Assembly: GCF_057098645.1 (NCBI RefSeq)
Contig: NZ_CM169472.1
Length of the DNA stretch: 64,000 bases
Direction: 5' to 3' (one strand)
In this document: piece after piece, positions 1 through 64,000 of the stretch
How positions within the stretch are numbered: the first letter of the stretch is position 1
Layout of the letters: each line of letters begins with the position of its first letter
The notes under the pieces: generated by a model
The model's database searches: none
Seen by the model: the letters and a program-made list of their open reading frames with translations, nothing else
What the model was told of the DNA's origin: nothing
Program-made: the position numbers and the translations under genes

Positions 1-428
1 GTCAGTTCAAGAAAACCGCTCATAATCTGCAACAGATGCTGACCAACGCGGCGGGCGTTTTCTGGCTGACTAAACCAGTTGCCAATCAACAACGCCGGTT
101 CGTGACGTCGAATCAATGCCACCAGCGACTGGGTATCGAGAAATTTTTCCTGCACGAACTGACCGAGATTTTCTCCAATCCGGTCTTTATTACGCGGGAT
201 AATCGCCGTATGACGAGAAATGATCGGAATTGGCACGCGGCGAAACAGCGCCACCACCGCAAACCAGTCCGCCAGCGCGCCGACCATCGCCGCTTCAGCA
301 ATCGCCTTCACGCCGCTCACCCAAAAATTGGGCGGCAAAAACAGCGTAACGACAAAGGTAGCAGCGGCGATAAGCAGTAAAGAGAGCGCCAACATTTTGG
401 CGCGTCTGAGTTCAATGAGTTTATTCAT
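1..428 (-). CDS. yjiN: DUF445 inner-membrane protein YjiN, N-terminal part (gene runs off the window start)
   Basis: Continuous minus-strand frame from an ATG near 426-428 to the window edge, translating [30 protein letters not shown]...; absent from the ORF track because no stop lies inside the window. Identity from recalled YjiN sequence and its position next to mdtM. Confidence 0.6.
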
Positions 429-468
429 AACGTTAAGAATAGAGCCTGACGGCAGGATCGCGCAAAAA

Positions 469-1701
469 TCACCGCTCCTCCGCCAGCTCGGCAGCCTGAT
501 GTTGGCGCACGCGATTAAGCAATCCGGCCAGGGTGAAAACGACGATAACGCCCGCCACAACGGCTAACAGATGAAACGGCAAGCGACCGCCGTTAAACCA
601 CAGCCAGCGGCCAATTTCGACCGAGACAGACATCACCATCAGGATCACCATATTCAGCGATGCGGAGACGGTCCCTTTCGGTAAGTTATTGGAAAACAGC
701 GTAAAGCGGAATAAGGTCGGGAAGATCAAACCAATCCCGAAAGCATACAGACTGGTGCCCAGCACCGACCACAGCCAGACGTGCGGTGACAGCAGATTGC
801 CGATAATCAACAGCGCGAGGCCGACCAGTTGAATGGGTACGGCACGCCAGATAAAGCGCGGTTCGGTCGGATCTTTAACGAAACGCGCCACGACGGCATT
901 CGCGACAATCACCGCGCCGAACACCGGAACCTGTGTCCAGGCGAACTGCGAAGTTGTTAAGCCGCCCGCGTCGATCAGGATCACCGGCGAGACAGCCACC
1001 CAACTCATCATTGGGATATAGCTTAAAGAGATGGTTGCTGCGCCAAAGAGGAACAGCCGATTGCAAAAGACATTACGAAAATCGCGTAATACGCTTTTGG
1101 CGCTAAACGGAACCGCGCCGCGCTTCACCGTCTCTGGCATCGCCAGCAGTAAGCCAACAAATGAGATAAAACCCATAACCGCAATGATGGCAAAAAGGAC
1201 TTTCCAGTGCACAAAGTGCATCAGAGCTGCGCCGGAAAGCGGGCCAATAATCGGCGCAATCAGTACGATGGAGGTGATAATCGCCATCAACTTGATCCCT
1301 TTTGTCTGTCCGAACGCCTCCTGCACCGTGACATAACCAACGGTAGCAATAAAACAGATACTGGTGCCCTGAATTGCACGCGCGATAAGAAACTGTGTCA
1401 TAGACGTTGTGAACATTGTCGCAGCGCAGGCAAGGGTAAAAATGAGCGCCCCGGTAATCAGCACTGGCCTGCGGCCAATCCTGTCGGAAAGTGGCCCCAG
1501 CAGCCACTGTAACGCCATACCGCCAGCGAGATAGAGACTGACGGCAGCAGGGGCCAGACTGACATCGGCATTAAAATCACGGACCACATTAATGATCCCC
1601 GGCTGGATCAGATCCGTCGAAAGATAGGCGGCAAAGTCATACAAAATCAACGCCATCGGGAAAAACAGCGTAGCGGCATGGCGGGCAAAAAAACGTGGCA
1701 T
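469..1701 (-). CDS. mdtM: MFS multidrug efflux transporter MdtM (YjiO)
   Basis: ORF 469..1710; translation from internal Met [43 protein letters not shown]... matches MdtM; 410 aa from this start. Confidence 0.85.
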
Positions 1702-2167
1702 AACAAACAACTCCTTGTCCGGAGAACCCCAACGGGGAAAACGAAATTCAATACCGTCGGTAATGACGAAAGGCAGGCGAGAAGGACAAATGTACTGAAT
1801 TTCATGTAATCAACCACACTGCCTGTGAACACACAGACAGAGAAATACCTTCTGACTCCAGGTCAGAATGTATAACGATTACAAATAGTCATCAGCACAT
1901 TACACCTCTTTAATTGATGGGTTGCATAGAAAATATACACCTTAAGTGTAATTAAAATTTGCGGTTAATCAAAAGAGCGCGGTGGAAAGGGGAATATCTG
2001 CCGGGTACAGGAAATGTAAAACGCGAGCCTGTTTCCGGAAAAATGTATCGTTTGCAGAGGAACAAAAATAGCCTGGAAAGCGCCTCGGGGAACGGAAAAT
2101 AGCCAGGTGAGAATGGTTTTGTTAGTCGCTAAAGTCGGGCCATCTTATCTACAGGTGACGGATCGCC

Positions 2168-3112
2168 ATGACAAACTTCACGACCAGCACGCCGCATGAC
2201 GCATTATTTAAGTCCTTTCTCACGCACCCTGACACCGCGCGGGATTTTATGGAGATCCACTTACCCAAAGATTTACGTGAACTGTGAGATCTCGACAGCT
2301 TAAAACTGGAATCCGCCAGCTTTGTCGATGAAAAATTGCGGGCGCTACACTCCGATATTCTGTGGTCGGTAGAGACCCGTGAAGGTGATGGCTATATCTA
2401 TGTGGTGATTGAACATCAGAGCCGTGAGGATATTCATATAGCCTTTCGCCTGATGCGCTATTCCATGGCGGTGATGCAGCGCCATATCGAGCATGATAAA
2501 CGCCGGCCGTTACCGCTGGTCATCCCGATGCTGTTTTATCACGGTAGCCGTAGTCCTTATCCCTGGTCCCTGTGCTGGCTGGACGCATTTGCCGACCCGA
2601 CTACTGCACGGAAACTTTATACTGCAGCGTTCCCGCTGGTGGATGTCACTGTCGTGCCAGACGACGAGATTGTGCAGCACCGCAGAGTCGCCCTGTTGGA
2701 GTTGATCCAAAAGCATATTCGCCAGCGCGATCTAATGGGGCTTATTGATCAACTGGCAGTATTACTGGTTACAGGGTGCGCTAATGACAGCCAGATAACC
2801 GCGCTGTTAAATTACATTTTACTGGCTGGCGATGAAGCGAGTTTTAAAGAGTTTATCAGCGAACTAACCAGTCGAATGCCACAACACAGGGAGCGAATAA
2901 TGACGATTGCAGAGCGAATTCATAATGATGGATGGCTGTTAGGGATGGTAAAGGGGAAAGAAGAAGGGGAACAACGCCTCCTTAGATTGCTTTTGCAGAA
3001 CGGTGCGGATCCTGAATGGATACAACGATATACTGGACTTTCGGCAGAGCAAATGCAGGCATTAGAGCAACCCTTGCCTGAAAGCAAGCGCGATCCATGG
3101 ATCGAGTACTAA
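2168..3112 (+). pseudogene. rpnD: Rpn-family recombination-promoting nuclease (RpnD, yjiP/yjiQ), interrupted by in-frame TGA at 2285..2287
   Basis: ATG at 2168 gives [39 protein letters not shown] then TGA; same frame continues into ORF 2336..3112 (…[26 protein letters not shown]…), typical Rpn/transposase_31 family. K-12 carries the same locus as a pseudogene. Confidence 0.7.
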
Positions 3113-3206
3113 TCAGAGACTGATGACAAACGCAAAGCTGCCTGATGTGCTACGCTTATCAGACCTACATTACCTCTGCAATCTATTGAATTTGCGCGAT
3201 TTGTAA

Positions 3207-3236
3207 GCCGGATAAGGCGTTCACGCCGCATCCGGT
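3207..3236. repeat. REP (repetitive extragenic palindrome) element
   Basis: gccggataaggcgttcacgccgcatccgg palindromic unit in the rpnD-yjiR intergenic region. Confidence 0.5.
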
Positions 3237-3353
3237 ATGAACAAAGCACACTTTGCCTAAGCCATGCTGGAACGTGGCGATGCCCCTGCAAAGATAAAAC
3301 GAGTCACAGGCGATTCGTGAGAGGAAATCAGGGGCCTCGCCACTAATTCGAAT

Positions 3354-4766
3354 TCATTCCATTGCCTGATACACGGCCTCGCCAATTTGCTTCAGTGCTT
3401 CGCGATAGGTTTCGCTGAGCGGCAAAGCGCAGTTGATGCGCAGGCAGTTACGGTATTTGCCGGAAGCTGAGAAAATCGAGCCTGCCGCCACCTGGATTTT
3501 CATGCGGCACAGCTGCCGCGCGACGCAGACCATATCGACCTGTTCAGGCAATTCTATCCACAGTAAAAATCCGCCTTTCGGGCGCGTAATACAGATTTCG
3601 CAGGGAAAATATTCCCGTATCCAGCAGGTATAAAGCGCCAGATTGCGCTGATAAGTCTGCCGCATCCGCCGGATATGGCGATGATAGTGACCTTCCAGAA
3701 CAAACGTTGCCGCCGCCATTTGCGTGGACGGCACATTAAAGCTGCTGATGGCGTATTTCATATGCAGCAGTTTATCGTGATAACGCCCCGGTGCGACCCA
3801 ACCTACGCGCAGGCCTGGAGCAATACTTTTACTGAACGAGCTGCACAACAGCACTCGCCCGTCGATATCCCAGGAATGAATGGTCCGCGGGCGCGGATAC
3901 TCCGTTGCCAGTTCGCCGTAGACATCATCTTCAAAAATCACAATATCATGACGCTGAGCGAGAGAGAGAACGGCCCGTTTGCGCGCGTCCGGCATAATAA
4001 ATCCCAGCGGATTATTACAGTTTGGCACCAGAATGATGCCTTTAATCGGCCACTGTTCCAGCGCCAGTTCCAGCGCTTCAACGCTGATGCCTGTTTCTGG
4101 ATCGGTTGGGATTTCAATCACTTTCACGCCCATGCCGCGCAGCATCTGCATTGAACCGTAGTAACAGGGGGATTCGACCGCGACAATATCGCCCGGTTTA
4201 CACACCGCCATTAACGCCATCGACATCGAGTTATGGCAGCCGCTGGTGATGATGATGTCATCGGCGGTGACCACCGAGCCGCTGTCGAGCATCAGGCGGG
4301 CAATTTGCTCTCGCAACACTCGCTGACCGGCTAACAAGTCATAACCGAGAACGGTTTGCAGATTATGCTGTACCACCCGGCTTAGCTCCCGCCAGAGTGG
4401 TTTCAGGCTGGGCGTTTCGACATCCGGCGTGCTTTTGCTTAATGGAACAATGGAACTGTCGCTATGCGCCTCCAGCATATCCAGTACCTGATCCCACTGG
4501 GTAATTTCCACCGGGCGCTGCACCGGACGCGTCATCGGCGGCACTGGCGGCTGGGCTTTACGTTGTGCGACAAAATACCCCGAACGCGGCTGCGGAGTGA
4601 TGAGCTTCATCGTCTCCAGCGTCTGATACGCCTGCTGCACGGTGCTGATGCTGACGCCGTGCTCCTGACTTAAGCTGCGCACCGACGGCAATTTCTCCCC
4701 GTGACGATACAGCCCTTGCTCAATCCGCTCGGCAAGCAGAGTTGCCAGATGTTGATAACGCGTCAT
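3354..4766 (-). CDS. yjiR: MocR/GntR-family transcriptional regulator with aminotransferase-like domain YjiR
   Basis: 470-aa ORF; N-terminal HTH (LPSVRSLSQEHGVSISTVQQAYQTL) plus PLP-aminotransferase-like body; matches YjiR. Confidence 0.85.
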   Translation of the reverse strand: MTRYQHLATLLAERIEQGLYRHGEKLPSVRSLSQEHGVSISTVQQAYQTLETMKLITPQPRSGYFVAQRKAQPPVPPMTRPVQRPVEITQWDQVLDMLEAHSDSSIVPLSKSTPDVETPSLKPLWRELSRVVQHNLQTVLGYDLLAGQRVLREQIARLMLDSGSVVTADDIIITSGCHNSMSMALMAVCKPGDIVAVESPCYYGSMQMLRGMGVKVIEIPTDPETGISVEALELALEQWPIKGIILVPNCNNPLGFIMPDARKRAVLSLAQRHDIVIFEDDVYGELATEYPRPRTIHSWDIDGRVLLCSSFSKSIAPGLRVGWVAPGRYHDKLLHMKYAISSFNVPSTQMAAATFVLEGHYHRHIRRMRQTYQRNLALYTCWIREYFPCEICITRPKGGFLLWIELPEQVDMVCVARQLCRMKIQVAAGSIFSASGKYRNCLRINCALPLSETYREALKQIGEAVYQAME

Positions 4767-4942
4767 GCTGTATTCCTTATTTGGACCATACAGAGAGAAA
4801 AACCGGTACAGATGAGGCTAAAAAACCGGATGCAGATGCTGTTTTAACCTGTCTGTATGTTAAATAAAACTAATATTTGCATCTGTATTGTGAACTGCCA
4901 GAAGACGGATGATGAAGCCTCTGAAAGATGAGGAGGCAGCAG

Positions 4943-5107
4943 ATGGAATTTCACGAAAACAAAGCCAAAACGCCGTTTATCAGACTTGTGCAACTCTGGC
5001 AGGCGGTGAGGCGTTGGCGGCGGCAAATGCAGACCCGACGAGTGTTACAGCAGATGAGTGATGAGCGGTTGAGGGATATCGGGTTACGCAGGGAGGATGT
5101 GGAGTGA
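4943..5107 (+). CDS. yjiS: DUF1127 small protein YjiS
   Basis: 54-codon ORF MEFHENKAKTPFIRLVQLWQAVRRWRRQMQTRRVLQQMSDERLRDIGLRREDVE preceded by a GAGGAGG Shine-Dalgarno; below the ORF-track size cutoff. Confidence 0.65.
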   Translation: MEFHENKAKTPFIRLVQLWQAVRRWRRQMQTRRVLQQMSDERLRDIGLRREDVE

Positions 5108-5458
5108 ACTATGGGCGGCGTGTTGGCAAATGCTGCCTGTCTGCATTCAAAATTGCTACAAAATCCAACCATAAAAGTCGTTTACAACATATTTTTCTGA
5201 TTTACATACAGATAATGACCTGAGCTGTCTCACTGGGGGTCATCATCTATGCGTCCGGGGGATCTGTCACAAAAAGGAATAGAACAAAATCATCAGCGGT
5301 GAATAAAGCGATTCGTTTTAGATCACATTAATAAAATTTTTGTATCAAAAATTAGTTATCGCGCTCACAGTTCATAATGAAACAATTCTCTGCAAATAGA
5401 TAACCGAAGCTTCGTTGCTAGTATCAATTCGCTAATTATACACCTGCCAGAGGATACA

Positions 5459-7999
5459 ATGAAAAATAGAAATCGTATGATCGTGAACTGTGTTACTGCT
5501 TCCCTGATGTATTATTGGAGCTTACCTGCACTGGCTGAGCAGTCGTCAAGTGAGATAAAGATTGTTCGCGATGAATACGGCATGCCGCATATTTATGCCA
5601 ATGATACATGGCACCTATTTTATGGCTATGGCTATGTAGTAGCACAAGATCGCCTTTTTCAGATGGAAATGGCACGTCGCAGTACTCAAGGGACTGTCGC
5701 GGAAGTGCTTGGCAAAGATTTTGTGAAATTTGATAAAGATATCCGTCGTAACTACTGGCCGGATGCTATCCGGGCGCAAATTGCTGCCCTTTCCCCAGAG
5801 GATATGTCCATTCTGCAAGGCTACGCTGATGGAATGAATGCCTGGATTGATAAGGTAAATACCAATCCAGAGACGCTCTTACCAAAACAGTTTAATACAT
5901 TTGGCTTTACTCCTAAGCGCTGGGAACCGTTTGATGTCGCGATGATATTTGTGGGCACCATGGCAAACCGCTTCTCTGATAGCACTAGCGAAATTGATAA
6001 TCTGGCACTGCTAACGGCTTTAAAAGATAAATATGGTGTATCACAAGGCATGGCGGTATTTAATCAGTTGAAATGGCTGGTAAACCCATCAGCGCCAACC
6101 ACTATTGCCGTACAAGAGAGTAGCTACCCACTTAAATTTAATCAGCAAAACTCGCAAACAGCAGCTCTGTTGCCACGCTACGATTTACCTGCACCAATGC
6201 TTGACCGACCAGCAAAAGGGGCGGATGGCGCACTGCTGGCGTTAACAGCAGGGAAGAACCGGGAAACTATTGCTGCACAATTTGCACAGGGTGGTGCCAA
6301 TGGTCTGGCGGGGTATCCAACGACCAGCAATATGTGGGTGATCGGCAAAAGCAAAGCCCAGGATGCGAAAGCAATCATGGTAAATGGTCCGCAGTTTGGC
6401 TGGTATGCGCCTGCGTATACTTATGGTATTGGTCTGCACGGTGCTGGTTATGATGTCACTGGCAATACACCATTTGCCTATCCTGGGCTGGTTTTTGGTC
6501 ATAATGGTGTGATTTCCTGGGGATCAACGGCAGGTTTCGGCGATGATGTCGATATTTTTGCTGAACGGCTGTCGGCAGAGAAACCAGGCTACTACTTGCA
6601 TAATGGTAAGTGGGTGAAAATGTTAAGCCGTGAAGAAACCATTATGGTGAAAAATGGTCAGGCAGAGACCTTTACTGTCTGGCGCACGGTGCATGGCAAC
6701 ATTATCCAAACTGACCAGACGACACAAACGGCTTACGCTAAATCCCGCGCCTGGGATGGTAAAGAGGTGGCGTCTTTGCTGGCCTGGACTCATCAGATGA
6801 AGGCCAAAAATTGGCAGGAGTGGACACAGCAGGCAGCAAAACAAGCACTGACCATCAACTGGTACTATGCTGATGTGAACGGCAATATTGGTTATGTTCA
6901 TACTGGTGCTTATCCGGATCGTCAATCAGGCCATGATCCGCGATTACCCGTTCCTGGCACGGGAAAATGGGACTGGAAAGGGCTATTGCCTTTTGAAATG
7001 AACCCTAAGGTGTATAACCCCCAGTCGGGATATATTGCTAACTGGAACAATTCTCCCCAAAAAGATTATCCCGCTTCGGATCTGTTTGCCTTTTTGTGGG
7101 GTGGTGCAGATCGCGTTACGGAGATCGACCGACTGCTTGAGCAAAAGCCACGCTTAACTGCTGATCAGGCATGGGATGTTATTCGCCAAACCAGTCGTCA
7201 GGATCTTAACCTGAGGCTTTTTTTACCTACTCTGCAAGCAGCGACATCTGGTTTGACACAGAGCGATCCGCGCCGTCAGTTGGTGGATACATTAACACGT
7301 TGGGATGGCATCAATTTGCTTAATGATGATGGTAAAACCTGGCAGCAGCCAGGCTCTGCCATCCTGAACGTTTGGCTGACCAGTATGTTGAAGCGTACCG
7401 TAGTGGCTGTTGTACCTATGCCATTTGATAAGTGGTACAGCGCCAGTGGCTACGAAACAACCTAGGACGGTCCAACTGGTTCGCTGAATATAAGTGTTGG
7501 AGCAAAAATTTTGTATGAGGCGGTGCAGGGAGACAAATCACCAATCCCACAGGCGGTTGATCTGTTTGCCGGGAAATCACAGCAGGAGGTTGTGTTGGCT
7601 GCGCTGGAAGATACCTGGGAGACTCTTTCCAAACGCTATGGCAATAATGTGAGTAACTGGAAAACACCTGCAATGGCCTTAACGTTCCGGGCAAATAATT
7701 TCTTTGGCGTACCGCAGGCCGCAGCGGAAGAAGCGCGTCATCAGGCGGAGTATCAAAACCGTGGAACAGAAAACGATATGATTGTCTTCTCACCAACGAC
7801 AAGCGATCGTCCGGTGCTTGCCTGGGATGTGGTCGCACCCGGTCAGAGTGGATTTATTGCTCCCGATGGAACAGTTGATAAGCACTATGAAGATCAGCTG
7901 AAAATGTACGAAAATTTTGGTCGTAAGTCGCTCTGGTTAACGAAGCAGGATGTGGAGGCGCATAAGGAGTCGCAGGAAGTGTTGCACGTTCAGAGATAA
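5459..7999 (+). pseudogene. pga: Penicillin G acylase (amidase) precursor gene interrupted by a single in-frame TAG at 7463..7465
   Basis: ORF 5459..7465 (668 aa, [74 protein letters not shown]…) and ORF 7511..7999 (…LHVQR) are in the same frame separated only by TAG; the combined 846 codons match the E. coli penicillin G acylase precursor. Confidence 0.85.
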
Positions 8000-8012
8000 T
8001 TAAGCCCGAAAG

Positions 8013-8039
8013 CCCTCATATTCAGGAGGAATATGAGGG
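8013..8039. terminator. Stem-loop between convergent pga and yjiA (possible bidirectional terminator)
   Basis: Inverted repeat ccctcatattc-aggagg-aatatgaggg just after the pga stop; the flanking U-run is weak. Confidence 0.3.
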
Positions 8040-8076
8040 TGATAAAGTCTCAGGTATTGTGATGTTGGAGGGCTGG

Positions 8077-9033
8077 TTACTTTTTGAGTTCCGCAAACGC
8101 CGCCCGAATCTCTTCCTCCGGCAACTGAATCCCGATAAACACCATCGTGCTATGCGGTTTTTCATCGCCCCACGGGCGGTCCCAGTCGGCGCTGTAGAGG
8201 CGCTGGACGCCCTGGAACAGCAGGCGGTTAGGTTCGCCGTCAATCCACAGCATCCCTTTGTAACGCAGCAGTTTATCTGCCGATTCCAGCAGCAGGTTTT
8301 CCATCACCCGGGAAACTTCGCTGATATCTACCGGGTAATCCAGTTCCACCACAATCGACGAAATATCGTTTTGTTTATCCGCGATAAAGTGGAAACGCGG
8401 TTTGGTGCTGACGACGTTCTCTTCCAGCATAAAACCGTTGGTGTTGAACAGCAGGCCCAGGTCGATGTCGCCGTGGGTGACGGTGTAGACCGGTGCACGG
8501 GCGTTGATGCGCGCCAGGCGTTCGCGCAGTTTTTCTGCTTCGCCTGCGACGTCGGTTTTGGTCAGCAGAATACGGTCGGCGTAGCCAACCTGGGACTGGG
8601 CGATGGTGAACTGATTCATCTGCTCATCGGCATGTACCGCATCCACCAGCGCAATCACGCCGTCCAGCAGGTAACGCTGGCATAAAATCTCATGGGAGAA
8701 AAAGGTCTGAATAATCGGGCCGGGATCGGCCATGCCGGTGCATTCAATGACCAGACGATCGAACTGAATATTGCCCTTATCGAGATTATCCAGCAGGTCG
8801 AGTAGTGCGTCTTCCAGCTCGTTGGAGCGCGAACAGCAGATGCAGCCGTTGGTCAGCGTTTTGATCTGCGTGGCGCGGTCGCCAATCAATTGATCATCAA
8901 CGGAGACTTCGCCGAATTCGTTTTCAATCACGGCAATCTTGTAGCCGTGTTGTTCGTTAAGAATATGGCGCAGCAGGGTGGTTTTGCCCGCGCCTAAAAA
9001 ACCGGTGAGTAGGGTAACTGCAATCGGGTTCAT
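8077..9033 (-). CDS. yjiA: CobW/P47K-family GTPase YjiA
   Basis: Translation from internal Met MNPIAVTLLTGFLGAGKTTLLRHILNEQHGYKIAVIENEFGEVSVDDQLIGDR… with GCICC motif; 318 aa. Confidence 0.9.
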   Translation of the reverse strand: MNPIAVTLLTGFLGAGKTTLLRHILNEQHGYKIAVIENEFGEVSVDDQLIGDRATQIKTLTNGCICCSRSNELEDALLDLLDNLDKGNIQFDRLVIECTGMADPGPIIQTFFSHEILCQRYLLDGVIALVDAVHADEQMNQFTIAQSQVGYADRILLTKTDVAGEAEKLRERLARINARAPVYTVTHGDIDLGLLFNTNGFMLEENVVSTKPRFHFIADKQNDISSIVVELDYPVDISEVSRVMENLLLESADKLLRYKGMLWIDGEPNRLLFQGVQRLYSADWDRPWGDEKPHSTMVFIGIQLPEEEIRAAFAELKK

Positions 9034-9043
9034 GCTCTCTCCA

Positions 9044-9247
9044 TTAACAACAGCGCATACCGCCTTTACCATCGCCGCCGTAGCGCGCGTTCTGGCGTTC
9101 GCGGAAGAATTCTTCATAGCTCATGTACGGCTTGTCGGGATGGTTGGTCTTCATATGCTCGACGTAGTTGTCGTAGTCTGGAATGCCAATCAACATCTTT
9201 GCCGCCTGGCCGAGATATTTTTTTGCCTGTCCTAAGTTACCAAACAT
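9044..9247 (-). CDS. yjiX: DUF466 small protein YjiX
   Basis: 67-aa [51 protein letters not shown]…, directly downstream of btsT. Confidence 0.85.
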
Positions 9248-9296
9248 AGTTCACTCTGATAAGAACAAAGCCCCGCCGAAGCGGGGCTAAACACGG

Positions 9297-11447
9297 TTAG
9301 TGGTGCGAAGAGATCTTCACGCCGCCTTCCGGGATTGGAACGTACGGTGTTTCTTTGTCAGTACGTTTGTCGCTGTTACGCACCGCAAGCCACGTTTTGA
9401 AACCGTAGAAGATGATGCTGTACACCACAATCAGGAACAGAATACTCAGGCCTGCGTTGGTGTAGTTGTTCACAACGATGTGGTTCATGTTGGCAATCTG
9501 CTGCGCCGTCAGGTCAGTACCGTTAGCAATCTTCTCTTTGTACTGGCTTGCCATGTAGAAGAAGCCTTCCATCTGCGGGTTGGTGCTGAACAGTTTCAGG
9601 CCCAGCGCCCAGGTGGTGCAGATAAGCAGCCATACAGCCGGAACAACAGTTACCCAGATGTATTGGGTGCGCTTCATCTTAATCAGCACAACGGTACCCA
9701 GTACCAGCGCTACGGCTGCCAGCATCTGGTTGGAGATACCGAACAGCGGCCACAGGCTCTTAACGCCGCCCAGCGGATCGACCACGCCCTGATACAGCAG
9801 GTAGCCCCACAGACCCACACAGCCCGCAGTACCGATGATACCGGCAACCAGAGAGTCGGTTTTTTTCAGGAACGGGATGAAGTTACCCAGCAGATCTTGC
9901 AGCATAAAGCGGCCAGAACGGGTACCCGCATCCAGCGCGGTCAGGATGAACAGTGCTTCGAACAGAATACCGAAGTGATACCAGAAGCCCATGTCAGCCA
10001 TCGGCAGCACTTTGTGGAACACGTGAGCGATACCTACCGCCAGCGTCGGCGCACCACCTGCACGGTTCAGGACAGAAGGCTCACCAATGTCTTTCGCGGT
10101 TTGCAGGATCTGCTCTGGCGAAATCACGAAGCCCCAGGAGCTGACGGTCGCTGCCGCGTGTGCGGTAACGTCTTTCAGCTGCGCCATGATGATCGGCGCG
10201 TTCTCGCCACCCATTTCATGCAGGTTAGGCATGGTGATGCCAAGGCCCGCAGGCGGGGTGTTCATCGCGAAGTAAAGACCTGGTTCGATGATGGACGCAG
10301 CAACCAGCGCCATAATCGCCACGAAGGACTCCATCAGCATTGCGCCGTAGCCAATGAAACGCGCGTCGGTTTCGTTAGCCAGCAGTTTCGGCGTCGTACC
10401 GGAAGAGATCAGCGCGTGGAAGCCAGATACCGCACCACAGGCGATGGTGATGAACAGGAACGGGAACAGAGCGCCTTTCCACAGCGGGCCAGTACCGTCA
10501 ATGTACTGGGTCATCGCAGGCATTTTCAGTTCCGGGTTCAGCACCACGATACCCAGCGCCAGGCCGACGATAACGCCGATTTTCAGGAAGGTTGCCAGAT
10601 AGTCGCGCGGTGCGAGGATCAGCCACACCGGCAGCAATGCGGAAACAAACGCATAGCCAATCAGCGCGAAGGTAATGGTGGTGTCTTTAAAGGTCAGTGC
10701 CGGACCCCAGTACGGATCGTGAGCAATCACGCCACCGAAGTAGATAGAGGCAACCAGCAGCACGATACCAATAACAGAGACTTCACCCACACGCCCCGGA
10801 CGGATAAAGCGCATGTAGATACCCATAAACAGCGCAATCGGTACGGTTGAGCAAACGGTGAAGACACCCCACGGACTTTCGGCCAGGGCTTTAACCACAA
10901 TCAGCGCCAGAACGGCGAGGATGATGATCATGATTAAGAAACAGCCAAACAGCGCGATAGTCCCCGGTACTGGTCCCATCTCTTCTTTGATCATCTCACC
11001 GAGAGACGCGCCGTTACGGCGAGAGGAGATAAACAGCACCATAAAGTCCTGAACCGCACCGGCCAGCACGACCCCCGCCAGCAGCCACAGCGTGCCAGGC
11101 AGGTAGCCCATCTGTGCGGCGAGAACCGGACCGACCAGCGGACCAGCACCGGCGATAGCGGCGAAGTGGTGACCAAACAACACGTAACGGTTGGTCGGAA
11201 CGTAGTTCAGACCGTCGTTGTTAATAACCGCAGGCGTCGCGCGCGTGGGGTCGAGTTTCATCACCTTCTGGGCGATATACAAACTGTAGTAGCGATACGC
11301 CACCAGATACACCGACACAGAGGCGACCACGATCCACAGGGCGCTGACGTGCTCCCCCCGACGTAATGCAACTACCGCGAGGCAGAATGCACCGATGATT
11401 CCGAGAATCACCCAGGGTATGTGCTTGAATAGTTTTTTCGTATCCAT
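9297..11447 (-). CDS. btsT: CstA-family pyruvate/H+ symporter BtsT (YjiY)
   Basis: Translation from MDTKKLFKHIPWVILGIIGAFCLAVVALRRGEHVSALW…; 716 aa polytopic membrane protein. Confidence 0.9.
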   Translation of the reverse strand: MDTKKLFKHIPWVILGIIGAFCLAVVALRRGEHVSALWIVVASVSVYLVAYRYYSLYIAQKVMKLDPTRATPAVINNDGLNYVPTNRYVLFGHHFAAIAGAGPLVGPVLAAQMGYLPGTLWLLAGVVLAGAVQDFMVLFISSRRNGASLGEMIKEEMGPVPGTIALFGCFLIMIIILAVLALIVVKALAESPWGVFTVCSTVPIALFMGIYMRFIRPGRVGEVSVIGIVLLVASIYFGGVIAHDPYWGPALTFKDTTITFALIGYAFVSALLPVWLILAPRDYLATFLKIGVIVGLALGIVVLNPELKMPAMTQYIDGTGPLWKGALFPFLFITIACGAVSGFHALISSGTTPKLLANETDARFIGYGAMLMESFVAIMALVAASIIEPGLYFAMNTPPAGLGITMPNLHEMGGENAPIIMAQLKDVTAHAAATVSSWGFVISPEQILQTAKDIGEPSVLNRAGGAPTLAVGIAHVFHKVLPMADMGFWYHFGILFEALFILTALDAGTRSGRFMLQDLLGNFIPFLKKTDSLVAGIIGTAGCVGLWGYLLYQGVVDPLGGVKSLWPLFGISNQMLAAVALVLGTVVLIKMKRTQYIWVTVVPAVWLLICTTWALGLKLFSTNPQMEGFFYMASQYKEKIANGTDLTAQQIANMNHIVVNNYTNAGLSILFLIVVYSIIFYGFKTWLAVRNSDKRTDKETPYVPIPEGGVKISSHH

Positions 11448-11839
11448 AGTAAAACCTGGCATTTTACTCGTCGTCTTTTGGCTTACAGGTGCGGCAGCTG
11501 CGTTCGTTCACCCCTGTCACTTACTGTTGTAAGCTCCCGGTGATTCACTCACTTGCTGCCTTCCTGCAAACCAAAATCCATAGAGTAATTTGTTAATCAT
11601 AGGCCGAAGCCGTTCTAGGTTTGCGTTGCGTTTGAGGAGGTAAATTGACCGCTATCCTGCAGTGATGTTGCCAGAGATACGCGCGCGTAAAGTAAGGTAA
11701 ATAACTGAGTGGTTATTTTAGGGATGTAAGCGGTCAGGAATGGCGGTGAGCGGTTGGGCAAGAATTATTCATCGGGTGGATATGTGATTGAGATCACAAT
11801 AAAAATGCCCCTTCGACGAATACGTGAAGGGGCTGGAGC

Positions 11840-12352
11840 TTAAATCGCAGCTTCCATTTCCAGCATCACCGGATGGAAACGGCGTTTAAAGTAGATAAGT
11901 CCGTGACCTTCTGCACTGAGGATGATGTTTTTAATCTCCACCAGATACACCAGATGTGTGCCAATTGCCTGCACATCGCGGATCTCACCTTCAAGACTGG
12001 CCAGCGAACCTTTTAGCACCGGCTGCGCCAGCGGACCTTTTTGCCAGCATGAGAGGCTAAAACGCTCTTCCATCGCCATGCCTGTCATGCCCGCGAAGTG
12101 GCGTGCCATCAGTTCCTGCTCATGGTTGAGGACGTTGACGCACAACTTGCCGTTGCCCTGAAAAACCGGGTTCATCGCACTGTTGGCGTTAATGCACACC
12201 ATCAGCGATGGTGGTGTATCAGTGACCGAGCAGACGGCCGTTGCCGTAATCCCGCATTGTCCGGCGTCGCCCTCGGTGGTGATAATATTTACCGCTGCCG
12301 ACAGGCTGGCCATCGCGTCACGAAAGCGCAGGCGTTGTTCATCTAATTGCAT
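11840..12352 (-). CDS. hpaC: 4-hydroxyphenylacetate 3-monooxygenase reductase component (flavin reductase)
   Basis: 170-aa ORF MQLDEQRLRFRDAMASLSAAVNIITTEGDAGQCGITATAVCSVTDTPPSLMVCINANSAMNPVF…. Confidence 0.9.
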   Translation of the reverse strand: MQLDEQRLRFRDAMASLSAAVNIITTEGDAGQCGITATAVCSVTDTPPSLMVCINANSAMNPVFQGNGKLCVNVLNHEQELMARHFAGMTGMAMEERFSLSCWQKGPLAQPVLKGSLASLEGEIRDVQAIGTHLVYLVEIKNIILSAEGHGLIYFKRRFHPVMLEMEAAI

Positions 12353-12369
12353 CTTAACCTCCTGCTGCG

Positions 12370-13932
12370 TTATTTCAGCAGCTTATCCAGCATGTTGATA
12401 TCGTCGTTGTTGTGCAGGTGCGGCACAGTCCAGCCGTTCTGGTCGTATTCCGACAGGCAGCGATCAACCATCGCCATCATCTTGTCCATATTGCCGGAGC
12501 TTTGTGCCTGGCGCAGACACTGCAGGCGAATCTCATCCTGGCTACCGGAGTAGTTGATTTCATACAGTTCGTGACGACCACCAAATTCGCTGCCAATAGC
12601 ATCCCACATCAGTTTGAGGATCTTGATGCGCTGGACGTGATCCATACCGTTCGAACCGCGCACATACTTCGCCAGATACTGGTTGATCTGCGGGTTATTC
12701 AGGTCACGGGCACTGGAAGGGAGGTAGATCAGGCCACTGGTAACGTTGCGTTCGATAATGTTTTTGATCTTCGCGTAGGCCATTGGTGCCAGTACGCGAT
12801 AGGTTTGCAGTGCGGCATGATCCGGTAAATAAGCCCCGTTGACCCACGGCGTCGCTTCTGAACACATCGAGTCACTTAATGCCCAGAAGGTGTTGCGCCA
12901 CGCTACCACTTCACCGAGATCGGCCTGCACACCACGGAACTCCAGGGTGCCGGTACATTCGAGTGATTTTTTCAGCAGTGCCGTGATGAAGTCGAGTTTC
13001 ACTGCCAGGCGCACACAGGCTTGCAGCGGATACATACGGGCAAAACCGCCTTCCATCGTCCAGCGACGGCAGCGATCGAAATCGCGGTAGATCAGCACGT
13101 TTTCCCACGGGATCAGTACGTTATCCATCACCAGGATCGCATCGTTCTCATCGAAGCGGCTGGAGAGCGGGTAGTCGTACGGCGAGCCGGTAGCACCCGC
13201 GACCATCTCATAAGAGGCGCGGGAGATTAATTTCACGCCATCGGCATCCATTGGCGCAACGAACATCAGTGCGAAGTCCGGGTTTTCGCCCATCACTTGT
13301 GCCGAGCCGAAGCCAATCATGTTGTAGTGAGTCAGCGCCGAGTTGGTGGCAACCACTTTCGCACCGCTGACGATAATCCCGGCGTCAGTCTCTTTTTCCA
13401 GCTTGATGTAAACGTCTTTCACTTTATCGGTCGGCAAATGACGATCGATCGGTGGGTTAACAATCGCGTGGTTAAAGTAGAGGCCAGTTTCCTGAATACG
13501 GGTATACCAGTTACGGGCGTTCTGCTCGAACTGACCGTAAAAGCCCGGATTCGCGCCCAGTGCGCAACCGAAAGCGGCTTTGTAGTCTGGGGTACGGCCC
13601 ATCCAGCCATAGCTCAGGCGTGACCACTCAGCGATGGCATCGCGTTGCTGGCGCAGGTCGTCGGCACTTTTCGCCACGCGGAAGAATTTATGGGTATAGC
13701 CGCCGCTGCCGGTGTCGGTGCTCCAACACAGAGAGTCCTGCATCTCCGGTTTGTGCAGCGCGTCGTACAGTTGGGCAACAGACGCTGCCGCATTACGAAA
13801 TGCCGGATGAGTGGTGACGTCTTTCACTCGCTCGCCATAGATATAGATCTCGCGACCATCCTGCAGGCTTTTCAGATACTCTTCCCCGGTGAACGGACGT
13901 TGGGTACTGGCGCGGAAATCTTCTGGTTTCAT
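12370..13932 (-). CDS. hpaB: 4-hydroxyphenylacetate 3-monooxygenase oxygenase component
   Basis: 520-aa ORF MKPEDFRASTQRPFTGEEYLKSLQDGREIYIYGERVKDVTTHPAFRNAAAS…. Confidence 0.9.
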   Translation of the reverse strand: MKPEDFRASTQRPFTGEEYLKSLQDGREIYIYGERVKDVTTHPAFRNAAASVAQLYDALHKPEMQDSLCWSTDTGSGGYTHKFFRVAKSADDLRQQRDAIAEWSRLSYGWMGRTPDYKAAFGCALGANPGFYGQFEQNARNWYTRIQETGLYFNHAIVNPPIDRHLPTDKVKDVYIKLEKETDAGIIVSGAKVVATNSALTHYNMIGFGSAQVMGENPDFALMFVAPMDADGVKLISRASYEMVAGATGSPYDYPLSSRFDENDAILVMDNVLIPWENVLIYRDFDRCRRWTMEGGFARMYPLQACVRLAVKLDFITALLKKSLECTGTLEFRGVQADLGEVVAWRNTFWALSDSMCSEATPWVNGAYLPDHAALQTYRVLAPMAYAKIKNIIERNVTSGLIYLPSSARDLNNPQINQYLAKYVRGSNGMDHVQRIKILKLMWDAIGSEFGGRHELYEINYSGSQDEIRLQCLRQAQSSGNMDKMMAMVDRCLSEYDQNGWTVPHLHNNDDINMLDKLLK

Positions 13933-14182
13933 ATCGACCTCTACAGTATTAATCGGAATACAATTGTTAATTTTGTGTGTTGTTTTTGTTATTCAATTAA
14001 AGCTTGCAGGGGCGATTACGGGAAGAGACTTTTGGGACAATGGCTGGTACTTTTCAGGTCGGGTACGGTTTTGTGATCGAGGTCGCTTTTAGCTATTTTT
14101 GACGTTACTAAATCCCCTTGCTCCAGGCGGAGAAAGAGGAATAGCAGGTGATGCCTGGTTTCCCGTTAAGGCTAAGGGATTT

Positions 14183-15073
14183 TCACGTCACAGGTACTTT
14201 TTTGGCACGGTAAGCACTGGGCGAGCAACCGACTAAACGATTAAAAAAGCGCGCAAAATAAGCCGGATCCTTAAAACCGAGTTGCCAGGCAATATTGTTC
14301 ACGGCGTTATCAGAAAACAGCAGCAGCCGCTTGGCTTCTCGCAGCTGCCTGTCGAAAATCAACCGTTTTGGCGGACGGTTGGCAAAGCGGCGGCAGATGT
14401 CCGTGAGGCGTGATTCGGTGATATGCAGTTCGTTAGCGTAATCCGGTACTGTCCAGTGCTGATGAAAATGGCTTTCAATCAGCATATGAAAACGCTGGAA
14501 CAGTTTTAATTCTCCGCGCATTCCGCTGGCGGCATGGTCGTCGAGTTTTGCGTTACGCAGCAGTAGGGTGAACACTGCCTGTGCCAGGAGCGTCAGGGTG
14601 TGTTCCCGTCCAGGCAGTTGTTCCACCGATTCCCGTTCTATCAGTTGCCAATAGTGTTCCAGCGCCGCCAGTTCGTCGGGTTTATCTGCCAGTGACAGGC
14701 AAATCCCCGGCAGGCCGAAGGTTTCCCGAGTGCCTGGATAAAGAACTTCCAGCAGGGGCCAGATCAGATCTTCCCGTACCGTCAACACATGACCGTCGGC
14801 GTCAGACTCCGTAATAAACGCATGAGGTACTGACGGCGGCGTCAGGACAAACAGGGGCGCTTCCACCGAGTAGCGATGATCGTCAAGCTGTAGCTCAATC
14901 TGTCCGCTATTGAGGAAATGCATCTGAAAGTACTGTTCGTGGCGATGTGGCAGCATATGGCGGCCAAAAAATGCCGCCATGCGGGCGAAGGACTGATAAT
15001 GCACATCGTCCGTGCCCAGGCTTTCATCGTACTCTTTGCTGATATCAATATTGGCAATCTGACGGTCACACAT
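14183..15073 (-). CDS. hpaA: AraC-family activator of hpaBC
   Basis: 296-aa ORF with C-terminal AraC-type HTH (…AWQLGFKDPAYFARFFNRLVGCSPSAYR…); position between hpaX and hpaB. Confidence 0.85.
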   Translation of the reverse strand: MCDRQIANIDISKEYDESLGTDDVHYQSFARMAAFFGRHMLPHRHEQYFQMHFLNSGQIELQLDDHRYSVEAPLFVLTPPSVPHAFITESDADGHVLTVREDLIWPLLEVLYPGTRETFGLPGICLSLADKPDELAALEHYWQLIERESVEQLPGREHTLTLLAQAVFTLLLRNAKLDDHAASGMRGELKLFQRFHMLIESHFHQHWTVPDYANELHITESRLTDICRRFANRPPKRLIFDRQLREAKRLLLFSDNAVNNIAWQLGFKDPAYFARFFNRLVGCSPSAYRAKKVPVT

Positions 15074-15082
15074 CGTCGTTCC

Positions 15083-16459
15083 TTACGGGGTCGCTCGCGG
15101 ACGGGAGGACTGCATTGGAATTGCCCAGATAATCCCTGCACCAATCACCAGCAGCGCGGCAACAAACCACAATCCACTGTTAAAGCTGCCGGTCAGATCT
15201 TTCAACCAGCCGATCATAAACGGACTTAATGCTGAACCAATGTTGCCAGTGGCGTTGATCACCGCAATACCGATCGCTCGTGCCCGCAGGCTGATGGACT
15301 GATCCGGTGTTGTCCAGAAAATCGCCATTGCGCTGAATGATCCGGTCGAAGCCATAATAATCCCCAGCATCTGGATCATGTTGTGATCAGTTGCCGAAGC
15401 CAGTAACCAACCAGCGGCAGCGAACAAATAAGGAAGGGCGGTGTGATGCCTTCGTTCCTGGCGGCGATCTGAGTGACGGCTCCAGTAGATCATCCCGAGA
15501 ATGGTACAAATCTGCGGTACGGCGGCCAGCAGGCCGATGGTGATATTACTGCTGCCCTGATTAAAGCTTTGCAGGATCTGCGGTGTCCAGATGCTGATCG
15601 CACTAAGTGTGTTGGTCAGGCAGAAATACGCCAGGGTATACATCATCACCACCGGAGTGAAGATCTCCCGCCACATGCTGCGTTGTTGCATGGCGTGGTG
15701 GCTGATGGCTCCCTCTGGCTGAACCAGCGTCAGACGATCGTTATCCATCATCTCTTGCAGGCATTTTTTGTCTTCTTTCGTCAGCCAGTTAGCTTTGTCC
15801 GGTGAGTCATCAAGCCAGAACCATACCATGACGCCGAGTAATACCGACGGGAAGCCTTCCAGCAAAAACAGCCACTGCCAGCCTTTTAATGCCATTACGC
15901 CATCCAGCGACAAAATGTAGCCGGAAACGATCGATCCCAACGCTGTCGTTACCGGCATTGCCACCATAAACAAGGCGTTGGCACGGGCGCGGAAATAGGC
16001 CGGAAACCAGAAGGTTAAATAGAGCAGAATGCCAGGCAGAAAGCCGGCTTCGGTAATGCCAACCAGTATACGCAGTACGTATAAGCTGGTGGGGCCAGTG
16101 GCAAACATGGTGGCAGTAGAGGCGATGCCCCAAAGCACCATGATGGTGGCGATCCAGCGTCGCGCACCGACAATACTCAGCATAATGTTGCTGGGAATGC
16201 CGAAGATGACATAAGCGGCATAGAACAGGGTGGTAGCGAGGCCAAACATGGTGGCGCTCAGACCGAGGTCGCGTCCCATAGTTAGTCCGGCAAAACCAAT
16301 GTTGATGCGATCAAGGAACGAGAAGATAAACAGCACGAACAGAAAGACGATCAGGCGGCGAAATAGCTTCTTAATAACCGCCTGTTGTCCGGCAGTCAGC
16401 GCTTTATGCTGATTCGCCGGATCGATACTCTCCGGTATGGCAGGTGAGGTGTCGCTCAT
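15083..16459 (-). CDS. hpaX: MFS 4-hydroxyphenylacetate transporter
   Basis: ORF 15083..16519; translation from MSDTSPAIPESIDPANQHKALTAGQQAVIKKLFRRL…; 458 aa, 12-TM MFS. Confidence 0.85.
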   Translation of the reverse strand: MSDTSPAIPESIDPANQHKALTAGQQAVIKKLFRRLIVFLFVLFIFSFLDRINIGFAGLTMGRDLGLSATMFGLATTLFYAAYVIFGIPSNIMLSIVGARRWIATIMVLWGIASTATMFATGPTSLYVLRILVGITEAGFLPGILLYLTFWFPAYFRARANALFMVAMPVTTALGSIVSGYILSLDGVMALKGWQWLFLLEGFPSVLLGVMVWFWLDDSPDKANWLTKEDKKCLQEMMDNDRLTLVQPEGAISHHAMQQRSMWREIFTPVVMMYTLAYFCLTNTLSAISIWTPQILQSFNQGSSNITIGLLAAVPQICTILGMIYWSRHSDRRQERRHHTALPYLFAAAGWLLASATDHNMIQMLGIIMASTGSFSAMAIFWTTPDQSISLRARAIGIAVINATGNIGSALSPFMIGWLKDLTGSFNSGLWFVAALLVIGAGIIWAIPMQSSRPRATP

Positions 16460-16504
16460 TTTTCTTCCTCTAATGGGATTTTTGTAGGGTACGACAAGGT
16501 TTAT

Positions 16505-16632
<128 letters not shown>

Positions 16633-16633
16633 A

Positions 16634-17422
16634 TTAATACACGCCGGGCTTAATCGCTGTAGCCTGCGCGCCAAACCGTGCTGCCAGCGCTTCGGCGGCG
16701 CGGGCGAGCAGGGTGGTGTCAACGCCGACGGCGACAAACAGCGCGCCCAGTTCCAGATAGCGTTTTGCCAGTTGCTCATTGGCGATCAGGATCCCCGGCG
16801 CCTTACCCGCTTCGCGGATCTGCACGATCGCCTGCTCAATCGCGGCCTGCACTTCCGGGTGTTGCGGATTACCGGCGTAACCCATATCGGCGCTCAGATC
16901 CGCTGGGCCGATAAACACGCCGTCGACTCCTTCCACGTCCAGAATCTGCGGTAAGTTCTTCATTGCCTCACGGGTTTCGATCTGCACCAGCACGCACATT
17001 TGATCGTTGGCTTTTTGCAGGTAATCAGGAATGCGATTCCAGCGCGAGGCGCGAGCCAGCGCACTGCCCACACCGCGAATACCGGCGGGGGGATAACGGG
17101 TGGCGCGTACCGCTTCACGGGCTTCGTCGGCGTTTTGTACCATCGGCACCAGTAAGGTTTGTGTGCCGACATCCAGCAGTTGTTTGATTTGCACCGGATC
17201 GTTCCACGACGGACGTACTACCGGCTGGCTGGGGTAGGGCGCAATCGCCTGTAGTTGGGTGAGCACGGTTTGCACGTTATTCGGCGCGTGCTCACCGTCG
17301 ATCAATAACCAGTCGAATCCTGCTCCGGCCAGTAACTCTGCGCTGTAGCTGCTACTCAGCCCCAGCCATAATCCGATCTGCGGGCGGCCTGCTTTCAGCG
17401 CCGCTTTAAAACTGTTTTCCAT
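16634..17422 (-). CDS. hpaI: 2,4-dihydroxyhept-2-ene-1,7-dioate (HpaI) aldolase
   Basis: Translation from [48 protein letters not shown]…; 262 aa. Confidence 0.85.
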
Positions 17423-17432
17423 CGTTCTCTCC

Positions 17433-18236
17433 TTAAACAAAGCGGCAGCTAATGGAGCCCATGTTGCCGTAATCGACGTGGAAGGTGTCGCCCTTACGCG
17501 CCGGAACCGGGCGGGTAAACGAACCGCCGAGAATGATTTGCCCGGCTTCCAGTTGTACGTCATACGGTGCGAGTTTGTTCGCCAGCCAGGCCACGCCGTT
17601 TGCCGGATGATTCAGCACACCAGCGGCGACGCCGGTTTCTTCAATCACGCCATTGCGATACATCAGGGCGGAGATCCAACGCAGATCCAGCTCGTCAGGT
17701 TTGATCGGACGACCACCGAGGATCACCCCGGCATTGGCGGCGTTATCAGAAATGGTGTCGAACACTTTGCGCGGGCGCTGGGTTTCCGGATCGATGTTGT
17801 GGCAGCGGGCGTCGATCAGCTCCAGCGCCGGGATCACATAGTCCGTGGCGTTGTAAACGTCGAACAGCGTGCAGTTTGGTCCACGCAGCGGTTTTGCCAG
17901 CACGAAAGCCAGCTCCACTTCAATGCGCGGCACGATAAAGCGATCGGTCGGGATATCGCTGCCATCGTGGAAGAACATGTCATCCAGCAGGGCACCGTAA
18001 TCCGGCTCGCTGATTTGTGAGCTGGCCTGCATAGCTTTCGAGGTCAGGCCGATTTTGTGGCCTTTCAGCGTACGGCCTTCGGCGATTTTCAGGCGAACCC
18101 ATTCGCGCTGCACGGCGTAGGCGTCTTCGATGGTGATCTCGGGGTAATCCAGGGAGATCGCGCGGATCTGTTCGCGCTGTTTTTCTGCCTGATCCAGACG
18201 CTGGGCGATCAGGGTGTGGGTGTGTTTATCGAACAT
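17433..18236 (-). CDS. hpaH: 2-oxo-hept-3-ene-1,7-dioate hydratase
   Basis: Translation from [46 protein letters not shown]…; 267 aa. Confidence 0.85.
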
Positions 18237-18303
18237 AGCGATATCCTGTGGCATTGCCGGATGCGGCAGCGCCTTATCATCCGGCCTGGAAGCTGGTGCA
18301 AAT

Positions 18304-18684
18304 TTATTTAAACAACGCGTGTACGTTGTTCTGTTTGAAATTCAACGTCGGGTGCAGCTCTGCAATCTCAAATGAAAGCGCCAGGTAACGGCTCTCCATC
18401 AGTGAGGCGAAGTGCGTTTTAATCAGATCAAACAGCATTTCGCCCACTTCCTGACGGCTTTCCAGACTGCGTCCGCTGCCGATTTTTAGCGTCATATGCA
18501 CAAAGGCGTAATCGTGCTTGCCATCAGCCATTTGCCAGGTATCGATCCAGTGCGCCCGGCTACGTATTCCCCCAAGCGGAAAAATCCCCGTTGCCGCCAG
18601 TGCAGTGTTAACACTGGCAAACAGCTCAGGTAAGCGGGCTTCTTCACGAATATTTTCAGTACATTCCACGATAAAGTGCGGCAT
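18304..18684 (-). CDS. hpaF: 5-carboxymethyl-2-hydroxymuconate isomerase
   Basis: 126-aa [49 protein letters not shown]…. Confidence 0.85.
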
Positions 18685-18693
18685 AAAACGTCC

Positions 18694-19545
18694 TTACGCG
18701 GGCAGCGGGAAAACAGCGTTAACCTGACCGGTGCCAGAGCTTGGGAACAGCTCGGTAATAAACTCCACCTTGCCGTCGTATTTATCCCAGCCGAGCATCC
18801 CCAGCAGCATCACCGTGTCGTGCATATTGCCTTCGCCGTAGCAGTAGTCGGCGTACTCCGGCAGCATATTGCAAAACTCTTTGAACTGGCCTTCGCGCCA
18901 CAGCTTCACCACACGCTCGTCCATCTGGCGGTCGAACTCGCGGGTGTAGCTGTTCATCCCTTCTTCCGCACGCTGATCGTCAATAAAGCGGTGCGATAAC
19001 GAACCGCTGGCAAGGACCGCCACGGTGCCGTCGTACTGTTCGATCGCTTTCAGAATCGCTTCGCCCAGCTTGCGGCTGTCGGCAAAATCGTGAACCGTGC
19101 AGAAAGCCGAAATGGAGACCACTTTGAAGTGCTTGTCTTCATTCATGTAGCGCATCGGTACCAGCGTGCCGTACTCCAGTTTCAGGCTGGGAATGTTGTG
19201 CGCTTTCGCCCGCACGCCGAGTTTTATTGCTTCATCGGCAATTAGCTGCCCCAACTCCGGGTTGCCTTCGTAGTTGTAGGTCATGTCGCGAATAAAGTGC
19301 GGCAGCTCGTTGCTGGTGTAGACGCCTTCAAAATGGTCTGCACAGTTGATGTGATAAGCACTGTTGACCAGCCAGTGGGTATCGAAAACGATAATGGTAT
19401 CGACGCCCATTTCCCGGCAACGCTTGCTGATCTCTTTATGTCCGTCGATCGCACCCTGGCGACAACCGTGGTTTTTTCCTGGTAGTTCAGAGAGATACAT
19501 CGACGGTACGTGCGTGATCTTGGCGGCTAACGCTAACTTACCCAT
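18694..19545 (-). CDS. hpaD: 3,4-dihydroxyphenylacetate 2,3-dioxygenase
   Basis: 283-aa ORF MGKLALAAKITHVPSMYLSELPGKNHGCRQGAIDGHKEISKRCREMGVDTIIVFDTHW…. Confidence 0.9.
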   Translation of the reverse strand: MGKLALAAKITHVPSMYLSELPGKNHGCRQGAIDGHKEISKRCREMGVDTIIVFDTHWLVNSAYHINCADHFEGVYTSNELPHFIRDMTYNYEGNPELGQLIADEAIKLGVRAKAHNIPSLKLEYGTLVPMRYMNEDKHFKVVSISAFCTVHDFADSRKLGEAILKAIEQYDGTVAVLASGSLSHRFIDDQRAEEGMNSYTREFDRQMDERVVKLWREGQFKEFCNMLPEYADYCYGEGNMHDTVMLLGMLGWDKYDGKVEFITELFPSSGTGQVNAVFPLPA

Positions 19546-19546
19546 A

Positions 19547-21013
19547 TCAGACTCCCCATTTCGGAATTGGATGGTCGCCCATGGAAATGCAGACGTTCTT
19601 CATTTCCGCGAACACTTCGAAGCTGTACTCACCGCCTTCACGCCCGGTGCCGGAGGCTTTTACGCCGCCAAACGGCTGGCGCAGGTCGCGCACGTTCTGG
19701 GTGTTGACGAACACCATGCCTGCTTCAATGCCACGCGCCAGGCGTAACACTTTGCTGACATCCTGTGTCCAGATGTACGACGCGAGGCCGTACTCCACGT
19801 CGTTTGCCAGGCGTAAGCCTTCGGCTTCATCTTTAAACGGCAGCAGGCAGGCGACCGGCCCGAAAATCTCTTCCTGGGCAACGCGCATACGGTTATCTAC
19901 GTCCGCCAGCACCGTTGGGCGCAGGAAGTTGCCGCCTTTCAGGTGCGCAGGCAGGTCGGACGGTTTATCCGGACCGCCCGCCAGCAGGGTTGCGCCTTCT
20001 TCAATGCCTAGACGGATATAGCCGGAGACTTTTTCCCAGTGCTGCTGGCTGATAAGAGCCCCAACCTGGGTGTTCGGATCGTTCGGATCGCCCACGCGCA
20101 GACGGTTGGCGCGTTCGGCAAAGCGTTTAACGAATTCTGGATAGATGCTCTGTTGAATAAAAATGCGCGAACCGGCGGTGCAGCGTTCGCCGTTGATTGA
20201 GAAGATGGTGAACAGGGCAGCGTCCAGCGCACGTTCAATATCGGCATCTTCAAAAATCAGCACCGGCGATTTACCGCCCAGTTCCATGGAGTATTTTTTC
20301 AGCCCGGCGTTTTTCATGATGTTGCGCCCGGTGGCCGTACCGCCGGTGAACGACACGGCACGTACGTCATGATGACGAACCAGCGCATCCCCTGCGGTTG
20401 CGCCGTAGCCCTGTACCACGTTCAGCACGCCCGCCGGAATACCGGCTTCCAGCGCCAGCTCACCCAGGCGGTCAGCGGTCAGCGGGGAGAGTTCCGACAT
20501 CTTCAGCACCGCGGTATTGCCCAGAGCCAGACACGGCGCGACCTTCCATGTGGCGGTCATAAACGGCACGTTCCACGGCGATACCAGCGCACAAACGCCT
20601 ACCGGTTGCACCAGCGTGTAGTTGAGCATCTTGTCGTCAACCGGATAGGTCTTGCCGTTCATCTGCTGGCAGACTTCCGCGAAAAATTCAAAGTTGTGAG
20701 AAGCGCGTGGGATCAACACATTTTTGGTCTGATGGATCGGCAGGCCCGTGTCCGCGGTTTCCATCGCGGCGATCTCAGGCACGTTCTGGTCGATCAGATC
20801 GCCCAGACGGCGCATCAGGCGCGCACGCTCTTTCATCGGCAGATTGGCCCATTTCGGGAACGCCTCTTTCGCTGCCGCTACCGCCTGATTGATCTCCGCT
20901 TCACCGCCAGAGGCCACATCCGCCAGCACTTCACCCGTTGCCGGATTGGTGGTCTGGAAGTAGTCGTTACCTGCGACATTTTTGCCGTTGATCCAATGAT
21001 TTACTTTTTTCAT
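19547..21013 (-). CDS. hpaE: 5-carboxymethyl-2-hydroxymuconate semialdehyde dehydrogenase
   Basis: 488-aa aldehyde dehydrogenase family ORF (…ELGGKSP…, catalytic Cys context GERCTAG). Confidence 0.9.
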   Translation of the reverse strand: MKKVNHWINGKNVAGNDYFQTTNPATGEVLADVASGGEAEINQAVAAAKEAFPKWANLPMKERARLMRRLGDLIDQNVPEIAAMETADTGLPIHQTKNVLIPRASHNFEFFAEVCQQMNGKTYPVDDKMLNYTLVQPVGVCALVSPWNVPFMTATWKVAPCLALGNTAVLKMSELSPLTADRLGELALEAGIPAGVLNVVQGYGATAGDALVRHHDVRAVSFTGGTATGRNIMKNAGLKKYSMELGGKSPVLIFEDADIERALDAALFTIFSINGERCTAGSRIFIQQSIYPEFVKRFAERANRLRVGDPNDPNTQVGALISQQHWEKVSGYIRLGIEEGATLLAGGPDKPSDLPAHLKGGNFLRPTVLADVDNRMRVAQEEIFGPVACLLPFKDEAEGLRLANDVEYGLASYIWTQDVSKVLRLARGIEAGMVFVNTQNVRDLRQPFGGVKASGTGREGGEYSFEVFAEMKNVCISMGDHPIPKWGV

Positions 21014-22299
21014 TTCGCTGTATCCTCACTCACAATTCGGTTCACCAGGCGGCCCACGCCTTCTACTTCCACCACTACTTCATCGCCAGGCACCACGTCA
21101 GATAAGCCTTTTGGTGTGCCGGTGGCGATCATGTCGCCCGGATTCAGGGTCATAAATTCGCTTAAGTAGGCGATCAGGAAGGGCACGCTGAAGATCAGAT
21201 CGGCGGTGGTGCCTTGCTGGCGTAACTCGCCGTTGACGAAGGTGCGAAGGGTCAGATTATGCGGGTCCGGGATCGCCTCTTTCGGCACGATGGTTGAAAG
21301 CATCGGCGTCAGTCCGTCGCGGCTTTTTACCCGCAGGTTAGGGCGGTAGTAGTTTTCCAGATAGTCGCGAATGGCGTAGTCGTTACACACGGTGTAGCCC
21401 GCGACATAATCCATGGCATCGGCTTCGCTGACGTTACGCGCCTGTTTGCCAATAACTACCACCAGCTCCGCTTCATAGTGCATGTATTCAATATTGTTTG
21501 GACGCACGGAGGTCTGGTTATCGCCAGTGAGGGTATTTGGCGCTTTCAGGAACACCAGCGGTTCTTCCGGTGGCTTAAATTCCAGTTCGCTGGCGTGGTC
21601 GGCGTAGTTCAGGCCGAGGGCAAACAGCGTACCGTGCGGGTGTGGCAGCGTTGGGAAGCTCTTGCGCGTGGTCACTTCACGTTCGTCCACTACCGGATTT
21701 TCCAGCGGCAGGAAACCTTCTGCGAGAACACGCACGCGATCGCCTGGCTGTATTTCCACGCGCGCCTGTGGCGTGCCGAGCAGAATGGCATCGCCTGGGT
21801 TCAGCGTGGCAAATTCGCTCAGGGCGCTCAGCAGCTGTGCGGCGTTACGTTGTAAATCGGCGGTGTTCCAGTGATCGGCAGGACGCCCGTTGATCTCGGT
21901 ATAGATAGTCAGATTATCGACATTGCTGAGAGCCACGGTTTCGCCAATGGGGCAGAATCCATCACGACATTTTGCTTTGATTGCCGGACGGTAAAAGCTC
22001 TCTTCCGGCAGGCTGACGTCGTTAGCCAGCGCATATCCGGCGATGTACTCTGCCGCATCTTCTTCACGTACTTTCGTCGCCGTTTTTCCCACAATCAGCG
22101 CAACTGTCGCACCGCTCAGTACCTTTTCACCCTGTGGAAAGGGAATCGGTTCACCGCAACCAATCACCGTATTGCGCGGTTTAATAAACCAGACCGCAGT
22201 TTTAGGCGGGGCTTTGTAGGGGGATTGCTGGAACGCTTCCTGCCAGGCATAAAGTTGGCTGCGATGGTTCAATGCTACGGCGAAGATAGTGCCTTTCAT
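21010..22299 (-). CDS. hpaG: Bifunctional 5-oxopent-3-ene-1,2,5-tricarboxylate decarboxylase / 2-hydroxyhepta-2,4-diene-1,7-dioate isomerase
   Basis: Translation from MKGTIFAVALNHRSQLYAWQEAFQQSPYKAPPKTAVWFIKPRNTV…; duplicated FAH-fold; 429 aa. Confidence 0.85.
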   Translation of the reverse strand: MKGTIFAVALNHRSQLYAWQEAFQQSPYKAPPKTAVWFIKPRNTVIGCGEPIPFPQGEKVLSGATVALIVGKTATKVREEDAAEYIAGYALANDVSLPEESFYRPAIKAKCRDGFCPIGETVALSNVDNLTIYTEINGRPADHWNTADLQRNAAQLLSALSEFATLNPGDAILLGTPQARVEIQPGDRVRVLAEGFLPLENPVVDEREVTTRKSFPTLPHPHGTLFALGLNYADHASELEFKPPEEPLVFLKAPNTLTGDNQTSVRPNNIEYMHYEAELVVVIGKQARNVSEADAMDYVAGYTVCNDYAIRDYLENYYRPNLRVKSRDGLTPMLSTIVPKEAIPDPHNLTLRTFVNGELRQQGTTADLIFSVPFLIAYLSEFMTLNPGDMIATGTPKGLSDVVPGDEVVVEVEGVGRLVNRIVSEDTAK

Positions 22300-22570
22300 T
22301 ACCACTCCTCGGATTCGATCATCTTGATCATTAATATGTTAATGATTGCTTTTATTCCCGATTGCGTAGTTTGGCAAAAGTAAGTGATATAAATGTGATC
22401 TAATTAACAAACTATTTACATTTAAAGATAATAAAATATTAAATATCAGTAAGTTAATAAAATATCATCAATTTTGATAAAATCAGGAATTGCGAGGACA
22501 GCTCAGTCCCGGTAACGTGACGATTAACTGTTTCTATATTAATGATTTTGAATTTTTCAGGGGAAAGATA

Positions 22571-23017
22571 ATGCACGACTCACTAACTATTGCGTTGCTC
22601 CAGGCGCGAGAAGCGGCGATGAGTTATTTTCGCCCAATCGTTAAACGGCATAATTTGACTGAGCAACAGTGGCGCATCGTGCGTATTCTGGCGGAAAGCC
22701 CATCAATGGATTTTCACGATCTGGCGTATCGCGCCTGCATTTTGCGCCCAAGCCTGACCGGGATCCTCACGCGGATGGAACGCGACGGTTTAGTGTTGCG
22801 ATTAAAGCCGATCAATGATCAGCGGAAGCTCTATATCTCGCTAACCAAAGAGGGGCAGGCGCTGTATAACCGCGCCCAGACACAGATTGAAGAAGCCTAT
22901 CGGCAGATTGAAGCTCAGTTTACTGCCGAGAAAATGCAACAGTTAACCCATCTGTTAGAGGAATTTATTGCTCTGGGCAATTCCCGACAAGAAGACATCC
23001 CGGGCGATAATGAATAA
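22571..23017 (+). CDS. hpaR: MarR-family repressor of the hpa meta-cleavage operon
   Basis: Translation from MHDSLTIALLQAREAAMSYFRPIVKRHNLTEQQWRIVRILAESPSMDFHDLA…; divergent from hpaG. Confidence 0.85.
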   Translation: MHDSLTIALLQAREAAMSYFRPIVKRHNLTEQQWRIVRILAESPSMDFHDLAYRACILRPSLTGILTRMERDGLVLRLKPINDQRKLYISLTKEGQALYNRAQTQIEEAYRQIEAQFTAEKMQQLTHLLEEFIALGNSRQEDIPGDNE

Positions 23018-23135
23018 CTTTTTAGTATCTGATAACCAGCGCCTGGTTTTTCCATGGATGGCGGGTTACACCTTTTCATAAAGTTTTTGCTTTCCAGGCC
23101 GAAAATCTTGCATCGGTCCACAGGAAAGAGAAACC

Positions 23136-24800
23136 ATGTTAAAACGTATCAAGATCGTGACCAGCTTACTGCTGGTTTTGGCCGTTTTTGGCCTTTTACA
23201 ACTGACATCAGGCGGTCTGTTCTTTAATGCCTTAAAGAATGACAAAGAAAATTTCACTGTTTTACAAACCATTCGCCAGCAGCAATCCACGCTGAATGGC
23301 AGCTGGGTCGCGTTGTTGCAGACGCGTAACACCCTCAACCGCGCGGGTATCCGCTACATGATGGATCAGAATAATATTGGTAGCGGTTCAACCGTTGCTG
23401 AGCTGATGCAGAGTGCCAGTATTTCGCTGAAACAGGCGGAAAAAAACTGGGCGGATTACGAAGCGTTGCCGCGTGACCCGCGTCAGAGCACCGCCGCAGC
23501 GGCAGAGATCAAACGTAATTACGATATTTATCACAATGCGCTGGCGGAGCTGATCCAACTGTTAGGTGCAGGCAAAATCAACGAGTTCTTTGATCAGCCA
23601 ACCCAGGGATATCAGGACGGTTTCGAGAAGCAGTATGTGGCTTACATGGAGCAAAACGATCGGCTCTATGATATCGCCGTCAGCGATAACAATGCCTCCT
23701 ACAGCCAGGCGATGTGGATTCTGGTGGGCGTGATGATCGTCGTACTGGCGGTCATCTTCGCCGTCTGGTTCGGTATTAAAGCCTCGCTGGTAGCGCCAAT
23801 GAATCGTCTGATTGACAGCATTCGTCATATTGCAGGCGGCGATCTGGTGAAACCAATTGAGGTGGATGGCTCTAATGAGATGGGGCAACTGGCAGAGAGT
23901 TTGCGCCATATGCAGGGAGAGCTGATGCGTACCGTCGGTGATGTGCGCAACGGGGCCAATGCCATTTATAGCGGTGCCAGCGAAATCGCCACCGGCAATA
24001 ACGATCTCTCTTCGCGCACCGAGCAACAGGCCGCTTCGCTGGAAGAGACGGCAGCCAGCATGGAGCAACTGACCGCAACGGTGAAACAGAACGCCGAGAA
24101 TGCGCGCCAGGCCAGCCACCTGGCGTTAAGTGCTTCTGAAACGGCGCAACGCGGCGGCAAAGTGGTAGATAACGTGGTGCAGACTATGCGTGATATCTCC
24201 ACCAGTTCGCAGAAAATCGCCGATATTATCAGCGTAATTGACGGCATTGCCTTCCAGACCAATATTCTGGCTTTGAACGCGGCGGTTGAAGCAGCGCGTG
24301 CGGGTGAGCAAGGACGTGGTTTTGCGGTGGTTGCGGGAGAAGTGCGTAATCTGGCCCAGCGTAGCGCTCAGGCGGCTCGTGAAATTAAAAGCCTGATTGA
24401 AGACTCGGTGGGGAAAGTGGATGTTGGCTCTACGCTGGTCGAAAGCGCCGGGGAAACAATGGCGGAGATTGTCAGTGCCGTGACCCGCGTGACGGACATT
24501 ATGGGCGAAATAGCTTCTGCTTCTGATGAGCAGAGCCGTGGTATCGATCAGGTTGGCTTAGCGGTTGCTGAGATGGACCGGGTAACTCAACAGAACGCCG
24601 CGCTGGTGGAAGAATCTGCCGCCGCCGCCGCCGCGCTGGAAGAGCAGGCCAGTCGCCTGACCGAAGCTGTGGCAGTGTTCCGGATTCAGCAACAGCAGCA
24701 ACAGCAGCGTGAAACATCGGCTGTGGTAAAAACCGTGACGCCAGCTGCGCTGCGTAAAATGGCCGTGGCAGATAGCGGGGAGAACTGGGAAACGTTTTAA
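23136..24800 (+). CDS. tsr: Methyl-accepting chemotaxis protein I (serine chemoreceptor), C-terminal NWETF
   Basis: 554-aa [83 protein letters not shown]…ENWETF. Confidence 0.9.
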
Positions 24801-24808
24801 CGCAATGA

Positions 24809-24838
24809 CGCCGGATGAGTATTTCATCCGGCGTTTTT
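24809..24838 (+). terminator. Rho-independent terminator after tsr (bidirectional with the convergent TRAP operon)
   Basis: cgccggatgagtatttcatccggcg hairpin followed by TTTTTATTATT. Confidence 0.6.
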
Positions 24839-24842
24839 ATTA

Positions 24843-26114
24843 TTAAACCAGGAACAGTGAAATCGCCGGGATATATGTCACCAGCATTAGCATTAATAGT
24901 AGAGCCGCCAGTAGAGGCAGGGATTGTTTAAAGAAATTTCCCACCGAAACTTGCGTGATGTTACATACCAGCAGCATCACGGTACCTACCGGTGGCGTGA
25001 ATGCGCCAATCGACAGGTTGAAGATCATGATGATGCCAAAATGCACCGGATCGATGCCAAAGTGTTCGACCACCGGTTTTAATAGTGGTACCAGGATCAG
25101 CAAAATGGCGTTTCCTTCCAGAAACATCCCCAGCGTCAGCAGCAATATGTTGATAATTAACAGGAACATATATTTATTTTCGGTCAGCGAAGTCACAAAA
25201 TTCGCCACTGCGACACCAGCATGTTCCATTGAGAAAATCCATCCCAACGCGGCGCTGGCCATGATTACCAGCATCACCGATGCGGTTGCGCGTGCCGTTT
25301 CGCCCAATGCTTTGACGACATGAGAAATCCGCATTTCACGATAGATAAAAAAGCCAATCGCCAGCACGATTAGCACCGCTGCTGCACCTGCTTCTGTTGG
25401 GGTGAAAATGTTAGCGCGAATACCACCCACCACAGCAAAAATGAGGAACAGCGCAGGCCAGGCCTGCCCCAGCGAGAACACCACCTCTTTGCCCGTAGGC
25501 CAGCTTTCACGCGAGGGTTTAGCGTTAGTTTTGCGGGCGACCAGGTAGACGGTAAACATCAGGACGACTGCGCATAGCAAACCAGGTACCAGACCGGCGA
25601 TAAACATTTTTCCGATAGAGACGTCGGCAACCAGACCGTAAATAATCAGGGCTATTCCCGGCGGTATGATCGGGGTGACTAACGAGCCACCAGCGGTAAT
25701 GGCGGCGGCAAATGCGCGATTGTAGCCTTTACGCTCCATCTCCGGCACCATCATGCGCGACAGCATCGCCGCGTCAGCAAGGTTAGAGGCGCTGACGCCG
25801 CCCATCATGGTGCTGACGAGAATGTTTGCCACGCCAAGTCCGCCGCGCATTTTCCCCACCAGAACGTTGGCAATGTGCAGGATGCGTTCGGCAATGCCGG
25901 TGTAGCTCATTAGTGTGCCGAGCAAGATAAAAAACGGAATTGCCAGCAATGATGGGCTTTGCGTTGGCGCGATCAGTCTTTGCACGGCAATTTCAATCGG
26001 TACGCTGGAGAAGAATAAAAAGTAAGCGATGATGCCAATAAACATCGCCAGATAGACCCGAATGTTGAGAAACAAACAGACGATCATTAGCGGAATAATC
26101 AATAACCAACTCAT
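24843..26114 (-). CDS. TRAP transporter large permease (DctM family)
   Basis: 423-aa polytopic ORF with DctM-family signature segments (…LLAIPFFILLGTLMSYTGIAERI…, …PIIPPGIALIIYG…). Confidence 0.8.
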   Translation of the reverse strand: MSWLLIIPLMIVCLFLNIRVYLAMFIGIIAYFLFFSSVPIEIAVQRLIAPTQSPSLLAIPFFILLGTLMSYTGIAERILHIANVLVGKMRGGLGVANILVSTMMGGVSASNLADAAMLSRMMVPEMERKGYNRAFAAAITAGGSLVTPIIPPGIALIIYGLVADVSIGKMFIAGLVPGLLCAVVLMFTVYLVARKTNAKPSRESWPTGKEVVFSLGQAWPALFLIFAVVGGIRANIFTPTEAGAAAVLIVLAIGFFIYREMRISHVVKALGETARATASVMLVIMASAALGWIFSMEHAGVAVANFVTSLTENKYMFLLIINILLLTLGMFLEGNAILLILVPLLKPVVEHFGIDPVHFGIIMIFNLSIGAFTPPVGTVMLLVCNITQVSVGNFFKQSLPLLAALLLMLMLVTYIPAISLFLV

Positions 26115-26584
26115 TGCATTTTTTCTCCGCTATCGGATTGTTTTATATCGTGTATTAACCAGTAGAGGGTATAAATAGCCGTTGCCAGTGCGCCGACAGG
26201 GACCGCCAGATCGATCCAGAACCAGGAAACCTTCAGAATTTGTGTCACTTTAAACTGCGCCATTTCGGCTAGTCGGTAGCCCAGCCAGGCCATATACAGC
26301 AGCAGTGTGATGGAGAGAACGGCGACCAGTACTGCAATAACACGCCTGTGTTTGCCTGGAAGCATCTCCATCAGGAAGGGAATGGTCAGGTGCGCCCTGT
26401 CACGTTCCGCCACCACTCCACCTAACATCACCACCCAAATCATCAGCATTCCCGACATTTCTTCTGTCCATTGAAGCGGTTGGCCGATGAAATAACGCAT
26501 AAATACCGCTCCAATTGTCATCACAACCAGAACGAATAGCGCAAAGGCAGCACTAAATTCTGCCACTTTGCCAAAAAGACGCAT
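26111..26584 (-). CDS. TRAP transporter small permease (DctQ family)
   Basis: 157-aa 4-TM ORF overlapping the DctM start by 4 nt (translational coupling). Confidence 0.7.
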   Translation of the reverse strand: MRLFGKVAEFSAAFALFVLVVMTIGAVFMRYFIGQPLQWTEEMSGMLMIWVVMLGGVVAERDRAHLTIPFLMEMLPGKHRRVIAVLVAVLSITLLLYMAWLGYRLAEMAQFKVTQILKVSWFWIDLAVPVGALATAIYTLYWLIHDIKQSDSGEKMQ

Positions 26585-26647
26585 GAAACCTCCTGTTAGT
26601 GCGTGTCCTGCCTAAGAGAGATGAGGCAGGACGCTGAGCATTAATGC

Positions 26648-27619
26648 TTATTGCAGTTGCTGTTGAATGGTTTCGTACAGACCTGGTGTCCATTCCGGGA
26701 ATTGAGAGTAAACTTCGCGTGCTTTCTTCTGGAATGGTCCAGTATCGGGATAGATCACTTCGACGCCCGCTGCCTGCATGGTTTTCAACATTTCGGCATC
26801 ACGCTCAAGAGTGAGTTTCTGGCTATAGACACCCGCTTCATAGCCGGTCTGGTGGATCATCTCCAGTTGTTCTGGTGAAAGGGTGCTAAAGAAGGCTTCA
26901 CTACCTATCCATACTGAGGTATTTGTCAGGTAGTTAACCATTGTCAGATATCTTGCCTGCTCATACAGTTTTTGCCCTTGCAGCACTGAAATTGGGTTTT
27001 CTACGCCGTCAATGACGCCCTGGGTTAATGCGGGATAAACTTCGCCTAATGGCATGGGAGTTGGTGTTGCCCCCATCGCCTGAATGGCTTTTATTTGCAT
27101 GACGTTATTAGGAACGCGAATTTTTAAGCCTGCGAGATCGTCAACGGTGCGAATGGGTTTTTTCGAAATAATCTGTCGAGTGCCATAGAGATAATTATTC
27201 ATTACCACATGAATTCCCTTTTTCTTCAGACTTTCATTTTTTTGTTTAAACCAGTCGCTTTCATATATTTTGAACAGTTTTTGTGGATCGTCAGTCAGAT
27301 ACGGTCCAAACAAAATACCCAAATCGGGTTCATAATCGGCAAGAAAGGCCACATCACTCAAGGTTATGACATTCATGCCCATCATGGCTTGCTCGGTGAC
27401 ATCCTGTTTTGAGCCCAATTGGGAACTTGGATAGAGCGCAAGTGTTATTTCGCCATTACTTTTTTTATTTAATAGGTCTGCCCAGTAACGCATGACCACA
27501 TCCAGGGGTTCTCCAGGGTTATTTTCATAGGCAACTTTTATCGAAATAGGTTTTGCCTGGATTATTGACGGTAAAAAAAGGGTACTGACAGTAATTAGCA
27601 TCGCTATTATTTTGCTCAT
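26648..27619 (-). CDS. TRAP transporter periplasmic substrate-binding protein (DctP family)
   Basis: 323-aa ORF with N-terminal signal peptide MSKIIAMLITVSTLFLPSIIQA; AT-rich relative to flanks. Confidence 0.8.
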   Translation of the reverse strand: MSKIIAMLITVSTLFLPSIIQAKPISIKVAYENNPGEPLDVVMRYWADLLNKKSNGEITLALYPSSQLGSKQDVTEQAMMGMNVITLSDVAFLADYEPDLGILFGPYLTDDPQKLFKIYESDWFKQKNESLKKKGIHVVMNNYLYGTRQIISKKPIRTVDDLAGLKIRVPNNVMQIKAIQAMGATPTPMPLGEVYPALTQGVIDGVENPISVLQGQKLYEQARYLTMVNYLTNTSVWIGSEAFFSTLSPEQLEMIHQTGYEAGVYSQKLTLERDAEMLKTMQAAGVEVIYPDTGPFQKKAREVYSQFPEWTPGLYETIQQQLQ

Positions 27620-28298
27620 CTTTACTTACTCCATGCTAAGGAAATAAAACTCCAACATTGTTGTCGGGAGTGAAACCTTATGAAAAAGCAGTCATTACTG
27701 AAAAGTAGTCAGCGAATAGCGGAATGGCTGCAGATGTGTCATAAATTCGTGCACCGGGTAATACTTTGCTGCTTTTAATCGGTTTTTAATGCATTTTTTG
27801 ATTGTATATCTTAAAGTTATGTAATGCATGACGTTACAAGGAACACCCTCTGATGAGTTTAGTTACCGCTGATAAGATCTCTTATTCGGTTGATGATTTA
27901 TTAAAAATAAAATCATTAATTTGGCTGTGGCTATTTTTACAGATAAAAACTAAGTGTTGACGCAGAATGGTGGTATCCATTAAATTTATTTAGTGCTGAT
28001 TTAATACATTTGCTGAACGTATAATTCATGCTGACGTTAAAAGAAAGCCGTCATTCACTAAATAACTTGTTCGGCAAGGAGATCAAAGAGTAACGGATGA
28101 TTCGTTACAACGGTTAAAGGTAGTAAATATTCACGTGATGAATTTGTTATCAACTGGAAAACTCATCTCACTGGTTTCCTCCTGAGCATGTGAGTGAACG
28201 TTGTGATTAATGATTAACGTTAAGTGCTAACCAGGGCGCTTTTATGAAGTTAAATTAATAATATCCATTATTTATGAATGAGGAAGCCTGTTTATTAT

Positions 28299-29951
28299 AT
28301 GGAAATATTTTTAACAATTTTAATTCTTACGTTGGTAGTATCATTAACCAGCGTGCTTACGCGTCTGTCTCCTGTTCAGATACCACTTCCTTTAATCCAG
28401 ATTGCCGCTGGCGCTTTACTGGCCCAACCCATATTTGGTCTGCATGTGGAATTCAATCCTGAACTTTTTCTCTTATTGTTTATACCCCCCTTGTTGTTTG
28501 CTGAAAGCTCAAAAATACAACCTAAAGAATTGATCAAGCACAGTCGGGAAATTGTCAGCCTGGCGCTTGTGTTGGTGCTAATCACTATTTTTGGTGTCGG
28601 CTATGTGATTCATTTACTCTTACCGAATGTGCCGCTCATCGCTGCTTTCGCATTAGCCGCCGTGTTGTCGCCTACCGATGCCGTGGCGTTGCTGGGGATT
28701 GTCGGGAAAGGGCGTATCAGCAAAAACATCCAGGAAGTGCTCGAAGGCGAAGCGTTGATGAATGATGCTTCCGGCCTGGTGGCGTTGAAATTTGCTGTTG
28801 CAGTGACGATGGGAACGATGGAATTCAGCGTTCATGGCGCAACCATTGCGTTTTTTGTCGTTGCGTTGGGTGGTATTGCCGTGGGGATCGCTGTTACCTG
28901 GTTATATGGCAAAGGGCTGCTGTTGATCAGTCGATATGCTCACGATGAACCTTCCATTCAGATTGTATTGATGCTTCTGTTGCCGTTTATTGTTTATCTG
29001 GTTGCGGAACATTTTGGCTTATCTGGCATTCTTGCCGCTGTCGCCGCGGGGTTAACAACCAGTCGCATTGGCGTAGTCCACCACGCGCCTATCCGCCTGA
29101 GAATTAAAGCTAAAAGTAGCTGGTCGATGCTTGAATATGTCTTTAACGGCATGGTGTTTCTGATTTTAGGCTTACAACTGCCGGGCATTATTTCGGAATC
29201 ACTGATCCGTGCAGAAAACGATCCACTGGTAGACACCGGATCGCTGCTCCTTGATGTCATTTGGATCTACCTGGCGTTAATGGTTGTGCGCCTGGGCTGG
29301 CTTTGGCTGATGCGTCTGTATAGCCGTAAACGACCCGGCAAACATCCGATGCTGTTTGCTGGATATAAAACGCGTCATATGCTGCTGGCGACCTTTGCGG
29401 GGGGGCGCGGAGCCATCACGCTTGCGGGGGTGCTTTCTATCCCGTTATTGCTGCCGGATGGCACACCTTTTCCCGGGCGTTACTTACTGGTATTTCTCGC
29501 CACAGGTGTGATCCTCTTTTCGCTGGTTTGCGGCATTATTATTCTGCCGTTACTACTGGGGAAAAATGTGGGCATTTTCAGCGATAACCGGCAAAAAGAA
29601 GAGGAAGCTGCCGATCTGTTTATGGCCAAAATGGCCATACTCAGTGTGCAAAAGACTGAGCAACGTTTGCTACGCACCAGTACAGAAAACCTCGACAACG
29701 AGTTGATTATGGAAACAGGGGCCAGAGTTATCGGTTATATGCGGCGTAGCGAAGATGATATGTCGGAAAATGATAATTCTTTACATATGCAGCGCGCGAA
29801 GTTGGAAAGAACATTTAATCTGGCAGCGTTAAATGCCAGGCGTGCGGCTATTTACCAGATGCGTGCACGGCAAGAAGTCAGTGATGAAACACTGGCAAAA
29901 ATAGTCAGTGAATTAGATGTGCTGGAAACGTTAATCATGGATAGCCGATAA
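28299..29951 (+). CDS. CPA1-family Na+/H+ exchanger, YjcE-like
   Basis: ORF 28278..29951; translation from MEIFLTILILTLVVSLTSVLTRLSPVQIPLPLIQIAAGALLAQPIFGLHVEFNPELF… resembles YjcE; C-terminal cytoplasmic tail. Confidence 0.75.
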   Translation: MEIFLTILILTLVVSLTSVLTRLSPVQIPLPLIQIAAGALLAQPIFGLHVEFNPELFLLLFIPPLLFAESSKIQPKELIKHSREIVSLALVLVLITIFGVGYVIHLLLPNVPLIAAFALAAVLSPTDAVALLGIVGKGRISKNIQEVLEGEALMNDASGLVALKFAVAVTMGTMEFSVHGATIAFFVVALGGIAVGIAVTWLYGKGLLLISRYAHDEPSIQIVLMLLLPFIVYLVAEHFGLSGILAAVAAGLTTSRIGVVHHAPIRLRIKAKSSWSMLEYVFNGMVFLILGLQLPGIISESLIRAENDPLVDTGSLLLDVIWIYLALMVVRLGWLWLMRLYSRKRPGKHPMLFAGYKTRHMLLATFAGGRGAITLAGVLSIPLLLPDGTPFPGRYLLVFLATGVILFSLVCGIIILPLLLGKNVGIFSDNRQKEEEAADLFMAKMAILSVQKTEQRLLRTSTENLDNELIMETGARVIGYMRRSEDDMSENDNSLHMQRAKLERTFNLAALNARRAAIYQMRARQEVSDETLAKIVSELDVLETLIMDSR

Positions 29952-30121
29952 TTTTATCGCTGCCAGTAATAGGGAGTTAAATGATGGCTGAGAGTAATAC
30001 TTCCAGCATCGTTTATTCCCTATGTATTTCCTTATGGGCAGAACAATCGCCTGAATTAATACTGCATTAATACAACATAGTGATATAAACCAAGAATCAA
30101 TGTTTTTAATCTGTACTTAAT

Positions 30122-31027
30122 TTATCGGTGATGTTGCCTGATGGAACGAATCATTGATTGTTTGGCGGTATCCAGATGGTTTCGCAACGCCGTTATTGCA
30201 TCTAAATCGCTACGGCAAATCAGGGCGCTGAGAATGGTCATATGCTCATCAACAGCAATGATATTGCGCTGCTTGAGATCGCTTTCATCCCATTGATAGT
30301 GAAAATGAAAGATCACCGAGATAATTTCAAGTGATTGATTAAAAAAGATGTTGTCAGCAGCGGATAACAGCATGGCATGAAAATCACGGTCTAATTGAGA
30401 AAACATCCGAAAGTTGCTGCCAATGCTGTCGCGCAATGTCCTGTGACGTTCGAGCATGGTTTTCGCCTGCAACCAGCGGGGATCGTCATCGGGAAGGTTG
30501 AGAAAGTGTTGCAGGGAATGTGTTTCGAGCATTTCGCGTAGCTCAAACAGCTGCTCGGCGTAGGATTGATCGAACTGCTTCATGCTCCACTGGCCGCGCT
30601 TTTCGCTTTGAATAAGATTATAACGACCGAATTTCAAAAGATATTCTCGCACCACTACCGGACTGACGCCTGCCGCTCGCGCCAGCTGAAGTTCGGAAAA
30701 GCTTTCTCCGGCGCGTAACTGACGCAGGTTAATCATGGTGAAAAATGCCTGCTCGAAAAGACGGTTTTGCTCTTTCAGCGAGGCCGTGATGCAATCAAAT
30801 CCATCGTTCTGTTCGGGTTTGCGGGCGATAACATAATTTTTCCCCACCAGGGTGAGCACGCCACATGCGCTTAAATGCTGGAGTATGTGGCGTACCGTAG
30901 TGCGACTGATGTTATACATTTCTGCCAGCCCGCTTTGTGAAGGCAGCGGAGAAGGAATATTGCCCCTCGCCATATCTTCAATTACCTGATTTATGACGTT
31001 ATGACGTAAATTCTGCGAACGACTCAT
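30122..31027 (-). CDS. lgoR: GntR-family regulator of L-galactonate catabolism LgoR (YjjM)
   Basis: 301-aa ORF MSRSQNLRHNVINQVIEDMARGNIPSPLPSQSGLAEMYNISRTTVRHILQHLSACGVL…. Confidence 0.8.
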   Translation of the reverse strand: MSRSQNLRHNVINQVIEDMARGNIPSPLPSQSGLAEMYNISRTTVRHILQHLSACGVLTLVGKNYVIARKPEQNDGFDCITASLKEQNRLFEQAFFTMINLRQLRAGESFSELQLARAAGVSPVVVREYLLKFGRYNLIQSEKRGQWSMKQFDQSYAEQLFELREMLETHSLQHFLNLPDDDPRWLQAKTMLERHRTLRDSIGSNFRMFSQLDRDFHAMLLSAADNIFFNQSLEIISVIFHFHYQWDESDLKQRNIIAVDEHMTILSALICRSDLDAITALRNHLDTAKQSMIRSIRQHHR

Positions 31028-31165
31028 TCTTCCCTCCAGTTCGGCATTAAAAACCGATTTAAAACATTTTTATGCGTGATCATCCGCATATTTTATGGGT
31101 AAATTCAGGCGCTCTTATAAATTCGACGATATCTGAAAGTCATAAAATAAAAGGAGCGGTGAATC

Positions 31166-32188
31166 ATGTCCACAATGAAAGTATTAATTTGTCAGGAAAT
31201 AAAGAATTTAGTATGGGAAGTCCGGGAAAGACCGGTGCCAGGCGATAATGAAGCATTAATAAAAATTAAAACTGTCGGGATTTGCGGTACAGATATTCAT
31301 GCCTGGGCGGGCAATCAACCATTTTTTAGTTATCCACGCGTTTTAGGCCATGAAATATGTGGGGAGATTATTGAATCAGGAAAAAACATTCACAATTTTA
31401 ATATCGGACAGCAAGTTGCGGTAATTCCGTATATTTCTTGTCAGCAATGCCCGGCGTGTAAAAGCGGGCGTACAAATTGCTGTGAAAAAATTTCAGTCAT
31501 TGGCGTGCATCAGGATGGCGGTTTTAGTGAGTATTTGAACGTGCCGGTGGCGAACATTTTGCCCGCAGACGGTATTGACCCGCAGGCGGCCGCATTGATT
31601 GAACCTTTCGCTATTAGCGCTCATGCGGTGCGTCGCGCAGCCATTGCTCCCGGCGAGCAGGTGCTGGTGGTCGGGGCGGGGCCAATCGGTCTGGGCGCGG
31701 CGGCAATCGCTAAAGCCGATGGCGCACAGGTGGTGGTGGCGGATACCAGTCCGGCGCGCCGTGAACATGTGGCAACGCGTCTGGAGTTGCCCGTGCTGGA
31801 CCCGTCAGCCGAAGATTTTGACGCGCAGCTGCGGGCGCAGTTTGGTGGTTCGCTGGCGCAGAAAGTGATCGACGCGACAGGTAATCAACATGCGATGAAT
31901 AACACCGTGAATCTGATTCGTCACGGCGGCACGGTGGTATTTGTCGGCCTGTTTAAAGGTGAGTTGCAGTTCTCCGATCCGGAATTCCATAAAAAAGAAA
32001 CGACGATGATGGGCAGCCGCAACGCCACGCCGGAAGATTTTGCTAAAGTCGGTCGACTGATGGCGGAAGGAAAAATCACTGCTGACATGATGTTAACCCA
32101 TCGCTATCCGTTCGCCACGCTGGCAGAAACCTACGAGCGCGATGTGATTAACAATCGTGAGTTAATTAAAGGCGTAATTACTTTCTGA
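31166..32188 (+). CDS. lgoD: L-galactonate 5-dehydrogenase (Zn-dependent MDR family) LgoD (YjjN)
   Basis: 340-aa ORF with GHEICGEI zinc motif and GAGPIGLGAAAIAKADGA Rossmann motif. Confidence 0.85.
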   Translation: MSTMKVLICQEIKNLVWEVRERPVPGDNEALIKIKTVGICGTDIHAWAGNQPFFSYPRVLGHEICGEIIESGKNIHNFNIGQQVAVIPYISCQQCPACKSGRTNCCEKISVIGVHQDGGFSEYLNVPVANILPADGIDPQAAALIEPFAISAHAVRRAAIAPGEQVLVVGAGPIGLGAAAIAKADGAQVVVADTSPARREHVATRLELPVLDPSAEDFDAQLRAQFGGSLAQKVIDATGNQHAMNNTVNLIRHGGTVVFVGLFKGELQFSDPEFHKKETTMMGSRNATPEDFAKVGRLMAEGKITADMMLTHRYPFATLAETYERDVINNRELIKGVITF

Positions 32189-32325
32189 TAAGGCGAGATT
32201 ATTAAAGTTGCCATGCAGCGTCCGGGGAAGTGTTGGGCGCTGTTTTTTTTGTTTCTTAATAATGTGTTGTAAGCCGGAGAAGGTGTGTAGGTCGCACCCT
32301 ATGCGACCTACATATCAGTCAGGAA

Positions 32326-34614
32326 TTACCCTTCACGTTCTACCACTTTAATTTCCACCATGCCGATCCCGAGCTTACGCGGCGAGTGTCCGAGGATATT
32401 CCCTTCGTTGGTTGAGACAGGTTCCGGCGGCACAATTACCAGTGTGTCGGCATCGGTTGGGTTATCGAAATGCAGTGTGGTGGTGGTCACTTCATTGCCC
32501 AGCACAAGAGTTTGTTCTTCATTGCCTACGCGTACCGGAATAGGACGGCTGGCGTTATTGCCGTATGCTTTGGCGGTAATCACCAGGTCAAATTTCTTCG
32601 GCAGCGGATGCTTGTACTCGATTTTTACTTCATCGCCCAGCTGCGCGTTGGACCAGCGGCCCCACGACTCCGGACGGGAAATCCCGCTAAACTGTTTCAC
32701 CTCTTCTGGCGCACCGGCGACGTTAAAGATGAAACTGTCGGCTTTGTAGCGAATATCGTTATCAACAATCTTCAGCGTATCGACATTGCCTTTGTAACGC
32801 GCCATGTCGATGACCGTATCTTTAAATGCCGTCTTGCTCTTCCATGTTGTTTTGTCAACATGCTGAACAATTTGCTGACCGCCAAGCTGCCCCTGCGAGA
32901 CACACCAGTCGGTGGAAAGTGCCAGTTCCGGAGCCCAGAGTTGTGCCATCTTGTAGCAACGGTCAACCCAGACGAAATTGTCGCGTGGAGCGAAATCGGC
33001 CAGCTGGAAACGCAGCGGTGCTGAGTATTCGCTTTCCGGCAGCGGTTCCACGCGTTTGTCTGAAACCCGCAACAGCAGCGGCAAACGGAAATGGCTACCC
33101 GAGAAGGCAATCATGTTTTTCTGCTGGTCGATGGTGAACTCTTTCATCTCTTTAGGGAATTTCCACAGGCGGATGATATCTGGCTTCCACGCCAATGTTT
33201 TCTCTTTGATATTGAGGAAGATTTCCGACATCGACTGCCCGGATAAACTGCTACGACCAAGTCCGAGATAGTTATCGCCACCGAGAATGTCCAGCACCGT
33301 CGCGCCGTTATCCATCGTGTTACGCTTCACTGCCAGCGTCTCTTGCTGCGGCTTGTCGCCACGAATGACAAAAAACAGGTTATTGCGATCCTGCTTATTG
33401 AGGTATTTCCACGCCGTGTTGTTCATCGCTAAATGGTCAGAAGAGACGACGATGACGGTATCTTTAAACCACGGTGACGCTTTGATTTTGTTGATAAACG
33501 TCGCGATGTTCTCCTGGCTGCAACTTACCGCGCTGAATGACTGATTCGGCTTACCGTCAAAATCATATTTTTTGCGGTTACAGGTGCGCGAGATAAAACC
33601 ATCCGGGTGATGGGTATCGACTGTCAGGGTAAACAGTGAGAATCGCTGACCTGAGCGGGAAAGCTCTTCAAACTTTTTCCACGCTTCATCGAGAACGGTA
33701 TCGTCGTAGAATCCCCAGTCGTTGCGATAGTGCGGGTCGGCTACCACGCTTTTCAGCTCTTCTGAGCCGTATAAGTGGTCGAAGCCATGCGACTTCAGGA
33801 ACACATCTTTACCGGCAAAACGCAGATTCGCGCCCTGCACGAAATAGTTCTGATAACCCGAGTTTTTCAGGATATCGCCCAGACAGATGTTCTGCGGGAA
33901 GAAGCTGGAAACAGAAGCGGAGGCGTTACCTTCAAAGGGGGCAAACAGCGGTATGCCACACTGAGAAGCCACCATGCCCGCAATCGTGTAATCTGTTCCC
34001 GGCAGCTGCTGCGTGTGGCTGAAATCCAGGCCTTCATCTTTCAACGCGCCCAGTTCAGGCGTGAGATCCGGGAAAGCCTCGTTATCAAAATAGGTCCGCT
34101 CGAGACTTTCGCCGTAGATATAAACCAGGTTGAGTTTCGGGTCAGGGATAGTTTTCGATGGCTCTTTATAATAAGCCGCAAAGTCCGGGTCGCCGTCGCG
34201 TGACTGGGATTTCACCAGTTCCGTTATCTGACGAAATGCCGGGCTGGCGTCCACCGAACCCAGCGCCAGTAAGAGCGCCAGCAGGCTGTAACCAAAATGG
34301 TGCGGATGATGACGACGGCGCAGGATCCAGCCCAGCGCACCGAACACCGCCGTCAGCCCCAGCACAATGCCGATACCCGGCAGGATGTATTTGCTGACGC
34401 CAGCACCGGTCAGGCTGTTGGTTAAGGTATAGAGAACCGCGTCGTTAATACCATCGCCAGTAAAATAGTCGCTGGCAAACAGGGTGATATTTAAAACGAC
34501 AAATAGCCCCAGCACCGTTAATGTGGCTGCAAACCACCAGGTGTTACGTCCCGCTTTCCATGCGTAAATCAGCACAGAGGCGAGAAAAAGGGCGAAAGAG
34601 AGTAGTTCTGACAA
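32326..34614 (-). CDS. opgB: Phosphoglycerol transferase I (OPG biosynthesis)
   Basis: 762-aa [65 protein letters not shown]…. Confidence 0.9.
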
Positions 34615-34867
34615 CGGGCGATCCTCACTAAACCGGGCCGTTTAGCCAACGTTTAAGCTTTTTGAGAAGCACAATGTAATGGCGTCGCCATATTGCTGCA
34701 ATTCTAGTGTCAAAAAAATGCGATGTTGTTAGGAATTAGTTTATAAACAGACTTTTTTGATCGCGGTCGCTTCCCGTGTAACAGGGGGAAAACCGTCCAG
34801 GAGCAGGGAAAAGGGCAGGAGAGAGCCGCGTCAGCCGGGTAACAGCTAAAACGCGGCGTTTCGCGGT

Positions 34868-35302
34868 TCAGGAAATGAAGTTCAGCCCCTGCTTTAACAC
34901 CAGATCGCAGGCTTTGGTTTTCACCTTTTCTGCCAGCGGAGTCGTTCCGATGTTATCCAGATTGAGTTGCTGACCATCTTTGGTTTTCAGCAAACCCTGA
35001 ATACCGTCCAGATAGTTGGTGTCTTCTTTTTGCTCTTCACTGTTCAGGCCCAGCTTTTCCAGCACCTGATTCTTGATGTTTTCGGCATCGGTTACCGACG
35101 CCAGCTTTTGCTTCGCGCAGTATTGCAGAATGCCTGCGGCATTGTTCATGTTATCTGCGCTTAAGGCCTGGTTTCCGCTGCTAAGCAAGTTAGTTAATGA
35201 CGCGAGCGACCAACCGCCTTCCTGTGTCGTGCTGTTTTGGTTGCCAAGTTCGCTGGCGGCAATGGCACAGCACAGAAGATGTTTAACAGTTTTCATCATC
35301 AT
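34868..35302 (-). CDS. yjjA: DUF2501 secreted protein YjjA
   Basis: 144-aa ORF with signal peptide MMMKTVKHLLCCAIAASELG; position upstream of dnaC. Confidence 0.7.
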   Translation of the reverse strand: MMMKTVKHLLCCAIAASELGNQNSTTQEGGWSLASLTNLLSSGNQALSADNMNNAAGILQYCAKQKLASVTDAENIKNQVLEKLGLNSEEQKEDTNYLDGIQGLLKTKDGQQLNLDNIGTTPLAEKVKTKACDLVLKQGLNFIS

Positions 35303-35347
35303 TACTCAAGGTGGAATTGTGTCGCAGTATACCGCCAGAAACGGGGA

Positions 35348-36085
35348 TTAATACTCTTTACCTGTTACACGGCTACGGTAGCTATCCCAGTTGAAGATCA
35401 CCCACAAACTGTTACCCAGGCGCATACGGTCCATCACGCGTTCGCCCAGCAACTTGGTCATCTCTTCCATATTACTATTGGTCAGCATCCCGGTTGGGCG
35501 TTTGGAAGAAGAGCGGCGATCGACGATCTGGTTGATGATCACTTTTTCGTATTTCGATTCGGTCTGCACGCCGATCTCATCGATCACCAGCAGATCAACG
35601 TTGCTCAGATCGTTAAGCAGTTGTTCTTCGCTGGTACCGCTATTCCTGAAGGTATCTTTCATCGCCGACATAATATCGGCCACGGTGATGATCAATACGG
35701 ATTTACCGCGTAGCAGCAGCTCGTTGCAGATTGCCGCCGCCAGATGGTTTTTGCCGGTTCCTGGCTTACCAGAAAAGATAAAGCTGGCGATGTTGCCGTC
35801 AAACTCTTCGACATACTGGCGCGCTTTGCTTAACGCATTCATCTGCCCTTCACACTCAACGCGATAGTTCTCAAAGGAGCAGTTCTGATGCAGTGGACGA
35901 ATACCGGAGCGGTTAAAGGTGCGCTGCATTTTCATCGCCCGATTTTCACGTTCGAGAGCGGCAGAGCGGATCGCCCCTTGTTCTTTTTGCCAGGCCAGTA
36001 GTTCTTCACCCGTTTTGAATGCGGGTTTGATATGGGCAGGCATCATTTTTTGCAGGCGTTGCATCAGGTCGCCAACGTTTTTCAT
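35348..36085 (-). CDS. dnaC: DNA replication helicase loader DnaC
   Basis: 245-aa ORF MKNVGDLMQRLQKMMPAHIKPAFKTGEELLAWQKEQ… with Walker A GKPGTGKNHLAAAI. Confidence 0.9.
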   Translation of the reverse strand: MKNVGDLMQRLQKMMPAHIKPAFKTGEELLAWQKEQGAIRSAALERENRAMKMQRTFNRSGIRPLHQNCSFENYRVECEGQMNALSKARQYVEEFDGNIASFIFSGKPGTGKNHLAAAICNELLLRGKSVLIITVADIMSAMKDTFRNSGTSEEQLLNDLSNVDLLVIDEIGVQTESKYEKVIINQIVDRRSSSKRPTGMLTNSNMEEMTKLLGERVMDRMRLGNSLWVIFNWDSYRSRVTGKEY

Positions 36086-36087
36086 CG

Positions 36088-36627
36088 TTACCCTCTGAAT
36101 CCTGGTGGAATTTGGCTGTCAGGTTCGCTGACCGTATTCACATCTCGTTTCGGCAGTCCGCCGTTGCTGGCACGACCGATTTGCAGGCTGCGCGCCAGTT
36201 TTTGTTGCCACTGCACATGGTGAAAGACTTTACCTTCCGCCTGCCAGTAGGCAATGAATGAGGCCAGTTCTTCGGTGGTCACCGGCTCTCTTAGCGCCAC
36301 GCCCCATAGCGCCGCCAGGCGGATAAAATCGGCATCGGGTTGCCAGTCCGGATACATGGCGAATTTCCCCATGGGTACAGCAACGGGAGCGGCTTGCGGT
36401 TCCTGATAGAGTTGATCGTCCAGATCGACATCGCTTCCCGGACGCGCCAGCTTTTCTTCCAGCGCCAGCAGTTCAGCCAGGCGTGCAGGCGTGACGGCAT
36501 AAAACGCCGGGGCATTGTTAGCAAATACGGCAACCACACCGCCTTCAGCTTTTGCCAGAACGGTTTGGTGATCGTGTACCAGGGCGTCAATACCAACGAC
36601 GTCCGGGGTCAAAACTCTGGAAGACAT
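36088..36627 (-). CDS. dnaT: Primosomal protein DnaT
   Basis: Translation from [35 protein letters not shown]… ending …[10 protein letters not shown]; 179 aa. Confidence 0.9.
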
Positions 36628-36733
36628 ACTGTTTCTCAAATATGGAACGATGAACGAGAAGGGAGATAACTTTTATAGTAACACACGGAGGAGAGGAGGC
36701 TGTCTCTCATCCGTGTGCTTAAGCGAGGCAATT

Positions 36734-37207
36734 TTATACGCGAGGGCGCTTGCGGTACAACCATAATCCAGGAATGGAAAGACCGATGGATAACGCACCA
36801 ACAATCGATGAAGCTGTAAGAAAGTTGGTTAACAGGGTAATCATCAACGGTTCGCTGTAACCTAACTGGCTGATTTTTACCGCCGAAATCATTGCGGTAT
36901 AAGCCGATATGCCCGGGAACATAGGGATAACGGCCGCCACGGTAAACACTTTCGGATGCGCCAGATACCAGCGCGACCATTGAATACCAATGGTGCCGAC
37001 CAGCATAGAAGCCATAAAGGTTGACCACTCAATATTCAACCCGCTGGTCATCAAGATCATTCGGGAACCATGACCTATCGAGCCAAGCAGCGCACACCAG
37101 CGTAACGCCCGCACGGGAACGTTGAACACCATCGCAAAGCCGACCGCAGGAATGGCGGCGAGGATCATATCCTGCGCCAATGCAAACAGAAATTCGATCA
37201 CACCCAT
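36734..37207 (-). CDS. yjjB: Inner-membrane protein YjjB (ThrE-family partner)
   Basis: Translation from [37 protein letters not shown]…; 157 aa. Confidence 0.75.
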
Positions 37208-37968
37208 CCGCGTAGCCCCCAAATCGTCAGTGCCATCACCACGCCGACGCAGGTAGCCAGTGTCAGCAGACTGGCGATCGCCCAGCGTGCCAGTCCGGTA
37301 TTGATGTGGCCTTTAAACATATCGGCGACGGCATTAATCAACGGAAAGCCCGGCACCAGCAGCAGAACGCTGGCGGCCATCGCAATGGTGGGGGTATTGC
37401 TGAAAGTGGGGAGTTGCAAAAGCAATCCGGAAATGGTGGTGGCGGCGAAAGCGGTAAGGCAAAAGTTGATCTGTGGATGAAGATGACGTTGTGCCAGCAG
37501 CTGGCGGATATACATCGCGGTCGTACTGGCAAAGAAGGTGATGACGGCACCATCCCAGCCACCGTTATTGAGTTTACAGAAACAGGCGCAAGAAAGGCCA
37601 ACCATTAAGGCTACCAGCCATCTTGGGTAACGTAATGGCTGAATTTGGCTAAATCGTTTCTCTACGCCTTTGTAATCCAGCAGATGGTGCTCCGCCAGAA
37701 TCACAATGTGCTGGACTTCAGTCACCACATGCATATTAATGCCGCGATCGTGATTTTTTCGTGTCGATGTCAGGCATTGCCCATCTTTAATAGTTGTCAG
37801 CACTATGGCGTTCGAAGAGATAGAACTTTCGACGCTGTCCATTCCCAGCGCCCGACCCAGTCGTGAGGAAAGCTCATCAACCAACGCGCTTTCCGCACCA
37901 TGTTGCAAAAGAAATAATCCACACTGGATACAAAGCCGTGTTACGGCTCGCTGTTGCTCAGTTTGCAT
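37198..37968 (-). CDS. yjjP: Inner-membrane protein YjjP (ThrE family)
   Basis: Translation from [42 protein letters not shown]…; overlaps yjjB start. Confidence 0.75.
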
Positions 37969-38587
37969 AACTCGCCCTTTGTCATAGACGTGATGCGTAT
38001 TGTTCAGATAATGAGAATCCATTTGTATCATGAAGCACGGTTGTTTTGCGGTAGGTTAAGATCAAAATTGCGCTGATTAATCCTGGTTATCGGGAGACGC
38101 TTGGTGATAAAAAGCGAATTATCTCTCGCCGTAAACAAACTATCGCATGAATATTATCACTATAATGAATTTATTGTTTGACCTTTACGAGTCAGGATAA
38201 TAGATAACCGGGCGCGTTTTTTAGTGTTAACAAGTTAAAACCATCAGGTTTTATTGAATAAATATTGATTGTGTGATTTTTACATTCTGCGGGAAGAGAT
38301 ATCATTTAATTATAAATTAAATGAATGAGATTTCTGTTTTTCATTAAGTATTTCTAACAACTTAATGTAGATATTTTAAATGTCTCCAGGCTATTTCACC
38401 AGGTTATCATTTGATGCTAACCTTCTGACACATGCAGTGGAGTTAATGTGCAGCAGGAGTATGCTGATATGAAAGTGAATGCAAAGGATAAATTATTCGC
38501 TTAATCTATTAATTTGCTGGAAATATTTAAGGAATGAATATCCTGAATAAACCATCATGATTTATAGACAGTGGATGTGGAGGAAAT

Positions 38588-39313
38588 ATGTTGCCAGGAT
38601 GCTGCAAAAATGGAATTGTTATCAGTAAAATACCTGTTATGCAAGCAGGGTTAAAAGAGGTCATGAGGACTCACTTCCCTGAATATGAAATAATATCCAG
38701 CGCCTCTGCGGAGGACCTTACCTTATTACAATTACGTCGTTCCGGATTAGTCATTGCTGATTTAGCCGGTGAAAGTGAAGATCCACGTTCTGTTTGTGAA
38801 CATTATTATTATTTAATCTCACAATATCGGGAAATTCACTGGGTTTTCATGGTGTCACGCTCCTGGTATTCCCAGGCAGTAGAACTGCTCATGTGCCCTA
38901 CGGCGACGTTATTGTCTGATGTTGAACCCATTGAGAATCTGGTCAAGACCGTACGTTCCGGCAATACGCACGCAGAGCGTATCAGCGCTATGCTGACTTC
39001 CCCGGCAATGACTGAAACTCATGATTTTAGCTATCGCTCCGTCATTCTCACTCTTTCAGAGCGCAAGGTACTGCGGCTATTAGGTAAAGGATGGGGCATC
39101 AACCAGATAGCTTCATTGCTTAAGAAAAGTAATAAAACTATCAGCGCCCAAAAAAACAGTGCGATGCGTCGACTGGCAATTCACAGCAACGCTGAAATGT
39201 ATGCATGGATAAATAGCGCGCAGGGTGCAAGAGAACTTAACTTGCCTTCTGTTTATGGAGATGCCGCAGAATGGAACACAGCCGAATTAAGAAGAGAAAT
39301 GTCGCACTCATAG
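38588..39313 (+). CDS. yjjQ: LuxR-family transcriptional regulator YjjQ
   Basis: 241-aa ORF with C-terminal LuxR HTH (…[41 protein letters not shown]…). Confidence 0.8.
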
Positions 39314-39948
39314 AAAAATGCGTCATGAGTAGTATCGGTATTGAGAGTTTATTCAGAAAGTTTGCGGGTAGCCCTTATAAGCTCCATACCTATACCAGTC
39401 AGGAGTCATTTCAGGATGCCATGTCGCGGATCTCGTTTGCGGCGGTCATTTTTTCTTTTTCTGCCATGAGAAGTGAGCGCAGAGAGGGATTATCTTGCCT
39501 GACTGAACTGGCGATTAAGTTTCCGCGTACCCGGCGTTTAGTTATTGCGGATGATGATATTGAAGCTCGGCTGATTGGTTCATTGTCGCCATCACCGCTG
39601 GACGGTGTATTAAGTAAAGCGTCAACGCTGGAGATTTTTCATCAGGAACTCTTTTTGTCATTAAATGGTGTACGTCAGGCGACCGACCGACTGAACAATC
39701 AGTGGTACATTAACCAAAGCCGGACGCTAAGCCCGACGGAGAGAGAAATATTGCGCTTTATGTCGCGTGGCTACTCAATGACACAAATTGCCGAGCAGCT
39801 TAAACGTAATATCAAAACGATCCGCGCGCATAAATTTAATGTGATGTCGAAACTGGGCGTCAGTTCTGATGCAGGGTTGTTGGAGGCCGCAGATATTCTG
39901 TTATGTATGCGGCATTGCGAAGCAAGTAATGTGTTGCATCCCTATTAA
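39271..39948 (+). CDS. bglJ: LuxR-family transcriptional activator BglJ
   Basis: 225-aa ORF overlapping the yjjQ 3' end; LuxR HTH (…[43 protein letters not shown]…). Confidence 0.8.
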
Positions 39949-39985
39949 TCCGCATGATGCCGGGTTTACTTCCCCGGCAGTGCTT

Positions 39986-40774
39986 TCATTTCAGCGTACA
40001 ATCGCCACATTGCTGCACATCCGGTAAGCGATAACGCTGGCAGCAAGTGCGGCGCACCAGCAGGCCGTCGCGCAGTACCACGGTACGCCAGAGTGGATTA
40101 TCTTCACCGGTAGTAAGCGTTTTCTCAAAAAAGAGGGCATGGCGCAGCGATTCAACCGTCGCCTCGCCGAGCAGTTGCTTCATCTCAGTAAGATACCAGT
40201 TGATCAAATAACCGGTATTACTCCAGATAAGTTTGCCGTTAATCTCTCCCGTTGCTTCTAGTGCCAGCACAACCGGAACCAGCGCCTGGCTGATTAACGT
40301 TTCCATTCGATGCTGCGGCGAATGTGGTGTTACGTTTTTATCTTCACACACATCGACCCAGAAACAGGCGACGCGTCCGGTTTCGTGAAACTCAGCATGG
40401 AAATGTTCCGGCGACACATCTAATGCTTTTTCCTGCGTCAGTAGCGCCAGCATTAATGGTGGTACCATCAGGCCGATATACCACTGCGCCCACAGTGAGA
40501 TCAGCGGTTTGTTCTCGCGGATCATCGTTGGTTGGTTGCGATAGATATGATCGGAATAGACCGCCAGTAGAGAACTTAGAGCATTCGGTGATGACCATTG
40601 CGCCAGCGTCATGGCGTTAAGCGGAGCGGGTTCATCCAGGCGGATAAACTCCAGCAAATGTTCACGATGTTCGGCGATCATCGCCCGTACGGCTTGTGCA
40701 AGCCCAGCATCCTGCGGCTGGAGATGTGTTCGCCAGATGACATCTTCATAGAGCGGTGCGGAACGATAGGCCAT
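39986..40774 (-). CDS. fhuF: Ferric-siderophore reductase FhuF (2Fe-2S)
   Basis: 262-aa ORF MAYRSAPLYEDVIWRTHLQPQDAGLAQAVRAMIAEHREHLLEF… with C-terminal C-C-x10-C-x2-C cluster. Confidence 0.85.
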   Translation of the reverse strand: MAYRSAPLYEDVIWRTHLQPQDAGLAQAVRAMIAEHREHLLEFIRLDEPAPLNAMTLAQWSSPNALSSLLAVYSDHIYRNQPTMIRENKPLISLWAQWYIGLMVPPLMLALLTQEKALDVSPEHFHAEFHETGRVACFWVDVCEDKNVTPHSPQHRMETLISQALVPVVLALEATGEINGKLIWSNTGYLINWYLTEMKQLLGEATVESLRHALFFEKTLTTGEDNPLWRTVVLRDGLLVRRTCCQRYRLPDVQQCGDCTLK

Positions 40775-40792
40775 AATCGGGATAGTAATCTA

Positions 40793-40900
40793 AATGATAA
40801 TGATTGCTAATCCTAGCGATAGGTTTACCCGATAGCAAGGGATTTCTCTGGCTTGCAAATGATAAAAATTATCATATGATATTGGTTATCATTATCAATG
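40793..40900. promoter_or_regulatory. Fur boxes in the fhuF / yjjZ divergent promoter region
   Basis: aaatgataatgattgctaatc and aatgataaaaattatcatatgatattggttatcattatcaatg match the GATAATGATAATCATTATC Fur consensus. Confidence 0.5.
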
Positions 40901-40914
40901 AAAGAGATGAAACC

Positions 40915-41151
40915 ATGTTGCAACGTACGCTGGGCAGTGGCTGGGGAGTGTTGCTGCCGGGATTGCTGATTGCAGGGCTGATGTATGCGGATTTATCGCC
41001 GGATCAGTGGCGGATTGTCATTCTGATGGGATTGATATTGACGCCGGTGATGCTGTATCACAAACAGTTACGGCATTACGTTTTGCTACCATCGTGCCTG
41101 GCGCTTAGTGCTGGCATCATGCTGATGCTAATGAATTTGAATCAGGGATGA
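40915..41151 (+). CDS. yjjZ: Small membrane protein YjjZ
   Basis: ORF 40804..41151; translation from MLQRTLGSGWGVLLPGLLIAGLMYADLSPDQWRIVILMG…; 78 aa. Confidence 0.6.
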   Translation: MLQRTLGSGWGVLLPGLLIAGLMYADLSPDQWRIVILMGLILTPVMLYHKQLRHYVLLPSCLALSAGIMLMLMNLNQG

Positions 41152-41189
41152 AAAATCAAGGAAGAAACAAGAAAGGAAGTAAAGATAAT

Positions 41190-41276
41190 TGGTGCGAGGG
41201 GGGGGACTTGAACCCCCACGTCCGTAAGGACACTAACACCTGAAGCTAGCGCGTCTACCAATTCCGCCACCTTCGC
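41190..41276 (-). tRNA. leuV: tRNA-Leu (anticodon CAG), encoded CCA
   Basis: 87-nt unit tggtgcgaggggggggacttgaacccccacgtccgtaaggacactaacacctgaagctagcgcgtctaccaattccgccaccttcgc is the reverse complement of tRNA-Leu(CAG) with long variable arm. Confidence 0.9.
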
Positions 41277-41310
41277 ACAGTCATCTTACTTTTTTTGATA
41301 TCGCCTCGTT

Positions 41311-41397
41311 TGGTGCGAGGGGGGGGACTTGAACCCCCACGTCCGTAAGAACACTAACACCTGAAGCTAGCGCGTCTACCAATTCCGCCACCTTCGC
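41311..41397 (-). tRNA. leuP: tRNA-Leu (anticodon CAG), variant copy with one substitution in the variable arm
   Basis: Second 87-nt copy; differs from the other two at one position (aagaacact vs aaggacact on the plus strand). Confidence 0.9.
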
Positions 41398-41425
41398 CCA
41401 GTGCGAGCAATATCAACGTGGTTTT

Positions 41426-41512
41426 TGGTGCGAGGGGGGGGACTTGAACCCCCACGTCCGTAAGGACACTAACACCTGAAGCTAGCGCGTCTACCAATTC
41501 CGCCACCTTCGC
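41426..41512 (-). tRNA. leuQ: tRNA-Leu (anticodon CAG)
   Basis: Third 87-nt copy, identical to the first. Confidence 0.9.
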
Positions 41513-41639
41513 ATACCATCAATTCTTAAAAAGAATTGCTACCACGGAGGCGCATTCTAGTGGTTTTCAGCTTTTCGTCAATAGTTAATTATCGACAGAG
41601 GTGTAATTGCTGGAAAAATATCCATCAGGAGACTAACGT

Positions 41640-41800
<161 letters not shown>

Positions 41801-41812
41801 TCGGCGAGATAA

Positions 41813-42844
41813 TTAACCTTTCTTCGCCTGGAGGGTCATAATGGCGCGATACACCTTGAAGCGCCCGGTTTGCGCGATAACTTCATGGAAGCCAAATGTC
41901 TCATCCAGCACGTCCGGGTAAGGCAGGAAGGCGTTCGCTACAATTCGCAGCTCGCCGCCGCTATTAAGATGACGCACCGCGCCGCGAATCAGCGTTTGCG
42001 CCGCATCCAGGCTGGTTTGCATCCCATCGTGGAACGGCGGGTTGGAGATGATCATATCAAAACGACCTTTCACCTCGGAAAAGACGTTGCTGGCAAAGAC
42101 TTCACCTTCAACACCGTTGGCCGCAAGCGTTGCACGGCTGGCTTCTACCGCCGGGGCAGAGACATCGCACAGAGTGAGACGAATTTTCGGCGAATGGCGC
42201 GCAAAGGCAACCGAAAGCACGCCCGCGCCACAGCCGACATCCAGCACTTTACCTTTCGTGTGCGGAGTTAACGTTGAGAGCAGCAACTGGCTACCGACAT
42301 CCAGACCGTCGCGGCTAAACACGCCAGGCAGCGTTTTGACCGTCAGGCCATCGACGCTGTATTCGCCCCAGAATTTATCGGCATCAAATACCGGCTGTTT
42401 TTCCAGACGACCAAAATAGAGGCCACAGCGACGAGCGCTGTCGACTTTATTCAACGGCGCATAATCTGCCAGCATCTGCTCGGCGCTGCGCACGCCGCTG
42501 CGGTTCTCGCCAACGACAAAAATATCTGTCCCCACTGGCAGCAGAGAAAGTAAATTCATCAACTGGAACTGGGCTTCCGGTTTGTTCTTCGGCCAGTAGT
42601 AAATCAGCGTATCGCAATCTGCGACATCATCCGCCGTGGCGACCAGGCTAAAACGGGCGTTATCCCCCATCTGGCGGCTTAACACCTGCCAATGGTGGAA
42701 TTGCTGGGTATGAGCACGGCTGGCCGCGGTATCTAAACGCGCGGGCAGGTCATCCTGTAAGTCTCCGGCAAACAGAATACGGCTTTGTTCGAAATCATCA
42801 CTGTGACGCAGCAAGACTTCACTTGCCGGGGTAAATGCAGACAT
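41813..42844 (-). CDS. rsmC: 16S rRNA (guanine1207-N2)-methyltransferase
   Basis: 343-aa [41 protein letters not shown]… with SAM motif [11 protein letters not shown] and NPPFH. Confidence 0.9.
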
Positions 42845-42946
42845 GGAATGCTCCTCAATTGATACTGGCGGCGATTATAGCCATATGTTGGCGCGGTATC
42901 GACGAATTTGCTATATTTGCGCCCCTGACAACAGGAGCGATTCGCT

Positions 42947-43360
42947 ATGACATCCCGACGAGACTGGCAGTTACAGCAACTGGGCATTACCCAGTGGTCG
43001 CTGCGTCGCCCTGGCGCGTTGCAGGGGGAGATTGCCATTGCGATCCTGGCACACGTCCGTCTGGTGATGGTGGCAAACGATCTTCCCGCCCTGACTGATC
43101 CTTTAGTGAGCGATGTTCTGCGTGCATTAACCGTCAGCCCCGATCAAGTGCTGCAACTGACGCCAGAAAAAATCGCGATGCTGCCGCAAGGCAGTCGCTG
43201 CAACAGCTGGCGGTTGGGTACTGACGAACCGCTATCACTGGAAGGCGCTCAGGTGGCATCACCGGCGCTCACCGAATTACGGGCAAACCCAACGGCACGC
43301 GCCGCGTTATGGCAACAAATTTGCACATATGAACACGATTTCTTCCCTCGAAACGACTGA
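42947..43360 (+). CDS. holD: DNA polymerase III psi subunit
   Basis: 137-aa ORF MTSRRDWQLQQLGITQWSLRRPGALQGEIAIAILAHVRLVMVANDLPA…. Confidence 0.85.
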   Translation: MTSRRDWQLQQLGITQWSLRRPGALQGEIAIAILAHVRLVMVANDLPALTDPLVSDVLRALTVSPDQVLQLTPEKIAMLPQGSRCNSWRLGTDEPLSLEGAQVASPALTELRANPTARAALWQQICTYEHDFFPRND

Positions 43361-43775
43361 TTTACCAGCGGCTTACCACATTGAACAACGCGCCCACGCC
43401 TTTCCGTGGAGTGAAAAAACCTTTGCCAGCAACCAGGGCGAGCGTTATCTCAACTTTCAGTTAACGCAAAACGGCAAAATGGCGGCGTTTGCGATTACGC
43501 AAGTGGTGCTGGATGAAGCTACATTGTTCAATATTGCGGTCGATCCTGACTATCAGCGTCAGGGATTGGGAAGGGCGCTGCTGGAACATCTGATCGACGA
43601 ACTGGAAAAACGCGGCGTGGCGACACTATGGCTGGAAGTCCGTGCCTCAAATGCTGCCGCCATTGCCCTGTACGAAAGTTTAGGCTTTAACGAGGCGACG
43701 ATTCGCCGCAATTACTACCCCACCACGGACGGTCGCGAAGACGCCATCATCATGGCGTTGCCAATCAGTATGTAA
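43329..43775 (+). CDS. rimI: Ribosomal protein S18 alanine N-acetyltransferase
   Basis: 148-aa GNAT ORF overlapping holD 3' end (…[45 protein letters not shown]…). Confidence 0.85.
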
Positions 43776-43789
43776 GACAAGGTGGAATA

Positions 43790-44467
43790 ATGAAGTGGGA
43801 CTGGATTTTCTTTGATGCCGATGAAACGCTGTTTACCTTTGACTCATTCACCGGCCTGCAGCGGATGTTTCTTGATTACAGCGTCAACTTTACCGCTGAA
43901 GATTTTCAGGACTATCAGGCCGTTAACAAGCCACTGTGGGTGGATTATCAAAACGGCGCGATCACTTCATTACAGCTTCAGCACGGGCGTTTCGAGAGCT
44001 GGGCCGAACGGCTGAAAGTTGAAGCAGGCTTGCTTAACGATGCCTTTATTAATGCGATGGCGGAAATCTGTACGCCGTTGCCGGGCGCGGTTTCTCTGCT
44101 TAACGCCATTCGTGGCAACGCTAAAATCGGCATCATCACCAACGGTTTTAGCGCCTTGCAGCAAGTGCGTCTGGAACGGACGGGCCTGCGTGATTACTTC
44201 GATTTGCTGGTGATTTCCGAAGAAGTTGGCGTTGCCAAACCGAATAAGAAAATTTTCGATTATGCGCTGGAACAGGCGGGCAATCCTGACCGTTCACGCG
44301 TGCTGATGGTTGGCGACACTGCCGAGTCCGATATTCTCGGTGGCATCAACGCCGGGCTTGCGACCTGCTGGCTGAATGCGCACAATCGCGAGCAACCAGA
44401 AGGCATCGCGCCCACCTGGACCGTTTCTTCGTTGCACGAACTGGAGCAGCTCCTGTGTAAACACTGA
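43790..44467 (+). CDS. yjjG: HAD-family pyrimidine 5'-nucleotidase YjjG
   Basis: 225-aa [20 protein letters not shown]… with HAD motif I DxDxT. Confidence 0.85.
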
Positions 44468-44557
44468 TTGCCTCCCCCCCGTTGATGGGTAAAATAGCCG
44501 CAATTTTTCGTTTTCAACAAGCGCGGCGCGATGCCGCTTACTCAAGAAGAAAGAATT

Positions 44558-44632
44558 ATGACGTTGTCTCCTTATTTGCAAGAGGTGGCGAAGCGCCGCA
44601 CTTTTGCCATTATTTCTCACCCCAATAATTAA
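44558..44632 (+). pseudogene. prfC: 5' remnant of peptide chain release factor 3 gene, truncated by prophage insertion
   Basis: ATG 44558 gives [22 protein letters not shown] then NN-stop; the expected continuation DAGKTT (GTPase P-loop) is missing and AT-rich phage DNA follows. Confidence 0.75.
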
Positions 44633-44779
44633 GCCCAAATTAAAGCTCTTTTACTCTTTCAAAGTCCTTTCAGTTAATTGAGTGTTAATCATATAACTCA
44701 TTTAATAACATGATGTTATGTGGTTTCTTTAATTGAAAATTCTTTCATGTAACTTTAAATCGATCAGGTTGCTTTCATC

Positions 44780-44852
44780 AAAAATCTGTACATGTGCTTG
44801 TACATAATGTACAAAACAGCAGAGGTGGTTTTTTATTTGTACAAGGTGAGTA
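44780..44852. repeat. TGTACA-containing repeats upstream of int (candidate arm-type or operator-like sites)
   Basis: tgtacatgtgcttgtacataatgtacaaaac … tttgtacaagg: four TGTACA motifs within about 60 bp. Confidence 0.35.
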
Positions 44853-46091
44853 ATGGCGCTGTCTGATGCGTGGTTGCGTTCAGTCGTTGGAAAGGAACGT
44901 GATAAGGTTTTGGTTAAATCCGATCGTGATGGTCTGTCTGTCAGAGTATCACCGAAAGGTCGCGTAGTGTTCCAATATCGTTATCAATGGGCAGGGAAAG
45001 GTGAGCGCCTTGATATCGGAACTTACCCGGCAACTGGATTAAAAGAGGCCAGAGAAGAAGTTATCCGTCTCCGTGGTGAACTCGAGTCAAACCGCAATCC
45101 ACGATTAGTCAAGCAGGCTGAAAAACGAAAAGCTACTGAAGCTATGACGGTAGAGTCTGTGATCCGTGCCTGGTATGAAGCATATTGTGTAAAAAATAAA
45201 AAAGGTTCTGAACAGATACTCCGCTCGTTTGAGCTGCACCTGTTCTCTAAAATCGGGAATATCCCTCACGATGCAGCTACATTGCATGATTGGTTAGAAG
45301 TCCTGGAGCCTCTTAGCACTAAGACTCCAGCAATAGCAGACCGATTGCTAATTAACGCAAAGCAGGCCCATGTCTGGGCGTATAAGAGAAAGCTCATTGA
45401 AACTCGCCCGCTGTCGGATATCACGGGTAAAGATATGGATATCCGTAAAGGTCAGAAGAAACGGTTTCTGACACATGATGAAATTAAAATCCTTTATGCT
45501 GCGATCGATGGTTCTCGAATGGTTCCCAAATACCGGGCCTTCATTAAACTATTGCTGCATTTCGGCTGTCGTAGTTCAGAGCTGATTACTGCCAGGGTGG
45601 ATGATTTTGATTTCATTAATAAGGTATGGACTGTACCGCCAGAACGACATAAGACAGGTGATATAACAGGCGAACCGCTAAAGCGCCCCATTATTGAACC
45701 GGTTGAAGAGCTTATAAAATACGTTATCTCTATGAACAACGGTTCCGATATGCTTTTTACCAAGGAAGGAAGCAAGGAGCCAGTTGGTCGGACATCATTG
45801 CAGTCGCTGCCTTACAATTTAATGCAGTACGCATGGCGGCGTTTGGGGTATCAATTTCCTCATTGGTCTCTTCATGATTTGAGACGAACAGCACGAACAA
45901 ACTTTTCTGATCTTACTGCGCCTCATATTGCTGAAATAATGCTCGGTCATAAACTGCCAGGGGTATGGCAAGTTTATGATAAGAGCGATTATCTAGAAGA
46001 ACAGCGTAAAGCCTATCAGGCATGGTGGGATAGGGTTGATTCGATTCTTACTTACACTAATTTAGGTTCCAACAGACAGCCTATTGAATAA
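44853..46091 (+). CDS. int: Phage tyrosine integrase (P4-type family)
   Basis: 412-aa ORF with catalytic-domain motifs (…HFGCRSSELITARVDDF…, …HDLRRTARTNFSDL…, …GHKLPGVWQVYDKSDYLEEQRK…); first gene inside the junction. Confidence 0.9.
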   Translation: MALSDAWLRSVVGKERDKVLVKSDRDGLSVRVSPKGRVVFQYRYQWAGKGERLDIGTYPATGLKEAREEVIRLRGELESNRNPRLVKQAEKRKATEAMTVESVIRAWYEAYCVKNKKGSEQILRSFELHLFSKIGNIPHDAATLHDWLEVLEPLSTKTPAIADRLLINAKQAHVWAYKRKLIETRPLSDITGKDMDIRKGQKKRFLTHDEIKILYAAIDGSRMVPKYRAFIKLLLHFGCRSSELITARVDDFDFINKVWTVPPERHKTGDITGEPLKRPIIEPVEELIKYVISMNNGSDMLFTKEGSKEPVGRTSLQSLPYNLMQYAWRRLGYQFPHWSLHDLRRTARTNFSDLTAPHIAEIMLGHKLPGVWQVYDKSDYLEEQRKAYQAWWDRVDSILTYTNLGSNRQPIE

Positions 46092-46196
46092 TGAATAGAC
46101 ATACAGAGTAAGAAAATAGTAATGATTCTTGGATTATAATTAACTGGTTGCTGATATTTTGATTTGCCGATTTATGAAGAGACGGTCATTATACTT

Positions 46197-46237
46197 ATAA
46201 AAACACCACTCCTTATCCTTACAGAAATAAGGAGTGG
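46197..46237 (-). terminator. Terminator of the cargo operon (bidirectional, between convergent int and the cargo gene)
   Basis: 11-bp stem ccactccttat / ataaggagtgg with loop ccttacagaa; on the minus strand it is followed by TTTTTATAA. Confidence 0.5.
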
Positions 46238-46243
46238 AAACAG

Positions 46244-47851
46244 TTATGGCTGAGACTCTGGTTTAGCAATCTCGTTTATAAATTTCTTAGCTACAACAGT
46301 CTCATACTTTCTATAATCATCAAGATATTGAACATCTATATGATTTTCGTAGCGAGCATTAAATTTATTTGCAGCCCCTGTTTTATCATCTTTACGTTCA
46401 TCCGTTGGTCTGAAAAATTTATGGTAGCGGCGGGGTGATACCCCCTCAAAATCACAAAATATTACTTTGGAAGATTCTTCGTTCTTTGTTATTGCATCAT
46501 TATGCAGATCAAGAGCAAGACTTTTATCAAATGGCTCTATATATACTACTTTTTTTATTCCAGCTGCGACAATATGCCTTGCACAGTTGTGGCAGGGATA
46601 GGTTGTCGTAAAAAGAATTTTATCTTTAGTATCGCCGTTTTGTTTTCTAGCCATTGATGTAATGACGTCCATTTCAGCATGAATTGATCTGGAGTACTCC
46701 ATTACACTTGATATTTTGCTGTCTTTGTAAATGCCTTCTGCAATATTATCTAATTTGTTTAGAAGTCGTGTTATATTAATATCGGCAACAGTTTGTCCTG
46801 CGGAAATACCTAATACAGTTCTTACTTCGGTTGATAATATGCTTTTTATACGGTCTTTAATTTTTAGCTTGTTTGCATCATTATAACACTTACCACTTTT
46901 GTGAACGCATCGATGATCGTTATCAAAATCATCACTGCTATACAACCCGCCACCAGCTTTAGGTACGTCGTTCTTACCCACGGCAAGCAAATTCCCTTCA
47001 TCATCAAACAGTGCAGCCCCTACTTGACGTGATAAACAAGCTGATTGTAATGATGTTGAAAAGGCAGCATACATACCTTTCTCGTTAAAAGTTGGTGTTA
47101 AACCATTTTTGCCATGAATAAGACCGAAAAACCGATCAATCTTCTTCTTTAATTCACTTTTTTGGCTGAAGTTATTTTTAATAAAAAAATCTGAATCAAG
47201 AATGGTTTCCCCGGTTCTTTGTCCATACGGATCAGAGGATTTATTATCAATATTGATAATTAAATGAAGGTCGTTCTTTGTCGATTCGTCATCAATGAGA
47301 TTCTGAATTCGGTAATCTAAATCGCGCAAAACTCCTAACAAATAGAAATTATGCTGATATATAACTCTGAATAACTCTATTTCTTCCGGCCTTTTGAATT
47401 GATCAATGATGAAGACAGTACCTTTATATTCATCATTATTATAATCATTATTATAATCAATATTATTTTTCTCTGCTGCGATTGCTGCAATAGCAGCTTC
47501 TGCAAGCAACTCATTTTTTTTGTAATGTTTACGAAGTTTATTGGCAATATCCTGGAGTTTTAAATGTCTATTAGCTTGTGTGCTTTCGGATACCTTCAGT
47601 GCTGCTGGCTCAAAATATAATGGGTTTTCCATAAGCGCACTTATGCGGATGTGTACAACATTATACCCCCATTCTTTGGATATCTCTTCGATAATTTTGT
47701 TTATCGTTCTCATGCCACATCCAACATATCCACACAATCCAAGATAAATATCTTTTGATTGTCGTGAATTCACAATCTCAAGTGATGATGCCGATGTTGA
47801 GCCTTTTTTTTCATTCAGCTTTTGTGGAGTTTTTTTTGCTGCTTCAGCCAT
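46244..47851 (-). CDS. Fusion protein: N-terminal degenerate P-loop kinase-like domain + C-terminal zinc-dependent deoxycytidylate/cytidine deaminase domain; candidate antiphage nucleotide-depletion enzyme
   Basis: 535-aa ORF. C-terminal half has the CDA-fold motifs …RQVGAALFDDEGNLLAVGKNDVP…, …SIHAEMDVITSMA… and …TYPCHNCARHIVAAGIKKVVYIEPF… (H-A-E / P-C-x-x-C). N-terminal half has a glycine-rich loop DIYLGLCGYVGCGMRT and a hydrophobic strand followed by Asp (TVFIIDQF). AT-rich; lies between int and xis. Confidence 0.6.
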   Translation of the reverse strand: MAEAAKKTPQKLNEKKGSTSASSLEIVNSRQSKDIYLGLCGYVGCGMRTINKIIEEISKEWGYNVVHIRISALMENPLYFEPAALKVSESTQANRHLKLQDIANKLRKHYKKNELLAEAAIAAIAAEKNNIDYNNDYNNDEYKGTVFIIDQFKRPEEIELFRVIYQHNFYLLGVLRDLDYRIQNLIDDESTKNDLHLIINIDNKSSDPYGQRTGETILDSDFFIKNNFSQKSELKKKIDRFFGLIHGKNGLTPTFNEKGMYAAFSTSLQSACLSRQVGAALFDDEGNLLAVGKNDVPKAGGGLYSSDDFDNDHRCVHKSGKCYNDANKLKIKDRIKSILSTEVRTVLGISAGQTVADINITRLLNKLDNIAEGIYKDSKISSVMEYSRSIHAEMDVITSMARKQNGDTKDKILFTTTYPCHNCARHIVAAGIKKVVYIEPFDKSLALDLHNDAITKNEESSKVIFCDFEGVSPRRYHKFFRPTDERKDDKTGAANKFNARYENHIDVQYLDDYRKYETVVAKKFINEIAKPESQP

Positions 47852-47861
47852 TGCTAATTAC

Positions 47862-48047
47862 CTAGTCGAAAACTATATCAGTATTTATTATTTCAAAAAA
47901 TGCATCAAGAATTTCTTTATTTTTCTTTTTACTTTCAAATGAAATGACATTATCTTGATTAAATGTTGTTAATTCAATGCAGATAGAATCAACCTGATCA
48001 TTGGCGGCGATGCTCGATTCTATTTCATTAAATGCTATTACATTCAT
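47862..48047 (-). CDS. Small acidic hypothetical protein co-oriented with and 10 nt upstream of the deaminase gene
   Basis: 61-aa ORF MNVIAFNEIESSIAANDQVDSICIELTTFNQDNVISFESKKKNKEILDAFFEIINTDIVFD with ATG start; same AT-rich composition as the downstream gene; weak Shine-Dalgarno. Confidence 0.35.
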   Translation of the reverse strand: MNVIAFNEIESSIAANDQVDSICIELTTFNQDNVISFESKKKNKEILDAFFEIINTDIVFD

Positions 48048-48391
48048 TTATCTTATCCAAACATAATAAAAAACCATATGGCCTTTAGTGTACAACAAAA
48101 CCATACTCTTTCCCCTCATTTTAGAGGGGGAAGTGTGGTCCACATCATGTTTTTTCCCACCCATGAAAATGTTCACCTAGGCTGGTGATGCATTTTATGT
48201 ACATCAACTCTTTGAGTTGAATCATTATTTTAGTATTTTTTCTATCATTGTGTAAATGTCTTCGTTTCAATACATCATGCTTGGGGAGCGGTCCCCGTTT
48301 CCTGATAATTAATGCTTGTGGATAGCAACGTCCGTGCCTGTATCGCTCAGACAGACGCTTACCGTGCCATAGACGTGTCTGTTCACATACG

Positions 48392-48586
48392 TCATTCAAT
48401 AACTCCTGCAAACCTGTAAATCTTGCGTGAAGCCCATTTATTTGGGCATGATTTAATATCAGGATCTGGAAAATCAGGCCTGTACTTCTGGCCAGTTCTC
48501 CGGTTTACGCTGTTCCAGCGAAGAACTGTCGATACTGAAACGCCACAGAAGTCGGCGACTTGTTTAGTTGTCATTAAGTTGTTCAT
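48392..48586 (-). CDS. xis: Excisionase / AlpA-family DNA-binding protein
   Basis: 64-aa ORF MNNLMTTKQVADFCGVSVSTVLRWNSVNRRTGQKYRPDFPDP… (winged-helix excisionase signature). Confidence 0.7.
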   Translation of the reverse strand: MNNLMTTKQVADFCGVSVSTVLRWNSVNRRTGQKYRPDFPDPDIKSCPNKWASRKIYRFAGVIE

Positions 48587-49206
48587 TACTTCACCTCCTG
48601 CGGCGGTTCCGGTAGCGGCATCCAGTGGGTTACTTTCGATGCCGGTTCTTCTCCATTGTCAGTAACTGCCCACCATTTGTTTCTCGAACAATCATAATAC
48701 CCTTCGAAGGTATCGCACTCAGTCCAGCCGTAAGACTTACCCCGACACCAAACATACTGTTTATCGTTCGGCATTCGCTCACTACAGCTTATCCAACCAT
48801 CCGGAGTTACCGGAGAGTTGCCCGACAGCTTGTTCAACTTGTAAGTCTGGCTTACAGGTTTGGCACCATGAAGCATGGTGGCGCGGCAGGCGTTCCAGCC
48901 TTCATCAAAACCGACTATGCCATTATTTAAAGACGGACGAGCATCTGGCACCACCAGTACTGGCTTGGCTATATATAGCGGCTGAACATACCAGCCCTTT
49001 GATAACCAACTGTCAGCAATGTTTTTGCTCCTGGTTATTGCCGGAATACCTAAGCCATTGTCTGAATGCAGCCATGCCACCGGCTCCTCTTCCAGCGATG
49101 CCAGAGCAATTTCATAAGCACGGCGCTCAATATCGTCTCGAACCTCTAGGCTGCTGATTCGTTCTTTGATTTCTTTAATCAGTTCTTTATTGGTAAATGT
49201 GGTCAT
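48586..49206 (-). CDS. Prophage early protein (DUF551 / YfdT-like)
   Basis: 206-aa ORF, Cys/Trp-rich C-terminal half (…WISCSERMPNDKQYVWCRGKSYGWTECDTFEGYYDCSRNKWW…); stop/start overlap with neighbours. Confidence 0.5.
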   Translation of the reverse strand: MTTFTNKELIKEIKERISSLEVRDDIERRAYEIALASLEEEPVAWLHSDNGLGIPAITRSKNIADSWLSKGWYVQPLYIAKPVLVVPDARPSLNNGIVGFDEGWNACRATMLHGAKPVSQTYKLNKLSGNSPVTPDGWISCSERMPNDKQYVWCRGKSYGWTECDTFEGYYDCSRNKWWAVTDNGEEPASKVTHWMPLPEPPQEVK

Positions 49207-49568
49207 TATGCTCCAGCCTCCGGCGCTTTGGGTATTACTGCCCAGTGAGTGATATTGAAGTTTTCAAGGTCCCCGACCTGAAATGTCCACTGCCATTCTC
49301 CGGTTTCTTTTTGTCCCCAGGTGTACCAGAGAGAACGCCAGCCAATCAGCCAGCCTTCTCCGTTAGCATCAAATAACAGAACACTTTCATTTGCTGGTGG
49401 CAGTTCAGCTGACACTGGTATTATTTTGTTTTCCAGTGCCGCACATTTAGCTTCAAGCGCGTCGAATTTACGTACCAGGTACTCAGCATTTGTTTCGTTC
49501 ACTTTCAGATCTCGCGGTACACATTTCCCGCGAAGAAACCCTTCCATTTCGAAAACATTCATGCGCAT
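49206..49568 (-). CDS. Prophage early protein (YfdS-like)
   Basis: 120-aa ORF in an overlapping operon arrangement. Confidence 0.5.
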   Translation of the reverse strand: MRMNVFEMEGFLRGKCVPRDLKVNETNAEYLVRKFDALEAKCAALENKIIPVSAELPPANESVLLFDANGEGWLIGWRSLWYTWGQKETGEWQWTFQVGDLENFNITHWAVIPKAPEAGA

Positions 49569-50095
49569 TTGCGTAACTCCGATAATTCGTTAAAGCGTTC
49601 CATAAACATCCCGTAGGCATGGCCTGGAGCCAGTGGAATCACGTTGATCATCTCTGTTGCCGGGATACCTTCCAGCACAGGCCAGAAAGAGCCATCATCA
49701 AGCCCGAGATCGCGGCGTTCGGTTGCCAGCATGATGAGATCGGCATATTTCACGGGTGTACTCATAACCGGGGGTAACCCGTATTTCTCACGGATTACGG
49801 CGTCTATTTTTTCTTCCATCCGTTTATAGTCAGGAAGAAGGCGTTTCAGTGGAGCCGGGATGTCCTGGCAATACGCTTCTGTTGCATCATGCATTAACGC
49901 TTCAAAAGCAAATTCCTGCGGTACCAGTTTGCTGCAAAGCACCGCATGTTGGGCGACGCTGTAGAAGTGTGAAAGATGACCGGCAAAGCGACAGATATTT
50001 GAAAGGGAAACTGCGATATCGTTAATCACGATGTCGTCTTTATTTATCCTGTCATAATAAAAATGCTTCCCGGAAAAAGTTTTAATAAATGACAT
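49559..50095 (-). CDS. HD-domain phosphohydrolase, YfbR/YfdR-like 5'-deoxynucleotidase
   Basis: ORF 49559..50122; from MSFIKT… 178 aa; HD motif context (…NICRFAGHLSHFYSVAQHAVLCS…, …HDATEAYCQDIP…). Confidence 0.7.
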   Translation of the reverse strand: MSFIKTFSGKHFYYDRINKDDIVINDIAVSLSNICRFAGHLSHFYSVAQHAVLCSKLVPQEFAFEALMHDATEAYCQDIPAPLKRLLPDYKRMEEKIDAVIREKYGLPPVMSTPVKYADLIMLATERRDLGLDDGSFWPVLEGIPATEMINVIPLAPGHAYGMFMERFNELSELRKCA

Positions 50096-50222
50096 TTTGT
50101 TCTCCACGTATATGCGCTGCACCGCGCTGAATTTTGGTTAAAGAAAACCCTCGCCATCAGGCGATTATTGAGTCAATTATGTTTCCATAAATGCCCCCGC
50201 AGGGGCATTTGCAGTAAGGAAA

Positions 50223-51047
50223 TCAGGCGGTAAAAGTACCAATAAAGGTTTCTACTTTGCTGTCTTTGAGTTTCTCAACAAGCAGATCACGAAATTCGTT
50301 AGCCATTTCTTCCTGCACTGCTTCCAGCTGAATAATGCGCAGAACCAGTACAGGACGATCGCCAGTGATAATGCTGAGGCGTAATTTAAACGGACGTTCT
50401 TGCAGGCCTTCAAACGGAACGCATTTAAATTCAAATGCCACTGGCATAATGTCTTTGGTCTTCGCTTCGACAGATTCCATCAGGGAGCGTTTGCCGCTGA
50501 AGTCATTATCTTCAAAATCAGCGGTCTGGTTTGCTTCAATCGTGATTTTACGGACTGCCGCAGCCGCTTTTGTTGCCTGAATGGCGTCACCATTAGCATC
50601 AAAGCCCACAAGGTAGTCGGCCCAGTCTTCAATCCATTCTGCCAGTGACTTCTGGGAGTTACGCTCGCCGTTAACAGACAACAGGGCAGAGAACGGTGCT
50701 GTCTTTTTCAGTTTGAGAGTGGCGGTGTTATCTGCGTGACCTGGTTCATCAATAGTACCCAGGTTAAGCACACTGACGGCACGCATATTATCAGCATCGA
50801 TAAAGCAGCGGGTGCCTTCATCTGCAAGATCTTTAGAATAACGGGTAAAATCATCGATGCTGGCAGTGGAAAGCGCGCCACGGAAACGGAAGCGATTTAA
50901 ATTAAATTTTTCCAGATCATGAATGCGGAAATTCTCAGGCAATGCCACAGCATCGGCACCAATCTTACTGATAATTTCATTAACACCCTGAGCAGAAATA
51001 AGGGCATGGATTTGATTAATTGCGGTTGCGTCTAAGTTCTGAGACAT
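50223..51047 (-). CDS. Prophage protein, YfdQ-like (DUF2303)
   Basis: 274-aa [51 protein letters not shown]…; length and position match the CPS-53 yfdQ-type gene. Confidence 0.55.
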
Positions 51048-51112
51048 AATAAGTCCTCACTATATAAAGATATTCAGTGATGAGATAAATAATCAGTTAA
51101 TTAAGAACGATA

Positions 51113-51475
51113 TTAATGACCTGCTGCGCGTAGTTTTCCGTCAGGTTCACCGGCAAGAGTCAGTAATTGTCCCTGGTCTTCCTGCAGAATAGTCAGGCGA
51201 CCACCGCGATTGACATACATCGGCGTTTCGGTGGTGTCTTCTTCGGAAATTTTCCCGCGGTTAGTCGGGCGAACATATGAGAGTTTGTGTTTGATTTTCA
51301 CACGGTTCTCATCAAATGGTTCGATTTCCAGGTTGAGTGAGACCTTACCTTTGGTTTTCGTGTTCATCACACCGGAAGCGACTTCACTGAGAACTGCGCC
51401 GATTTTGGTTTCAAATACGCCGCCGTCCAGCTCCCCGATAAATGCCTGCACATCAGTACTGCGTTCGCTAGCCAT
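51113..51475 (-). CDS. Prophage protein, YfdP-like; first gene of the early-left operon
   Basis: Likely start at ATG (MASERSTDVQAFIGELDGGVF…) preceded by AGGAG; the ORF-track start at 51706 is a TTG and the intervening translation looks non-coding. Confidence 0.5.
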   Translation of the reverse strand: MASERSTDVQAFIGELDGGVFETKIGAVLSEVASGVMNTKTKGKVSLNLEIEPFDENRVKIKHKLSYVRPTNRGKISEEDTTETPMYVNRGGRLTILQEDQGQLLTLAGEPDGKLRAAGH

Positions 51476-52075
51476 TTTGCTGCTCCTCATCATATCGACC
51501 CTGCAAGGTCGGTTGGTTTCTCCACAAAACAGAGAAGAACACCTGCGGTGGCAGCCGCCCGGATGGATTGGGTTATGAGCCCGTCGTCCGGTGATGCTCT
51601 TCTCTGTTTTGTAAAAAGAGCGGTACCAGCCGGAAGCAAGTGTACAAACTGGTACCGCCAAAGCAGTGGCTGTTGTGGTGGGCTTGTCACTCAGGCGTAT
51701 GGTCAACCTGACAATCCGGTGTCCTCAACGGGGAAAGAGTAACCCCGCCATACTTACCGCCGCGCCATTTCGCGGATTACCACAACGCTGAGAGCACTTA
51801 GCCAGTTACAGCACCACACTTTGTCGCGGCTCCATAAATGCCCTCATCGTTGCACCCTGGTCTCTTCCCAGGCGTCAAACCGAATCGCCACGCTGGTTAG
51901 GCGTCTTATCAGCATCATCATTGACTTGCACATTCCGGCTACCTGGTTTGTTTGCCCGAGCAAGGAGTGGATTGTCCCCTTTAACGTCCCCAGACCGCTA
52001 ACGACGCATGTGCCATACGCCGTGTTACAACCAAATTTTGTTTAATCTTGCCTGTGCTGTGTTTCTTTTAGATAC

Positions 52076-52104
52076 ATTATGTATCCCAAGGGTACATTGT
52101 CAAG
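52076..52104 (-). promoter_or_regulatory. Candidate pL-type early-left promoter with overlapping operator
   Basis: On the minus strand TTGACA (52099..52104), 17-nt spacer, ATAATG (52076..52081); the spacer contains a GTACC…GGaTAC operator-like half-site pair. Confidence 0.45.
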
Positions 52105-52105
52105 T

Positions 52106-52129
52106 ATAAAAAAACCTGCCGAAGCAGGT
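52106..52129 (-). terminator. Rho-independent terminator downstream of cI
   Basis: cctgccgaagcagg hairpin flanked by an A-run (U-run on the cI transcript). Confidence 0.55.
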
Positions 52130-52141
52130 TATAAATATTGA

Positions 52142-52816
52142 TTAGGCCTTTATTATGTATCTTCTTGGTTTTCCTGAGAAAATCACTGTACCAATTATAG
52201 AGCAATTACCGTTGATCTTAATGTAAGGTTCAGGCCAGTTTGGGTTTAATGCTTTGAGGTAACGCTGTGTTCCATCTTCTATCAACCGCTTGAAGGTGGT
52301 TTCGCCTGTATCGTGCATCAATGCAATAACGTCGTCACCGTGGCAGGCAGGGACTTCAGGATCAACAAAAATCATGTCTCCCGGGCGGTACTCATCAATC
52401 ATTGAATCACCAATCACCCGCAAGATATAAGTCATTTCGCCACAGGGTACAGGGCAGGGGTAAGTTTCTGCTGTGCTCAAATCAACCTCAGAATAGCCAA
52501 CTTCTTTCCATGCTCCGGCCTGTACCCATGATATGACAGGGACTAACGTTATTTGTTTGTTAGTGATTGAAACATCAGGTTTTTTTGTGATGTTCGTGGT
52601 CTGGTGTTCTTGATCAAGCCATCCGACAGGCAGGTCGAAACATTTTTCGATGTGCCGCGCCATGCTGTCACCGATATTTTTAGTAGCACCATCTCCCATA
52701 AACCTGCTGGTCTGGGTTGGCTCGCGATCAATCATGGTGGCAAAGGAAGAATTCCCGCCAACACCATCTCTCAGTTTTCTGGCGTTAGACCGCCGGATGT
52801 CATGGACTGTTTTCAT
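52142..52816 (-). CDS. cI: Prophage repressor, cI-like (N-terminal DNA-binding domain + C-terminal S24 LexA-type peptidase)
   Basis: 224-aa ORF; C-terminal …LRVIGDSMIDEYRPGDMIFVDPEVPACHGDDVIALMHDTGETTFKRL… with Ser and Lys catalytic dyad context. Confidence 0.8.
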   Translation of the reverse strand: MKTVHDIRRSNARKLRDGVGGNSSFATMIDREPTQTSRFMGDGATKNIGDSMARHIEKCFDLPVGWLDQEHQTTNITKKPDVSITNKQITLVPVISWVQAGAWKEVGYSEVDLSTAETYPCPVPCGEMTYILRVIGDSMIDEYRPGDMIFVDPEVPACHGDDVIALMHDTGETTFKRLIEDGTQRYLKALNPNWPEPYIKINGNCSIIGTVIFSGKPRRYIIKA

Positions 52817-52832
52817 AAAGAAATTAAAACCT

Positions 52833-64000: not shown

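Follow-up and report, generated by a model that had tools for sequence, protein, structure and literature searches.

A penicillin G acylase allele with an in-frame stop codon in the yjiS–yjiA slot of an O145:H28-like Escherichia coli chromosome

In Escherichia coli, the slot between yjiS and yjiA is known as the immigration control region or defence hotspot 36. The region was defined by the 'empty site' of E. coli C, no more than 36% of the immigration control regions of enterobacteria contain a Type I system, 'penicillinase' is named among the non-defence cargo, and a cassette-exchange model is attached to the region in the literature (PMC12707154, a 2025 EcoSal Plus review). In the E. coli W-type allele, pac (that is, pga, the gene for penicillin G acylase) replaces hsdMRS–mcrBC–mrr (Archer 2011, PMC3032704), and the E. 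coli W genome has both pac and the hpa cluster (PMC3032704). The acylase (PGA) scavenges esters and amides of phenylacetate-type acids under the control of PaaX, for which the published operator is TGATTC-N27-GAATCA (PMC9493321).

Here we analyse a stretch of 64,000 nucleotides (the window; contig NZ_CM169472.1 of RefSeq assembly GCF_057098645.1, with positions counted from its first letter) and conclude with high confidence that its yjiS–yjiA interval represents the pga (pac) allele of this slot, in which the restriction genes found elsewhere are replaced by a metabolic gene that was probably swapped in as a cassette, is linked to hpa and is interrupted by a nonsense mutation that very probably inactivates it. 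The pga arrangement and its interpretation are already in print for another strain, E. coli W, for which the variability of the slot and the pga allele are textbook material that matters little beyond bookkeeping. The nonsense mutation is one new detail in this otherwise known arrangement, and both the base-exact junctions common to unrelated alleles and the full nesting of pga within hpa-positive genomes are small additions to the known picture.

Layout, junctions and frequency of the pga allele

The slot, its anchors and the neighbouring genes are arranged in the window as follows.

4943–5107, + strand: yjiS (DUF1127), the left anchor of the variable slot (ORF list, RM13514 annotation, BLASTN breakpoints)
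5105–5107, + strand: TGA stop codon of yjiS, exactly where homology to K-12 and O157:H7 ends
5108–5458, + strand: pga upstream region of 351 bp, non-coding and AT-rich by composition (40–45% GC)
5459–7999, + strand: pga (pac), penicillin G acylase precursor (ORF list, translation, PDB matches)
8000–8076: spacer of 77 bp between pga and yjiA
8013–8039, between the convergent pga and yjiA: perfect hairpin with an 11-bp stem (CCCTCATATTC / GAATATGAGGG) and a 5-nt loop (inverted-repeat scan)
8077–9033, − strand: yjiA, a CobW-family GTPase gene, the right anchor, convergent with pga (NCBIfam NF008578, 682.7 bits)
9044–11447, − strand: yjiX and btsT, core genes between the pga slot and the hpa insertion (RM13514 annotation; 98% identity to K-12)
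11840–23017, − strand: hpa cluster for 4-hydroxyphenylacetate catabolism (hpaC, B, A, X, I, H, F, D, E, G, R; RM13514 annotation), with hpaR at its far end on the + strand

The order given in the preliminary description (yjiS, approximately 350 bp, pga and then yjiA) holds at the level of coordinates in the ORF list, the translation and the annotation of RM13514, a near-identical O145:H28 chromosome that has the same genes at the same positions. According to that RefSeq annotation, the slot is bordered on the left by mdtM, an Rpn-family pseudogene and yjiR, and on the right by yjiX, btsT, the hpa cluster and tsr. As judged from the ORF list, BLASTN, PADLOC and Rfam, pga is the sole gene of the interval, which measures 2,969 bp here versus 15,993 bp in K-12. 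The hairpin downstream of pga may serve as a bidirectional terminator, a candidate role suggested by its position and symmetry; no T-run follows it, and a T-run-based terminator scan made no call there.

Homology between the window and K-12 stops at 5107 and restarts at 8091, with nothing in common in between, and BLASTN detected no remnant of K-12 or O157:H7 slot genes in 5108–8090, which bears out the earlier statement that the K-12 restriction genes are missing at this site. When three unrelated slot alleles were compared (that is, the pga allele of the window, K-12 and O157:H7 FRIK2069), all three were found to part immediately 3′ of the yjiS TGA and to rejoin at the 3′ end of yjiA. As the last 14 nt of yjiA (8077–8090) are allele-specific (the protein ends in AELKK here and in AGLRK in K-12 and O157:H7), the right junction falls within the 3′ end of this gene. 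Together with the K-12 MG1655 annotation and BLASTN, this comparison places pga in the same variable slot as the K-12 genes, as had been proposed. Given that the slot of O157:H7, the sister lineage, is filled with GmrSD-like genes, symE and hsdSMR of Type IB, and that this lineage lacks the hpa cluster, slot content has been swapped within phylogroup E.

The comparison of the interval across E. coli genomes that the preliminary description had called for was made over 5,426 complete genomes. The contiguous order yjiS–pga–yjiA is present in 1,067 of these (19.7%) and pga in 1,072 (1,071 chromosomal copies and one on a plasmid), that is, pga is hardly ever found elsewhere. Of the K-12 slot content, 80% or more is found in 538 genomes (9.9%; the listed matches include K-12 laboratory derivatives), any match to it in 2,923 (in the sampled rows mostly to symE only) and no megablast match in 2,503 (46%). 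Shiga-toxin strains of the O145:H28 type are among the approximately 20% of E. coli without restriction genes at this site.

The region upstream of pga (5108–5458) is without BLASTN homology to K-12, and it yielded no Rfam match to known RNAs, including SymR, and, in the way of small proteins, just chance ORFs of 20–39 amino acids. A motif scan identified a putative PaaX operator (CGATTC-N27-GTATCA, 5309–5347) with two mismatches and exactly the published spacing (if spacings of 24–30 are permitted, the window has approximately 0.36 such matches per kb), and a CRP-like site at 5354–5369. Both are candidate sites whose function is predicted from motif matches. A sigma-70 consensus scan returned no + strand promoter upstream of pga, which agrees with a weak, CRP-dependent promoter and says little by itself. 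If the predicted sites are functional, pga would bring its own PaaX/CRP-type control region into the slot, and this control region looks intact while the coding region is broken.

An amber codon in pga

The preliminary description took pga to be intact, but the gene is a nonsense pseudogene here: an in-frame amber codon (TAG at 7463–7465, codon 669; ORF list and translation) interrupts the frame 5459–7999, so that the longest pga ORF is 5459–7465 and encodes 668 amino acids. The parts of the precursor are the following.

Residues 1–26: signal peptide
Residues 27–235: alpha chain
Residues 236–289: spacer
From Ser290: beta chain

Matches to PDB entries (phmmer E-values from 0 to 1e-264 versus 1GK9, 1PNK, 1E3A and others) equate query residues 27–235 with the alpha chain and 290–668 with beta residues 1–379 of the solved E. 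coli enzyme, and beta residues 381–557 are matched by the 177 codons that lie beyond the stop. Because these alignments flank beta-380, the stop replaces Gln beta-380 and costs 178 of the 557 beta-chain residues. The called pga genes are listed with PF01804 (Ntn hydrolase), and Ser290 (in SNMWVIG) corresponds in the alignment to the first residue of the solved beta chains, that is, the N-terminal nucleophile Ser beta-1; the nucleophile is hence in place, and autoproteolytic removal of the spacer is predicted. A complete 557-residue beta chain is absent from any single frame: although homologous, the gene is represented here by a pseudogene allele. Judging from the size of the truncation, a loss of one third of the beta chain in a protein with a single compact fold, the product is very unlikely to be processed and active. 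The known catalytic and calcium-binding residues of PGA in 1PNK-type structures presumably all precede the stop at beta-380. The slot now encodes no restriction and very probably no active acylase.

All best matches of the window are Shiga-toxin-producing strains of serotype O145:H28 or O145:NM. Over the first 35,260 bases, the window differs from RM13514 by 15 single-base changes; beyond this point come a 63-bp deletion, then 99.4% identity up to 46,052 and then a different prophage. Of the 14 differences inside the stretch covered for two outgroups, seven (eight versus UTME-3) are outgroup alleles, and because so many match outgroup alleles the differences look like natural polymorphism. The window comes from a natural strain related to the O145:H28 strains already sequenced. 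Within pga, the C-to-T change that turns CAG into TAG is the sole base that differs from RM13514, the T is absent from all 1,072 complete genomes with pga, and no complete genome in the set matches the pga interval exactly.

This rarity, in a single-base difference with zero complete RefSeq genomes carrying the T, is what would be expected if the stop were a sequencing or assembly error in an intact gene, a reading that we nevertheless consider highly improbable. The identical 668-amino-acid product is called in approximately 25 blocks of independent public assemblies (NCBI and Logan, including GCA_029357705.1 and several different SRA/ENA runs), which have 0–2 mismatches from the window over 6.5–17.5 kb, except for the divergent end of one contig, and the other differences from RM13514, being mostly alleles common to outgroup genomes, likewise speak for natural polymorphism. 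For the same allele without the stop, the full-length protein is found in 3,173 indexed blocks. The TAG is a real, rare pseudogene allele that marks a rare sublineage. As for the arrangement as a whole, the preliminary description had accepted that a mis-assembly of the window would overturn it; we found no support for such a mis-assembly, and both the same contiguous order in 1,067 complete genomes and the collinearity of the window with RM13514 over 46 kb, apart from the 63-bp deletion, leave it with practically no probability. In practical terms, pga in the TAG sublineage should not carry a functional annotation, and the amber SNP at 7463 together with the 63-bp deletion in yjjA could serve to mark this sublineage.

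Linkage to hpa, defence content and origin of the allele

The hpa cluster sits as an insertion between btsT and tsr and is absent from K-12 and O157:H7. A query reaching from pga to hpaB was covered to at least 80%, a threshold that demands both ends, in 1,071 genomes, and a query from yjiA to hpaB in 2,065. Given the former count, hpa accompanies all 1,071 chromosomal copies of pga; approximately 994 genomes have hpa without pga. This co-occurrence fits the known functional tie between the two, PGA being an enzyme that frees phenylacetate-type acids from amides and esters, and the pga allele travels as a single haplotype with the neighbouring, functionally related hpa cluster.

Type I hsdRMS genes and Type IV genes (Mrr, McrBC, GmrSD), by which a defence-island slot would be recognized, are absent between the anchors, and PADLOC gave no defence-family match for the PGA ORF or the Rpn-like ORF. 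Other defence-related genes are encoded further along the window.

44.8–64 kb: prophage
46244–47851: prophage-encoded anti-phage dCTP deaminase (NCBIfam NF041025, 464.7 bits with a curated cut-off of 400; PADLOC dCTPase model, 547 bits)
60496–61548: Type II-like DNA methyltransferase of the same prophage

In the relatives, the closest with complete genomes, SMRT methylomes recorded no methylation other than GATC (Dam) in RM13516 and, in RM13514, GATC plus CTGCAG methylation, the latter from a BsuBI/PstI-type system on the Stx2a prophage (PMC3893438). RM13514 further has a Type I locus next to yecA in which hsdR is split by IS600, hsdM is a pseudogene (with an internal stop and truncated next to an IS3 element) and hsdS is intact; a DUF262 protein beside this locus matches the HEC-06 candidate defence family. 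On the basis of the window and these relatives, the O145:H28-type lineage looks poor in classical restriction yet not defenceless.

Several accounts of how the allele arose and what it entails can be weighed against these observations. We suggest that slot alleles are swapped as whole cassettes through homologous recombination in the conserved flanks, without the help of a mobile element. The junctions common to the three alleles and the absence of mobility marks at the pga cassette fit such an exchange. By comparison, it is very unlikely that pga, itself a mobile element or carried by one, was inserted into the slot with deletion of the restriction genes: the GC content of the cassette (40–49%) is indeed below that of the flanks, pga is an accessory gene of patchy distribution and one copy resides on a plasmid, but neither an integrase, a transposase, terminal inverted repeats nor a target duplication occurs in or beside the cassette (ORF list and repeat scan), and junctions that are base-identical to those of unrelated restriction-gene alleles suggest that one allele replaced another, not that an insertion was accompanied by a deletion. 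Mobile-element marks at the cassette ends amount to short two-copy matches of chance quality, such as a direct repeat of 26 nt (77%) at 5079 and 7932, which fails to enclose the cassette.

Cassette replacement by recombination, taken one step further, could amount to an exchange of defence for metabolism, with pga and hpa forming a co-selected haplotype of approximately 18 kb that straddles yjiA–yjiX–btsT and excludes restriction genes. We regard this as unlikely, if worth stating. Its observed parts are the nesting of pga in hpa-positive genomes and the near absence of genomes with both pga and slot restriction genes; much of the association could reflect physical linkage over 3.4 kb and a clonal population structure instead of selection. 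Were it true, gaining the aromatic-acid scavenging module by recombination would automatically cost the restriction cassette of the slot, and the nonsense allele would be the sign of a sublineage of O145:H28 that is adapted to its host and whose module is starting to decay. Similarly doubtful is the claim of the preliminary description that loss of the K-12-type immigration control genes leaves the strain unusually open to foreign DNA. The lack of restriction genes between yjiS and yjiA, the RM13514 and RM13516 methylomes without a Type I motif (PMC3893438) and the decay of the second Type I locus of RM13514 are in its favour, and the same inference is in print for E. coli W (PMC3032704). The word 'unusually', however, does not survive the genome counts: the pga allele (19.7%) is more frequent than K-12 content (9.9%), 46% of genomes have no megablast match to that content, and the modest share of immigration control regions with a Type I system (36%; PMC12707154) makes the same point. 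In addition, the dCTP deaminase and methyltransferase of the prophage inside the window, the BsuBI/PstI-type restriction–modification system in the Stx2a prophage of RM13514 (PMC3893438) and the DUF262/HEC-06-type protein adjoining yecA in that strain all argue against an open door.

Comparison with known slot alleles

The K-12 MG1655 slot contains yjiT, yjiV′, mcrC, mcrB, symE/symR, hsdS, hsdM, hsdR and mrr, the hsd genes being of Type IA; it has its anchors and junction positions in common with the window and no gene content, and the slot of the window is without the defence function of its K-12 counterpart. The same holds for anchors and junctions in O157:H7 FRIK2069, in which the slot is filled by GmrSD-like genes, symE, EcoAI-family hsdSMR (Type IB) and DUF262/HNH genes, whereas pga and hpa are both missing from this sister lineage. 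The 'empty site' of E. coli C resembles the allele of the window in being without restriction enzymes (PMC12707154).

The allele most like that of the window is found in E. coli W (ATCC 9637 / ATCC 11105), which also has pga alone between yjiS and yjiA, no restriction genes and hpa nearby. The PGA of the window is nearly identical to the ATCC 11105 enzyme (1GK9, 1PNK), with two substitutions versus the solved chain in the segment beta-381–557. The host backgrounds differ, in that E. coli W is a soil isolate regarded as safe for laboratory use, whereas the window comes from an O145:H28-like, phage-rich chromosome, and so does the state of the gene: E. coli W-derived strains are the industrial source of the active enzyme, whereas pga of the window carries a nonsense codon at beta-380.

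A probable REP-type repeat near btsT, and a defence island in the closest complete genome

Downstream of btsT, one of the core genes between the pga slot and the hpa cluster, a 73-bp segment (11497-11569) resembles, in inverted orientation and at 86% identity, the K-12 hsdM-hsdR intergenic region; this is probably a REP-type repeat rather than an hsd remnant. Outside the window, the closest complete genome, RM13514, carries a defence island adjoining yecA (L008, RM13514 2368500-2395000), which includes the following genes.

Genes within RM13514 2368500-2395000
DUF262/HEC-06-like protein
Type I hsdR, split by IS600
hsdS, intact
hsdM, truncated pseudogene

The state of these Type I genes is consistent with the published methylome, in which Type I methylation is absent.

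The lambdoid prophage and its flank

Features of the prophage
44853-46091, + strand, integrase gene, the first of the prophage, 3' of yjjG
46244-47851, - strand, anti-phage dCTP deaminase gene
54059-54247, + strand, adjacent Rfam matches to isrK and C4 antisense RNA, early region
60496-61548, + strand, Type II-like DNA methyltransferase gene (350 aa), late region

The deaminase was recognized by both NCBIfam NF041025 (464.7 bits; cut-off, 400 bits) and the PADLOC dCTPase model (547 bits), and the Rfam scores were 82.8 bits for the C4 antisense RNA and 63.7 bits for isrK. Given that no endonuclease adjoining the methyltransferase is annotated in a related prophage of strain CFSAN061770, the enzyme is probably an orphan phage methylase.

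From about 46,050 onwards, the prophage is unlike that found at the same site in RM13514. Across the stretch from opgB to yjjG (35251-46052), identity to RM13514 falls from 99.96% to 99.39%, with 64 mismatches over 10.8 kb, and this drop in nucleotide identity suggests a recombination tract beside the prophage integration site.

Altered genes: yjjA and an rpnD-like gene

Genes carrying the lesions
34868-35299, - strand, yjjA, with a 63-bp in-frame deletion at about 35251-35260
2168-3112, + strand, Rpn-family (rpnD-like) recombination-promoting nuclease pseudogene, with an internal stop

The yjjA deletion, recognized against the closest O145 complete genomes, is flanked by direct repeats (GCTGGCGGC) and shortens YjjA from 165 to 144 aa; some of the predicted signal peptide lies within the 21 missing residues. 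In the rpnD-like pseudogene, the longest open reading frame spans 2336-3112; the K-12 gene is likewise a pseudogene, and that of O157:H7 carries a frameshift.

Follow-up and report, generated by a model that had tools for sequence, protein, structure and literature searches.

Penicillin G acylase gene pga interrupted by an amber codon at a former Dcm site in an Escherichia coli O145:H28 sub-lineage: a probable natural loss-of-function allele

An in-frame TAG separates two open reading frames that together correspond to the gene for penicillin G acylase (PGA), which raises the question whether the gene has been lost in this strain, whether the stop is tolerated in some way, or whether it exists in one sequence record only. 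The window, i.e. the whole stretch of 64,000 nucleotides that was analyzed, matches E. coli O145:H28-type chromosomes in pga and its surroundings, and its genes follow the order yjiN-mdtM-rpn-yjiR-yjiS-pga-yjiA-yjiX-btsT-hpa cluster-tsr and onward. From the evidence given below it is very probable that pga is represented here by a natural loss-of-function allele of an accessory gene, which belongs to a sub-lineage of O145:H28 and resulted from a single C-to-T change.

The interrupted frame and its predicted product

The TAG is the sole internal stop (codon 669) in a frame of 846 codons at 5459-7999. It closes a first ORF of 668 codons, and the 15 codons past it continue directly into a second ORF in the same frame (7511..7999), which comprises 162 codons and begins with TTG. 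When the Gln is restored in place of the stop, the frame aligns end to end with the solved chains of E. coli PGA (1gk9_B, 1e3a and 7reo, E = 0), whereby the alpha part 27-235 and the beta part 290-846 are covered and the latter corresponds to residues 1-557 of 1gk9_B. The translation displays the canonical precursor layout with a signal peptide of 26 aa, an alpha subunit of 209 aa, a spacer of 54 aa and a beta subunit of 557 residues; the beta chain begins with SNMWVIGK at residue 290, and its first residue is the nucleophile Ser (beta1). The stop occupies the position of Gln669, which is Gln380 of the beta subunit, and Gln is found at beta380 in 1gk9_B and the related PDB chains. The coordinates of all these parts are collected in Table 1. 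The sequence-only reading had claimed that a single in-frame TAG splits pga into two same-frame ORFs, that about 180 beta residues are thereby lost, and that the catalytic Ser of beta lies far upstream; the layout agrees with it in each respect, with 178 residues missing from the C-terminus and the Ser at residue 290 compared with the stop at 669.

Table 1. Parts of the interrupted pga gene, with positions in the window
Feature	Position	Strand	Basis
pga 5' part	5459..7465	+	ORF list, translation, layout check, PDB alpha/beta alignment
signal peptide	5459-5536	+	layout check and PDB alignment
alpha subunit	5537-6163	+	layout check and PDB alignment
spacer	6164-6325	+	layout check and PDB alignment
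beta residues 1-379	6326-7462	+	layout check and PDB alignment
amber codon TAG for CAG (Gln669 = beta-Gln380)	7463..7465	+	RM13514, C325 and other O145:H28 genes; PDB chains
former Dcm site, CCAGG in all relatives, CTAGG in the window	7462..7466	.	sequence comparison
pga 3' remainder, predicted to be untranslated (beta381-557 and TAA)	7466..7999	+	translation

The assignment to the PGA family is based on the PDB chains and on Pfam, where both fragments matched PF01804 (Ntn hydrolase); among the NCBIfam models a PGA-specific one was not found, and just a weak, sub-threshold match to PvdQ was returned. A chance pattern of ORFs was ruled out by the PF01804 matches on both fragments and by the DNA being 99.96% identical to intact annotated genes. 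Compared with the known E. coli enzyme (pac/pga; the ATCC 11105 enzyme, PDB 1PNK/1GK9), the gene, the locus, the precursor layout and Ser-beta1 are the same, the yjiS-pga-yjiA locus beside the hpa cluster is shared, and the solved alpha and beta chains are near-identical. However, the frame in the window stops at beta380 and not at beta557, hence the first ORF does not encode a complete beta subunit and the formation of one is impossible. Near the N-terminus of the alpha subunit a repeat of the hexamer TATGGC, which codes for YGYGY, is located at 5615-5626; its copy number varies in frame among strains (-6, +6, +12 and more), which marks it as a slippage-prone spot.

The C-to-T transition turns codon 669 from CAG (Gln, beta380) into TAG, where translation should end. 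The product would be a precursor of 668 residues with signal peptide, alpha subunit, spacer, Ser-beta1 and beta residues 1-379, whereas the last 178 residues would be missing. [quoted passage not shown] In the alignment to PDB chains, homologues including distant PGAs align through residues ~833-846, and all solved homologues cover the lost region; therefore, this region belongs to the fold and is no dispensable tail. Maturation moreover requires a correctly folded precursor for autoproteolysis, and PGA precursors are prone to misfolding and proteolysis (PMC2642769). Given the conservation of the C-terminal region across all solved homologues and the need of autoproteolysis for a folded precursor, the truncated protein would most likely lack activity and be broken down, and no mature enzyme would be formed. 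In the O145 allele the TAG is the sole lesion, and further decay, which would speak independently for a loss of function, is not seen. C-terminal deletions may block the processing of PGA, a point that forms no part of the present argument. The downstream gene yjiA is convergent with pga; therefore, no polarity is expected and yjiA should be unaffected. A terminator scan 3' of pga returned no canonical terminator, and an inverted repeat at 8013-8039 after the gene is visible by eye only.

Carriers, origin and recurrence of the amber codon

All 23 closest complete genomes have CAG at codon 669 and an annotated intact pga of 846 aa (WP_022581255.1), from which the window differs in this gene only at 7463, with C in the relatives and T in the window. 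This comparison bears out the expectation of the sequence-only reading that the reference codon is CAG (Gln) and that a single C-to-T difference would emerge from an alignment: RM13514 and other O145:H28 genes as well as the Gln at beta380 in the PDB chains are in line with it, and neither a stop nor a natural gene end occurs at this position in the references. Over 35 kb, 12 positions separate the window from C325, the closest complete genome, and because of these differences the window represents a distinct strain of the same clade. The T at 7463 is one of seven SNPs that are private to the window versus five close genomes; these seven form an ordinary mixture of synonymous, missense and intergenic changes. 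Three of them (22326, 22348 and 22464) cluster within 140 bp of the divergent hpa promoter region, between hpaG and hpaR; this cluster may reflect either a small patch of recombination or variation in regulation.

The sequence-only reading had also allowed for a sequencing error or a deliberate alteration, with the strain truly carrying CAG. Such an explanation finds some footing in the absence of the T on the O145 haplotype from complete RefSeq genomes and in the location of the site within a Dcm motif, since methylated motifs can give systematic miscalls on some platforms. It is nevertheless highly improbable in view of the carriers. The exact 668-aa product occurs on 24 or more contigs (25 index blocks) that belong to different projects and accessions, comprising NCBI GCA_029357705.1 as well as Logan and ENA runs, and on each of these contigs the 668-aa ORF is followed by the 162-aa ORF, called as a separate gene, in the same gene neighborhood; the cluster table lists 13 contigs for each fragment, whereas the intact allele has at least 1000 of them. 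Four carriers were compared with the window, and 7463 is T in all of them, two being identical to the window over their length and the other two differing at 7096 and/or 13999. Furthermore, the allele is restricted to a coherent clade, as the carriers share the markers 1757T, 8881G, 9356T and 15512C, which they have in common with C325. Only one of the 105 CCWGG motifs differs between the window and C325, and in L011 one of 50 is altered; therefore, a systematic, methylation-related basecalling error does not apply. Because the carriers keep the T yet differ from the window elsewhere, the amber allele is inherited in an O145:H28 sub-lineage that has diversified since. The locus thereby shows the features of a unitary pseudogene, being disrupted in comparison with intact orthologues at the same locus, with the lesion present in several independent isolates.

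Regarding the origin of the allele, position 7463 corresponds to the inner, presumably methylated C of CCAGG, which stands in the context AAC-CCAGG-AC in every relative and reads CTAGG in the window, and the direction from C to T is polarised by all relatives. CCWGG is a known hotspot of C-to-T changes through deamination of 5-methylcytosine, which is countered by Vsr very-short-patch repair (PMC2715241, PMC13250602). Nearly all complete E. coli genomes (5367 of 5426) carry dcm-vsr, and 9 of the 334 possible single-base nonsense routes in pga are of the Dcm inner-C type. Since Dcm would methylate precisely the cytosine that was mutated in this CCAGG, the most likely origin of the amber mutation would be a spontaneous deamination of 5-methylcytosine at 7463 that escaped very-short-patch repair. 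As a side effect, the mutation creates CCTAGG, an AvrII/BlnI site, at 7461-7466, hence carriers would gain a restriction site; BlnI is a second enzyme in PFGE typing of Shiga-toxin-producing E. coli.

The same stop is not confined to O145:H28. A search of the complete genomes with a 61-mer of the TAG allele gave no match, because a synonymous polymorphism that is common at 7471 masked the carriers; with 31-mers for either 7471 haplotype, two TAG genomes came to light that had been hidden from the 61-mer. With 7471T, the TAG 31-mer matched none of the complete genomes; with 7471C it matched two, the strains 90-3040 and 2013C-3492, compared with 1038 complete genomes for the CAG 31-mer with 7471C and 33 for CAG in the exact O145 context. 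RefSeq flags pga of both strains as a pseudogene ('frameshifted; internal stop'), hence this type of lesion is already known from another lineage. The change is identical, from CAG to TAG in codon 669 at the same Dcm site, but the haplotype differs from that of O145 at 7410 and 7411 (52 bp upstream), 7471 (8 bp downstream), 7570, 7577 and other positions. Moreover, the two strains carry a 12-bp expansion of the TATGGC repeat and 1-2 bp deletions at 6127 and 7101-2, whereas the TAG is the only lesion of the allele in the window. The different haplotype and the extra indels indicate that the 90-3040-type TAG is an independent and older event. When the 162-aa fragment was looked up on other haplotypes, a look-up that detects only breaks in the 90 bp from 7421 to 7510, TAG-669 appeared again in L020 and L022, the background of which is ECOR29-like, and 34 index blocks with this stop were of the 90-3040 type. 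Apart from the O145 haplotype, TAG-669 is thus carried by two or more pga haplotypes, altogether by two to three backgrounds; the ECOR29-like and the 90-3040-type alleles could have a recombination tract of at most 520 bp in common.

Activity despite the stop, selection and mutational bias

The conclusion of the sequence-only reading, that pga is a pseudogene unless the stop is suppressed, is upheld by the amber codon in place of Gln and the loss of ~180 beta residues, and two ways remain by which an active enzyme might still arise. The amber codon might be read through, either via a suppressor tRNA of the supE/supF kind or by an efficient natural readthrough inserting Gln. In favor of this, near-cognate tRNA-Gln misreads UAG at a low level, and the O145 and ECOR29-like TAG alleles are free of further inactivating lesions. 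However, the background readthrough in E. coli amounts to around one percent at most, and natural isolates seldom carry suppressor alleles. In the tRNA content of the 64-kb window no suppressor was found; its only tRNAs are three tandem genes for tRNA-Leu(CAG) (leuQPV-type, 41190-41512, - strand), none of which is a suppressor. Furthermore, the stop is not conserved, being absent from about 1071 of about 1073 pga-bearing complete genomes, which have CAG instead. This speaks against programmed readthrough, and decoding as pyrrolysine or another recoding was set aside for the same reason. Strains of the 90-3040 lineage carry frameshifts in addition to this TAG, which shows that the gene is not maintained there. 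Altogether, a functional pga by readthrough appears very unlikely. Even less probable, to the point that it can practically be dismissed, is an active enzyme put together from the 668-aa chain and a 162-aa chain that is initiated anew at TTG 7511. A Shine-Dalgarno-like GGAG indeed lies 8 nt upstream of this TTG, and gene callers emit the 162-aa ORF, but the identical GGAG-TTG occurs in intact genes and is thus not an adaptation to the split. Moreover, the restart omits residues 669-684 including the substrate loop beta384-388, the C-terminal fragment would lack a signal peptide, and the split is not conserved among orthologues.

A loss of function therefore remains the preferred reading, and it can be asked whether the loss was neutral and whether codon 669 is especially prone to it. 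The gene is accessory in E. coli, being present in 1074 of 5426 complete genomes, and at least 72 changes between presence and absence (gain/loss) of pac have been estimated across the species (PMC10769857). This turnover would fit a scenario in which the inactivation of pga was selected in some lineages, giving parallel knock-outs near codon 669, and so would the diversity of the lesions. Besides TAG-669 on two to three backgrounds, codon 659 was changed from TGG to TAG (7434) on two backgrounds and also to TGA (7435), and single-base indels were found as a deletion at 7469 and insertions at 7431 and 7097; these other, independent lesions were compiled from pga of L016, L021, L023, L024, L025, L026, L027, L028 and L029. 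In L026, a 431-aa ORF had been predicted to reflect a Dcm-site event at 6753, but the prediction failed: the change is TGG to TGA at 6754, and the surrounding sequence of that haplotype is no Dcm site. Nevertheless, the survey is biased towards breaks in the 90-bp interval mentioned above, carriers account for only a small share of the O145 allele (13-24 contigs versus at least 1000), and the frequent neutral decay of a conditionally useful gene gives the same pattern, hence an adaptive loss is unlikely. Somewhat more room, albeit still doubtful, can be given to codon 669 as a genuine mutational hotspot at which the Dcm-methylated CAG is repeatedly turned into TAG in unrelated lineages, possibly aided by selection against PGA. 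Amber hotspots at Dcm sites have classically been described in lacI, and the present case resembles them in the change from CCAGG to CTAGG, the in-frame CAG to TAG, the affected inner cytosine and the occurrence in independent lineages. It differs in that natural genomes and not a mutation assay are concerned, and that an excess in rate over non-Dcm G:C-to-A:T sites is only putative in pga. The interval 7421-7510 offers 12 nonsense routes, three of which are transitions; since all three transitions have been seen and the non-Dcm codon 659 (TGG to TAG/TGA) also recurs, a generic G:C-to-A:T bias could explain the recurrence. Hence, a Dcm hotspot at codon 669 is suggestive and fits the data but is not proven. 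If true, pga could serve as a convenient natural reporter of gene loss that is driven by 5-methylcytosine in populations in the wild.

Practical implications and other variation in the window

Overall, the allele is an ordinary, recent and recurrent loss-of-function allele, i.e. an ordinary young pseudogene, and it has little import for biology at large. It indicates that an accessory scavenging enzyme disappeared recently, via a textbook mutation, from one sub-lineage of Shiga-toxin-producing E. coli O145:H28, and the repeated amber codon at a Dcm site may serve as a small natural illustration of methylation-driven mutation. For practical purposes, annotation pipelines split pga into two ORFs in these isolates, which should be merged and flagged as one pseudogene. 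Moreover, the SNP at 7463 is a clean marker of the O145:H28 sub-lineage and also brings with it the AvrII/BlnI site.

Some further differences were noticed elsewhere in the window. In yjjA (- strand), 63 bp that are present in RM13514, C325, RM9872, 12E115 and 16003 are missing at the junction 35251-35260. The loss represents an in-frame deletion between short direct repeats (GCTGGCGGC); Tandem Repeats Finder reported no repeat at this indel. YjjA thereby loses residues 17-37, among them the last part of the signal peptide with its VHA/A cleavage site, and the deletion is probably a second lineage-specific lesion. The gene for an Rpn-family recombination-promoting nuclease (2168-3112, + strand) contains an in-frame TGA at 2285-2287; it is a RefSeq pseudogene with internal stop in all O145:H28 relatives examined and is intact in PapM-32-1 and 90-3040. 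Finally, the part of the window from ~46050 to 64000, past the integrase region near yjjG, diverges from RM13514 and contains a different prophage or integrative element, the best matches of which (97-99% identity) come from non-O145 strains; the annotation of these matches includes an anti-phage dCTP deaminase, a DNA methyltransferase and DUF968.

Follow-up and report, generated by a model that had tools for sequence, protein, structure and literature searches.

Chemoreceptors of the pentapeptide-tethered Tar/Tsr type were reportedly treated by Bartelli and Hazelbauer in 2011. Such receptors carry an xWxxF pentapeptide at the end of a linker that has about 30-35 residues and is described as unstructured (PMC7390727). 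The pentapeptide binds CheR and CheB (PMC7390727, PMC4692393), the linker sequence is poorly conserved (PMC7390727), and direct evidence of its disorder comes from EPR on Tar, cited in PMC7390727. Linkers differ greatly in length between receptors (bioRxiv 10.1101/2024.03.07.583918). In Tar linker mutants the most probable position of tethered CheR shifts by 0.128 +/- 0.048 nm per aa (PMC10561060); the same study gives linker lengths of 30 aa for Tsr and 34 aa for Tar, and argues that the Tsr linker is matched to the geometry of the methylation sites.

The Escherichia coli tsr gene described here resembles the engineered Tar mutants (PMC10561060) in that the stretch from the helix end to the NWETF pentapeptide is changed in length; those mutants, however, are laboratory deletions and insertions of 5-12 residues, whereas the Tsr alleles are natural and come in three-residue steps. 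The Tsr orthologue group also differs from receptors in general in that its tether length is tight (33 +/- 1 aa), and within E. coli a single repeat accounts for the variation. MLVA typing uses loci such as in-frame coding VNTRs of bacterial genes; the tsr repeat shares with them perfect short tandem units, whole-unit alleles and repeated change among close relatives, but its copies are very few (1.33-4.33) and its allele distribution is strongly skewed. No description of a tsr repeat polymorphism or of a tsr MLVA locus was found in the literature searched; the alleles themselves can be seen in public genomes and in a PDB construct. Our analysis of a window of 64,000 nucleotides (contig NZ_CM169472.1, assembly GCF_057098645.1) leads us to regard the seven Gln codons in its tsr gene as, very probably, the commonest allele of an in-frame 9-bp repeat in the Tsr tether and an ordinary polymorphism.

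The tsr gene and the Tsr tether

The following features of the window are relevant to this analysis.

23136-24800, plus strand: tsr, encoding the serine chemoreceptor (methyl-accepting chemotaxis protein I); intact open reading frame of 554 aa
24684-24782, plus strand: C-terminal tether I517-E549, 33 aa, leading from the signalling-domain helix to the pentapeptide; boundaries as in PMC10561060 and PMC4692393
24687-24707, plus strand: Gln run Q518-Q524, a polymorphic 9-bp tandem repeat of CAGCAACAG in 2.33 copies; from the sequence, Tandem Repeats Finder and allele comparison
24783-24797, plus strand: NWETF pentapeptide, read from the sequence

The window Tsr contains the three expected Pfam domains, PF02203 TarH (185.7 bits), PF00672 HAMP (47.6 bits) and PF00015 MCPsignal (210.1 bits), all far over their curated cut-offs, and its last five residues are NWETF, a pentapeptide of the xWxxF type whose docking function is taken from PMC7390727 and PMC4692393. 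The tether is counted from I517 as in PMC10561060, residue 517 being the last conserved residue of Tsr (PMC4692393). The DNA of the gene matches the tsr annotated in E. coli O145 RM9872 with 100% identity.

In K-12 MG1655, tsr (NC_000913 4591657-4593312; NP_418775, b4355, presumably also P02942) encodes 551 aa. The two proteins are products of the same gene, with the same domain architecture, NWETF and flanking linker sequence, and 547 of the 554 residues are identical (99% over the full length). They differ in the tether, which has 30 aa in K-12 and 33 aa in the window Tsr with its three additional Gln, and in four substitutions, the window having Q92 for E, Y178 for H, L539 for P536 and G548 for E545. 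The position of L539 (24750-24752) is variable among orthologues. Beside the pentapeptide it is K-12 that is atypical again, with E545 in place of G548 (24777-24779) of the window, the orthologue consensus being G[D/E]NWETF.

The gene itself is conserved amid variable flanks (window about 14100-32200). In the window and in RM9872 an hpa (4-hydroxyphenylacetate) operon with hpaR lies upstream and a TRAP transporter with a Na+/H+ antiporter downstream, in contrast to K-12, where btsT precedes tsr and lgoT follows it. SCU-171 has RidA, a symporter and a MurR regulator upstream and lgoT downstream, and SC434 combines btsT upstream with a TRAP transporter downstream. On the 3' side of the window tsr, a terminator-like hairpin with a 13-bp stem, followed by a T-run, is found on the plus strand at 24807-24835, between tsr and a convergent TRAP permease gene (24843-26114, minus strand), for both of which it probably serves as a shared bidirectional terminator; the sequence at this site is different in K-12.

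A 9-bp repeat at the start of the tether

Positions 24687-24707 read cag caa cag cag caa cag cag, seven Gln codons in frame in tsr, bounded by TTCCGGATT on the 5' side and CGTGAA on the 3' side, and the run ends 25 residues ahead of NWETF. Tandem Repeats Finder reports a perfect 9-bp repeat of CAGCAACAG in 2.4 copies at 24687-24708 (period 9, 100% matches). There is a single copy of the 21-mer in the window and none in 100 shuffles, even with two mismatches allowed, and about 3e-6 runs of at least seven Gln would be expected by chance, given that Gln makes up 6.6% of the remaining Tsr residues. CAA interrupts the run at every third codon, so that the longest unbroken CAG stretch is two codons. 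Relative to the window, the K-12 repeat has exactly one 9-bp unit fewer.

The repeat is a 9-bp minisatellite and not a pure triplet repeat, because the alleles always differ by a whole CAGCAACAG unit. An earlier note on this DNA had described a triplet-repeat length polymorphism, expanded from the four Gln that it gave for K-12, in the tether carrying NWETF. Direct reading confirms the seven consecutive codons within the 554-aa frame, alignment with MG1655 bears out the four Gln of K-12 (cag caa cag cag), the site does vary in length (4, 7, 10 and 13 codons), and the run starts right after residue 517 (PMC4692393, PMC10561060) and is thus located in the tether as claimed. The unit that slips, however, is 9 bp, with CAA at every third codon and no single-codon length variants of the run among about 280 survey matches listed.

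A second triplet run in tsr, GCC x 5.7 at 24618-24634, codes for A495-A500, which lie between E493 and E502, both of them methylation-site residues. In contrast to the Gln run, its length was constant across the 15 E. coli genes and 80 orthologues compared.

Allele series and frequencies in E. coli

Direct reading of the run in 15 E. coli tsr genes gave lengths of 12, 21, 30 and 39 bp, that is, 4, 7, 10 and 13 codons. Ten Gln codons are present in SC434, LF82, HS and S51, and thirteen in Z1323HEC0355, whose Tsr has 560 aa; every 10- and 13-codon allele is an exact addition of whole CAGCAACAG units. Two alleles are interrupted by CAT (His), as the sixth of seven codons in SMS-3-5 (QQQQQHQ) and as the ninth of ten in SCU-171 (QQQQQQQQHQ). 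In both, the CAG-to-CAT (Gln-to-His) change occupies the last full unit, and the two strains have mutually the closest tsr backbones (19 nt apart), which suggests that an extra unit was added upstream of the His-marked one. All 15 alleles keep the frame and encode a full-length Tsr with an intact NWETF. A phase-variable contingency locus of the on/off kind was also considered and rejected, since the 9-bp unit always keeps the frame and 15 of 15 alleles give full-length Tsr.

For a wider survey, allele queries with 60-bp flanks were compared by BLAST with 5,426 complete RefSeq E. coli genomes, 5382 of which could be scored. An identity of at least 95% was taken as the same length and 90-95% as a one-unit difference, so that the frequencies given below count length classes deduced from bands of BLAST identity, beside the 15 alleles read directly, and they come from a clonally biased collection in which K-12 derivatives, O157:H7 and clinical lineages are over-represented.

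7-codon class, His-interrupted variants included: 4056 genomes, 75.4% of 5382
4-codon class: 1214 genomes, 22.6% of 5382
10-codon class: 72 genomes, 1.3% of 5382
13 codons: 3 genomes, 0.06% of 5382, counted from full-length, 100%, single-piece matches only
In no length class: about 37-40 records, about 0.7% of 5382, found with the window-derived query and missed by both the K-12-derived and the 10-codon query

The strict count for 13 codons was adopted because this query reports 7-codon genomes as two joined pieces of about 97% identity, which contaminate the bands at or above 95%. Record totals were 5382 for the window-derived query and 5340-5342 for the others. Identity bands do not separate single-codon variants (5, 6 or 8 Gln) from SNPs, and the lengths of the listed matches were used instead; these were 132, 141, 150 and 159 bp, whole units in every match listed. 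An even-step sample of full-length tsr matches gave a similar distribution, with 1665 bp in 29 genes, 1656 bp in 8 and 1674 bp in 2. In about 41-44 of the 5,426 genomes a full-length tsr or a match to its 3' end is missing, which suggests that the gene is lost or disrupted in about 0.8% of complete E. coli genomes.

The 7-codon class occurs in CFT073, SMS-3-5, O157:H7, O111:H8 and O145, which are phylogenetically distant strains; those 7-codon alleles placed on the tsr tree are CFT073, SMS-3-5, O111:H8 and the window allele. The 4-codon isolates come from humans, dog, cattle, chicken, plant and wastewater, and no link of copy number with habitat or pathotype was apparent in the small sample read.

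Recurrence of copy-number change was examined in the 15 tsr genes with the repeat removed (1644 nt). Outside the repeat, O18 (4 codons) and CFT073 (7 codons) differ by 6 nt, HS and S51 (10 codons) differ from O111:H8 (7 codons) by 2 nt, and L1PEag1 (4), SC434 (10) and Z1323HEC0355 (13) are separated by 5-8 nt. Conversely, four-codon alleles occupy at least four distinct backbones, those of K-12, E89, PK8277, O18 and L1PEag1 being clearly different (18-39 nt apart). Copy number has thus changed repeatedly or been moved by short-tract recombination: the presence of different copy numbers on near-identical backbones indicates recurrent gain and loss of units, for which short-tract recombination could partly account.

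Tether length in orthologues and polarity of the change

As outgroups we used 80 Tsr orthologues of other Enterobacteriaceae, obtained from a scan of GTDB species representatives. The xVF[RH] helix-end motif stops at residue 516 in all 80, and NWETF is found in 78. Between residue 517 and the pentapeptide there are 33 aa in 47 of the 80 and 32-34 aa in 72; a 30-aa tether occurs in two, both Trabulsiella. The 47 orthologues that are 554 aa long share on average 41% of the tether residues with the window Tsr, compared with 88% over residues 1-516. The length of the tether is therefore conserved while its sequence is not, and this suggests that length, held at 33 +/- 1 aa across genera, is under selection.

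No stretch of more than three consecutive Gln was present in the 80 orthologues. At the site of the run, two sister Escherichia lineages with a Tsr of 554 aa have QQ(T/A)QQRQHE, and Citrobacter and Salmonella have QQEQQR(A/S)R(E/D), sequences that align gap-free to the Q7-R-E of E. coli. Because 33 aa is the modal length in orthologues and the outgroup alignment is gap-free, the 33-aa tether of the window would represent the ancestral length and the 30 aa of K-12 an outlier; the E. coli root state is inferred here from the nearest outgroups, two Escherichia lineages whose tsr diverges by about 11-12%. The contig scan returned no tsr locus from E. albertii, E. fergusonii or the E. coli type strain. 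Relative to both the species and the family, K-12 has a contracted allele and an atypically short tether.

The perfect two-unit repeat probably arose by duplication somewhere in the E. coli stem lineage, to judge from the outgroup codons, from which about five events are counted via a 4-Gln-like intermediate against about seven by substitutions alone. Since duplication is easier than about seven substitutions, an ancient passage through a shorter intermediate in that stem lineage is possible. Any such ancient expansion is older than the diversification of E. coli and does not mark out the window strain.

The same scan returned contig CACSKA010000015.1 (70 kb), labelled Chryseobacterium sp. 18061, with an enterobacterial-type Tsr that ends in NWETF and is 80% identical over the periplasmic domain; this assembly is probably contaminated or mislabelled.

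Proposed mechanism and effect on CheR reach

On the explanation that we favour, a (CAGCAACAG)n-CAG minisatellite, present in the window in two-and-a-third copies, occupies the first non-conserved residues after the signalling-domain helix. The perfect 9-bp units would allow slipped-strand mispairing or unequal exchange, each event adding or removing three Gln and giving tethers of 30, 33, 36 or 39 residues. The four-Gln version of K-12 is a minority allele one unit shorter.

The effect per unit is predicted to be small. Applying the Tar relation, which derives from constructs differing by 5-12 residues, to tethers of 30, 33, 36 and 39 aa gives extrapolated CheR positions of 9.8, 10.2, 10.6 and 11.0 nm, so that a single unit would alter CheR reach by about 0.4 nm (about 0.38 nm, or some 4%). 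Gln is uncharged, and the charge pattern of the linker (bioRxiv 10.1101/2024.03.07.583918) is therefore unaltered. The polymorphism is most likely nearly neutral, under weak stabilising selection on tether length; if tether length is selected, changes of three residues may not be fully neutral.

Alternative explanations

The earlier note had taken the seven codons for a strain-level expansion derived from an ancestral run of four. K-12 does have four Gln, two identical 9-bp units are what a duplication leaves, and the event count favours a 4-Gln-like intermediate. The 7-codon class, however, is the majority (4056 genomes against 1214 of K-12 length), it spans the distant strains named above, 554 aa is the length both of the sister Escherichia lineages and of the modal orthologue, in which the tether has 33 aa, and 4-codon alleles nest beside 7- and 10-codon ones on near-identical backbones. 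This reading is largely refuted and we consider it highly improbable; the contrary state of affairs that the note had envisaged, seven Gln in K-12 and in most strains alike, turned out to hold for most strains but not for K-12. Its interpretation is thus partly supported, the polymorphism and its location being right and the direction and the repeat unit wrong. A sequencing or assembly artefact in a low-complexity stretch, for which only the general error-proneness of repeats speaks, has practically no probability: the 141-bp context with the same 21-mer recurs at 99% identity or more in 655 independent complete genomes, the 141-bp length is common to 4056 genomes, the reading frame is intact, and the same allele is present in the construct of PDB 3ZX6.

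Two further readings concern what the polymorphism would do. The extra Gln might lengthen the signalling-domain helix and so alter the stability or bias of the methylation-helix bundle near E493 and E502, and not the tether reach. An AlphaFold2 monomer model does run the helix through the Gln run to residue 527, and the 1QU7 crystal construct reaches residue 520, but confidence in the model is low (mean pLDDT 62, pTM 0.33), with pLDDT about 44 for 521-530 and below 50 from 524 on, the model of 8C5V ends at 516, and 517 is the last conserved or structured residue (PMC4692393, PMC10561060). The helix predicted for 518-527 is of low confidence and is followed by coil (pLDDT about 32) at 528-554; the low conservation of the tether, 41% against 88% elsewhere, would fit disorder. 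We judge a helix extension very unlikely. Somewhat less remote, yet still unlikely, is an adaptive role, in which the 9-bp repeat would be a mutable quantitative adjuster of the CheR/CheB tether, its three-residue steps shifting where the tethered enzymes act on the Tsr methylation sites, with copy numbers selected by lineage via the kinetics and precision of serine adaptation. The linear shift of the CheR concentration profile with Tar linker length (PMC10561060), a tether of 32-34 aa in 72 of 80 orthologues despite 41% identity, by which length seems to matter, and the repeated changes in copy number are all consistent with such a role. Against it, the ancestral length is kept in 75% of genomes, longer alleles are rare (1.3% and 0.06%), the predicted change is only about 4% per step, and the small sample read gives no apparent connection to habitat or pathotype. 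Were the adjuster real, there would be heritable differences between lineages in how fast and how precisely they adapt to serine, and the model strain K-12 would stand at a non-representative setting.

Significance

Taken as an ordinary polymorphism, the seven-Gln run carries little biological weight: it is an in-frame variant in a low-conservation linker of a very well-studied receptor, and the window has the common allele. It does call for caution, in that studies of quantitative chemotaxis rely on the Tsr of K-12: some three quarters of the complete E. coli genomes encode a longer tether, and the 30 aa of K-12 also fall below the 33 aa conserved in enterobacterial orthologues. The Af1503 HAMP-Tsr chimera of PDB 3ZX6 carries seven Gln, and at least one structural study has therefore used a non-K-12 Tsr sequence. 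Because the K-12 tether is atypically short, arguments built on linkers of 30 aa in Tsr and 34 aa in Tar hold for the strain and not for the species, which weakens the geometry-matching argument of PMC10561060. The natural series of 4, 7, 10 and 13 Gln codons offers a ready-made test of tether-length models.

Follow-up and report, generated by a model that had tools for sequence, protein, structure and literature searches.

In E. coli K-12, L-galactonate is taken up by LgoT (YjjL), an MFS/ACS single-component L-galactonate:H+ symporter. LgoT has a reported KM of 37 uM, and a K-12 delta-lgoT strain does not grow on L-galactonate (bioRxiv 10.64898/2026.05.20.726482). K-12 also carries a sugar-acid TRAP system, YiaMNO, for 2,3-diketo-L-gulonate, while SiaPQM of Haemophilus influenzae and Vibrio cholerae is the system on which the mechanism of Na+-driven elevator transport is modelled. 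In TRAP binding proteins, a conserved arginine holds the ligand carboxylate (R147 in SiaP; R145 in VcSiaP). The PDB entries 4OVT (Oant_3902 of Ochrobactrum anthropi) and 4O8M (the EFI-510004 protein of Actinobacillus succinogenes) are reported to be L-fuconate and L-galactonate complexes, 4OVT reportedly having been crystallised with L-fuconate; both are credited to the TRAP screen of the Enzyme Function Initiative (Vetting et al. 2015). According to PMC5507952, the 2015 study characterised a Chromohalobacter TRAP transporter with dual L-fuconate/L-galactonate specificity, which is non-orthologous to the Halomonas TRAP system of PMC5507952.

The window studied here (the whole 64,000-nucleotide stretch of DNA that was analysed) is from E. 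coli and shows 100% identity to O145 strain RM9872. In MG1655 (K-12), and likewise in MRE162, the gene order is tsr-lgoT-lgoR-lgoD, which bears out the location of lgoT between tsr and lgoR from which the original prediction had started. In the window, tsr is followed by dctM-dctQ-dctP on the minus strand, a divergent CPA1 antiporter gene, lgoR and lgoD. This arrangement was recovered at the coordinates originally given, and NCBIfam models confirmed the families:

23136-24800, plus strand: tsr, upstream of the TRAP operon
24807..24835, plus strand: hairpin with a 13-bp stem and then a T-run, in the interval where tsr and dctM converge (terminator scan)
24843..26114, minus strand: dctM, TRAP large permease, 423 aa (TIGR00786, 397 bits, NCBIfam)
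26111..26584, minus strand: dctQ, TRAP small permease, 157 aa (PGAP; PF04290 on the orthologue in L079)
26648..27619, minus strand: dctP, periplasmic substrate-binding protein, 323 aa (TIGR00787, 182 bits; NF037995; PDB and Foldseek relatives)
28299..29951, plus strand: CPA1-family Na+/H+ antiporter, 550 aa, yjcE paralogue (TIGR00831, 526 bits, cut-off 279.6)
30122..31027, minus strand: lgoR, GntR/FCD regulator, 301 aa, haplotype-specific allele (87% amino acid identity to K-12 lgoR)
31166..32188, plus strand: lgoD, L-galactonate 5-dehydrogenase, 340 aa (93.5% amino acid identity to K-12 LgoD)
24809..31490 (about), no strand: alternative haplotype block relative to K-12 (blastn and sliding identity)

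The hairpin is probably the tsr terminator and is possibly bidirectional. An hpa cluster abuts tsr in the window, as it does neither in K-12 nor in ST1193 (a B2 lineage), so that the flanks are variable.

Using blastn and sliding identity, we found that identity to K-12 stops at 24808 and formally returns at 30101. From there to about 31490, an interval that takes in lgoR, the spacer between lgoR and lgoD and ~320 bp at the start of lgoD, identity stays at just 59-90% per 100-200-bp window, and beyond this point it rises sharply to 98-100%. The extent originally proposed for the variable region (24843-29951) is therefore right as to the gene coordinates but too small, since the real block, at about 24809-31490, comprises the TRAP operon, the antiporter, a diverged lgoR allele, the spacer and the 5' end of lgoD. 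Its right-hand breakpoint is identical in an ST1193 genome. In lgoD, whose 5' third lies inside the diverged block, synonymous divergence (pS) falls from 0.50 over the first 321 nt to 0.04 over the remainder. At the nucleotide level lgoR is about 81% identical to the K-12 allele, and lgoR alleles are bimodal, with 843 genomes at 95% identity or above and 4407 at about 81%. Both lgoD and lgoR are intact and under purifying selection in the cassette haplotype.

The TRAP cassette is present in 856 of 5426 complete genomes, roughly one-sixth of E. coli, and lgoT in 4520; at most two genomes carry both. A chimeric dctP+lgoT query matched 5383 places in 5381 genomes; across the 5426 genomes, its two halves never matched at one and the same place. 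The cassette and lgoT are thus mutually exclusive and occupy the same chromosomal slot, and lgoT was not found elsewhere in the genome. The same structure occurs in O145, in ST1193 and in a non-coli Escherichia; in Escherichia sp. E4742 every part of it is present, antiporter included. Citrobacter amalonaticus has the order opgB-lgoD-lgoR-dctPQM-tsr; its locus is otherwise identical but lacks the antiporter, and lgoR and dctP are directly contiguous, 184 bp apart.

The adjacent dctP, dctQ and dctM genes are contiguous, with a 4-bp overlap between dctQ and dctM, and by their family matches encode a three-component DctP-type TRAP transporter. DctM is 94% identical to its C. amalonaticus orthologue (dN/dS 0.02) and the dctQ product 80% identical to the Citrobacter protein. 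As predicted, the binding protein gene is AT-rich (43.5% GC against 50% for the window); its product begins with a hydrophobic, signal-like leader (MSKIIAMLITVSTLFLPSIIQA). Across dctM, dctP, the antiporter gene and lgoR, dN/dS ranges from 0.02 to 0.10, being low within E. coli and also against Citrobacter, and all four reading frames are intact. The operon resembles YiaMNO in being a probable sugar-acid TRAP system of E. coli, but it differs in locus and subfamily: DctM scores 238 bits against the YiaN model, far under the equivalog cut-off of 800. With SiaPQM it shares architecture and, in the binding protein, about 27-30% identity, a TM-score of 0.8-0.84 and an arginine pair, whereas ligand and subfamily differ.

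DctP matches 4OVT over residues 24-322 with about 75% identity (E 4e-146) and 4O8M over the whole mature protein with about 41% (E 6e-80). A Foldseek search with an AF2 model of DctP (pLDDT 89) ranked the same two structures first (E 7e-46 and 1e-36), with TM-scores, normalised to the target, of 0.91-0.93. By this close full-length similarity of sequence and predicted fold, DctP belongs to the 4OVT/4O8M subfamily. Residues R148 and R168 correspond in the alignment to VcSiaP R125 and R145 and are invariant in 32 homologues; they are predicted to form the carboxylate clamp of DctP, and the 4OVT and 4O8M proteins have both arginines. The partners in the Oant_3902 operon are also of similar size (DctQ of 157 aa in E. 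coli and 173 aa in Ochrobactrum; DctM of 423 and 424 aa).

Related TRAP loci tend to lie with genes of L-galactonate catabolism. A gene of the LgoD dehydrogenase family is found at 57 of 65 such loci, a UxaA-like gene at 42 and a UxaB-like gene at 34; the Ochrobactrum-type operon reads uxaB-like / GntR / uxaA-like / lgoD-like / dctPQM. In the window, lgoD lies 3.5 kb from the TRAP operon. The Ochrobactrum regulator is an ExuR/UxuR-like GntR protein, whereas the E. coli operon would be under the putative control of LgoR, a 301-aa GntR+FCD protein, and, unlike in the Oant_3902 operon, the antiporter gene separates the TRAP genes from that regulator.

The search for operator sites upstream of the TRAP operon, proposed with the original prediction, yielded a candidate 21-bp motif that precedes dctP, lgoD and, in K-12, lgoT. 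In the window its copies delimit an antiporter module:

27770..27790, minus strand: 21-bp tandem motif ATTAAAAACCGATTAAAAGCA, ~150 bp upstream of dctP
27791..30100, no strand: antiporter module between lgoR and the dctP promoter, bounded by two flanking motif copies and absent in C. amalonaticus
30101..30121, minus strand: motif copy 2 ATTAAGTACAGATTAAAAACA, immediately downstream of the lgoR stop codon
31046..31066, plus strand: motif copy 3 ATTAAAAACCGATTTAAAACA, facing lgoD from 100 bp upstream

These are the only three copies in 64 kb, against a chance expectation of 0.00. Copy ATTAAGTACAGATTAAAAACA is identical at 20 of 21 positions to the K-12 copy preceding lgoT, and about 50 bp following ATTAAAAACCGATTAAAAGCA are homologous to the upstream regions of K-12 lgoT and Citrobacter dctP. 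C. amalonaticus has one motif only in its lgoR-dctP interval. Among E. coli, K-12 and Citrobacter, ATTAAAAACCGATTTAAAACA is conserved while the rest of its spacer is only poorly so; a search with the K-12 lgoD site as an independent query matched the sites before lgoD and dctP and no others, and six genomes have the motif at the same positions. Downstream of the motif there is no conspicuous sigma-70 promoter, and promoter-like matches are at chance level. Judged by its placement and conservation, the motif is a candidate LgoR operator common to the lgoD and transporter promoters, although it could bind another factor.

We consider it likely that the cassette gives the L-galactonate (lgo) locus an alternative means of uptake, with the TRAP transporter doing the job of LgoT. 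Since the K-12 delta-lgoT strain fails to grow on L-galactonate, strains that lack lgoT need another importer if they are to use their retained lgoD. DctP would capture L-galactonate, and probably also its 6-deoxy analogue L-fuconate, through the Arg148/Arg168 clamp and hand it to DctQM, with import driven by a cation gradient (Na+ in the characterised SiaPQM systems). LgoD would then convert the imported L-galactonate to D-tagaturonate, which would enter the core UxaB/UxaA pathway. The linked LgoR allele probably governs both dctPQM and lgoD through the 21-bp tandem ATTAAAAAC motif. The TRAP operon resembles the lgoT gene in its slot between tsr and lgoR, its orientation downstream of lgoR, the motif and homologous promoter-proximal sequence before it, and the substrate and catabolic route presumed for it. 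The transport proteins themselves are not related: a three-component, binding-protein-dependent and probably Na+-coupled system takes the place of a single-component H+ symporter. Uptake of L-galactonate, or of a closely related sugar acid, by the TRAP system under LgoR control, as originally proposed, thus gains support from lgoT exclusivity, the 4OVT/4O8M relationship, the gene neighbourhoods and the shared motif. It would be a neat example, though not an unusual one, of strains swapping one transporter for another.

The antiporter gene is an insertion between lgoR and the dctP promoter. In the module the CPA1 gene is flanked by 508 bp of AT-rich DNA on its 5' side and 149 bp on its 3' side, the intergenic DNA having 34% GC. 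The gene could start at 28278 or 28299, the latter favoured by PGAP and by homologues. Its product is, by its TIGR00831 match, a YjcE-like CPA1 family member with predicted exchange activity; it aligns full-length with K-12 YjcE at 59% amino acid identity but is encoded by a separate gene at a separate locus, with which it occasionally recombines. For K-12 YjcE, too, the annotation goes no further than 'putative transporter'. PF00999 is recorded, SPTD (124-127) and LMND (153-156) are present, and the intact frame has a dN/dS of 0.09, indicating purifying selection. These features would suit a single Na+-cycling module in which the antiporter exports the Na+ that enters through the TRAP transporter, a coupling that we regard as possible but doubtful. 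Within E. coli the linkage is perfect, the antiporter gene being found in 857 genomes, in one chromosomal copy each and in the same set as the cassette, and it extends to Escherichia sp. E4742; however, linkage in E. coli follows from physical adjacency alone. The closest orthologues (76-78%) are scattered among Klebsiella sp. I138/Limnobaculum, Edaphovirga and a sequencing-run contig (L076). The Klebsiella sp. I138/Limnobaculum orthologue (77%) is again divergent from a TRAP operon, albeit one unrelated to that of the window (DctP just 26% identical, DctQ without a detectable match), and a further orthologue is located two genes away from a Na+-coupled DASS symporter. Against coupling, C. amalonaticus has the TRAP operon at the same locus without the antiporter, no antiporter gene lies within 10 kb of any of the 65 related TRAP loci, and the gene is an insertion between duplicated motif copies, divergent and with a 5' region of its own; moreover, E. 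coli already has NhaA, NhaB and ChaA. The earlier suggestion of an antiporter supplying the Na+ gradient thus finds no support in conservation, the Klebsiella/Limnobaculum pairing being the one hint in its favour, and a role in Na+ supply is speculative.

A broader reading treats the lgo locus as an ancient two-state polymorphism in which transporter, regulator allele and operator are linked, the haplotype with TRAP operon, antiporter and 'W-type' lgoR being the ancestral Escherichia state and the lgoT haplotype, now at ~83%, the incomer. The antiporter would have been recruited as a Na+-recycling partner, with the pairing in Limnobaculum/Klebsiella sp. I138 having arisen independently. Ancestry of the TRAP haplotype is suggested because a non-coli Escherichia and, minus the antiporter, C. 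amalonaticus have it in common; taken as a whole, we think this reading unlikely.

It is also unlikely that the transporter takes up some other sugar acid (only L-fuconate, L-gulonate, or a four-carbon tetronate, for example threonate or erythronate) and that its position beside lgoRD is a matter of history. The nearest solved relative, 4OVT, reportedly an L-fuconate rather than an L-galactonate complex, would suit this idea. LgoD also acts on L-gulonate, as a cited title (Kuivanen & Richard 2014) indicates. The Edaphovirga operon, whose binding protein is 83% identical to DctP, adjoins genes for a 3-oxo-tetronate kinase and decarboxylase (otnK, otnC), and the Affinibrenneria operon (80%) adjoins a DASS transporter and DcuSR. 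These two are the closest non-Citrobacter orthologues and are exceptions to the lgoD/uxaA/uxaB association; because their contexts differ, specificity may drift within the clade. On the other side, the haplotype keeps lgoD and lgoR intact under purifying selection, yet without lgoT, the transporter promoter region and its motif are kept from the lgoT arrangement, and lgoD-like neighbours prevail at the orthologous operons; nor did the classified flanking DNA yield a fuconate dehydratase gene.

Transport of C4-dicarboxylates, implied by the PGAP name 'C4-dicarboxylate TRAP transporter substrate-binding protein' and by the DcuS/DcuR and DASS genes near the Affinibrenneria orthologue, is very improbable, as the name is a generic one carried over from the family, DctP matches TIGR00787 and NF037995 at subfamily level only, its best solved relatives are reported sugar-acid binders rather than DctP-type dicarboxylate binders, and most loci have the lgoD/uxaA/uxaB neighbourhood. 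Equally hard to credit is a neutral or decaying accessory insertion hitch-hiking at a recombination-prone site, which the variable flanks (hpa cluster) and AT-rich intergenic DNA might suggest, whereas the four frames are intact with low dN/dS in both comparisons, the structure recurs in O145, ST1193 and non-coli Escherichia, and the regulatory motif is conserved.

Downstream of tsr the window had been described as carrying a TRAP operon and a divergent antiporter gene followed by lgoR and lgoD, and this proved correct: the ORF list and the PGAP annotation of the window agree on gene order, and the family assignments of the cassette genes were borne out by NCBIfam models.

Features of the lgo region in the window
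23136-24800, plus strand, tsr
24843-26114, minus strand, dctM
26111-26584, minus strand, dctQ
26648-27619, minus strand, dctP
27620-28298, no strand, AT-rich dctP-antiporter spacer (679 bp, 34.5% GC)
28299-29951, plus strand, CPA1 antiporter
30122-31027, minus strand, lgoR
31166-32188, plus strand, lgoD
32326-34614, minus strand, opgB

The window is from E. coli, and nucleotides 24700-30100 are 100% identical to O145 strain RM9872. In K-12 MG1655 the slot holds lgoT, as anticipated, and the order tsr-lgoT-lgoR-lgoD-opgB was also seen in strain MRE162. A blastn alignment with K-12 ends at 24808 and restarts at 30101; from there to about 31490, a stretch that takes in lgoR and the spacer between lgoR and lgoD and runs ~320 bp into lgoD, sliding identity to K-12 is 59-90% per window, and beyond it rises sharply to 98-100%. 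An ST1193 genome, of phylogroup B2, has the structure in common with the window at ~98% identity, and the right-hand breakpoint within lgoD is shared as well. An Rfam scan of 24000-32500 gave zero matches. On the other side of tsr, K-12 homology begins at 23075; a 4-hydroxyphenylacetate (hpa) cluster, hpaI through hpaR, lies directly upstream (~16700-23017), and in K-12, MRE162 and ST1193 it is btsT that adjoins tsr. With the hpa cluster or btsT upstream and the variable block downstream, tsr is thus polymorphic on both flanks.

The whole cassette is present in 856 of 5426 complete E. coli genomes and the antiporter in 857, invariably as a single chromosomal copy, while lgoT occurs in 4520 genomes of the same collection. 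A chimeric query joining 600 bp of dctP to 600 bp of lgoT matched these genomes at 5383 places (5381 genomes) and was covered in both halves at none of them, so that at most two genomes could have both genes; the analysis thus did not bring to light the lgoT copy elsewhere in the genome that the original prediction had named, together with an unrelated ligand, as evidence against itself. In some 16% of sequenced E. coli, lgoT is absent and an unrelated, binding-protein-dependent system stands in its place. Judging by strain names among the matches, the O145 and O26 Shiga-toxin lineages and the pandemic ST1193 clone are among the carriers. For about 45 of the 5426 genomes there was no match to either dctP or lgoT, and strain MSI001 has kept the antiporter with dctP reduced to a 196-bp fragment. 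In the cassette a known transporter is replaced by a non-orthologous system from a family that is itself known and structurally characterised; this kind of finding is unsurprising, and its use lies in strain-level metabolic prediction and in defining the LgoR operator. K-12 is the reference for L-galactonate catabolism, with LgoT as its sole importer (bioRxiv 10.64898/2026.05.20.726482), and metabolic models or phenotype predictions based on it would wrongly score cassette strains as negative for L-galactonate uptake. None of the literature searched covers this E. coli locus. PGAP leaves lgoR nameless in cassette genomes and calls LgoD a generic zinc-binding dehydrogenase; the missing name and the product name 'C4-dicarboxylate TRAP transporter' obscure the lgo connection.

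The nearest solved relatives of the DctP binding protein are PDB entries 4OVT (Ochrobactrum anthropi Oant_3902; E 4e-146, ~75% identity, residues 24-322) and 4O8M (Actinobacillus succinogenes; 6e-80), and both were again the top structural matches of an AlphaFold model of DctP (32 homologues, pLDDT 89). We take these entries to be L-fuconate and L-galactonate complexes, which reportedly came from the Enzyme Function Initiative screen of Vetting et al. 2015. In alignment, DctP residues R148 and R168 fall on the arginines that bind the carboxylate in VcSiaP (R125 and R145), and neither varies within the family. According to PMC5507952, the 2015 study did characterise a TRAP transporter with dual L-fuconate/L-galactonate specificity, that of a Chromohalobacter, which is non-orthologous to the Halomonas system treated in PMC5507952 itself. 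The predicted ligand is thus based on the reported ligands of 4OVT and 4O8M and on indirect confirmation in PMC5507952. In every sequence-level comparison tested, the system classes as a DctP-type transporter of the 4OVT/4O8M subfamily and as a putative component of the lgo locus. It probably has a higher affinity than LgoT, and the locus offers a natural comparison of H+-coupled with TRAP uptake of a presumably shared substrate under a single regulatory scheme.

Gene context lends independent support to L-galactonate as the probable substrate. When related TRAP loci were collected with one genome per species, an LgoD-family dehydrogenase adjoined the operon in 57 of 65 loci, a UxaA-like dehydratase was present in 42 and a UxaB-like reductase in 34. 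The Ochrobactrum-type order, uxaB-like / GntR / uxaA-like / lgoD-like / dctPQM, comprises a full route from L-galactonate to KDG. The closest orthologue outside Citrobacter (83% binding-protein identity) is that of Edaphovirga cremea (L058, a retrieved contig, 13073-15069). There the TRAP operon is followed by genes for a 3-oxo-tetronate kinase and a 3-oxo-tetronate-4-phosphate decarboxylase, which hints that some clade members serve four-carbon sugar-acid catabolism; an Affinibrenneria orthologue (80%) adjoins DcuSR and a DASS transporter. E. albertii, E. whittamii and some E. coli strains have a second TRAP cluster, a paralogue with a 72%-identical binding protein, which was seen at ~5000-13500 of the retrieved loci L007, L008 and L010. 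It encodes a GntR regulator of its own as well as an SDR, an LgoD-like Zn-dehydrogenase and a UxaA-C-terminal-like dehydratase, and we attribute to it the 60-80% matches in ~106 complete genomes. This cluster probably corresponds to the 'GR 21' region described for strain BEN2908 (PMC12928451); we rejected the identification of the BEN2908 TRAP/YjjN-homologue region with the present locus, as it appears to be a different, paralogous cluster.

A search for LgoR operators upstream of the TRAP operon, proposed with the original prediction, yielded a candidate: a 21-bp tandem motif with the consensus ATTAAAAAC-NN-ATTAAAAACA, of which the 64-kb window has three copies (0.00 expected by chance).

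Copies of the 21-bp motif in the window
27770-27790, minus strand, ~150 bp upstream of dctP
30101-30121, minus strand, immediately past the lgoR stop codon
31046-31066, plus strand, 100 bp upstream of lgoD

An independent probe, the K-12 lgoD site with up to three mismatches, matched the window at the lgoD and dctP sites only. K-12 has the motif in equivalent positions, before lgoT and before lgoD, and its position is kept in ST1193, in Escherichia sp. E4742 and in two genomes of Citrobacter amalonaticus, among which the surrounding spacers are poorly conserved. For ~50 bp past the motif, the K-12 lgoT promoter and the dctP promoters are homologous; the shared motif and this homology indicate that a regulatory front end has been kept while the transporter behind it differs. 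The pattern fits LgoR control, and the candidate operator is amenable to direct testing. The lgo genes reportedly respond to hexuronate regulators, so we also sought the ExuR/UxuR box AATTGGTATACCAATT, which is absent from the window at up to three mismatches. Promoter-like matches were no commoner than in shuffles, and hence no promoter is claimed. Immediately past the lgoD-side motif lies a 20-bp palindrome, TATGCGTGATCATCCGCATA (31071-31090), possibly acting as a second operator or forming a small hairpin; it is haplotype-specific, with unrelated sequence at that place in K-12.

The lgoR alleles of the window and K-12 differ by 13% in protein and ~19% in DNA. Their synonymous divergence (pS 0.66) is on par with that of core genes between E. 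coli and C. amalonaticus (tsr 0.64, opgB 0.68). Among complete genomes the alleles are sharply bimodal in their identity to that of the window (at least 95% in 843 genomes, ~81% in 4407), and the split corresponds to transporter type. Recent import from C. amalonaticus was ruled out, since pS between the two species for dctM and dctP (0.69-0.72) matches that of flanking core genes (0.64-0.68). Escherichia sp. E4742 has the complete TRAP-antiporter-lgoR-lgoD arrangement, with an lgoR that groups with the window allele (87-90% identical to it, versus 62-89% to K-12). Together with the core-like divergence of the TRAP genes, this points to a long-standing TRAP haplotype at the lgo locus. Possibly it is ancestral, in which case the lgoT haplotype may have come in by introgression or may mark the second arm of a deep polymorphism. 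Between O145 and ST1193, dctQ (26111-26584) gave a dN/dS of ~1.1 from a handful of substitutions; with just 157 codons in the gene, this is probably sampling noise. The comparison with Citrobacter gives 0.05.

Divergence was uneven across the cassette when E. coli was compared with E4742, contrasting window positions 27635-28440 with 28445-29650.

Identity is highest in the antiporter coding region, at 92-97%; the core flanks stand at about 90% and the TRAP genes at about 86%, and the spacer upstream of the antiporter falls to 47-73%. The antiporter gene itself may have been exchanged later than neighbouring sequence. Its product is a full-length paralogue of K-12 YjcE (59% amino acid identity; 526 bits on TIGR00831) that retains the SPTD and LMND motifs and is under purifying selection (dN/dS 0.09). 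The antiporter module (27791-30100) is flanked by two copies of the 21-bp motif; C. amalonaticus has a single copy, with lgoR and dctP just 184 bp apart, so that the antiporter is an insertion into an older lgoR-dctPQM arrangement. The proposal that it supplies Na+ to the TRAP system fared unevenly. In Klebsiella sp. I138 and Limnobaculum an orthologue (77% identity) likewise lies divergent to a TRAP operon, one unrelated to that of the window (DctP 26% identity), and another orthologue sits near a DASS symporter; however, an antiporter nearby was seen at none of the 65 related TRAP loci. Functional coupling is possible but rather doubtful, and poses a small, tractable question of Na+ cycling. 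The 679-bp spacer contains no foreign dctP remnant and no homology to the Klebsiella/Limnobaculum spacer. In Edaphovirga the antiporter orthologue adjoins Rep3/ParA/ParG genes in a plasmid-like context, ~100 kb from the TRAP orthologue on the same 222-kb contig.

Recombination between yjcE and the antiporter gene (28299-29951) has produced hybrid genes on two public contigs; no complete genome of the E. coli collection has such a hybrid. A metagenomic contig (L077, 1133-2782) reads dctP-[antiporter 5' ~500 nt + yjcE 3']-...-actP-yjcH, and an E. coli isolate assembly (L071, 10001-11653) reads ghxP-[yjcE 5' ~850 nt + antiporter 3']-lgoR-lgoD. With yjcE and the antiporter gene in direct orientation ~315 kb from each other, the L071 junction resembles that of a deletion, which should be lethal.

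Follow-up and report, generated by a model that had tools for sequence, protein, structure and literature searches.

Why does the middle one of three tandem tRNA genes differ from both of its neighbours by a single base, and does this base carry any function? Analysis of the window (the whole stretch of DNA that was analysed, 64 kb in length) with ARAGORN identified exactly three tRNA genes, all of which encode tRNA-Leu(CAG), are 87 nt long and are located on the minus strand. Each of them scores 48.5 bits against the Rfam tRNA model, for which the gathering score is 29. The genes were assigned on the basis of ARAGORN, Rfam and their trailer sequences, and the distinguishing base was located by alignment of the copies:

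41426-41512, minus strand: leuQ, promoter-proximal gene, C form, variable stem GUCC/GGAC
41311-41397, minus strand: leuP, middle gene, U form, variable stem GUUC/GGAC
41190-41276, minus strand: leuV, promoter-distal gene, C form
41350, minus strand (plus-strand A): variant base, gene nt 48, U in leuP

In the three-copy alignment, 86 of 87 columns are invariant, and gene position 48 is occupied by C, T and C. On the plus strand, leuP reads aagaacact where the outer copies read aaggacact, with G at both paralogous sites (41229 and 41465, i.e., gene nt 48 = C). The claim of an earlier note on this DNA, that the middle one of three tandem 87-nt genes carries one substitution, was borne out, and re-reading did not show identical copies. 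Gene position 48 is a linear count; the U that Sprinzl numbering designates as 48 lies at gene position 59.

A region of 411 nt around the genes shares 100% identity with E. coli K-12 MG1655, BL21 and many other complete genomes, and the comparison with the K-12 leu tRNA operon, proposed in the earlier note as a check, ended in complete identity over these 411 nt. The annotated gene order in K-12 is yjjQ-bglJ-fhuF-yjjZ, three tRNA-Leu genes and rsmC-holD-rimI-yjjG-prfC, and the locus, located between rsmC and yjjZ, represents the leuQ-leuP-leuV operon of E. coli. The middle gene and E. coli K-12 leuP have the same sequence, the same neighbours (fhuF, yjjZ, rsmC and holD) and the same distinguishing base, and no difference between them is detectable. 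A consensus scan revealed a sigma-70-like promoter approximately 40 nt upstream of leuQ:

41554-41581, minus strand: sigma-70-like promoter, TTGACG, 16 nt, TAGAAT (10/12 matches to the consensus)

Its position suggests that it is the operon promoter, and we take it to be the well-studied 'leuV' promoter. The bases that follow the encoded CCA (AAAACC for leuQ, AACGAG for leuP and AUUAUC for leuV) agree with the text of PMC2190699, and the order of transcription is therefore leuQ, leuP, leuV. The leuQ and leuP trailers are swapped between Table 1 and the running text of that paper; window positions 41417-41425 (AAAACC after the promoter-proximal gene) and 41302-41310 (AACGAG after the middle gene) agree with the running text. 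The operon was reported to yield one transcript with a Rho-dependent end, which is cut into pre-tRNAs by RNase P alone (PMC2190699).

The products have the long variable arm (>10 nt) of class II tRNA-Leu. The variable region comprises 15 nt (gene nt 45-59), in which nt 46-49 and 54-57 form a 4-bp stem closed by the loop UUAC. The stem pairs of the C form are G46-C57, U47-A56, C48-G55 and C49-G54, while leuP has U48·G55, with the partner G55 at window position 41343. The hairpin was placed by evaluation of the cloverleaf:

41341-41352, minus strand: leuP variable-arm hairpin, gene nt 46-57 (G-U-U-C, loop UUAC, G-G-A-C)

The pairing of nt 48 with G55 in the cloverleaf confirms that, as had been proposed, a C-G pair of the variable-arm stem is converted to U-G in leuP. 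Unconstrained minimum-energy folds of the isolated tRNAs were not cloverleaves for either the C or the U form, and their z-scores were unremarkable; since free-energy folding of bare tRNAs is uninformative, the cloverleaf was evaluated explicitly. The hairpin energy was -2.3 kcal/mol for the U form vs. -5.2 kcal/mol for the C form, and the corresponding values for the whole cloverleaf were -27.1 and -30.0 kcal/mol, which gives a cost of 2.9 kcal/mol for the change. With the other arms held fixed, all four stem pairs of the U form reach a probability of 0.96-0.98.

The leucine identity elements, i.e., A73 and the D-loop G18G19 with its T-loop tertiary partners (PMC9976931), do not differ among leuQ, leuP and leuV. 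An A directly precedes the encoded CCA in all three copies (discriminator A73), and the D loop (GGAAUUGGUAGA) and the T loop (UUCAAGU) are the same in each. The anticodon CAG (gene position 35-37) is also shared by all copies, so the designation "isoacceptor variant", considered in the earlier note, does not apply; the right term is isodecoder (same anticodon, different body).

The one-base difference of leuP is already known and published. It is stated for the LeuP variable arm in PMC12472396, and a tRNA-seq study (bioRxiv 10.1101/2020.02.21.958157) keeps the sequence class "(leuP)" apart from "(leuQ leuT leuV)". The processing paper of 2007 (Mohanty and Kushner) describes leucine tRNA genes with "identical nucleotide sequences" (PMC2190699), so the difference has sometimes been overlooked.

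The occurrence of both forms in E. coli was determined with 55-mers centred on nt 48, in which each 28-nt megablast seed includes the variant base. Of the 5426 complete E. coli genomes, 4852 (89%) contain the U form, with a median of one and no more than four places per genome. The C form was found in 5425 of the 5426 genomes, in a median of three places, which presumably represent leuQ, leuV and leuT; the copy counts imply that leuT of E. coli is of the C form. The remaining 574 complete genomes (approximately 11%), O157:H7 among them, have no U form. Three O157:H7-type genomes were inspected (L002, L131 and L132), and each carries a single C-form tRNA-Leu gene between yjjZ and rsmC, so the U form can be lost in nature.

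These counts bear on the trivial reading, namely that the base is a sequencing or assembly error or marks a decaying pseudo-tRNA copy. Only a single base is concerned, and some assemblies do contain evident homopolymer errors in these genes (L003, O157 Z1826), yet the recurrence of the same base in thousands of independent assemblies refutes an error. Decay is contradicted by the intact cloverleaf, A73, encoded CCA and anticodon of leuP, and tRNA-seq work treats the gene as expressed. We give this reading practically no credence. The candidate classification of leuP as a tRNA pseudogene was likewise rejected: all stems pair, the Rfam score equals that of the paralogs, and the gene is conserved across genera.

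Minor irregularities of the assemblies were noted separately. In L003 (E. coli ETEC1702), all three genes contain 7 C's instead of the usual 8-C run, which results in 86-nt copies, and a tRNA copy of L131 (O157:H7 Z1826) is annotated as 86 nt long. Both are most likely homopolymer assembly errors. In E. coli deficient in mismatch repair, a hot spot for indels has been reported at the same C run (PMC8510543).

Beyond E. coli, an exact-pattern scan for the U form (partner G or A) was performed on species-representative genomes and gave at least 120 matches; the scan was ascertained on the U form, so cross-genus frequencies are biased. Among the matches listed, the U form occurs in Escherichia, Salmonella, Citrobacter, Klebsiella, Raoultella, Kosakonia, Enterobacter, Lelliottia, Pseudocitrobacter, Phytobacter, Trabulsiella, Pluralibacter, Pantoea, Proteus, Morganella, Xenorhabdus, Photorhabdus and others. 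Two contexts were distinguished among these matches: (i) argX-hisR-leuT-proM, and (ii) a tandem Leu(CAG) array, which adjoins rsmC and holD and, in Enterobacteriaceae, also yjjZ and fhuF. On account of this synteny, the arrays were considered orthologous to leuQPV. Among the matches listed there are 47 tandem triples, 33 of which, from 14 genus labels, have the order C-U-C; the U occupies the middle copy in 39 triples, the third in 8 and the first in 1, and it stands at the same operon position in 16 of 22 genus labels. A middle-position U was found in E. albertii, Salmonella, Citrobacter, Klebsiella, Raoultella, Kosakonia, Phytobacter and others. The matches listed for Xenorhabdus and Photorhabdus are U-C pairs, and those for Proteus and Morganella are C-U pairs. 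The leuT gene is of the U form in many non-Escherichia Enterobacterales (L006, L007, L013, L015, L023, L031, L123 and approximately 30 more loci) and of the C form in E. coli; the U:C gene ratio therefore differs between genera.

A second sample of loci was fetched via RsmC homologues, independently of the variant. In this sample, C-U-C was found in two assemblies of S. enterica subsp. enterica and in S. bongori, one assembly of S. enterica (L126) and one of S. bongori (L127) have a single C-form copy, a Klebsiella pneumoniae-type operon is C-C-C, and a Kluyvera operon contains two copies with variable-arm changes other than that of leuP. Judged from the compared operons, the C-U-C order was inherited from an ancestor shared by much of the Enterobacteriaceae.

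The same data bear on neutral drift, the other explanation offered in the earlier note. A single pair-keeping transition resembles a trivial polymorphism and could be taken for a recent neutral mutation in the window's strain or in E. coli only, but its frequency in complete E. coli genomes and the same middle position in orthologous operons of other genera refute this, and we regard such an origin as very improbable. Drift in the sense of a recent chance change is consequently not sustained, while its neutral part, i.e., little or no functional effect, stays plausible: pairing is retained, LeuRS does not need the arm, and the U form has been lost repeatedly.

The rate of change at nt 48 was compared with that at synonymous sites of the neighbouring rsmC gene. 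At rsmC four-fold sites, 41-54% differ between E. coli and other enterobacterial genera, and approximately 70% for most Morganellaceae. From the transition component of this divergence, a neutral C/U site is expected to differ from the E. coli state in approximately 24% of comparisons. For nt 48 of the three copies, 17 of 141 comparisons (12%) differ from E. coli, in a sample ascertained on the U form, with non-independent species and some linked changes (C-C-U patterns; one Lelliottia/Enterobacter clade, X-X-U). Turnover at nt 48 thus seems slower than neutral, at about half the expectation, which is not decisive; given the ascertainment of the sample and the non-independence of the species, we do not claim selection.

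The tolerance of the variable arm was assessed in 247 87-nt Leu(CAG) genes from 126 loci, which comprise 24 distinct sequences. The variation clusters in three places, namely the variable arm (nt 47-57), acceptor pairs 5-7 with 77-79 and the T-arm (61, 68 and 75), and nt 11 and 24 are changed in single sequences only. All 11 variable-arm variants among these genes retain 4/4 stem pairs, two of them with U-A at the 48:55 pair (Tenebrionibacter and Xenorhabdus indica), and an alignment of 32 operons shows the variable stem of the middle copy to be fully paired (100% of cells). The C-G to U·G to U-A series corresponds to the known compensatory pathway, in which U·G is the classical viable intermediate, with the difference that here the intermediate persists in most lineages without being resolved to U-A.

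In the acceptor stem of all three tRNAs, pair 5:79 (linear numbering) is an A·C mismatch, which is non-canonical according to Rfam; among related Leu(CAG) genes of other genera, no sites vary more than these two:

41393 and 41319, minus strand: acceptor mismatch 5:79 in leuP (Rfam)

The long variable arm is not required for leucylation by E. coli LeuRS, and variants without the arm remain active (PMC9976931). A ΔleuVPQ strain, in which the C-form leuT alone is left, was built and assayed in E. coli, and loss of abundant tRNAs was detrimental where nutrients permit rapid growth (PMC9981150). In view of this strain and of the natural losses, the U form is dispensable, and we infer that it is probably functionally equivalent to the C form.

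We consider it likely that the U form of leuP is an ancient, pair-preserving and nearly neutral paralog difference, and its product an isodecoder. The gene leuP is one of four E. coli tRNALeu1 (anticodon CAG) genes, and leuQ, leuP and leuV are co-transcribed from one promoter, with RNase P separating the three tRNAs. What sets leuP apart from leuQ, leuV and leuT is one C-to-U transition on the 5' side of the variable stem (4 bp), by which a U·G wobble takes the place of the C-G pair; the hairpin is predicted to be weaker but still to form. As the known leucine identity elements (A73, the D/T-loop tertiary pairs and the anticodon) are untouched and the hairpin forms, the leuP product should be processed and charged normally and decode as tRNALeu(CAG). 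The rsmC-linked operon in an ancestor shared by Escherichia, Salmonella, Citrobacter, Klebsiella, Raoultella and Kosakonia already had the C-U-C order, and in the Morganellaceae the C and U forms both occur. Both states probably persist because the site would toggle between two pair-preserving states only, within the least constrained arm. Like other bacterial and eukaryotic isodecoders, the two forms share the anticodon (CAG) and the identity elements and have one body difference; many eukaryotic isodecoders differ at several positions, some of them with functional differences, whereas leuP is distinguished by one pair-preserving transition.

The spacers that flank leuP in the operon have a feature of their own:

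41398-41425, minus strand: leuQ-leuP spacer, 28 nt, equal to the leuP 5' leader
41277-41310, minus strand: leuP-leuV spacer, 34 nt, equal to the leuP 3' trailer

They are complementary over approximately 13 bp (UUGAUAUUGCUCG with CGAGGCGAUAUCAA, one bulged G), and the resulting leader-trailer helix brackets leuP alone, not leuQ or leuV. In the minimum-energy fold of spacer-leuP-spacer, the helix is stacked below the acceptor stem. Identity of the leuQ-leuP spacer across enterobacterial genera is 76-100%, with Tenebrionibacter as an outlier (58%). In the 32 enterobacterial operons, 91% of the helix cells are paired; covariation in the helix across these operons is not significant vs. shuffles, and the changes are nearly all one-sided. 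The predicted helix may be relevant to the RNase P-only processing of the operon. The leuQ-leuP spacer was detected in 4737 E. coli genomes, which is fewer than the number of U-form carriers, because single SNPs abolish all 28-nt seeds of the 56-nt query. For the leuP-leuV spacer, the corresponding search of E. coli genomes gave 0 matches, its A/T run probably being masked by the BLAST low-complexity filter.

The helix, conserved around leuP alone, would fit a different explanation, in which selection retains the U-form tRNA as an isodecoder with a specialised function and cells gain from at least one copy; its weaker arm could alter RNase P processing, stability or turnover, fragments, or sensitivity or resistance to tRNA-binding factors. 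The recurrence of U at the same position in 39 of 47 triples and 16 of 22 genus labels (p about 2e-4 vs. random, shared ancestry being ignored) points in the same direction, although common descent predicts positional conservation without selection. Retention of the middle-copy U across genera with 41-54% four-fold divergence could reflect weak selection, and the halved turnover at nt 48 and the U-form leuT of many genera are consistent with it. Against it, the U form is missing from approximately 11% of E. coli genomes, from single-copy Salmonella and from the C-C-C Klebsiella-type operon, neighbouring arm positions vary as freely in other lineages with the pairing kept, LeuRS ignores the variable arm (PMC9976931), and a strain with the whole operon deleted was built and assayed (PMC9981150). 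We regard this explanation as unlikely. It is quite unlikely, moreover, that selection maintains U·G tRNALeu(CAG) as a second isodecoder in the Enterobacterales, with at least one copy (leuP and/or leuT) kept. If it did, the weak arm, possibly together with the leader-trailer helix, would lead to distinct maturation, stability, fragments or partners, and the C-U-C order would reflect function, not descent alone.

The operon in the window is the standard leuQ-leuP-leuV operon of E. coli; its one-base heterogeneity is genuine and, with the nearly neutral paralog difference as the preferred reading, has little biological weight. It is of modest interest that this heterogeneity is ancient and fixed in position in many genera, despite the chance of homogenisation of the 87-nt repeats. 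In read-mapping, tRNA-seq and probe design, leuP has to be handled as a distinct sequence, and nt 48 offers a handy natural marker with which gene conversion and copy-number collapse of the tandem array can be followed. If allele swaps had an effect on fitness, leuP would be an isodecoder with a function of its own, a rarity in bacteria.

Collapse of the array to one C-form copy between rsmC and yjjZ was observed independently in E. coli O157:H7, S. enterica and S. bongori, and is consistent with recombination between the 87-nt repeats. The mismatch of the middle copy was also considered as a recombination guard of the array, and this was rejected as the main explanation: the outer copies are 100% identical over 87 nt, and single-copy collapses actually occur in three species.

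The region between the operon promoter and rsmC contains REP-type elements, one of which was recognised by Rfam as naRNA4:

41652-41734, plus strand: naRNA4 match, REP/BIME-type (RF02564, 73 bits)
near 41757-41800: similar REP/BIME-type palindromic repeat

The gap between the tRNA genes and rsmC is 267 nt in K-12 vs. 189 nt in O157:H7-type loci, and on account of this shorter gap at least part of the REP-bearing stretch is probably absent from the latter.

Follow-up and report, generated by a model that had tools for sequence, protein, structure and literature searches.

What has become of prfC at a locus where its reading frame stops after 24 codons? In the window, by which we mean the whole stretch of 64,000 nucleotides analysed here (contig NZ_CM169472.1 of assembly GCF_057098645.1), the gene for RF3 begins as usual and then breaks off, which raises the question of whether it has been lost or whether the short frame is one half of an exchange whose other half restores RF3. 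The window is E. coli chromosome, with the K-12 gene order kept upstream of the site (leuVPQ, rsmC, holD, rimI and yjjG). The remnant, an open reading frame on the plus strand at 44558..44632, opens with an ATG at 44558-44560, contains 22 native codons and closes with Asn-Asn and a TAA stop that are derived from phage DNA, the last base of the stop being 44632. The sequence-only reading had taken this frame for the 5' end of the RF3 gene, cut after ISHP by insertion of a prophage, and had called for an alignment to an uninterrupted prfC. The alignment to prfC of K-12 MG1655 (b4375) bears this out, as no mismatch to K-12 occurs in the intergenic DNA between yjjG and prfC or within the first 65 nt of the frame (44558-44622), and the identity stops at 44622, directly after the ISHP codons. 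From 44623 the window continues with CAATAATTAAGCCC..., whereas K-12 continues with GGACGCCGGTAAGACT, which encodes the DAGKTT P-loop, and at the junction the GC content drops from 0.55 to 0.36. The DNA on the right-hand side is that of a phage: the 19.4 kb up to the end of the window are 97.6% identical over 85% of their length to the temperate phage Ayreon, and the encoded integrase (Int) has 98.3% identity to its counterpart in the inducible phage cdtI (NC_009514; 98% of the length, tblastn). That the downstream DNA is native prfC in another frame is ruled out, since it matches phage attP base for base. The feature in the window is the attL of a prophage of the cdtI/Ayreon/Stx-phage type in prfC.

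Alignment of attB, attL, attR and attP defines the core of this site. The sequence-only reading had placed it around 44600-44625, and an exact identity between attB and attP was indeed found within this interval: the 14 bp ATTATTTCTCACCC at 44609..44622 (plus strand), which cover the codons Ile18-Ile19-Ser20-His21-Pro22, are the same in attB of K-12 and in attP of phage cdtI. Strand exchange must have taken place within these 14 bp or at their edges. In cdtI and in Ayreon alike, attP is arranged as prfC mimic, core, P' arm and int, just as it is rebuilt from attL and attR, and positions 44609-44852 of the window match the cdtI attP locus (1975-2218) and the attP of Ayreon almost base for base. 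All four sites are consistent with one simple reciprocal exchange. In Ayreon the Ala17 codon is the host-like GCC and not GCA, which extends the identity of attP with attB from 14 to 20 bp (44603-44622) and might have been left by heteroduplex correction or by exchange in an earlier cycle of integration and excision.

The P' arm of attL (44623..44852, plus strand) comprises 230 bp with 29% GC and is near-identical to the right arm of the cdtI and Ayreon attP. Just upstream of int it carries four TGTACA repeats (44787-44792, 44799-44804, 44808-44813 and 44838-44843), out of nine in the whole 64 kb. The attP of cdtI contains eight TGTACA around the core, at -183, -114, -86 and -74 and at +178, +190, +199 and +229. 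In relatives of four other genera, repeats of GTACA lie at conserved distances from the start of int, and GTACA-containing GTGTACAAA pairs are present in both arms of attP of R997, an element of the SXT/R391 family. The TGTACA repeats are probably arm-type sites, to which the conserved N-terminal domain of Int would bind; as they are situated 10-70 bp ahead of the int start, any promoter of int would overlap with them.

Int itself (44853..46091, plus strand) is a tyrosine integrase of the P4/SXT type with 412 aa, which combines an arm-binding, a central and a catalytic domain (Arm-DNA-bind_3, PF13356; Phage_int_M, PF22022; Phage_integrase, PF00589) and belongs to a prfC-specific (SXT-cluster) lineage. 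Among 12 relatives the residues R240, K267, R344, H366 and Y375 are invariant and H341 is nearly so; we take these residues to be the catalytic set of tyrosine recombinases. The identity of Int is 96.6-97.5% to the integrases of Stx1a and Stx2c phages and 38% (E 1e-88) to that of R997. All four sampled among the relatives at 50-83% identity, from Pantoea stewartii, Shewanella, Pseudomonas and Acidovorax, reside at prfC, where a native prfC start, cut after ISHP, lies 200-230 bp upstream of int. The integrases of SXT and of phage cdt1, the latter being the one to which Int is 98.3% identical, have been placed in one prfC-inserting cluster, the SXT cluster of the IntSXT subgroup (Smyshlyaev 2021, PMC8138268), and both the three-domain architecture and the insertion at prfC, which is also seen for R997, are found here. 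The Pseudomonas and Acidovorax relatives, at about 51-52% identity, lie at prfC in islands without obvious phage genes, one of which has a second integrase and one a Mu-transposase-like gene, and the prfC-specific integrase is therefore common to mobile elements of several kinds. A search of IMG/VR for relatives of Int yielded nothing but E. coli prophages, near-identical and trimmed at int, and no distant substitute starts, and an RF3-start motif scan of IMG/VR loci gave 18 matched loci with the native remnant in each.

What, then, of the remainder of prfC? The attR of the window's own prophage lies beyond the end of the window, and the right junction was read instead in WWCOL-256, the closest relative with a complete genome. 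The upstream part of this attR runs ...TTGTACATAATCAAAGAGACAACAATT, then ATG ACA AGC CTT TTG GCC GCA GAG, and the phage-borne start goes on with GTA GCG AAA AGA AGA ACC TTT GCA ATT ATT TCT CAC CC; past the core, G GAT GCC GGT AAG... leads in frame to DAGKTT. The phage thus provides a substitute start of 21 codons with its own ATG, which in WWCOL-256 continues in frame into prfC from codon 23, and the same start is located directly left of the core in attP of cdtI and Ayreon, the genomes of which are virion-derived. The prfC gene of WWCOL-256 is annotated as intact and encodes a hybrid RF3 of 528 aa that is identical to K-12 RF3 at 520 of 521 positions from Glu9 onward, so that hybrid and native protein differ by a substitution of residues 2-8 (N-terminus MTSLLAAE in the hybrid, MTLSPYLQ in the native protein). 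An attR with a DinI-like neighbour occurs in 644 of 5426 complete genomes, and the attR of the window's own prophage presumably has the same phage-borne start as that of WWCOL-256. The DinI-like gene at the right prophage end of relatives points away from prfC and is preceded by two LexA-box-like sites (CTGT-N8-ACAG), located some 150-200 bp ahead of the prfC start that the phage supplies (WWCOL-256 attR locus ~5990-6050; cdtI attP locus 1720-1770).

Taken together, we consider it very likely that the feature is the attL of a lambdoid prophage which integrated by reciprocal exchange of the core and whose phage-borne start rebuilds RF3 at the other end. Int would recombine the 14-bp core of attP with the identical stretch in prfC codons 18-22, just before the GTPase P-loop. 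The native promoter, the ribosome-binding site and the first 22 codons would thereby be stranded at the left junction, where two phage codons and a stop follow, and the 21-codon start of the phage would be fused at the right junction to codon 23 onward to yield the 528-aa RF3. Excision would restore attB and produce a circle in which attP carries the ATGACAAGCC...CACCCCAATAATT junction. The int gene, 230 bp downstream of the remnant, might be expressed by read-through from the host prfC promoter and/or be autoregulated via the TGTACA sites. The right end in the window's own strain might conceivably be deleted or rearranged, which would speak against this mechanism.

But from where would the hybrid gene be transcribed? 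According to the sequence-only reading the prophage has to supply both a replacement 5' end and a promoter for prfC at the other junction. The 5' end is present at attR of WWCOL-256 and in two phage attP sites, whereas a scan of the conserved P arm of about 180 bp for the sigma-70 consensus on the prfC strand gave no convincing promoter. Position weight matrix (PWM) scans returned no more than marginal candidates in both arms. The best of the P arm, TTTTCT-17-CATAAT, scores 8.6, at about the 90th percentile of random pieces, and would leave almost no leader before the hybrid start. By comparison, the candidate native prfC promoter, a predicted TTGCCT-16-TAAAAT at 44468..44495 (plus strand), scores 13.0, near the maximum among random 180-bp pieces of the window; it is identical in sequence to K-12 and is the only promoter-like site that a consensus scan detects in 44400-44950. 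After integration this candidate is left upstream of the remnant and directed into the prophage towards int. A terminator scan from the remnant and native prfC promoter to int predicted none, so that read-through from this promoter into int would be possible. The predicted fold of the RNA from 44540-44870 is unremarkable (z = -1.7), and Rfam yields no match at the junction and upstream of it only the leu tRNAs and naRNA4. The latter, a nucleoid-associated RNA of the REP type, is located at 41652-41734 (plus strand) in the leuQ-rsmC gap (73 bits, gathering score 59.5).

These predictions also accommodate a bolder proposal, which we regard as unlikely, namely that integration swaps promoters between int and prfC, such that RF3 is set by a weak promoter in the phage arm and Int becomes constitutive. 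The substitute prfC start and its promoter would be directly upstream of int in the phage circle, and in the lysogen int would come to lie downstream of the strong prfC promoter of the host, no terminator being predicted between the two. The RF3 promoter in the phage arm would be overlapped by TGTACA sites, and LexA-box-like sites would be near it in ends of the DinI type. If this were true, the state of the prophage would set the dosage of RF3, and with it termination and quality control, in about one in eight E. coli genomes, and Int would be made constitutively, leaving the decision on excision to Xis alone.

RF3 is dispensable in the laboratory, and an intact reading frame is therefore by itself weak evidence of use. 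Could the insertion then simply silence prfC, the phage-borne start being a relic of the origin of attP and the lysogens being effectively deficient in RF3? We consider this quite improbable. The authentic promoter and ribosome-binding site are removed, the phage arm has no strong predicted promoter, and prfC has been counted among the genes disrupted by prophages (Bobay 2013, PMC3603311), all of which would fit with such silencing. The same N-terminal change was described for an Stx1 phage in O103, together with the statement that it was unknown whether that strain transcribes and translates prfC (Ogura 2007, PMC2323221). However, the eight nucleotide differences between host and phage in codons 9-22 are all synonymous (GTG/GTA, AAG/AAA, CGC/AGA twice with two changes each, ACT/ACC and GCC/GCA), and when eight changes were placed at random in 27 nt of this stretch the peptide was kept in none of 200,000 trials. 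Moreover, a third lineage, SXT/R391, retains the same peptide with other codons, KRRTFAII being encoded in R997 with CGA AGG ACC TTT GCT ATC ATC. This combination of synonymous differences and independent codon choice indicates a constraint at the level of the protein and thus argues that the phage-borne start is translated. The gene downstream of it shows no decay, as is evident from the near-complete identity to K-12 RF3, the exact sequence of the intact hybrid is found on at least 1000 contigs, and a passage in a preprint reports a promoter for SXT (bioRxiv 10.1101/2021.06.18.448947, citing Hochhut & Waldor 1999). Finally, the residues that precede the conserved stretch vary freely in the native RF3 starts of Pantoea, Shewanella, Pseudomonas and Acidovorax, so that RF3 probably tolerates the swap of residues 2-8. 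From the SXT precedent and the evolutionary evidence for translated phage codons we infer that the hybrid prfC is transcribed from within the P arm of the phage and translated, in keeping with the repair of RF3 by the integrating prophage.

The DNA that follows attL (44623..64000, about 19.4 kb) is the left part of a lambdoid prophage, which continues past the end of the window. Besides resembling Ayreon it matches Stx2c prophages at about 96% identity over 74% of its length, and WWCOL-256 harbours a syntenic lambdoid prophage of about 43 kb, from which attR is expected about 24 kb beyond the window end. The prophage of WWCOL-256 comprises genes for integrase, defence, early-left functions, CI/Cro-like proteins, replication, Q, lysis, terminase, head and tail. 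In the window the excisionase (recombination directionality factor; PHROG 1553, E 7.7e-36, full length) is encoded at 48392..48586 on the minus strand, in a leftward early operon and opposite to int, and a CI-like or LexA-family repressor (PHROG 4 transcriptional repressor, E 1.2e-48), whose counterpart in the syntenic prophage is annotated as 'LexA family protein', at 52142..52816, likewise on the minus strand. The gene for an anti-phage dCTP deaminase (46244..47851, minus strand; NCBIfam NF041025 equivalog, 464.7 bits with a cutoff of 400) lies outside the integration module and is cargo. In sibling prfC prophages its place, between int and the early-left genes, is taken by Dsr1 or an AIPR-family protein; the position looks like a hot spot of defence-gene exchange. 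The gap between the deaminase and xis genes contains a 61-aa open reading frame (47862-48047, minus strand) with a full-length match to PHROG 9966 of unknown function (E 1.9e-43).

There is hardly any chance that the inserted element is an SXT/R391-type integrative and conjugative element (ICE) or another non-phage island. The target site is that of SXT/R391, the core is nearly the same, the integrases are homologous, and the distant Int relatives of Pseudomonas and Acidovorax sit in islands. Yet members of SXT/R391 have integrases about 99% identical to IntSXT (PMC2791158), as opposed to the 38% found here to the R997 enzyme, and the visible left 19 kb, which are syntenic with Ayreon and cdtI, contain excisionase, CI-like repressor, Q antiterminator, lysis and methylase genes. 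No tra, setCD or setR backbone is present in the window or the syntenic relatives, which have phage genes instead, including a full set of head and tail genes in the 43-kb prophage. An SXT/R391 ICE is rejected on the grounds of both the integrase and the missing conjugative backbone. Next to negligible, finally, is the notion that the remnant is a local duplication or an assembly artefact with an intact native prfC elsewhere, which nothing that we found favours beyond the formal point that attR lies outside the window: the 64 kb contain one copy each of the att core and of the stretch coding for the RF3 N-terminus, the sole prfC of WWCOL-256 is the hybrid at attR, and the same junction is found in 699 of 5426 complete E. 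coli genomes from many laboratories (701-bp probe, 44300-45000, at 80% coverage or more), which rules out chance or faulty assembly.

With the prophage insertion and the rebuilding of RF3 as the preferred reading, the arrangement is a routine instance of a published and very common type and as such already known. The prfC site and the substitute start of the SXT/R391 ICEs were reportedly described by Hochhut and Waldor in 1999. For the phages, the site, the substitute start and the Int cluster have been published as well (Ogura 2007, PMC2323221; Smyshlyaev 2021, PMC8138268). For annotation it follows that the 24-codon open reading frame, which PGAP labels an incomplete pseudogene in sibling genomes, is not a gene but marks the attL of a very common prophage type, and that prfC in such strains should not be called 'disrupted'. 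The locus makes a textbook-style case of an element that targets a deeply conserved coding motif, the approach to the P-loop of RF3, and repairs it with a gene start of its own. It also bears on the question, raised in 2007, of the expression and the promoter of hybrid RF3 in phage lysogens and of the role of residues 2-8.

How does the element compare with known systems? Its closest counterparts are the lambdoid phages that reside in prfC, namely cdtI, the Stx1a and Stx2c phages (PMC2323221, PMC10132054), Ayreon, 2H10 and PhiR63_1, the integrases of which are 96.6-98.3% identical to Int. These phages share attP, P' arm, core and the 21-codon substitute start with the prophage described here, and their early region is lambdoid too. 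They differ only in cargo, which here is the dCTP deaminase next to int, and the visible part of the prophage lacks the stx or cdt genes of the Stx and cdtI phages. An integrase more than 95% identical, a junction that equals the right half of attP and lambdoid gene content together place the prophage in the cdtI type.

SXT/R391 elements such as R997 (NZ_KY433363.1) enter the same codons of prfC, and their core, ATTATTTCCCACCC as compared to ATTATTTCTCACCC here, differs at one of 14 positions. They too provide a start codon of their own and an N-terminal peptide that ends in KRRTFAII, and they have in common with the present prophage a homologous three-domain Int and GTACA repeats in the att arms. 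Then again, the substitute peptide of R997 (MANQDFLNEINKRR...) is unlike the one borne by the phage, and its int is directed towards the att site and convergent with xis, whereas in the present prophage int reads away from attL and xis is part of the early-left operon, 3.5 kb off. Above all, SXT/R391 is a conjugative element with tra, setCD and setR, the expected backbone genes being present in R997, and not a phage. The R997 sequence is deposited as 'plasmid pR997' (PLSDB) and is in fact the record of an SXT/R391 ICE cut at the att core; its joined ends read ...GCTATCATC followed directly by ATTATTTCCCACCC, so that the core is partly doubled and the join is not a true attP.

Elements that target dusA, for instance IMEVchUSA3 (bioRxiv 10.1101/2021.06.18.448947), likewise hit the 5' end of a housekeeping gene and restore its frame with a new promoter and an altered N-terminus; here the start is supplied in the same way, and the promoter presumably so. 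Different from the present case, they use another target gene and are mobilisable islands rather than phages. Phages that insert into the 3' ends of tRNA or protein genes carry a duplicate of the 3' end, as does phage 21 in icd. In both this type and the prfC type an element-borne copy of the displaced segment restores the gene. Replacement of a 3' end, however, calls for neither promoter nor start, whereas in prfC it is the 5' end that is exchanged and the signals for expression must come from the element.

What the first reader, a model, noticed from the sequence alone, without database searches (positions are those of the whole stretch)
46092..48391. Cargo island wedged between int and xis with its own terminator
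Seen in sequence: int (plus strand) and xis (minus strand) are separated by about 2.3 kb of AT-rich DNA carrying the deaminase operon. The operon is convergent with int and ends at a strong 11-bp hairpin (46206..46237) followed by a U-run on the minus strand. A 12-nt in-frame tandem duplication (atcattattata x2, about 47438..47461) encodes DYNNDYNND within the large gene. Established knowledge: int-proximal positions in prophages and satellites are recurrent hotspots for defence and other cargo. Inference: this is an independently acquired module, and the tandem repeat suggests replication slippage in a linker.
Basis: partly seen in the sequence, partly recalled or inferred. Interest (0 to 1): 0.55.

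Follow-up and report, generated by a model that had tools for sequence, protein, structure and literature searches.

The report
Anti-phage deaminase cargo in prophage hotspot
The AT-rich 2.2 kb block between the integrase and excisionase genes of this E. coli prophage is a self-contained copy of a known anti-phage system (AvcID, the dCTP deaminase), sitting in a slot where related prophages carry other defence genes.

Summary
The window holds a lambdoid prophage of about 43 kb integrated in the 5' end of prfC. Between its integrase (44853..46091, +) and excisionase (48392..48586, -) lies a 2.2 kb block of 34% GC. The block has a promoter-like site, a 61-codon ORF, a 535-aa protein and a strong terminator hairpin.

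The large protein is the known anti-phage dCTP deaminase AvcD. It passes the NCBIfam equivalog cut-off, matches the PADLOC dCTPase model at 1.9e-164, and is named this way in RefSeq. The small ORF sits where the published AvcI antitoxin RNA lies.

Of 5,426 complete E. coli genomes, 699 carry this integrase but only 48 carry the module. In 15 sampled relatives the same slot holds 11 different cargoes, including Dsr1, dGTPase and Borvo. The same promoter-to-terminator block is also found in other positions in Budvicia, Morganella and Proteus. The 12-nt repeat is a recent in-frame duplication, absent from 37 of 40 E. coli copies.

This is a new instance of a known kind. One unexpected side result: the avcI locus behaves like a conserved protein-coding gene in evolution. 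The ORF stays open, pN/pS is 0.2-0.5, and a C-terminal motif is conserved with free third codon positions. Published work describes AvcI as a non-coding RNA.

The parts
44558..44626 (+). Displaced 5' fragment of prfC at the left prophage end (attL). The att core is about TTTGCCATTATTTCTCACCC at 44603..44622.
   Evidence: It translates to [23 protein letters not shown]. RefSeq marks it as a partial CDS. A 20-nt repeat lies at the start of intact prfC, 43.4 kb away in the identical strain.
44853..46091 (+). Tyrosine integrase, 412 aa. Its last 12 or so codons belong to the variable block.
   Evidence: phrog_1 at 2.8e-75. It is present in 699 of 5,426 E. coli genomes. Homology to relatives decays over 46054..46077, and integrase lengths vary from 404 to 412 aa.
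46206..46237 (-). Intrinsic terminator hairpin of the module, followed by a U-run at 46196..46205 on the minus strand.
   Evidence: 13 pairs, -18.1 kcal/mol, z = -3.66. It is conserved with a compensatory change in Budvicia and Morganella.
46244..47851 (-). avcD: anti-phage dCTP/dCMP deaminase, 535 aa. The N-terminal domain is P-loop kinase-like and the C-terminal domain is a zinc deaminase.
   Evidence: PADLOC dCTPase at 1.9e-164. NCBIfam NF041025 equivalog scores 464.7 bits against a cut-off of 400. Pfam dCMP_cyt_deam_1 covers residues 256-438. RefSeq lists it as WP_088129574.1. It is 60% identical to AvcD of ETEC H10407 and 87% identical to a Proteus mirabilis homologue.
47432..47466 (-). 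12-nt in-frame tandem repeat encoding DYNNDYNND. The extra copy is 47448..47459.
   Evidence: TRF reports period 12 and 2.9 copies. The extra copy is absent in GB089, and 37 of 40 E. coli copies are 12 nt shorter.
47862..48047 (-). 61-codon ORF 10 nt upstream of avcD, in the position of the published AvcI antitoxin RNA. Its stop codon TAG overlaps the AGG ribosome-binding site of avcD.
   Evidence: phrog_9966 matches full length at 1.9e-43. The layout matches H10407 p58 and other systems. The ORF is conserved and shows coding signatures.
48227..48256 (-). Promoter-like site of the module: TTTACA, 18 nt spacer, TAAAAT (10 of 12 matches).
   Evidence: Best-scoring site of the scan. It lies inside the block that is homologous to Budvicia, which starts at 48266. 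It matches a consensus only; it is not shown to be active.
48300..48391 (-). Segment of about 90 nt just downstream of xis that is conserved in all relatives. It marks the right edge of the variable slot.
   Evidence: Alignment A2.
48392..48586 (-). Excisionase, 64 aa, the last gene of the leftward early operon.
   Evidence: phrog_1553 'excisionase' at 7.7e-36. It is conserved at 85-100% in 15 of 15 sampled relatives.

Best explanation
The block is a self-contained copy of the AvcID anti-phage system, also called the anti-phage dCTP deaminase. It is carried as cargo in a variable slot between int and xis of a lambdoid prophage integrated in prfC.

Shown here:
- The module consists of a promoter-like site, the avcI locus, avcD and a terminator.
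- Its composition is foreign to the prophage.
- It occurs in a minority of prophages that share the same int and xis.
- The slot carries other defence genes elsewhere.
- The same promoter-to-terminator unit occurs in other elements in other genera.

Inferred from published work on homologues (bioRxiv 10.1101/2021.03.31.437871, 10.1101/2021.04.26.441389; PMC10511110):
- In the lysogen the module is transcribed from its own promoter.
- AvcD is made but held inactive by the short-lived product of the avcI locus.
- When an infecting phage shuts off host transcription, the inhibitor decays.
- AvcD then deaminates dCTP and dCMP to dUTP and dUMP.
- Loss of deoxycytidine nucleotides stalls phage DNA replication and gives defective particles. 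This protects the lysogen population, and with it the prophage.

The hairpin ends the module's transcript before it can run antisense into the convergent int gene. The DYNN duplication is a recent replication-slippage event in a length-variable loop just before the Walker B strand.
For: Identity of the system:
- PADLOC, NCBIfam above its curated cut-off, and Pfam all match.
- RefSeq names the protein 'anti-phage dCTP deaminase'.
- Catalytic and nucleotide-binding residues are invariant in the six-homologue alignment: H391, E393, C420, C423; G41, G44, G46; D150, Q151.
- The protein is 60% identical to the tested ETEC H10407 AvcD, with the same arrangement of a 61-codon ORF followed by the deaminase gene. 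It is 87% identical to a P. mirabilis homologue.
- AvcD is under strong purifying selection, pN/pS 0.13-0.16.

Cargo in a hotspot:
- 699 genomes carry the integrase against 48 with the module.
- 11 cargoes were found in 15 loci, among them Dsr1, dGTPase and Borvo.
- GC is 34% against 45-49% in the rest of the prophage.

A self-contained, mobile unit:
- Homology to Budvicia and Morganella is limited to promoter through terminator, and the hairpin covaries.
- The module lies in different contexts elsewhere.
- Homologues occur on small plasmids of 4.6-5.8 kb.

Duplication.
Against: - No experiment was done on this allele. Defence, dCTP depletion and the role of the avcI locus are transferred from homologues that are 40-87% identical.
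- The promoter is only a consensus match, and the scan found no more promoter-like sites in the region than in shuffles.
- No Rfam family exists for AvcI, and RNAalifold gives only a weak consensus fold (-5.2 kcal/mol). The RNA part of the mechanism is therefore unsupported here.
- All 40 intact E. coli copies sit at this one site. Within E. coli the module spreads with the prophage rather than by itself.
- Slot diversity was sampled in 15 of 699 genomes, not counted in all of them.
Confidence: 0.9

Rival explanations
1. The module's regulatory partner is a small protein rather than, or in addition to, an RNA. On this view the 61-codon ORF is translated and its product acts on AvcD as antitoxin, chaperone or sensor. 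The system would then be type II-like or dual, not a pure RNA-antitoxin system.
For: - The ORF is kept open (53-80 codons) upstream of avcD in dozens of diverged systems. Shuffle p per locus is 0.004-0.075 and the summed ln p is -42.7 over 11 loci.
- A motif-bearing ORF is found upstream in sense orientation in 28 of 80 genomes. It is found in 0 antisense, and in 1 and 0 of the downstream controls. It is present in 23 of 28 loci where AvcD is at least 40% identical.
- pN/pS is 0.23-0.54 in frame for the informative pairs, Fisher p 0.0002-0.009. In the other two frames it is 0.77-0.98.
- A C-terminal motif, A-x3-[IVL][IL]-x2-A-x2-L-x-W-stop, is conserved from 26% to 59% GC. Codon-position entropies are 1.42, 1.06 and 1.66 bits, and third positions are nearly free at the conserved Ala and Leu positions.
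- Shine-Dalgarno-like sequences precede most of the ORFs.
Against: - Hsueh et al. report that V. cholerae DifV/AvcI still works without a ribosome-binding site and with ATG changed to TAA. They also report that AvcI RNA binds and inhibits AvcD (bioRxiv 10.1101/2021.03.31.437871; PMC10511110).
- One natural allele (L027) has a stop at codon 45 beside an intact avcD.
- The V. cholerae locus itself could not be retrieved, so it is not known whether the tested AvcI carries the motif.
- The AF2 model has low confidence: pLDDT 66, with a single helix at residues 37-55.
Confidence: 0.3
2. The module serves mainly as an addiction (toxin-antitoxin) cassette that stabilises the prophage. Phage defence would be a side effect or absent for this allele.
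For: - AvcD homologues are toxic when expressed without avcI (bioRxiv 10.1101/2021.03.31.437871).
- Homologues sit on very small plasmids of 4.6-5.8 kb, where stabilisation would pay.
Against: - The same slot carries Dsr1, dGTPase and Borvo, which are not addiction modules.
- Defence was shown for several homologues, including ETEC and V. parahaemolyticus (PMC10511110; bioRxiv 10.1101/2021.04.26.441389).
- IS insertions that disrupt avcD are tolerated in several strains.
Confidence: 0.1
3. The deaminase is a core metabolic enzyme of the phage, like the dCMP deaminase of T4. It would adjust nucleotide pools for the phage's own replication.
For: - The C-terminal domain matches dCMP deaminases (Pfam PF00383; PDB 1vq2 at 1.3e-8).
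- The prophage also encodes a 5'-deoxynucleotidase, YfdR.
Against: - Only 48 of 699 prophages with this integrase carry it.
- The two-domain 535-aa architecture and the NCBIfam equivalog assignment are those of the defence enzyme.
- T4-type enzymes match only residues 263-444, at 28% identity.
- It has its own promoter-like site and terminator, and its composition is foreign.
Confidence: 0.02

Closest known systems
AvcID / anti-phage dCTP deaminase (Hsueh et al. 2022; Tal et al. 2022). Tested homologues come from V. cholerae, V. parahaemolyticus, P. mirabilis, E. coli ETEC H10407, E. coli AW1.7 and U09.
   Same: - The protein has the same two domains, a P-loop kinase-like domain and a zinc deaminase, with all catalytic residues.
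- It passes the NCBIfam equivalog and PADLOC models.
- A small element of about 186 nt lies immediately 5' in the same orientation.
- It is 60% identical to ETEC AvcD and 87% identical to a P. mirabilis homologue.
   Different: - This allele is untested.
- It carries a 4-residue DYNN duplication just before Walker B.
- It sits in a lambdoid prophage. The ETEC copy is on a 5.8 kb plasmid, and the V. cholerae copy is described in the papers as lying in the VSP-1 island.
- AW1.7 dCTP deaminase is 576 aa according to the preprint and was treated there as a single gene.
Defence hotspots of prophages and satellites: P2 and P4 hotspots (Rousset et al. 2022, PMC9122126; Vassallo et al., bioRxiv 10.1101/2022.05.12.491691) and E. 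coli defence islands on mobile elements (PMC10121019).
   Same: - Conserved flanking phage genes enclose a short, mostly AT-rich, highly variable segment that is enriched in defence systems.
- Each prophage carries only one or two defence systems.
   Different: - The slot lies between a convergent int and the xis end of the early left operon of a lambdoid prophage integrated in prfC.
- The swap includes the last codons of int.
- No description of this particular slot was found in the papers searched. That is a limited search, not proof of absence.
Type III toxin-antitoxin systems such as ToxIN
   Same: - The antitoxin locus lies upstream of the toxin in one transcript.
- The published model is activation by transcription shut-off and decay of the antitoxin.
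   Different: - There are no tandem RNA repeats in the avcI region.
- AvcD is not an endoribonuclease.
- The avcI locus shows protein-coding constraints.
SAMHD1 and bacterial dGTPase nucleotide-depletion defence
   Same: - The strategy is the same: starve the virus of one dNTP.
- A defence dGTPase (PADLOC 8.7e-105) occupies this very slot in a related prophage, L011.
   Different: The chemistry differs (deamination rather than triphosphate hydrolysis) and the fold is unrelated.

Membership tests
AvcID / anti-phage dCTP deaminase | Curated family models are matched over the full length. | tested here: met
   NCBIfam NF041025 (equivalog) scores 464.7 bits against a cut-off of 400. PADLOC dCTPase matches at 1.9e-164 over residues 10-533.
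AvcID / anti-phage dCTP deaminase | C-terminal zinc-dependent cytidine/dCMP deaminase domain with HAE and PCxxC motifs. | tested here: met
   Pfam PF00383 covers residues 256-438 at 6.5e-14. H391, A392, E393, P419, C420 and C423 are invariant in six homologues.
AvcID / anti-phage dCTP deaminase | N-terminal P-loop kinase-like domain with Walker A and Walker B motifs, both needed for activity in the tested homologues. | tested here: met
   G38, C40, G41, G44 and G46 (GLCGYVGCG), and D150-Q151 after a hydrophobic strand, are invariant. They correspond by sequence alignment only to the mutated V. cholerae residues D162/Q163 and the AW1.7 residues G29/C30, as cited from the preprints. No Pfam kinase domain is detected.
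AvcID / anti-phage dCTP deaminase | An antitoxin locus (avcI) of about 170-300 nt lies immediately 5' of avcD, in the same orientation and co-transcribed. | tested here: inconclusive
   Position, size and orientation match: a 186-nt ORF lies 10 nt upstream, as in H10407 p58. Co-transcription and RNA activity cannot be tested here. There is no Rfam model, and the consensus fold is weak.
AvcID / anti-phage dCTP deaminase | Deaminates dCTP and dCMP after phage infection or transcription shut-off, and protects against phages. | not testable with these tools
   This rests on published work with homologues (PMC10511110; bioRxiv 10.1101/2021.03.31.437871, 10.1101/2021.04.26.441389).
Prophage defence hotspot | The flanking genes are conserved in related prophages. 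| tested here: met
   The int 3' end is 93-100% identical and xis 85-100% identical in 15 of 15 sampled loci. Alignments A1 and A2 show this directly.
Prophage defence hotspot | The content between the flanks differs among relatives. | tested here: met
   11 distinct cargoes of 1.2-4.2 kb were found in 15 loci. The module is present in 48 of 699 int-bearing genomes.
Prophage defence hotspot | The variable content is enriched in known defence systems. | tested here: met
   The cargoes include dCTP deaminase, dGTPase (8.7e-105), Borvo BovA (2.5e-183, split in two ORFs) and Dsr1 (RefSeq name). An HNH protein and a DUF4365 protein give weaker matches. Five cargoes have no match. No formal enrichment statistic was computed.
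Type III toxin-antitoxin (ToxIN-like) | The antitoxin is an array of tandem RNA repeats processed by an endoribonuclease toxin. | tested here: not met
   TRF finds no repeats in 47852..48300. The toxin is a deaminase.

The most novel reading that the evidence does not exclude
The avcI locus of AvcID systems, published as a non-coding RNA antitoxin, would be a conserved small-protein gene of about 55-80 aa. The protein has a central [NKD]-V-x-x-[FL] motif and a C-terminal amphipathic helix. The helix ends in ...A-x2-L-x-W, or in ...I-[IV]-F-D in the window's subfamily. The peptide would take part in controlling AvcD or in sensing infection, so the system would be dual RNA/protein or type II-like.

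The evolutionary signature of translation is strong in these data. A function for the peptide is not shown, and it conflicts in part with the published start-codon mutants in V. cholerae.
Probability: 0.45. Interest if true: 0.7.

Novelty: new member of a known kind. Interest (0 to 1): 0.42.

Why it matters
For the finding as given, the result is mostly tidy bookkeeping. A known nucleotide-depletion defence system rides in a prophage, and the int-xis gap of this common E. coli prophage family (13% of complete genomes) is a swap slot for defence genes.

Two practical uses follow:
- The unannotated cargoes in the same slot are good candidates for new defence genes. They are proteins of 239, 331, 342 and 413 aa, and a 150 + 160 aa pair.
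- The survey of avcD loci shows that the 'RNA antitoxin' locus carries the marks of a conserved protein-coding gene. If confirmed, this would change how AvcID is classified and how its activation is studied. Recoding experiments can test it directly.

Tried and rejected
- Rfam scan of 44400..49400 at E up to 1: only two chance-level hits, and no AvcI family.
- RNAalifold on six avcI regions of the window's subfamily: a weak consensus fold (-5.2 kcal/mol) with one hairpin. The alignment of the two distant members is doubtful, so this counts neither for nor against an RNA structure.
- PDB sequence search: only distant dCMP deaminases, and no solved AvcD.
- Phage isolate genomes (INPHARED): no close AvcD. 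The best full-length hit is 40% identical, and the T4-like hits are metabolic dCMP deaminases.
- AF2 of the small protein: low confidence, and only the C-terminal helix is predicted. No fold search was run on it.
- Pfam on the small-ORF alignment: nothing.
- The apparent second genomic context in the OkiPb strains (H81-H88): it is an IS421/IS1A rearrangement of the same locus, not an independent insertion.
- The V. cholerae avcI locus could not be obtained.
- Early python calls wrongly appeared to lack loci. The files hold several records each.
Full report
**Observation**

The window is E. coli chromosome (holD-rimI-yjjG) followed by a prophage. A 100% identical stretch occurs in strain WWCOL-256, where the prophage is a complete-looking lambdoid element of about 43.4 kb that ends at prfC. 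The displaced 5' end of prfC lies at 44558..44626, and a 20-nt core repeat is found at the start of intact prfC. The 'prfC-integrated prophage' is therefore real.

The flanking genes and the block between them are as follows:
- The integrase is 44853..46091 (+).
- The 64-aa ORF at 48392..48586 (-) matches the PHROG excisionase family phrog_1553 at 7.7e-36.
- Between them lie 2,300 nt at 34-35% GC. The integrase is 45% GC, the adjacent early genes 47%, the rest of the prophage 49% and the host 51%.
- The hairpin at 46206..46237 on the minus strand has 11 Watson-Crick pairs plus 2 G-U pairs and a U-run. It folds at -18.1 kcal/mol, z = -3.66, and no shuffle folds as well.
- The 12-nt repeat is reported by TRF at 47432..47466, 2.9 copies, 95% matches.

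All parts of the observation hold.

**What the cargo is**

The 535-aa protein (46244..47851, -) matches three family libraries:
- PADLOC 'dCTPase' at 1.9e-164.
- The NCBIfam equivalog NF041025 'anti-phage dCTP deaminase' at 464.7 bits, above the curated cut-off of 400.
- Pfam dCMP_cyt_deam_1.

RefSeq already names the identical protein WP_088129574.1 'anti-phage dCTP deaminase'. The zinc-deaminase residues and the Walker A- and Walker B-like residues are invariant in an alignment with five homologues.

The protein is 60% identical over its full length to AvcD on plasmid p58 of ETEC H10407, one of the homologues tested by Hsueh et al. (bioRxiv 10.1101/2021.03.31.437871). It is 87% identical to a Proteus mirabilis homologue. 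P. mirabilis AvcID was also tested in that paper, but I could not compare the exact accession.

Ten nucleotides upstream lies a 61-codon ORF (47862..48047), which matches phrog_9966 at full length. H10407 p58 has the same layout: a 61-codon ORF, a 12-nt gap, and a 532-aa deaminase. The paper states that these small ORFs 5' of the homologues act as the cognate inhibitor, DifV, later renamed AvcI.

The best promoter-like site of the region (TTTACA-18-TAAAAT, 48256..48227) lies upstream of the small ORF. The module therefore reads promoter, avcI locus, avcD, terminator.

**Is it cargo?**

Distribution across 5,426 complete E. coli genomes:
- 699 carry this integrase at 95% identity or more.
- 48 carry the module. 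Forty copies are intact, and all of these sit in the same yjjG-int-...-xis context.
- The other eight are IS421/IS1A-disrupted derivatives.

I fetched 15 int-bearing loci spread over the similarity ranking:
- In all of them the int 3' end and xis are conserved.
- The two genes are never adjacent. The gap is 1.2-4.2 kb, and all but one cargo is 33-38% GC.
- The gap holds 11 different contents.
- Known defence systems among them are AvcID, the Dsr1 sirtuin, a defence dGTPase (PADLOC 8.7e-105) and Borvo BovA (2.5e-183, split into two ORFs).
- An 868-aa HNH protein and a DUF4365 protein give weaker defence-model matches.
- Five cargoes are unknown.

Alignments place the left breakpoint inside the last dozen or so codons of int (46054..46077). 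This explains integrase lengths of 404-412 aa. The right breakpoint is about 90 nt below the xis stop, at roughly 48300.

**Does the module travel by itself?**

Nucleotide homology between the window and other genera spans essentially promoter to terminator and nothing else:
- Budvicia aquatica: window 48266..46097, 85% identity.
- Morganella morganii: window 48179..46187, 84% identity.

The terminator hairpin is kept with a compensatory change: CCACTCC/GGAGTGG becomes CCTCTCC/GGAGAGG.

The flanks differ in each case:
- In Budvicia the module follows a different integrase.
- In Morganella it lies beside a tail-fibre gene.
- In an IMG/VR prophage the order is exonuclease-xis-int-[module]-prophage end.
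- In P. mirabilis it lies 1.2 kb from icd.

More distant homologues sit on plasmids of 4.6-5.8 kb and on conjugative plasmids. Within E. coli, however, this allele is seen only in this one slot.

**The repeat**

GB089 and the window differ by exactly 12 nt, at 47448..47459 within the repeat. The window has TGATTATAATAA twice, flanked by TGAT microhomology. The protein is 535 aa in the window and 531 aa in GB089. Thirty-seven of 40 E. coli copies have the shorter length. The P. mirabilis, Budvicia and IMG/VR homologues also have the shorter length.

The site lies about 10 residues before the Walker B strand, in a stretch that varies in length among homologues. It is a recent slippage duplication. 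Its effect is unknown.

**Mechanism**

The mechanism is taken from published work on homologues and is inferred for this allele:
- AvcD is held inactive by the unstable avcI product.
- Phage-induced transcription shut-off removes the inhibitor.
- AvcD converts dCTP and dCMP to dUTP and dUMP.
- Phage DNA synthesis starves, and defective particles form (PMC10511110; bioRxiv 10.1101/2021.04.26.441389).

The hairpin, with a U-run on the minus strand only, ends the module's transcript 114 nt before the convergent int gene.

**An unexpected side result**

[quoted passage not shown] A 2025 review still describes it as non-coding (PMC12409362).

In a survey of 11 diverged systems, followed by 80 genomes from one scan, I found the following:
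- An ORF of 53-80 codons lies upstream of avcD in nearly all systems whose AvcD is at least 40% identical to the window's.
- Keeping such an ORF open is improbable in this AT-rich DNA. Shuffle p per locus is 0.004-0.075, and the summed ln p is -42.7.
- The translations share a central [NKD]-V-x-x-[FL] motif and a C-terminal A-x3-[IVL][IL]-x2-A-x2-L-x-W-stop. The window's subfamily ends instead in [AS]-F-x-[EK]-I-[ILM]-x2-[DE]-I-[VI]-[FL]-D-stop.
- A regular expression for these motifs hits 28 of 80 upstream regions in sense orientation, 0 in antisense, and 1 and 0 in the downstream controls.
- Over the last 18 codons of 32 W-ending ORFs, spanning 26-59% GC, codon-position entropies are 1.42, 1.06 and 1.66 bits.
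- At the two conserved alanines the first two codon positions are nearly fixed while the third is nearly random.
- Within the window's subfamily, pN/pS is 0.23-0.54 for the informative pairs (Fisher p 0.0002-0.009). In the other reading frames it is 0.77-0.98.
- Shine-Dalgarno-like sequences precede most of the ORFs.

These are signatures of selection on a peptide, not on an RNA sequence.

Several points count against a required peptide:
- The published V. cholerae start-codon mutants retain activity.
- AvcI RNA is reported to bind and inhibit AvcD.
- One natural allele has a stop at codon 45 next to an intact avcD (L027).
- I could not retrieve the V. cholerae locus to see whether it has the motif.

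The family has no Pfam match, and every database name for it is 'hypothetical protein'. AF2 predicts only the C-terminal helix, at low confidence.

I report this as the most novel reading that the data do not exclude, not as established.

**Verdict**

The finding is real and correctly interpreted. The thing itself is a known defence system in a known kind of place. The specific int-xis slot of this common prophage family, and the coding signature of the avcI locus, are the parts worth following up.

Noticed in passing
window 47862..48047 (-); also L016 2618-2803, L018 700-882, L019 643-825, L020 681-866, L021 644-814, L034 2805-2990, and L058-L105 (coordinates): The small ORF at the avcI locus is conserved as an open frame. 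It carries amino-acid motifs, shows 3-periodic variation, and has pN/pS of 0.2-0.5 across many genera. Published work describes AvcI as a non-coding RNA.
   Followed up: yes
L003 3544-4539, L004 4362-5603, L002 3463-4182, L009 6500-7528, L013 6325-7301, L008 6333-8939, L010 7116-7514: Several cargoes in the same int-xis slot of related prophages match no defence model or only weakly, which makes them candidate new defence genes. They are a 331-aa protein that looks membrane-spanning or coiled-coil by eye (WP_000653746.1, seen in 3 of 15 loci), proteins of 413, 239 and 342 aa, a 150 + 160 aa pair, an 868-aa HNH protein, and a DUF4365 protein.
   Followed up: partly
window 46054..46091: The last dozen or so codons of int are exchanged together with the cargo. 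Integrase lengths vary from 404 to 412 aa among relatives, so the recombination that swaps cargo has its left junction inside int.
   Followed up: partly
L027 2805-2939: One IMG/VR copy of the module has a premature stop at codon 45 of the small ORF while avcD is intact (531 aa). This is a natural test case for whether the peptide's C-terminus is needed.
   Followed up: no
L007 4718-8370; hits H48, H53-H55, H81-H88: IS421 and IS1A have inserted into or beside the module in several bovine and pig strains. In the OkiPb strains avcD is shortened to 462 aa and the locus is moved next to idnO, which suggests recurrent inactivation.
   Followed up: partly
window 48300..48391: A segment of about 90 nt just after the xis stop is conserved in all relatives and contains short inverted repeats. 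It may be the xis terminator or a recombination site marking the right edge of the slot.
   Followed up: no
window 47852..47864: The small ORF's stop codon TAG overlaps the AGG ribosome-binding site of avcD, 10 nt before its ATG (GACTAGGTAATTAGCAATG). This is conserved in the window's subfamily. The arrangement suggests translational coupling. In other subfamilies the gap between the small ORF and avcD is larger, up to about 110 nt in the 11 systems measured.
   Followed up: partly
window 49559..50122 (-) and 43790..44467 (+): The prophage encodes a YfdR 5'-deoxynucleotidase about 1 kb from xis, and the host gene next to attL is yjjG, a pyrimidine 5'-nucleotidase. Three enzymes acting on deoxynucleotides thus lie within 7 kb. 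This is probably coincidence.
   Followed up: no
window 48392..48586 and 47862..48047: RefSeq (PGAP) annotates neither the excisionase nor the small ORF in the identical strain WWCOL-256. In other strains each is sometimes annotated, sometimes called a pseudogene, and sometimes missing.
   Followed up: yes
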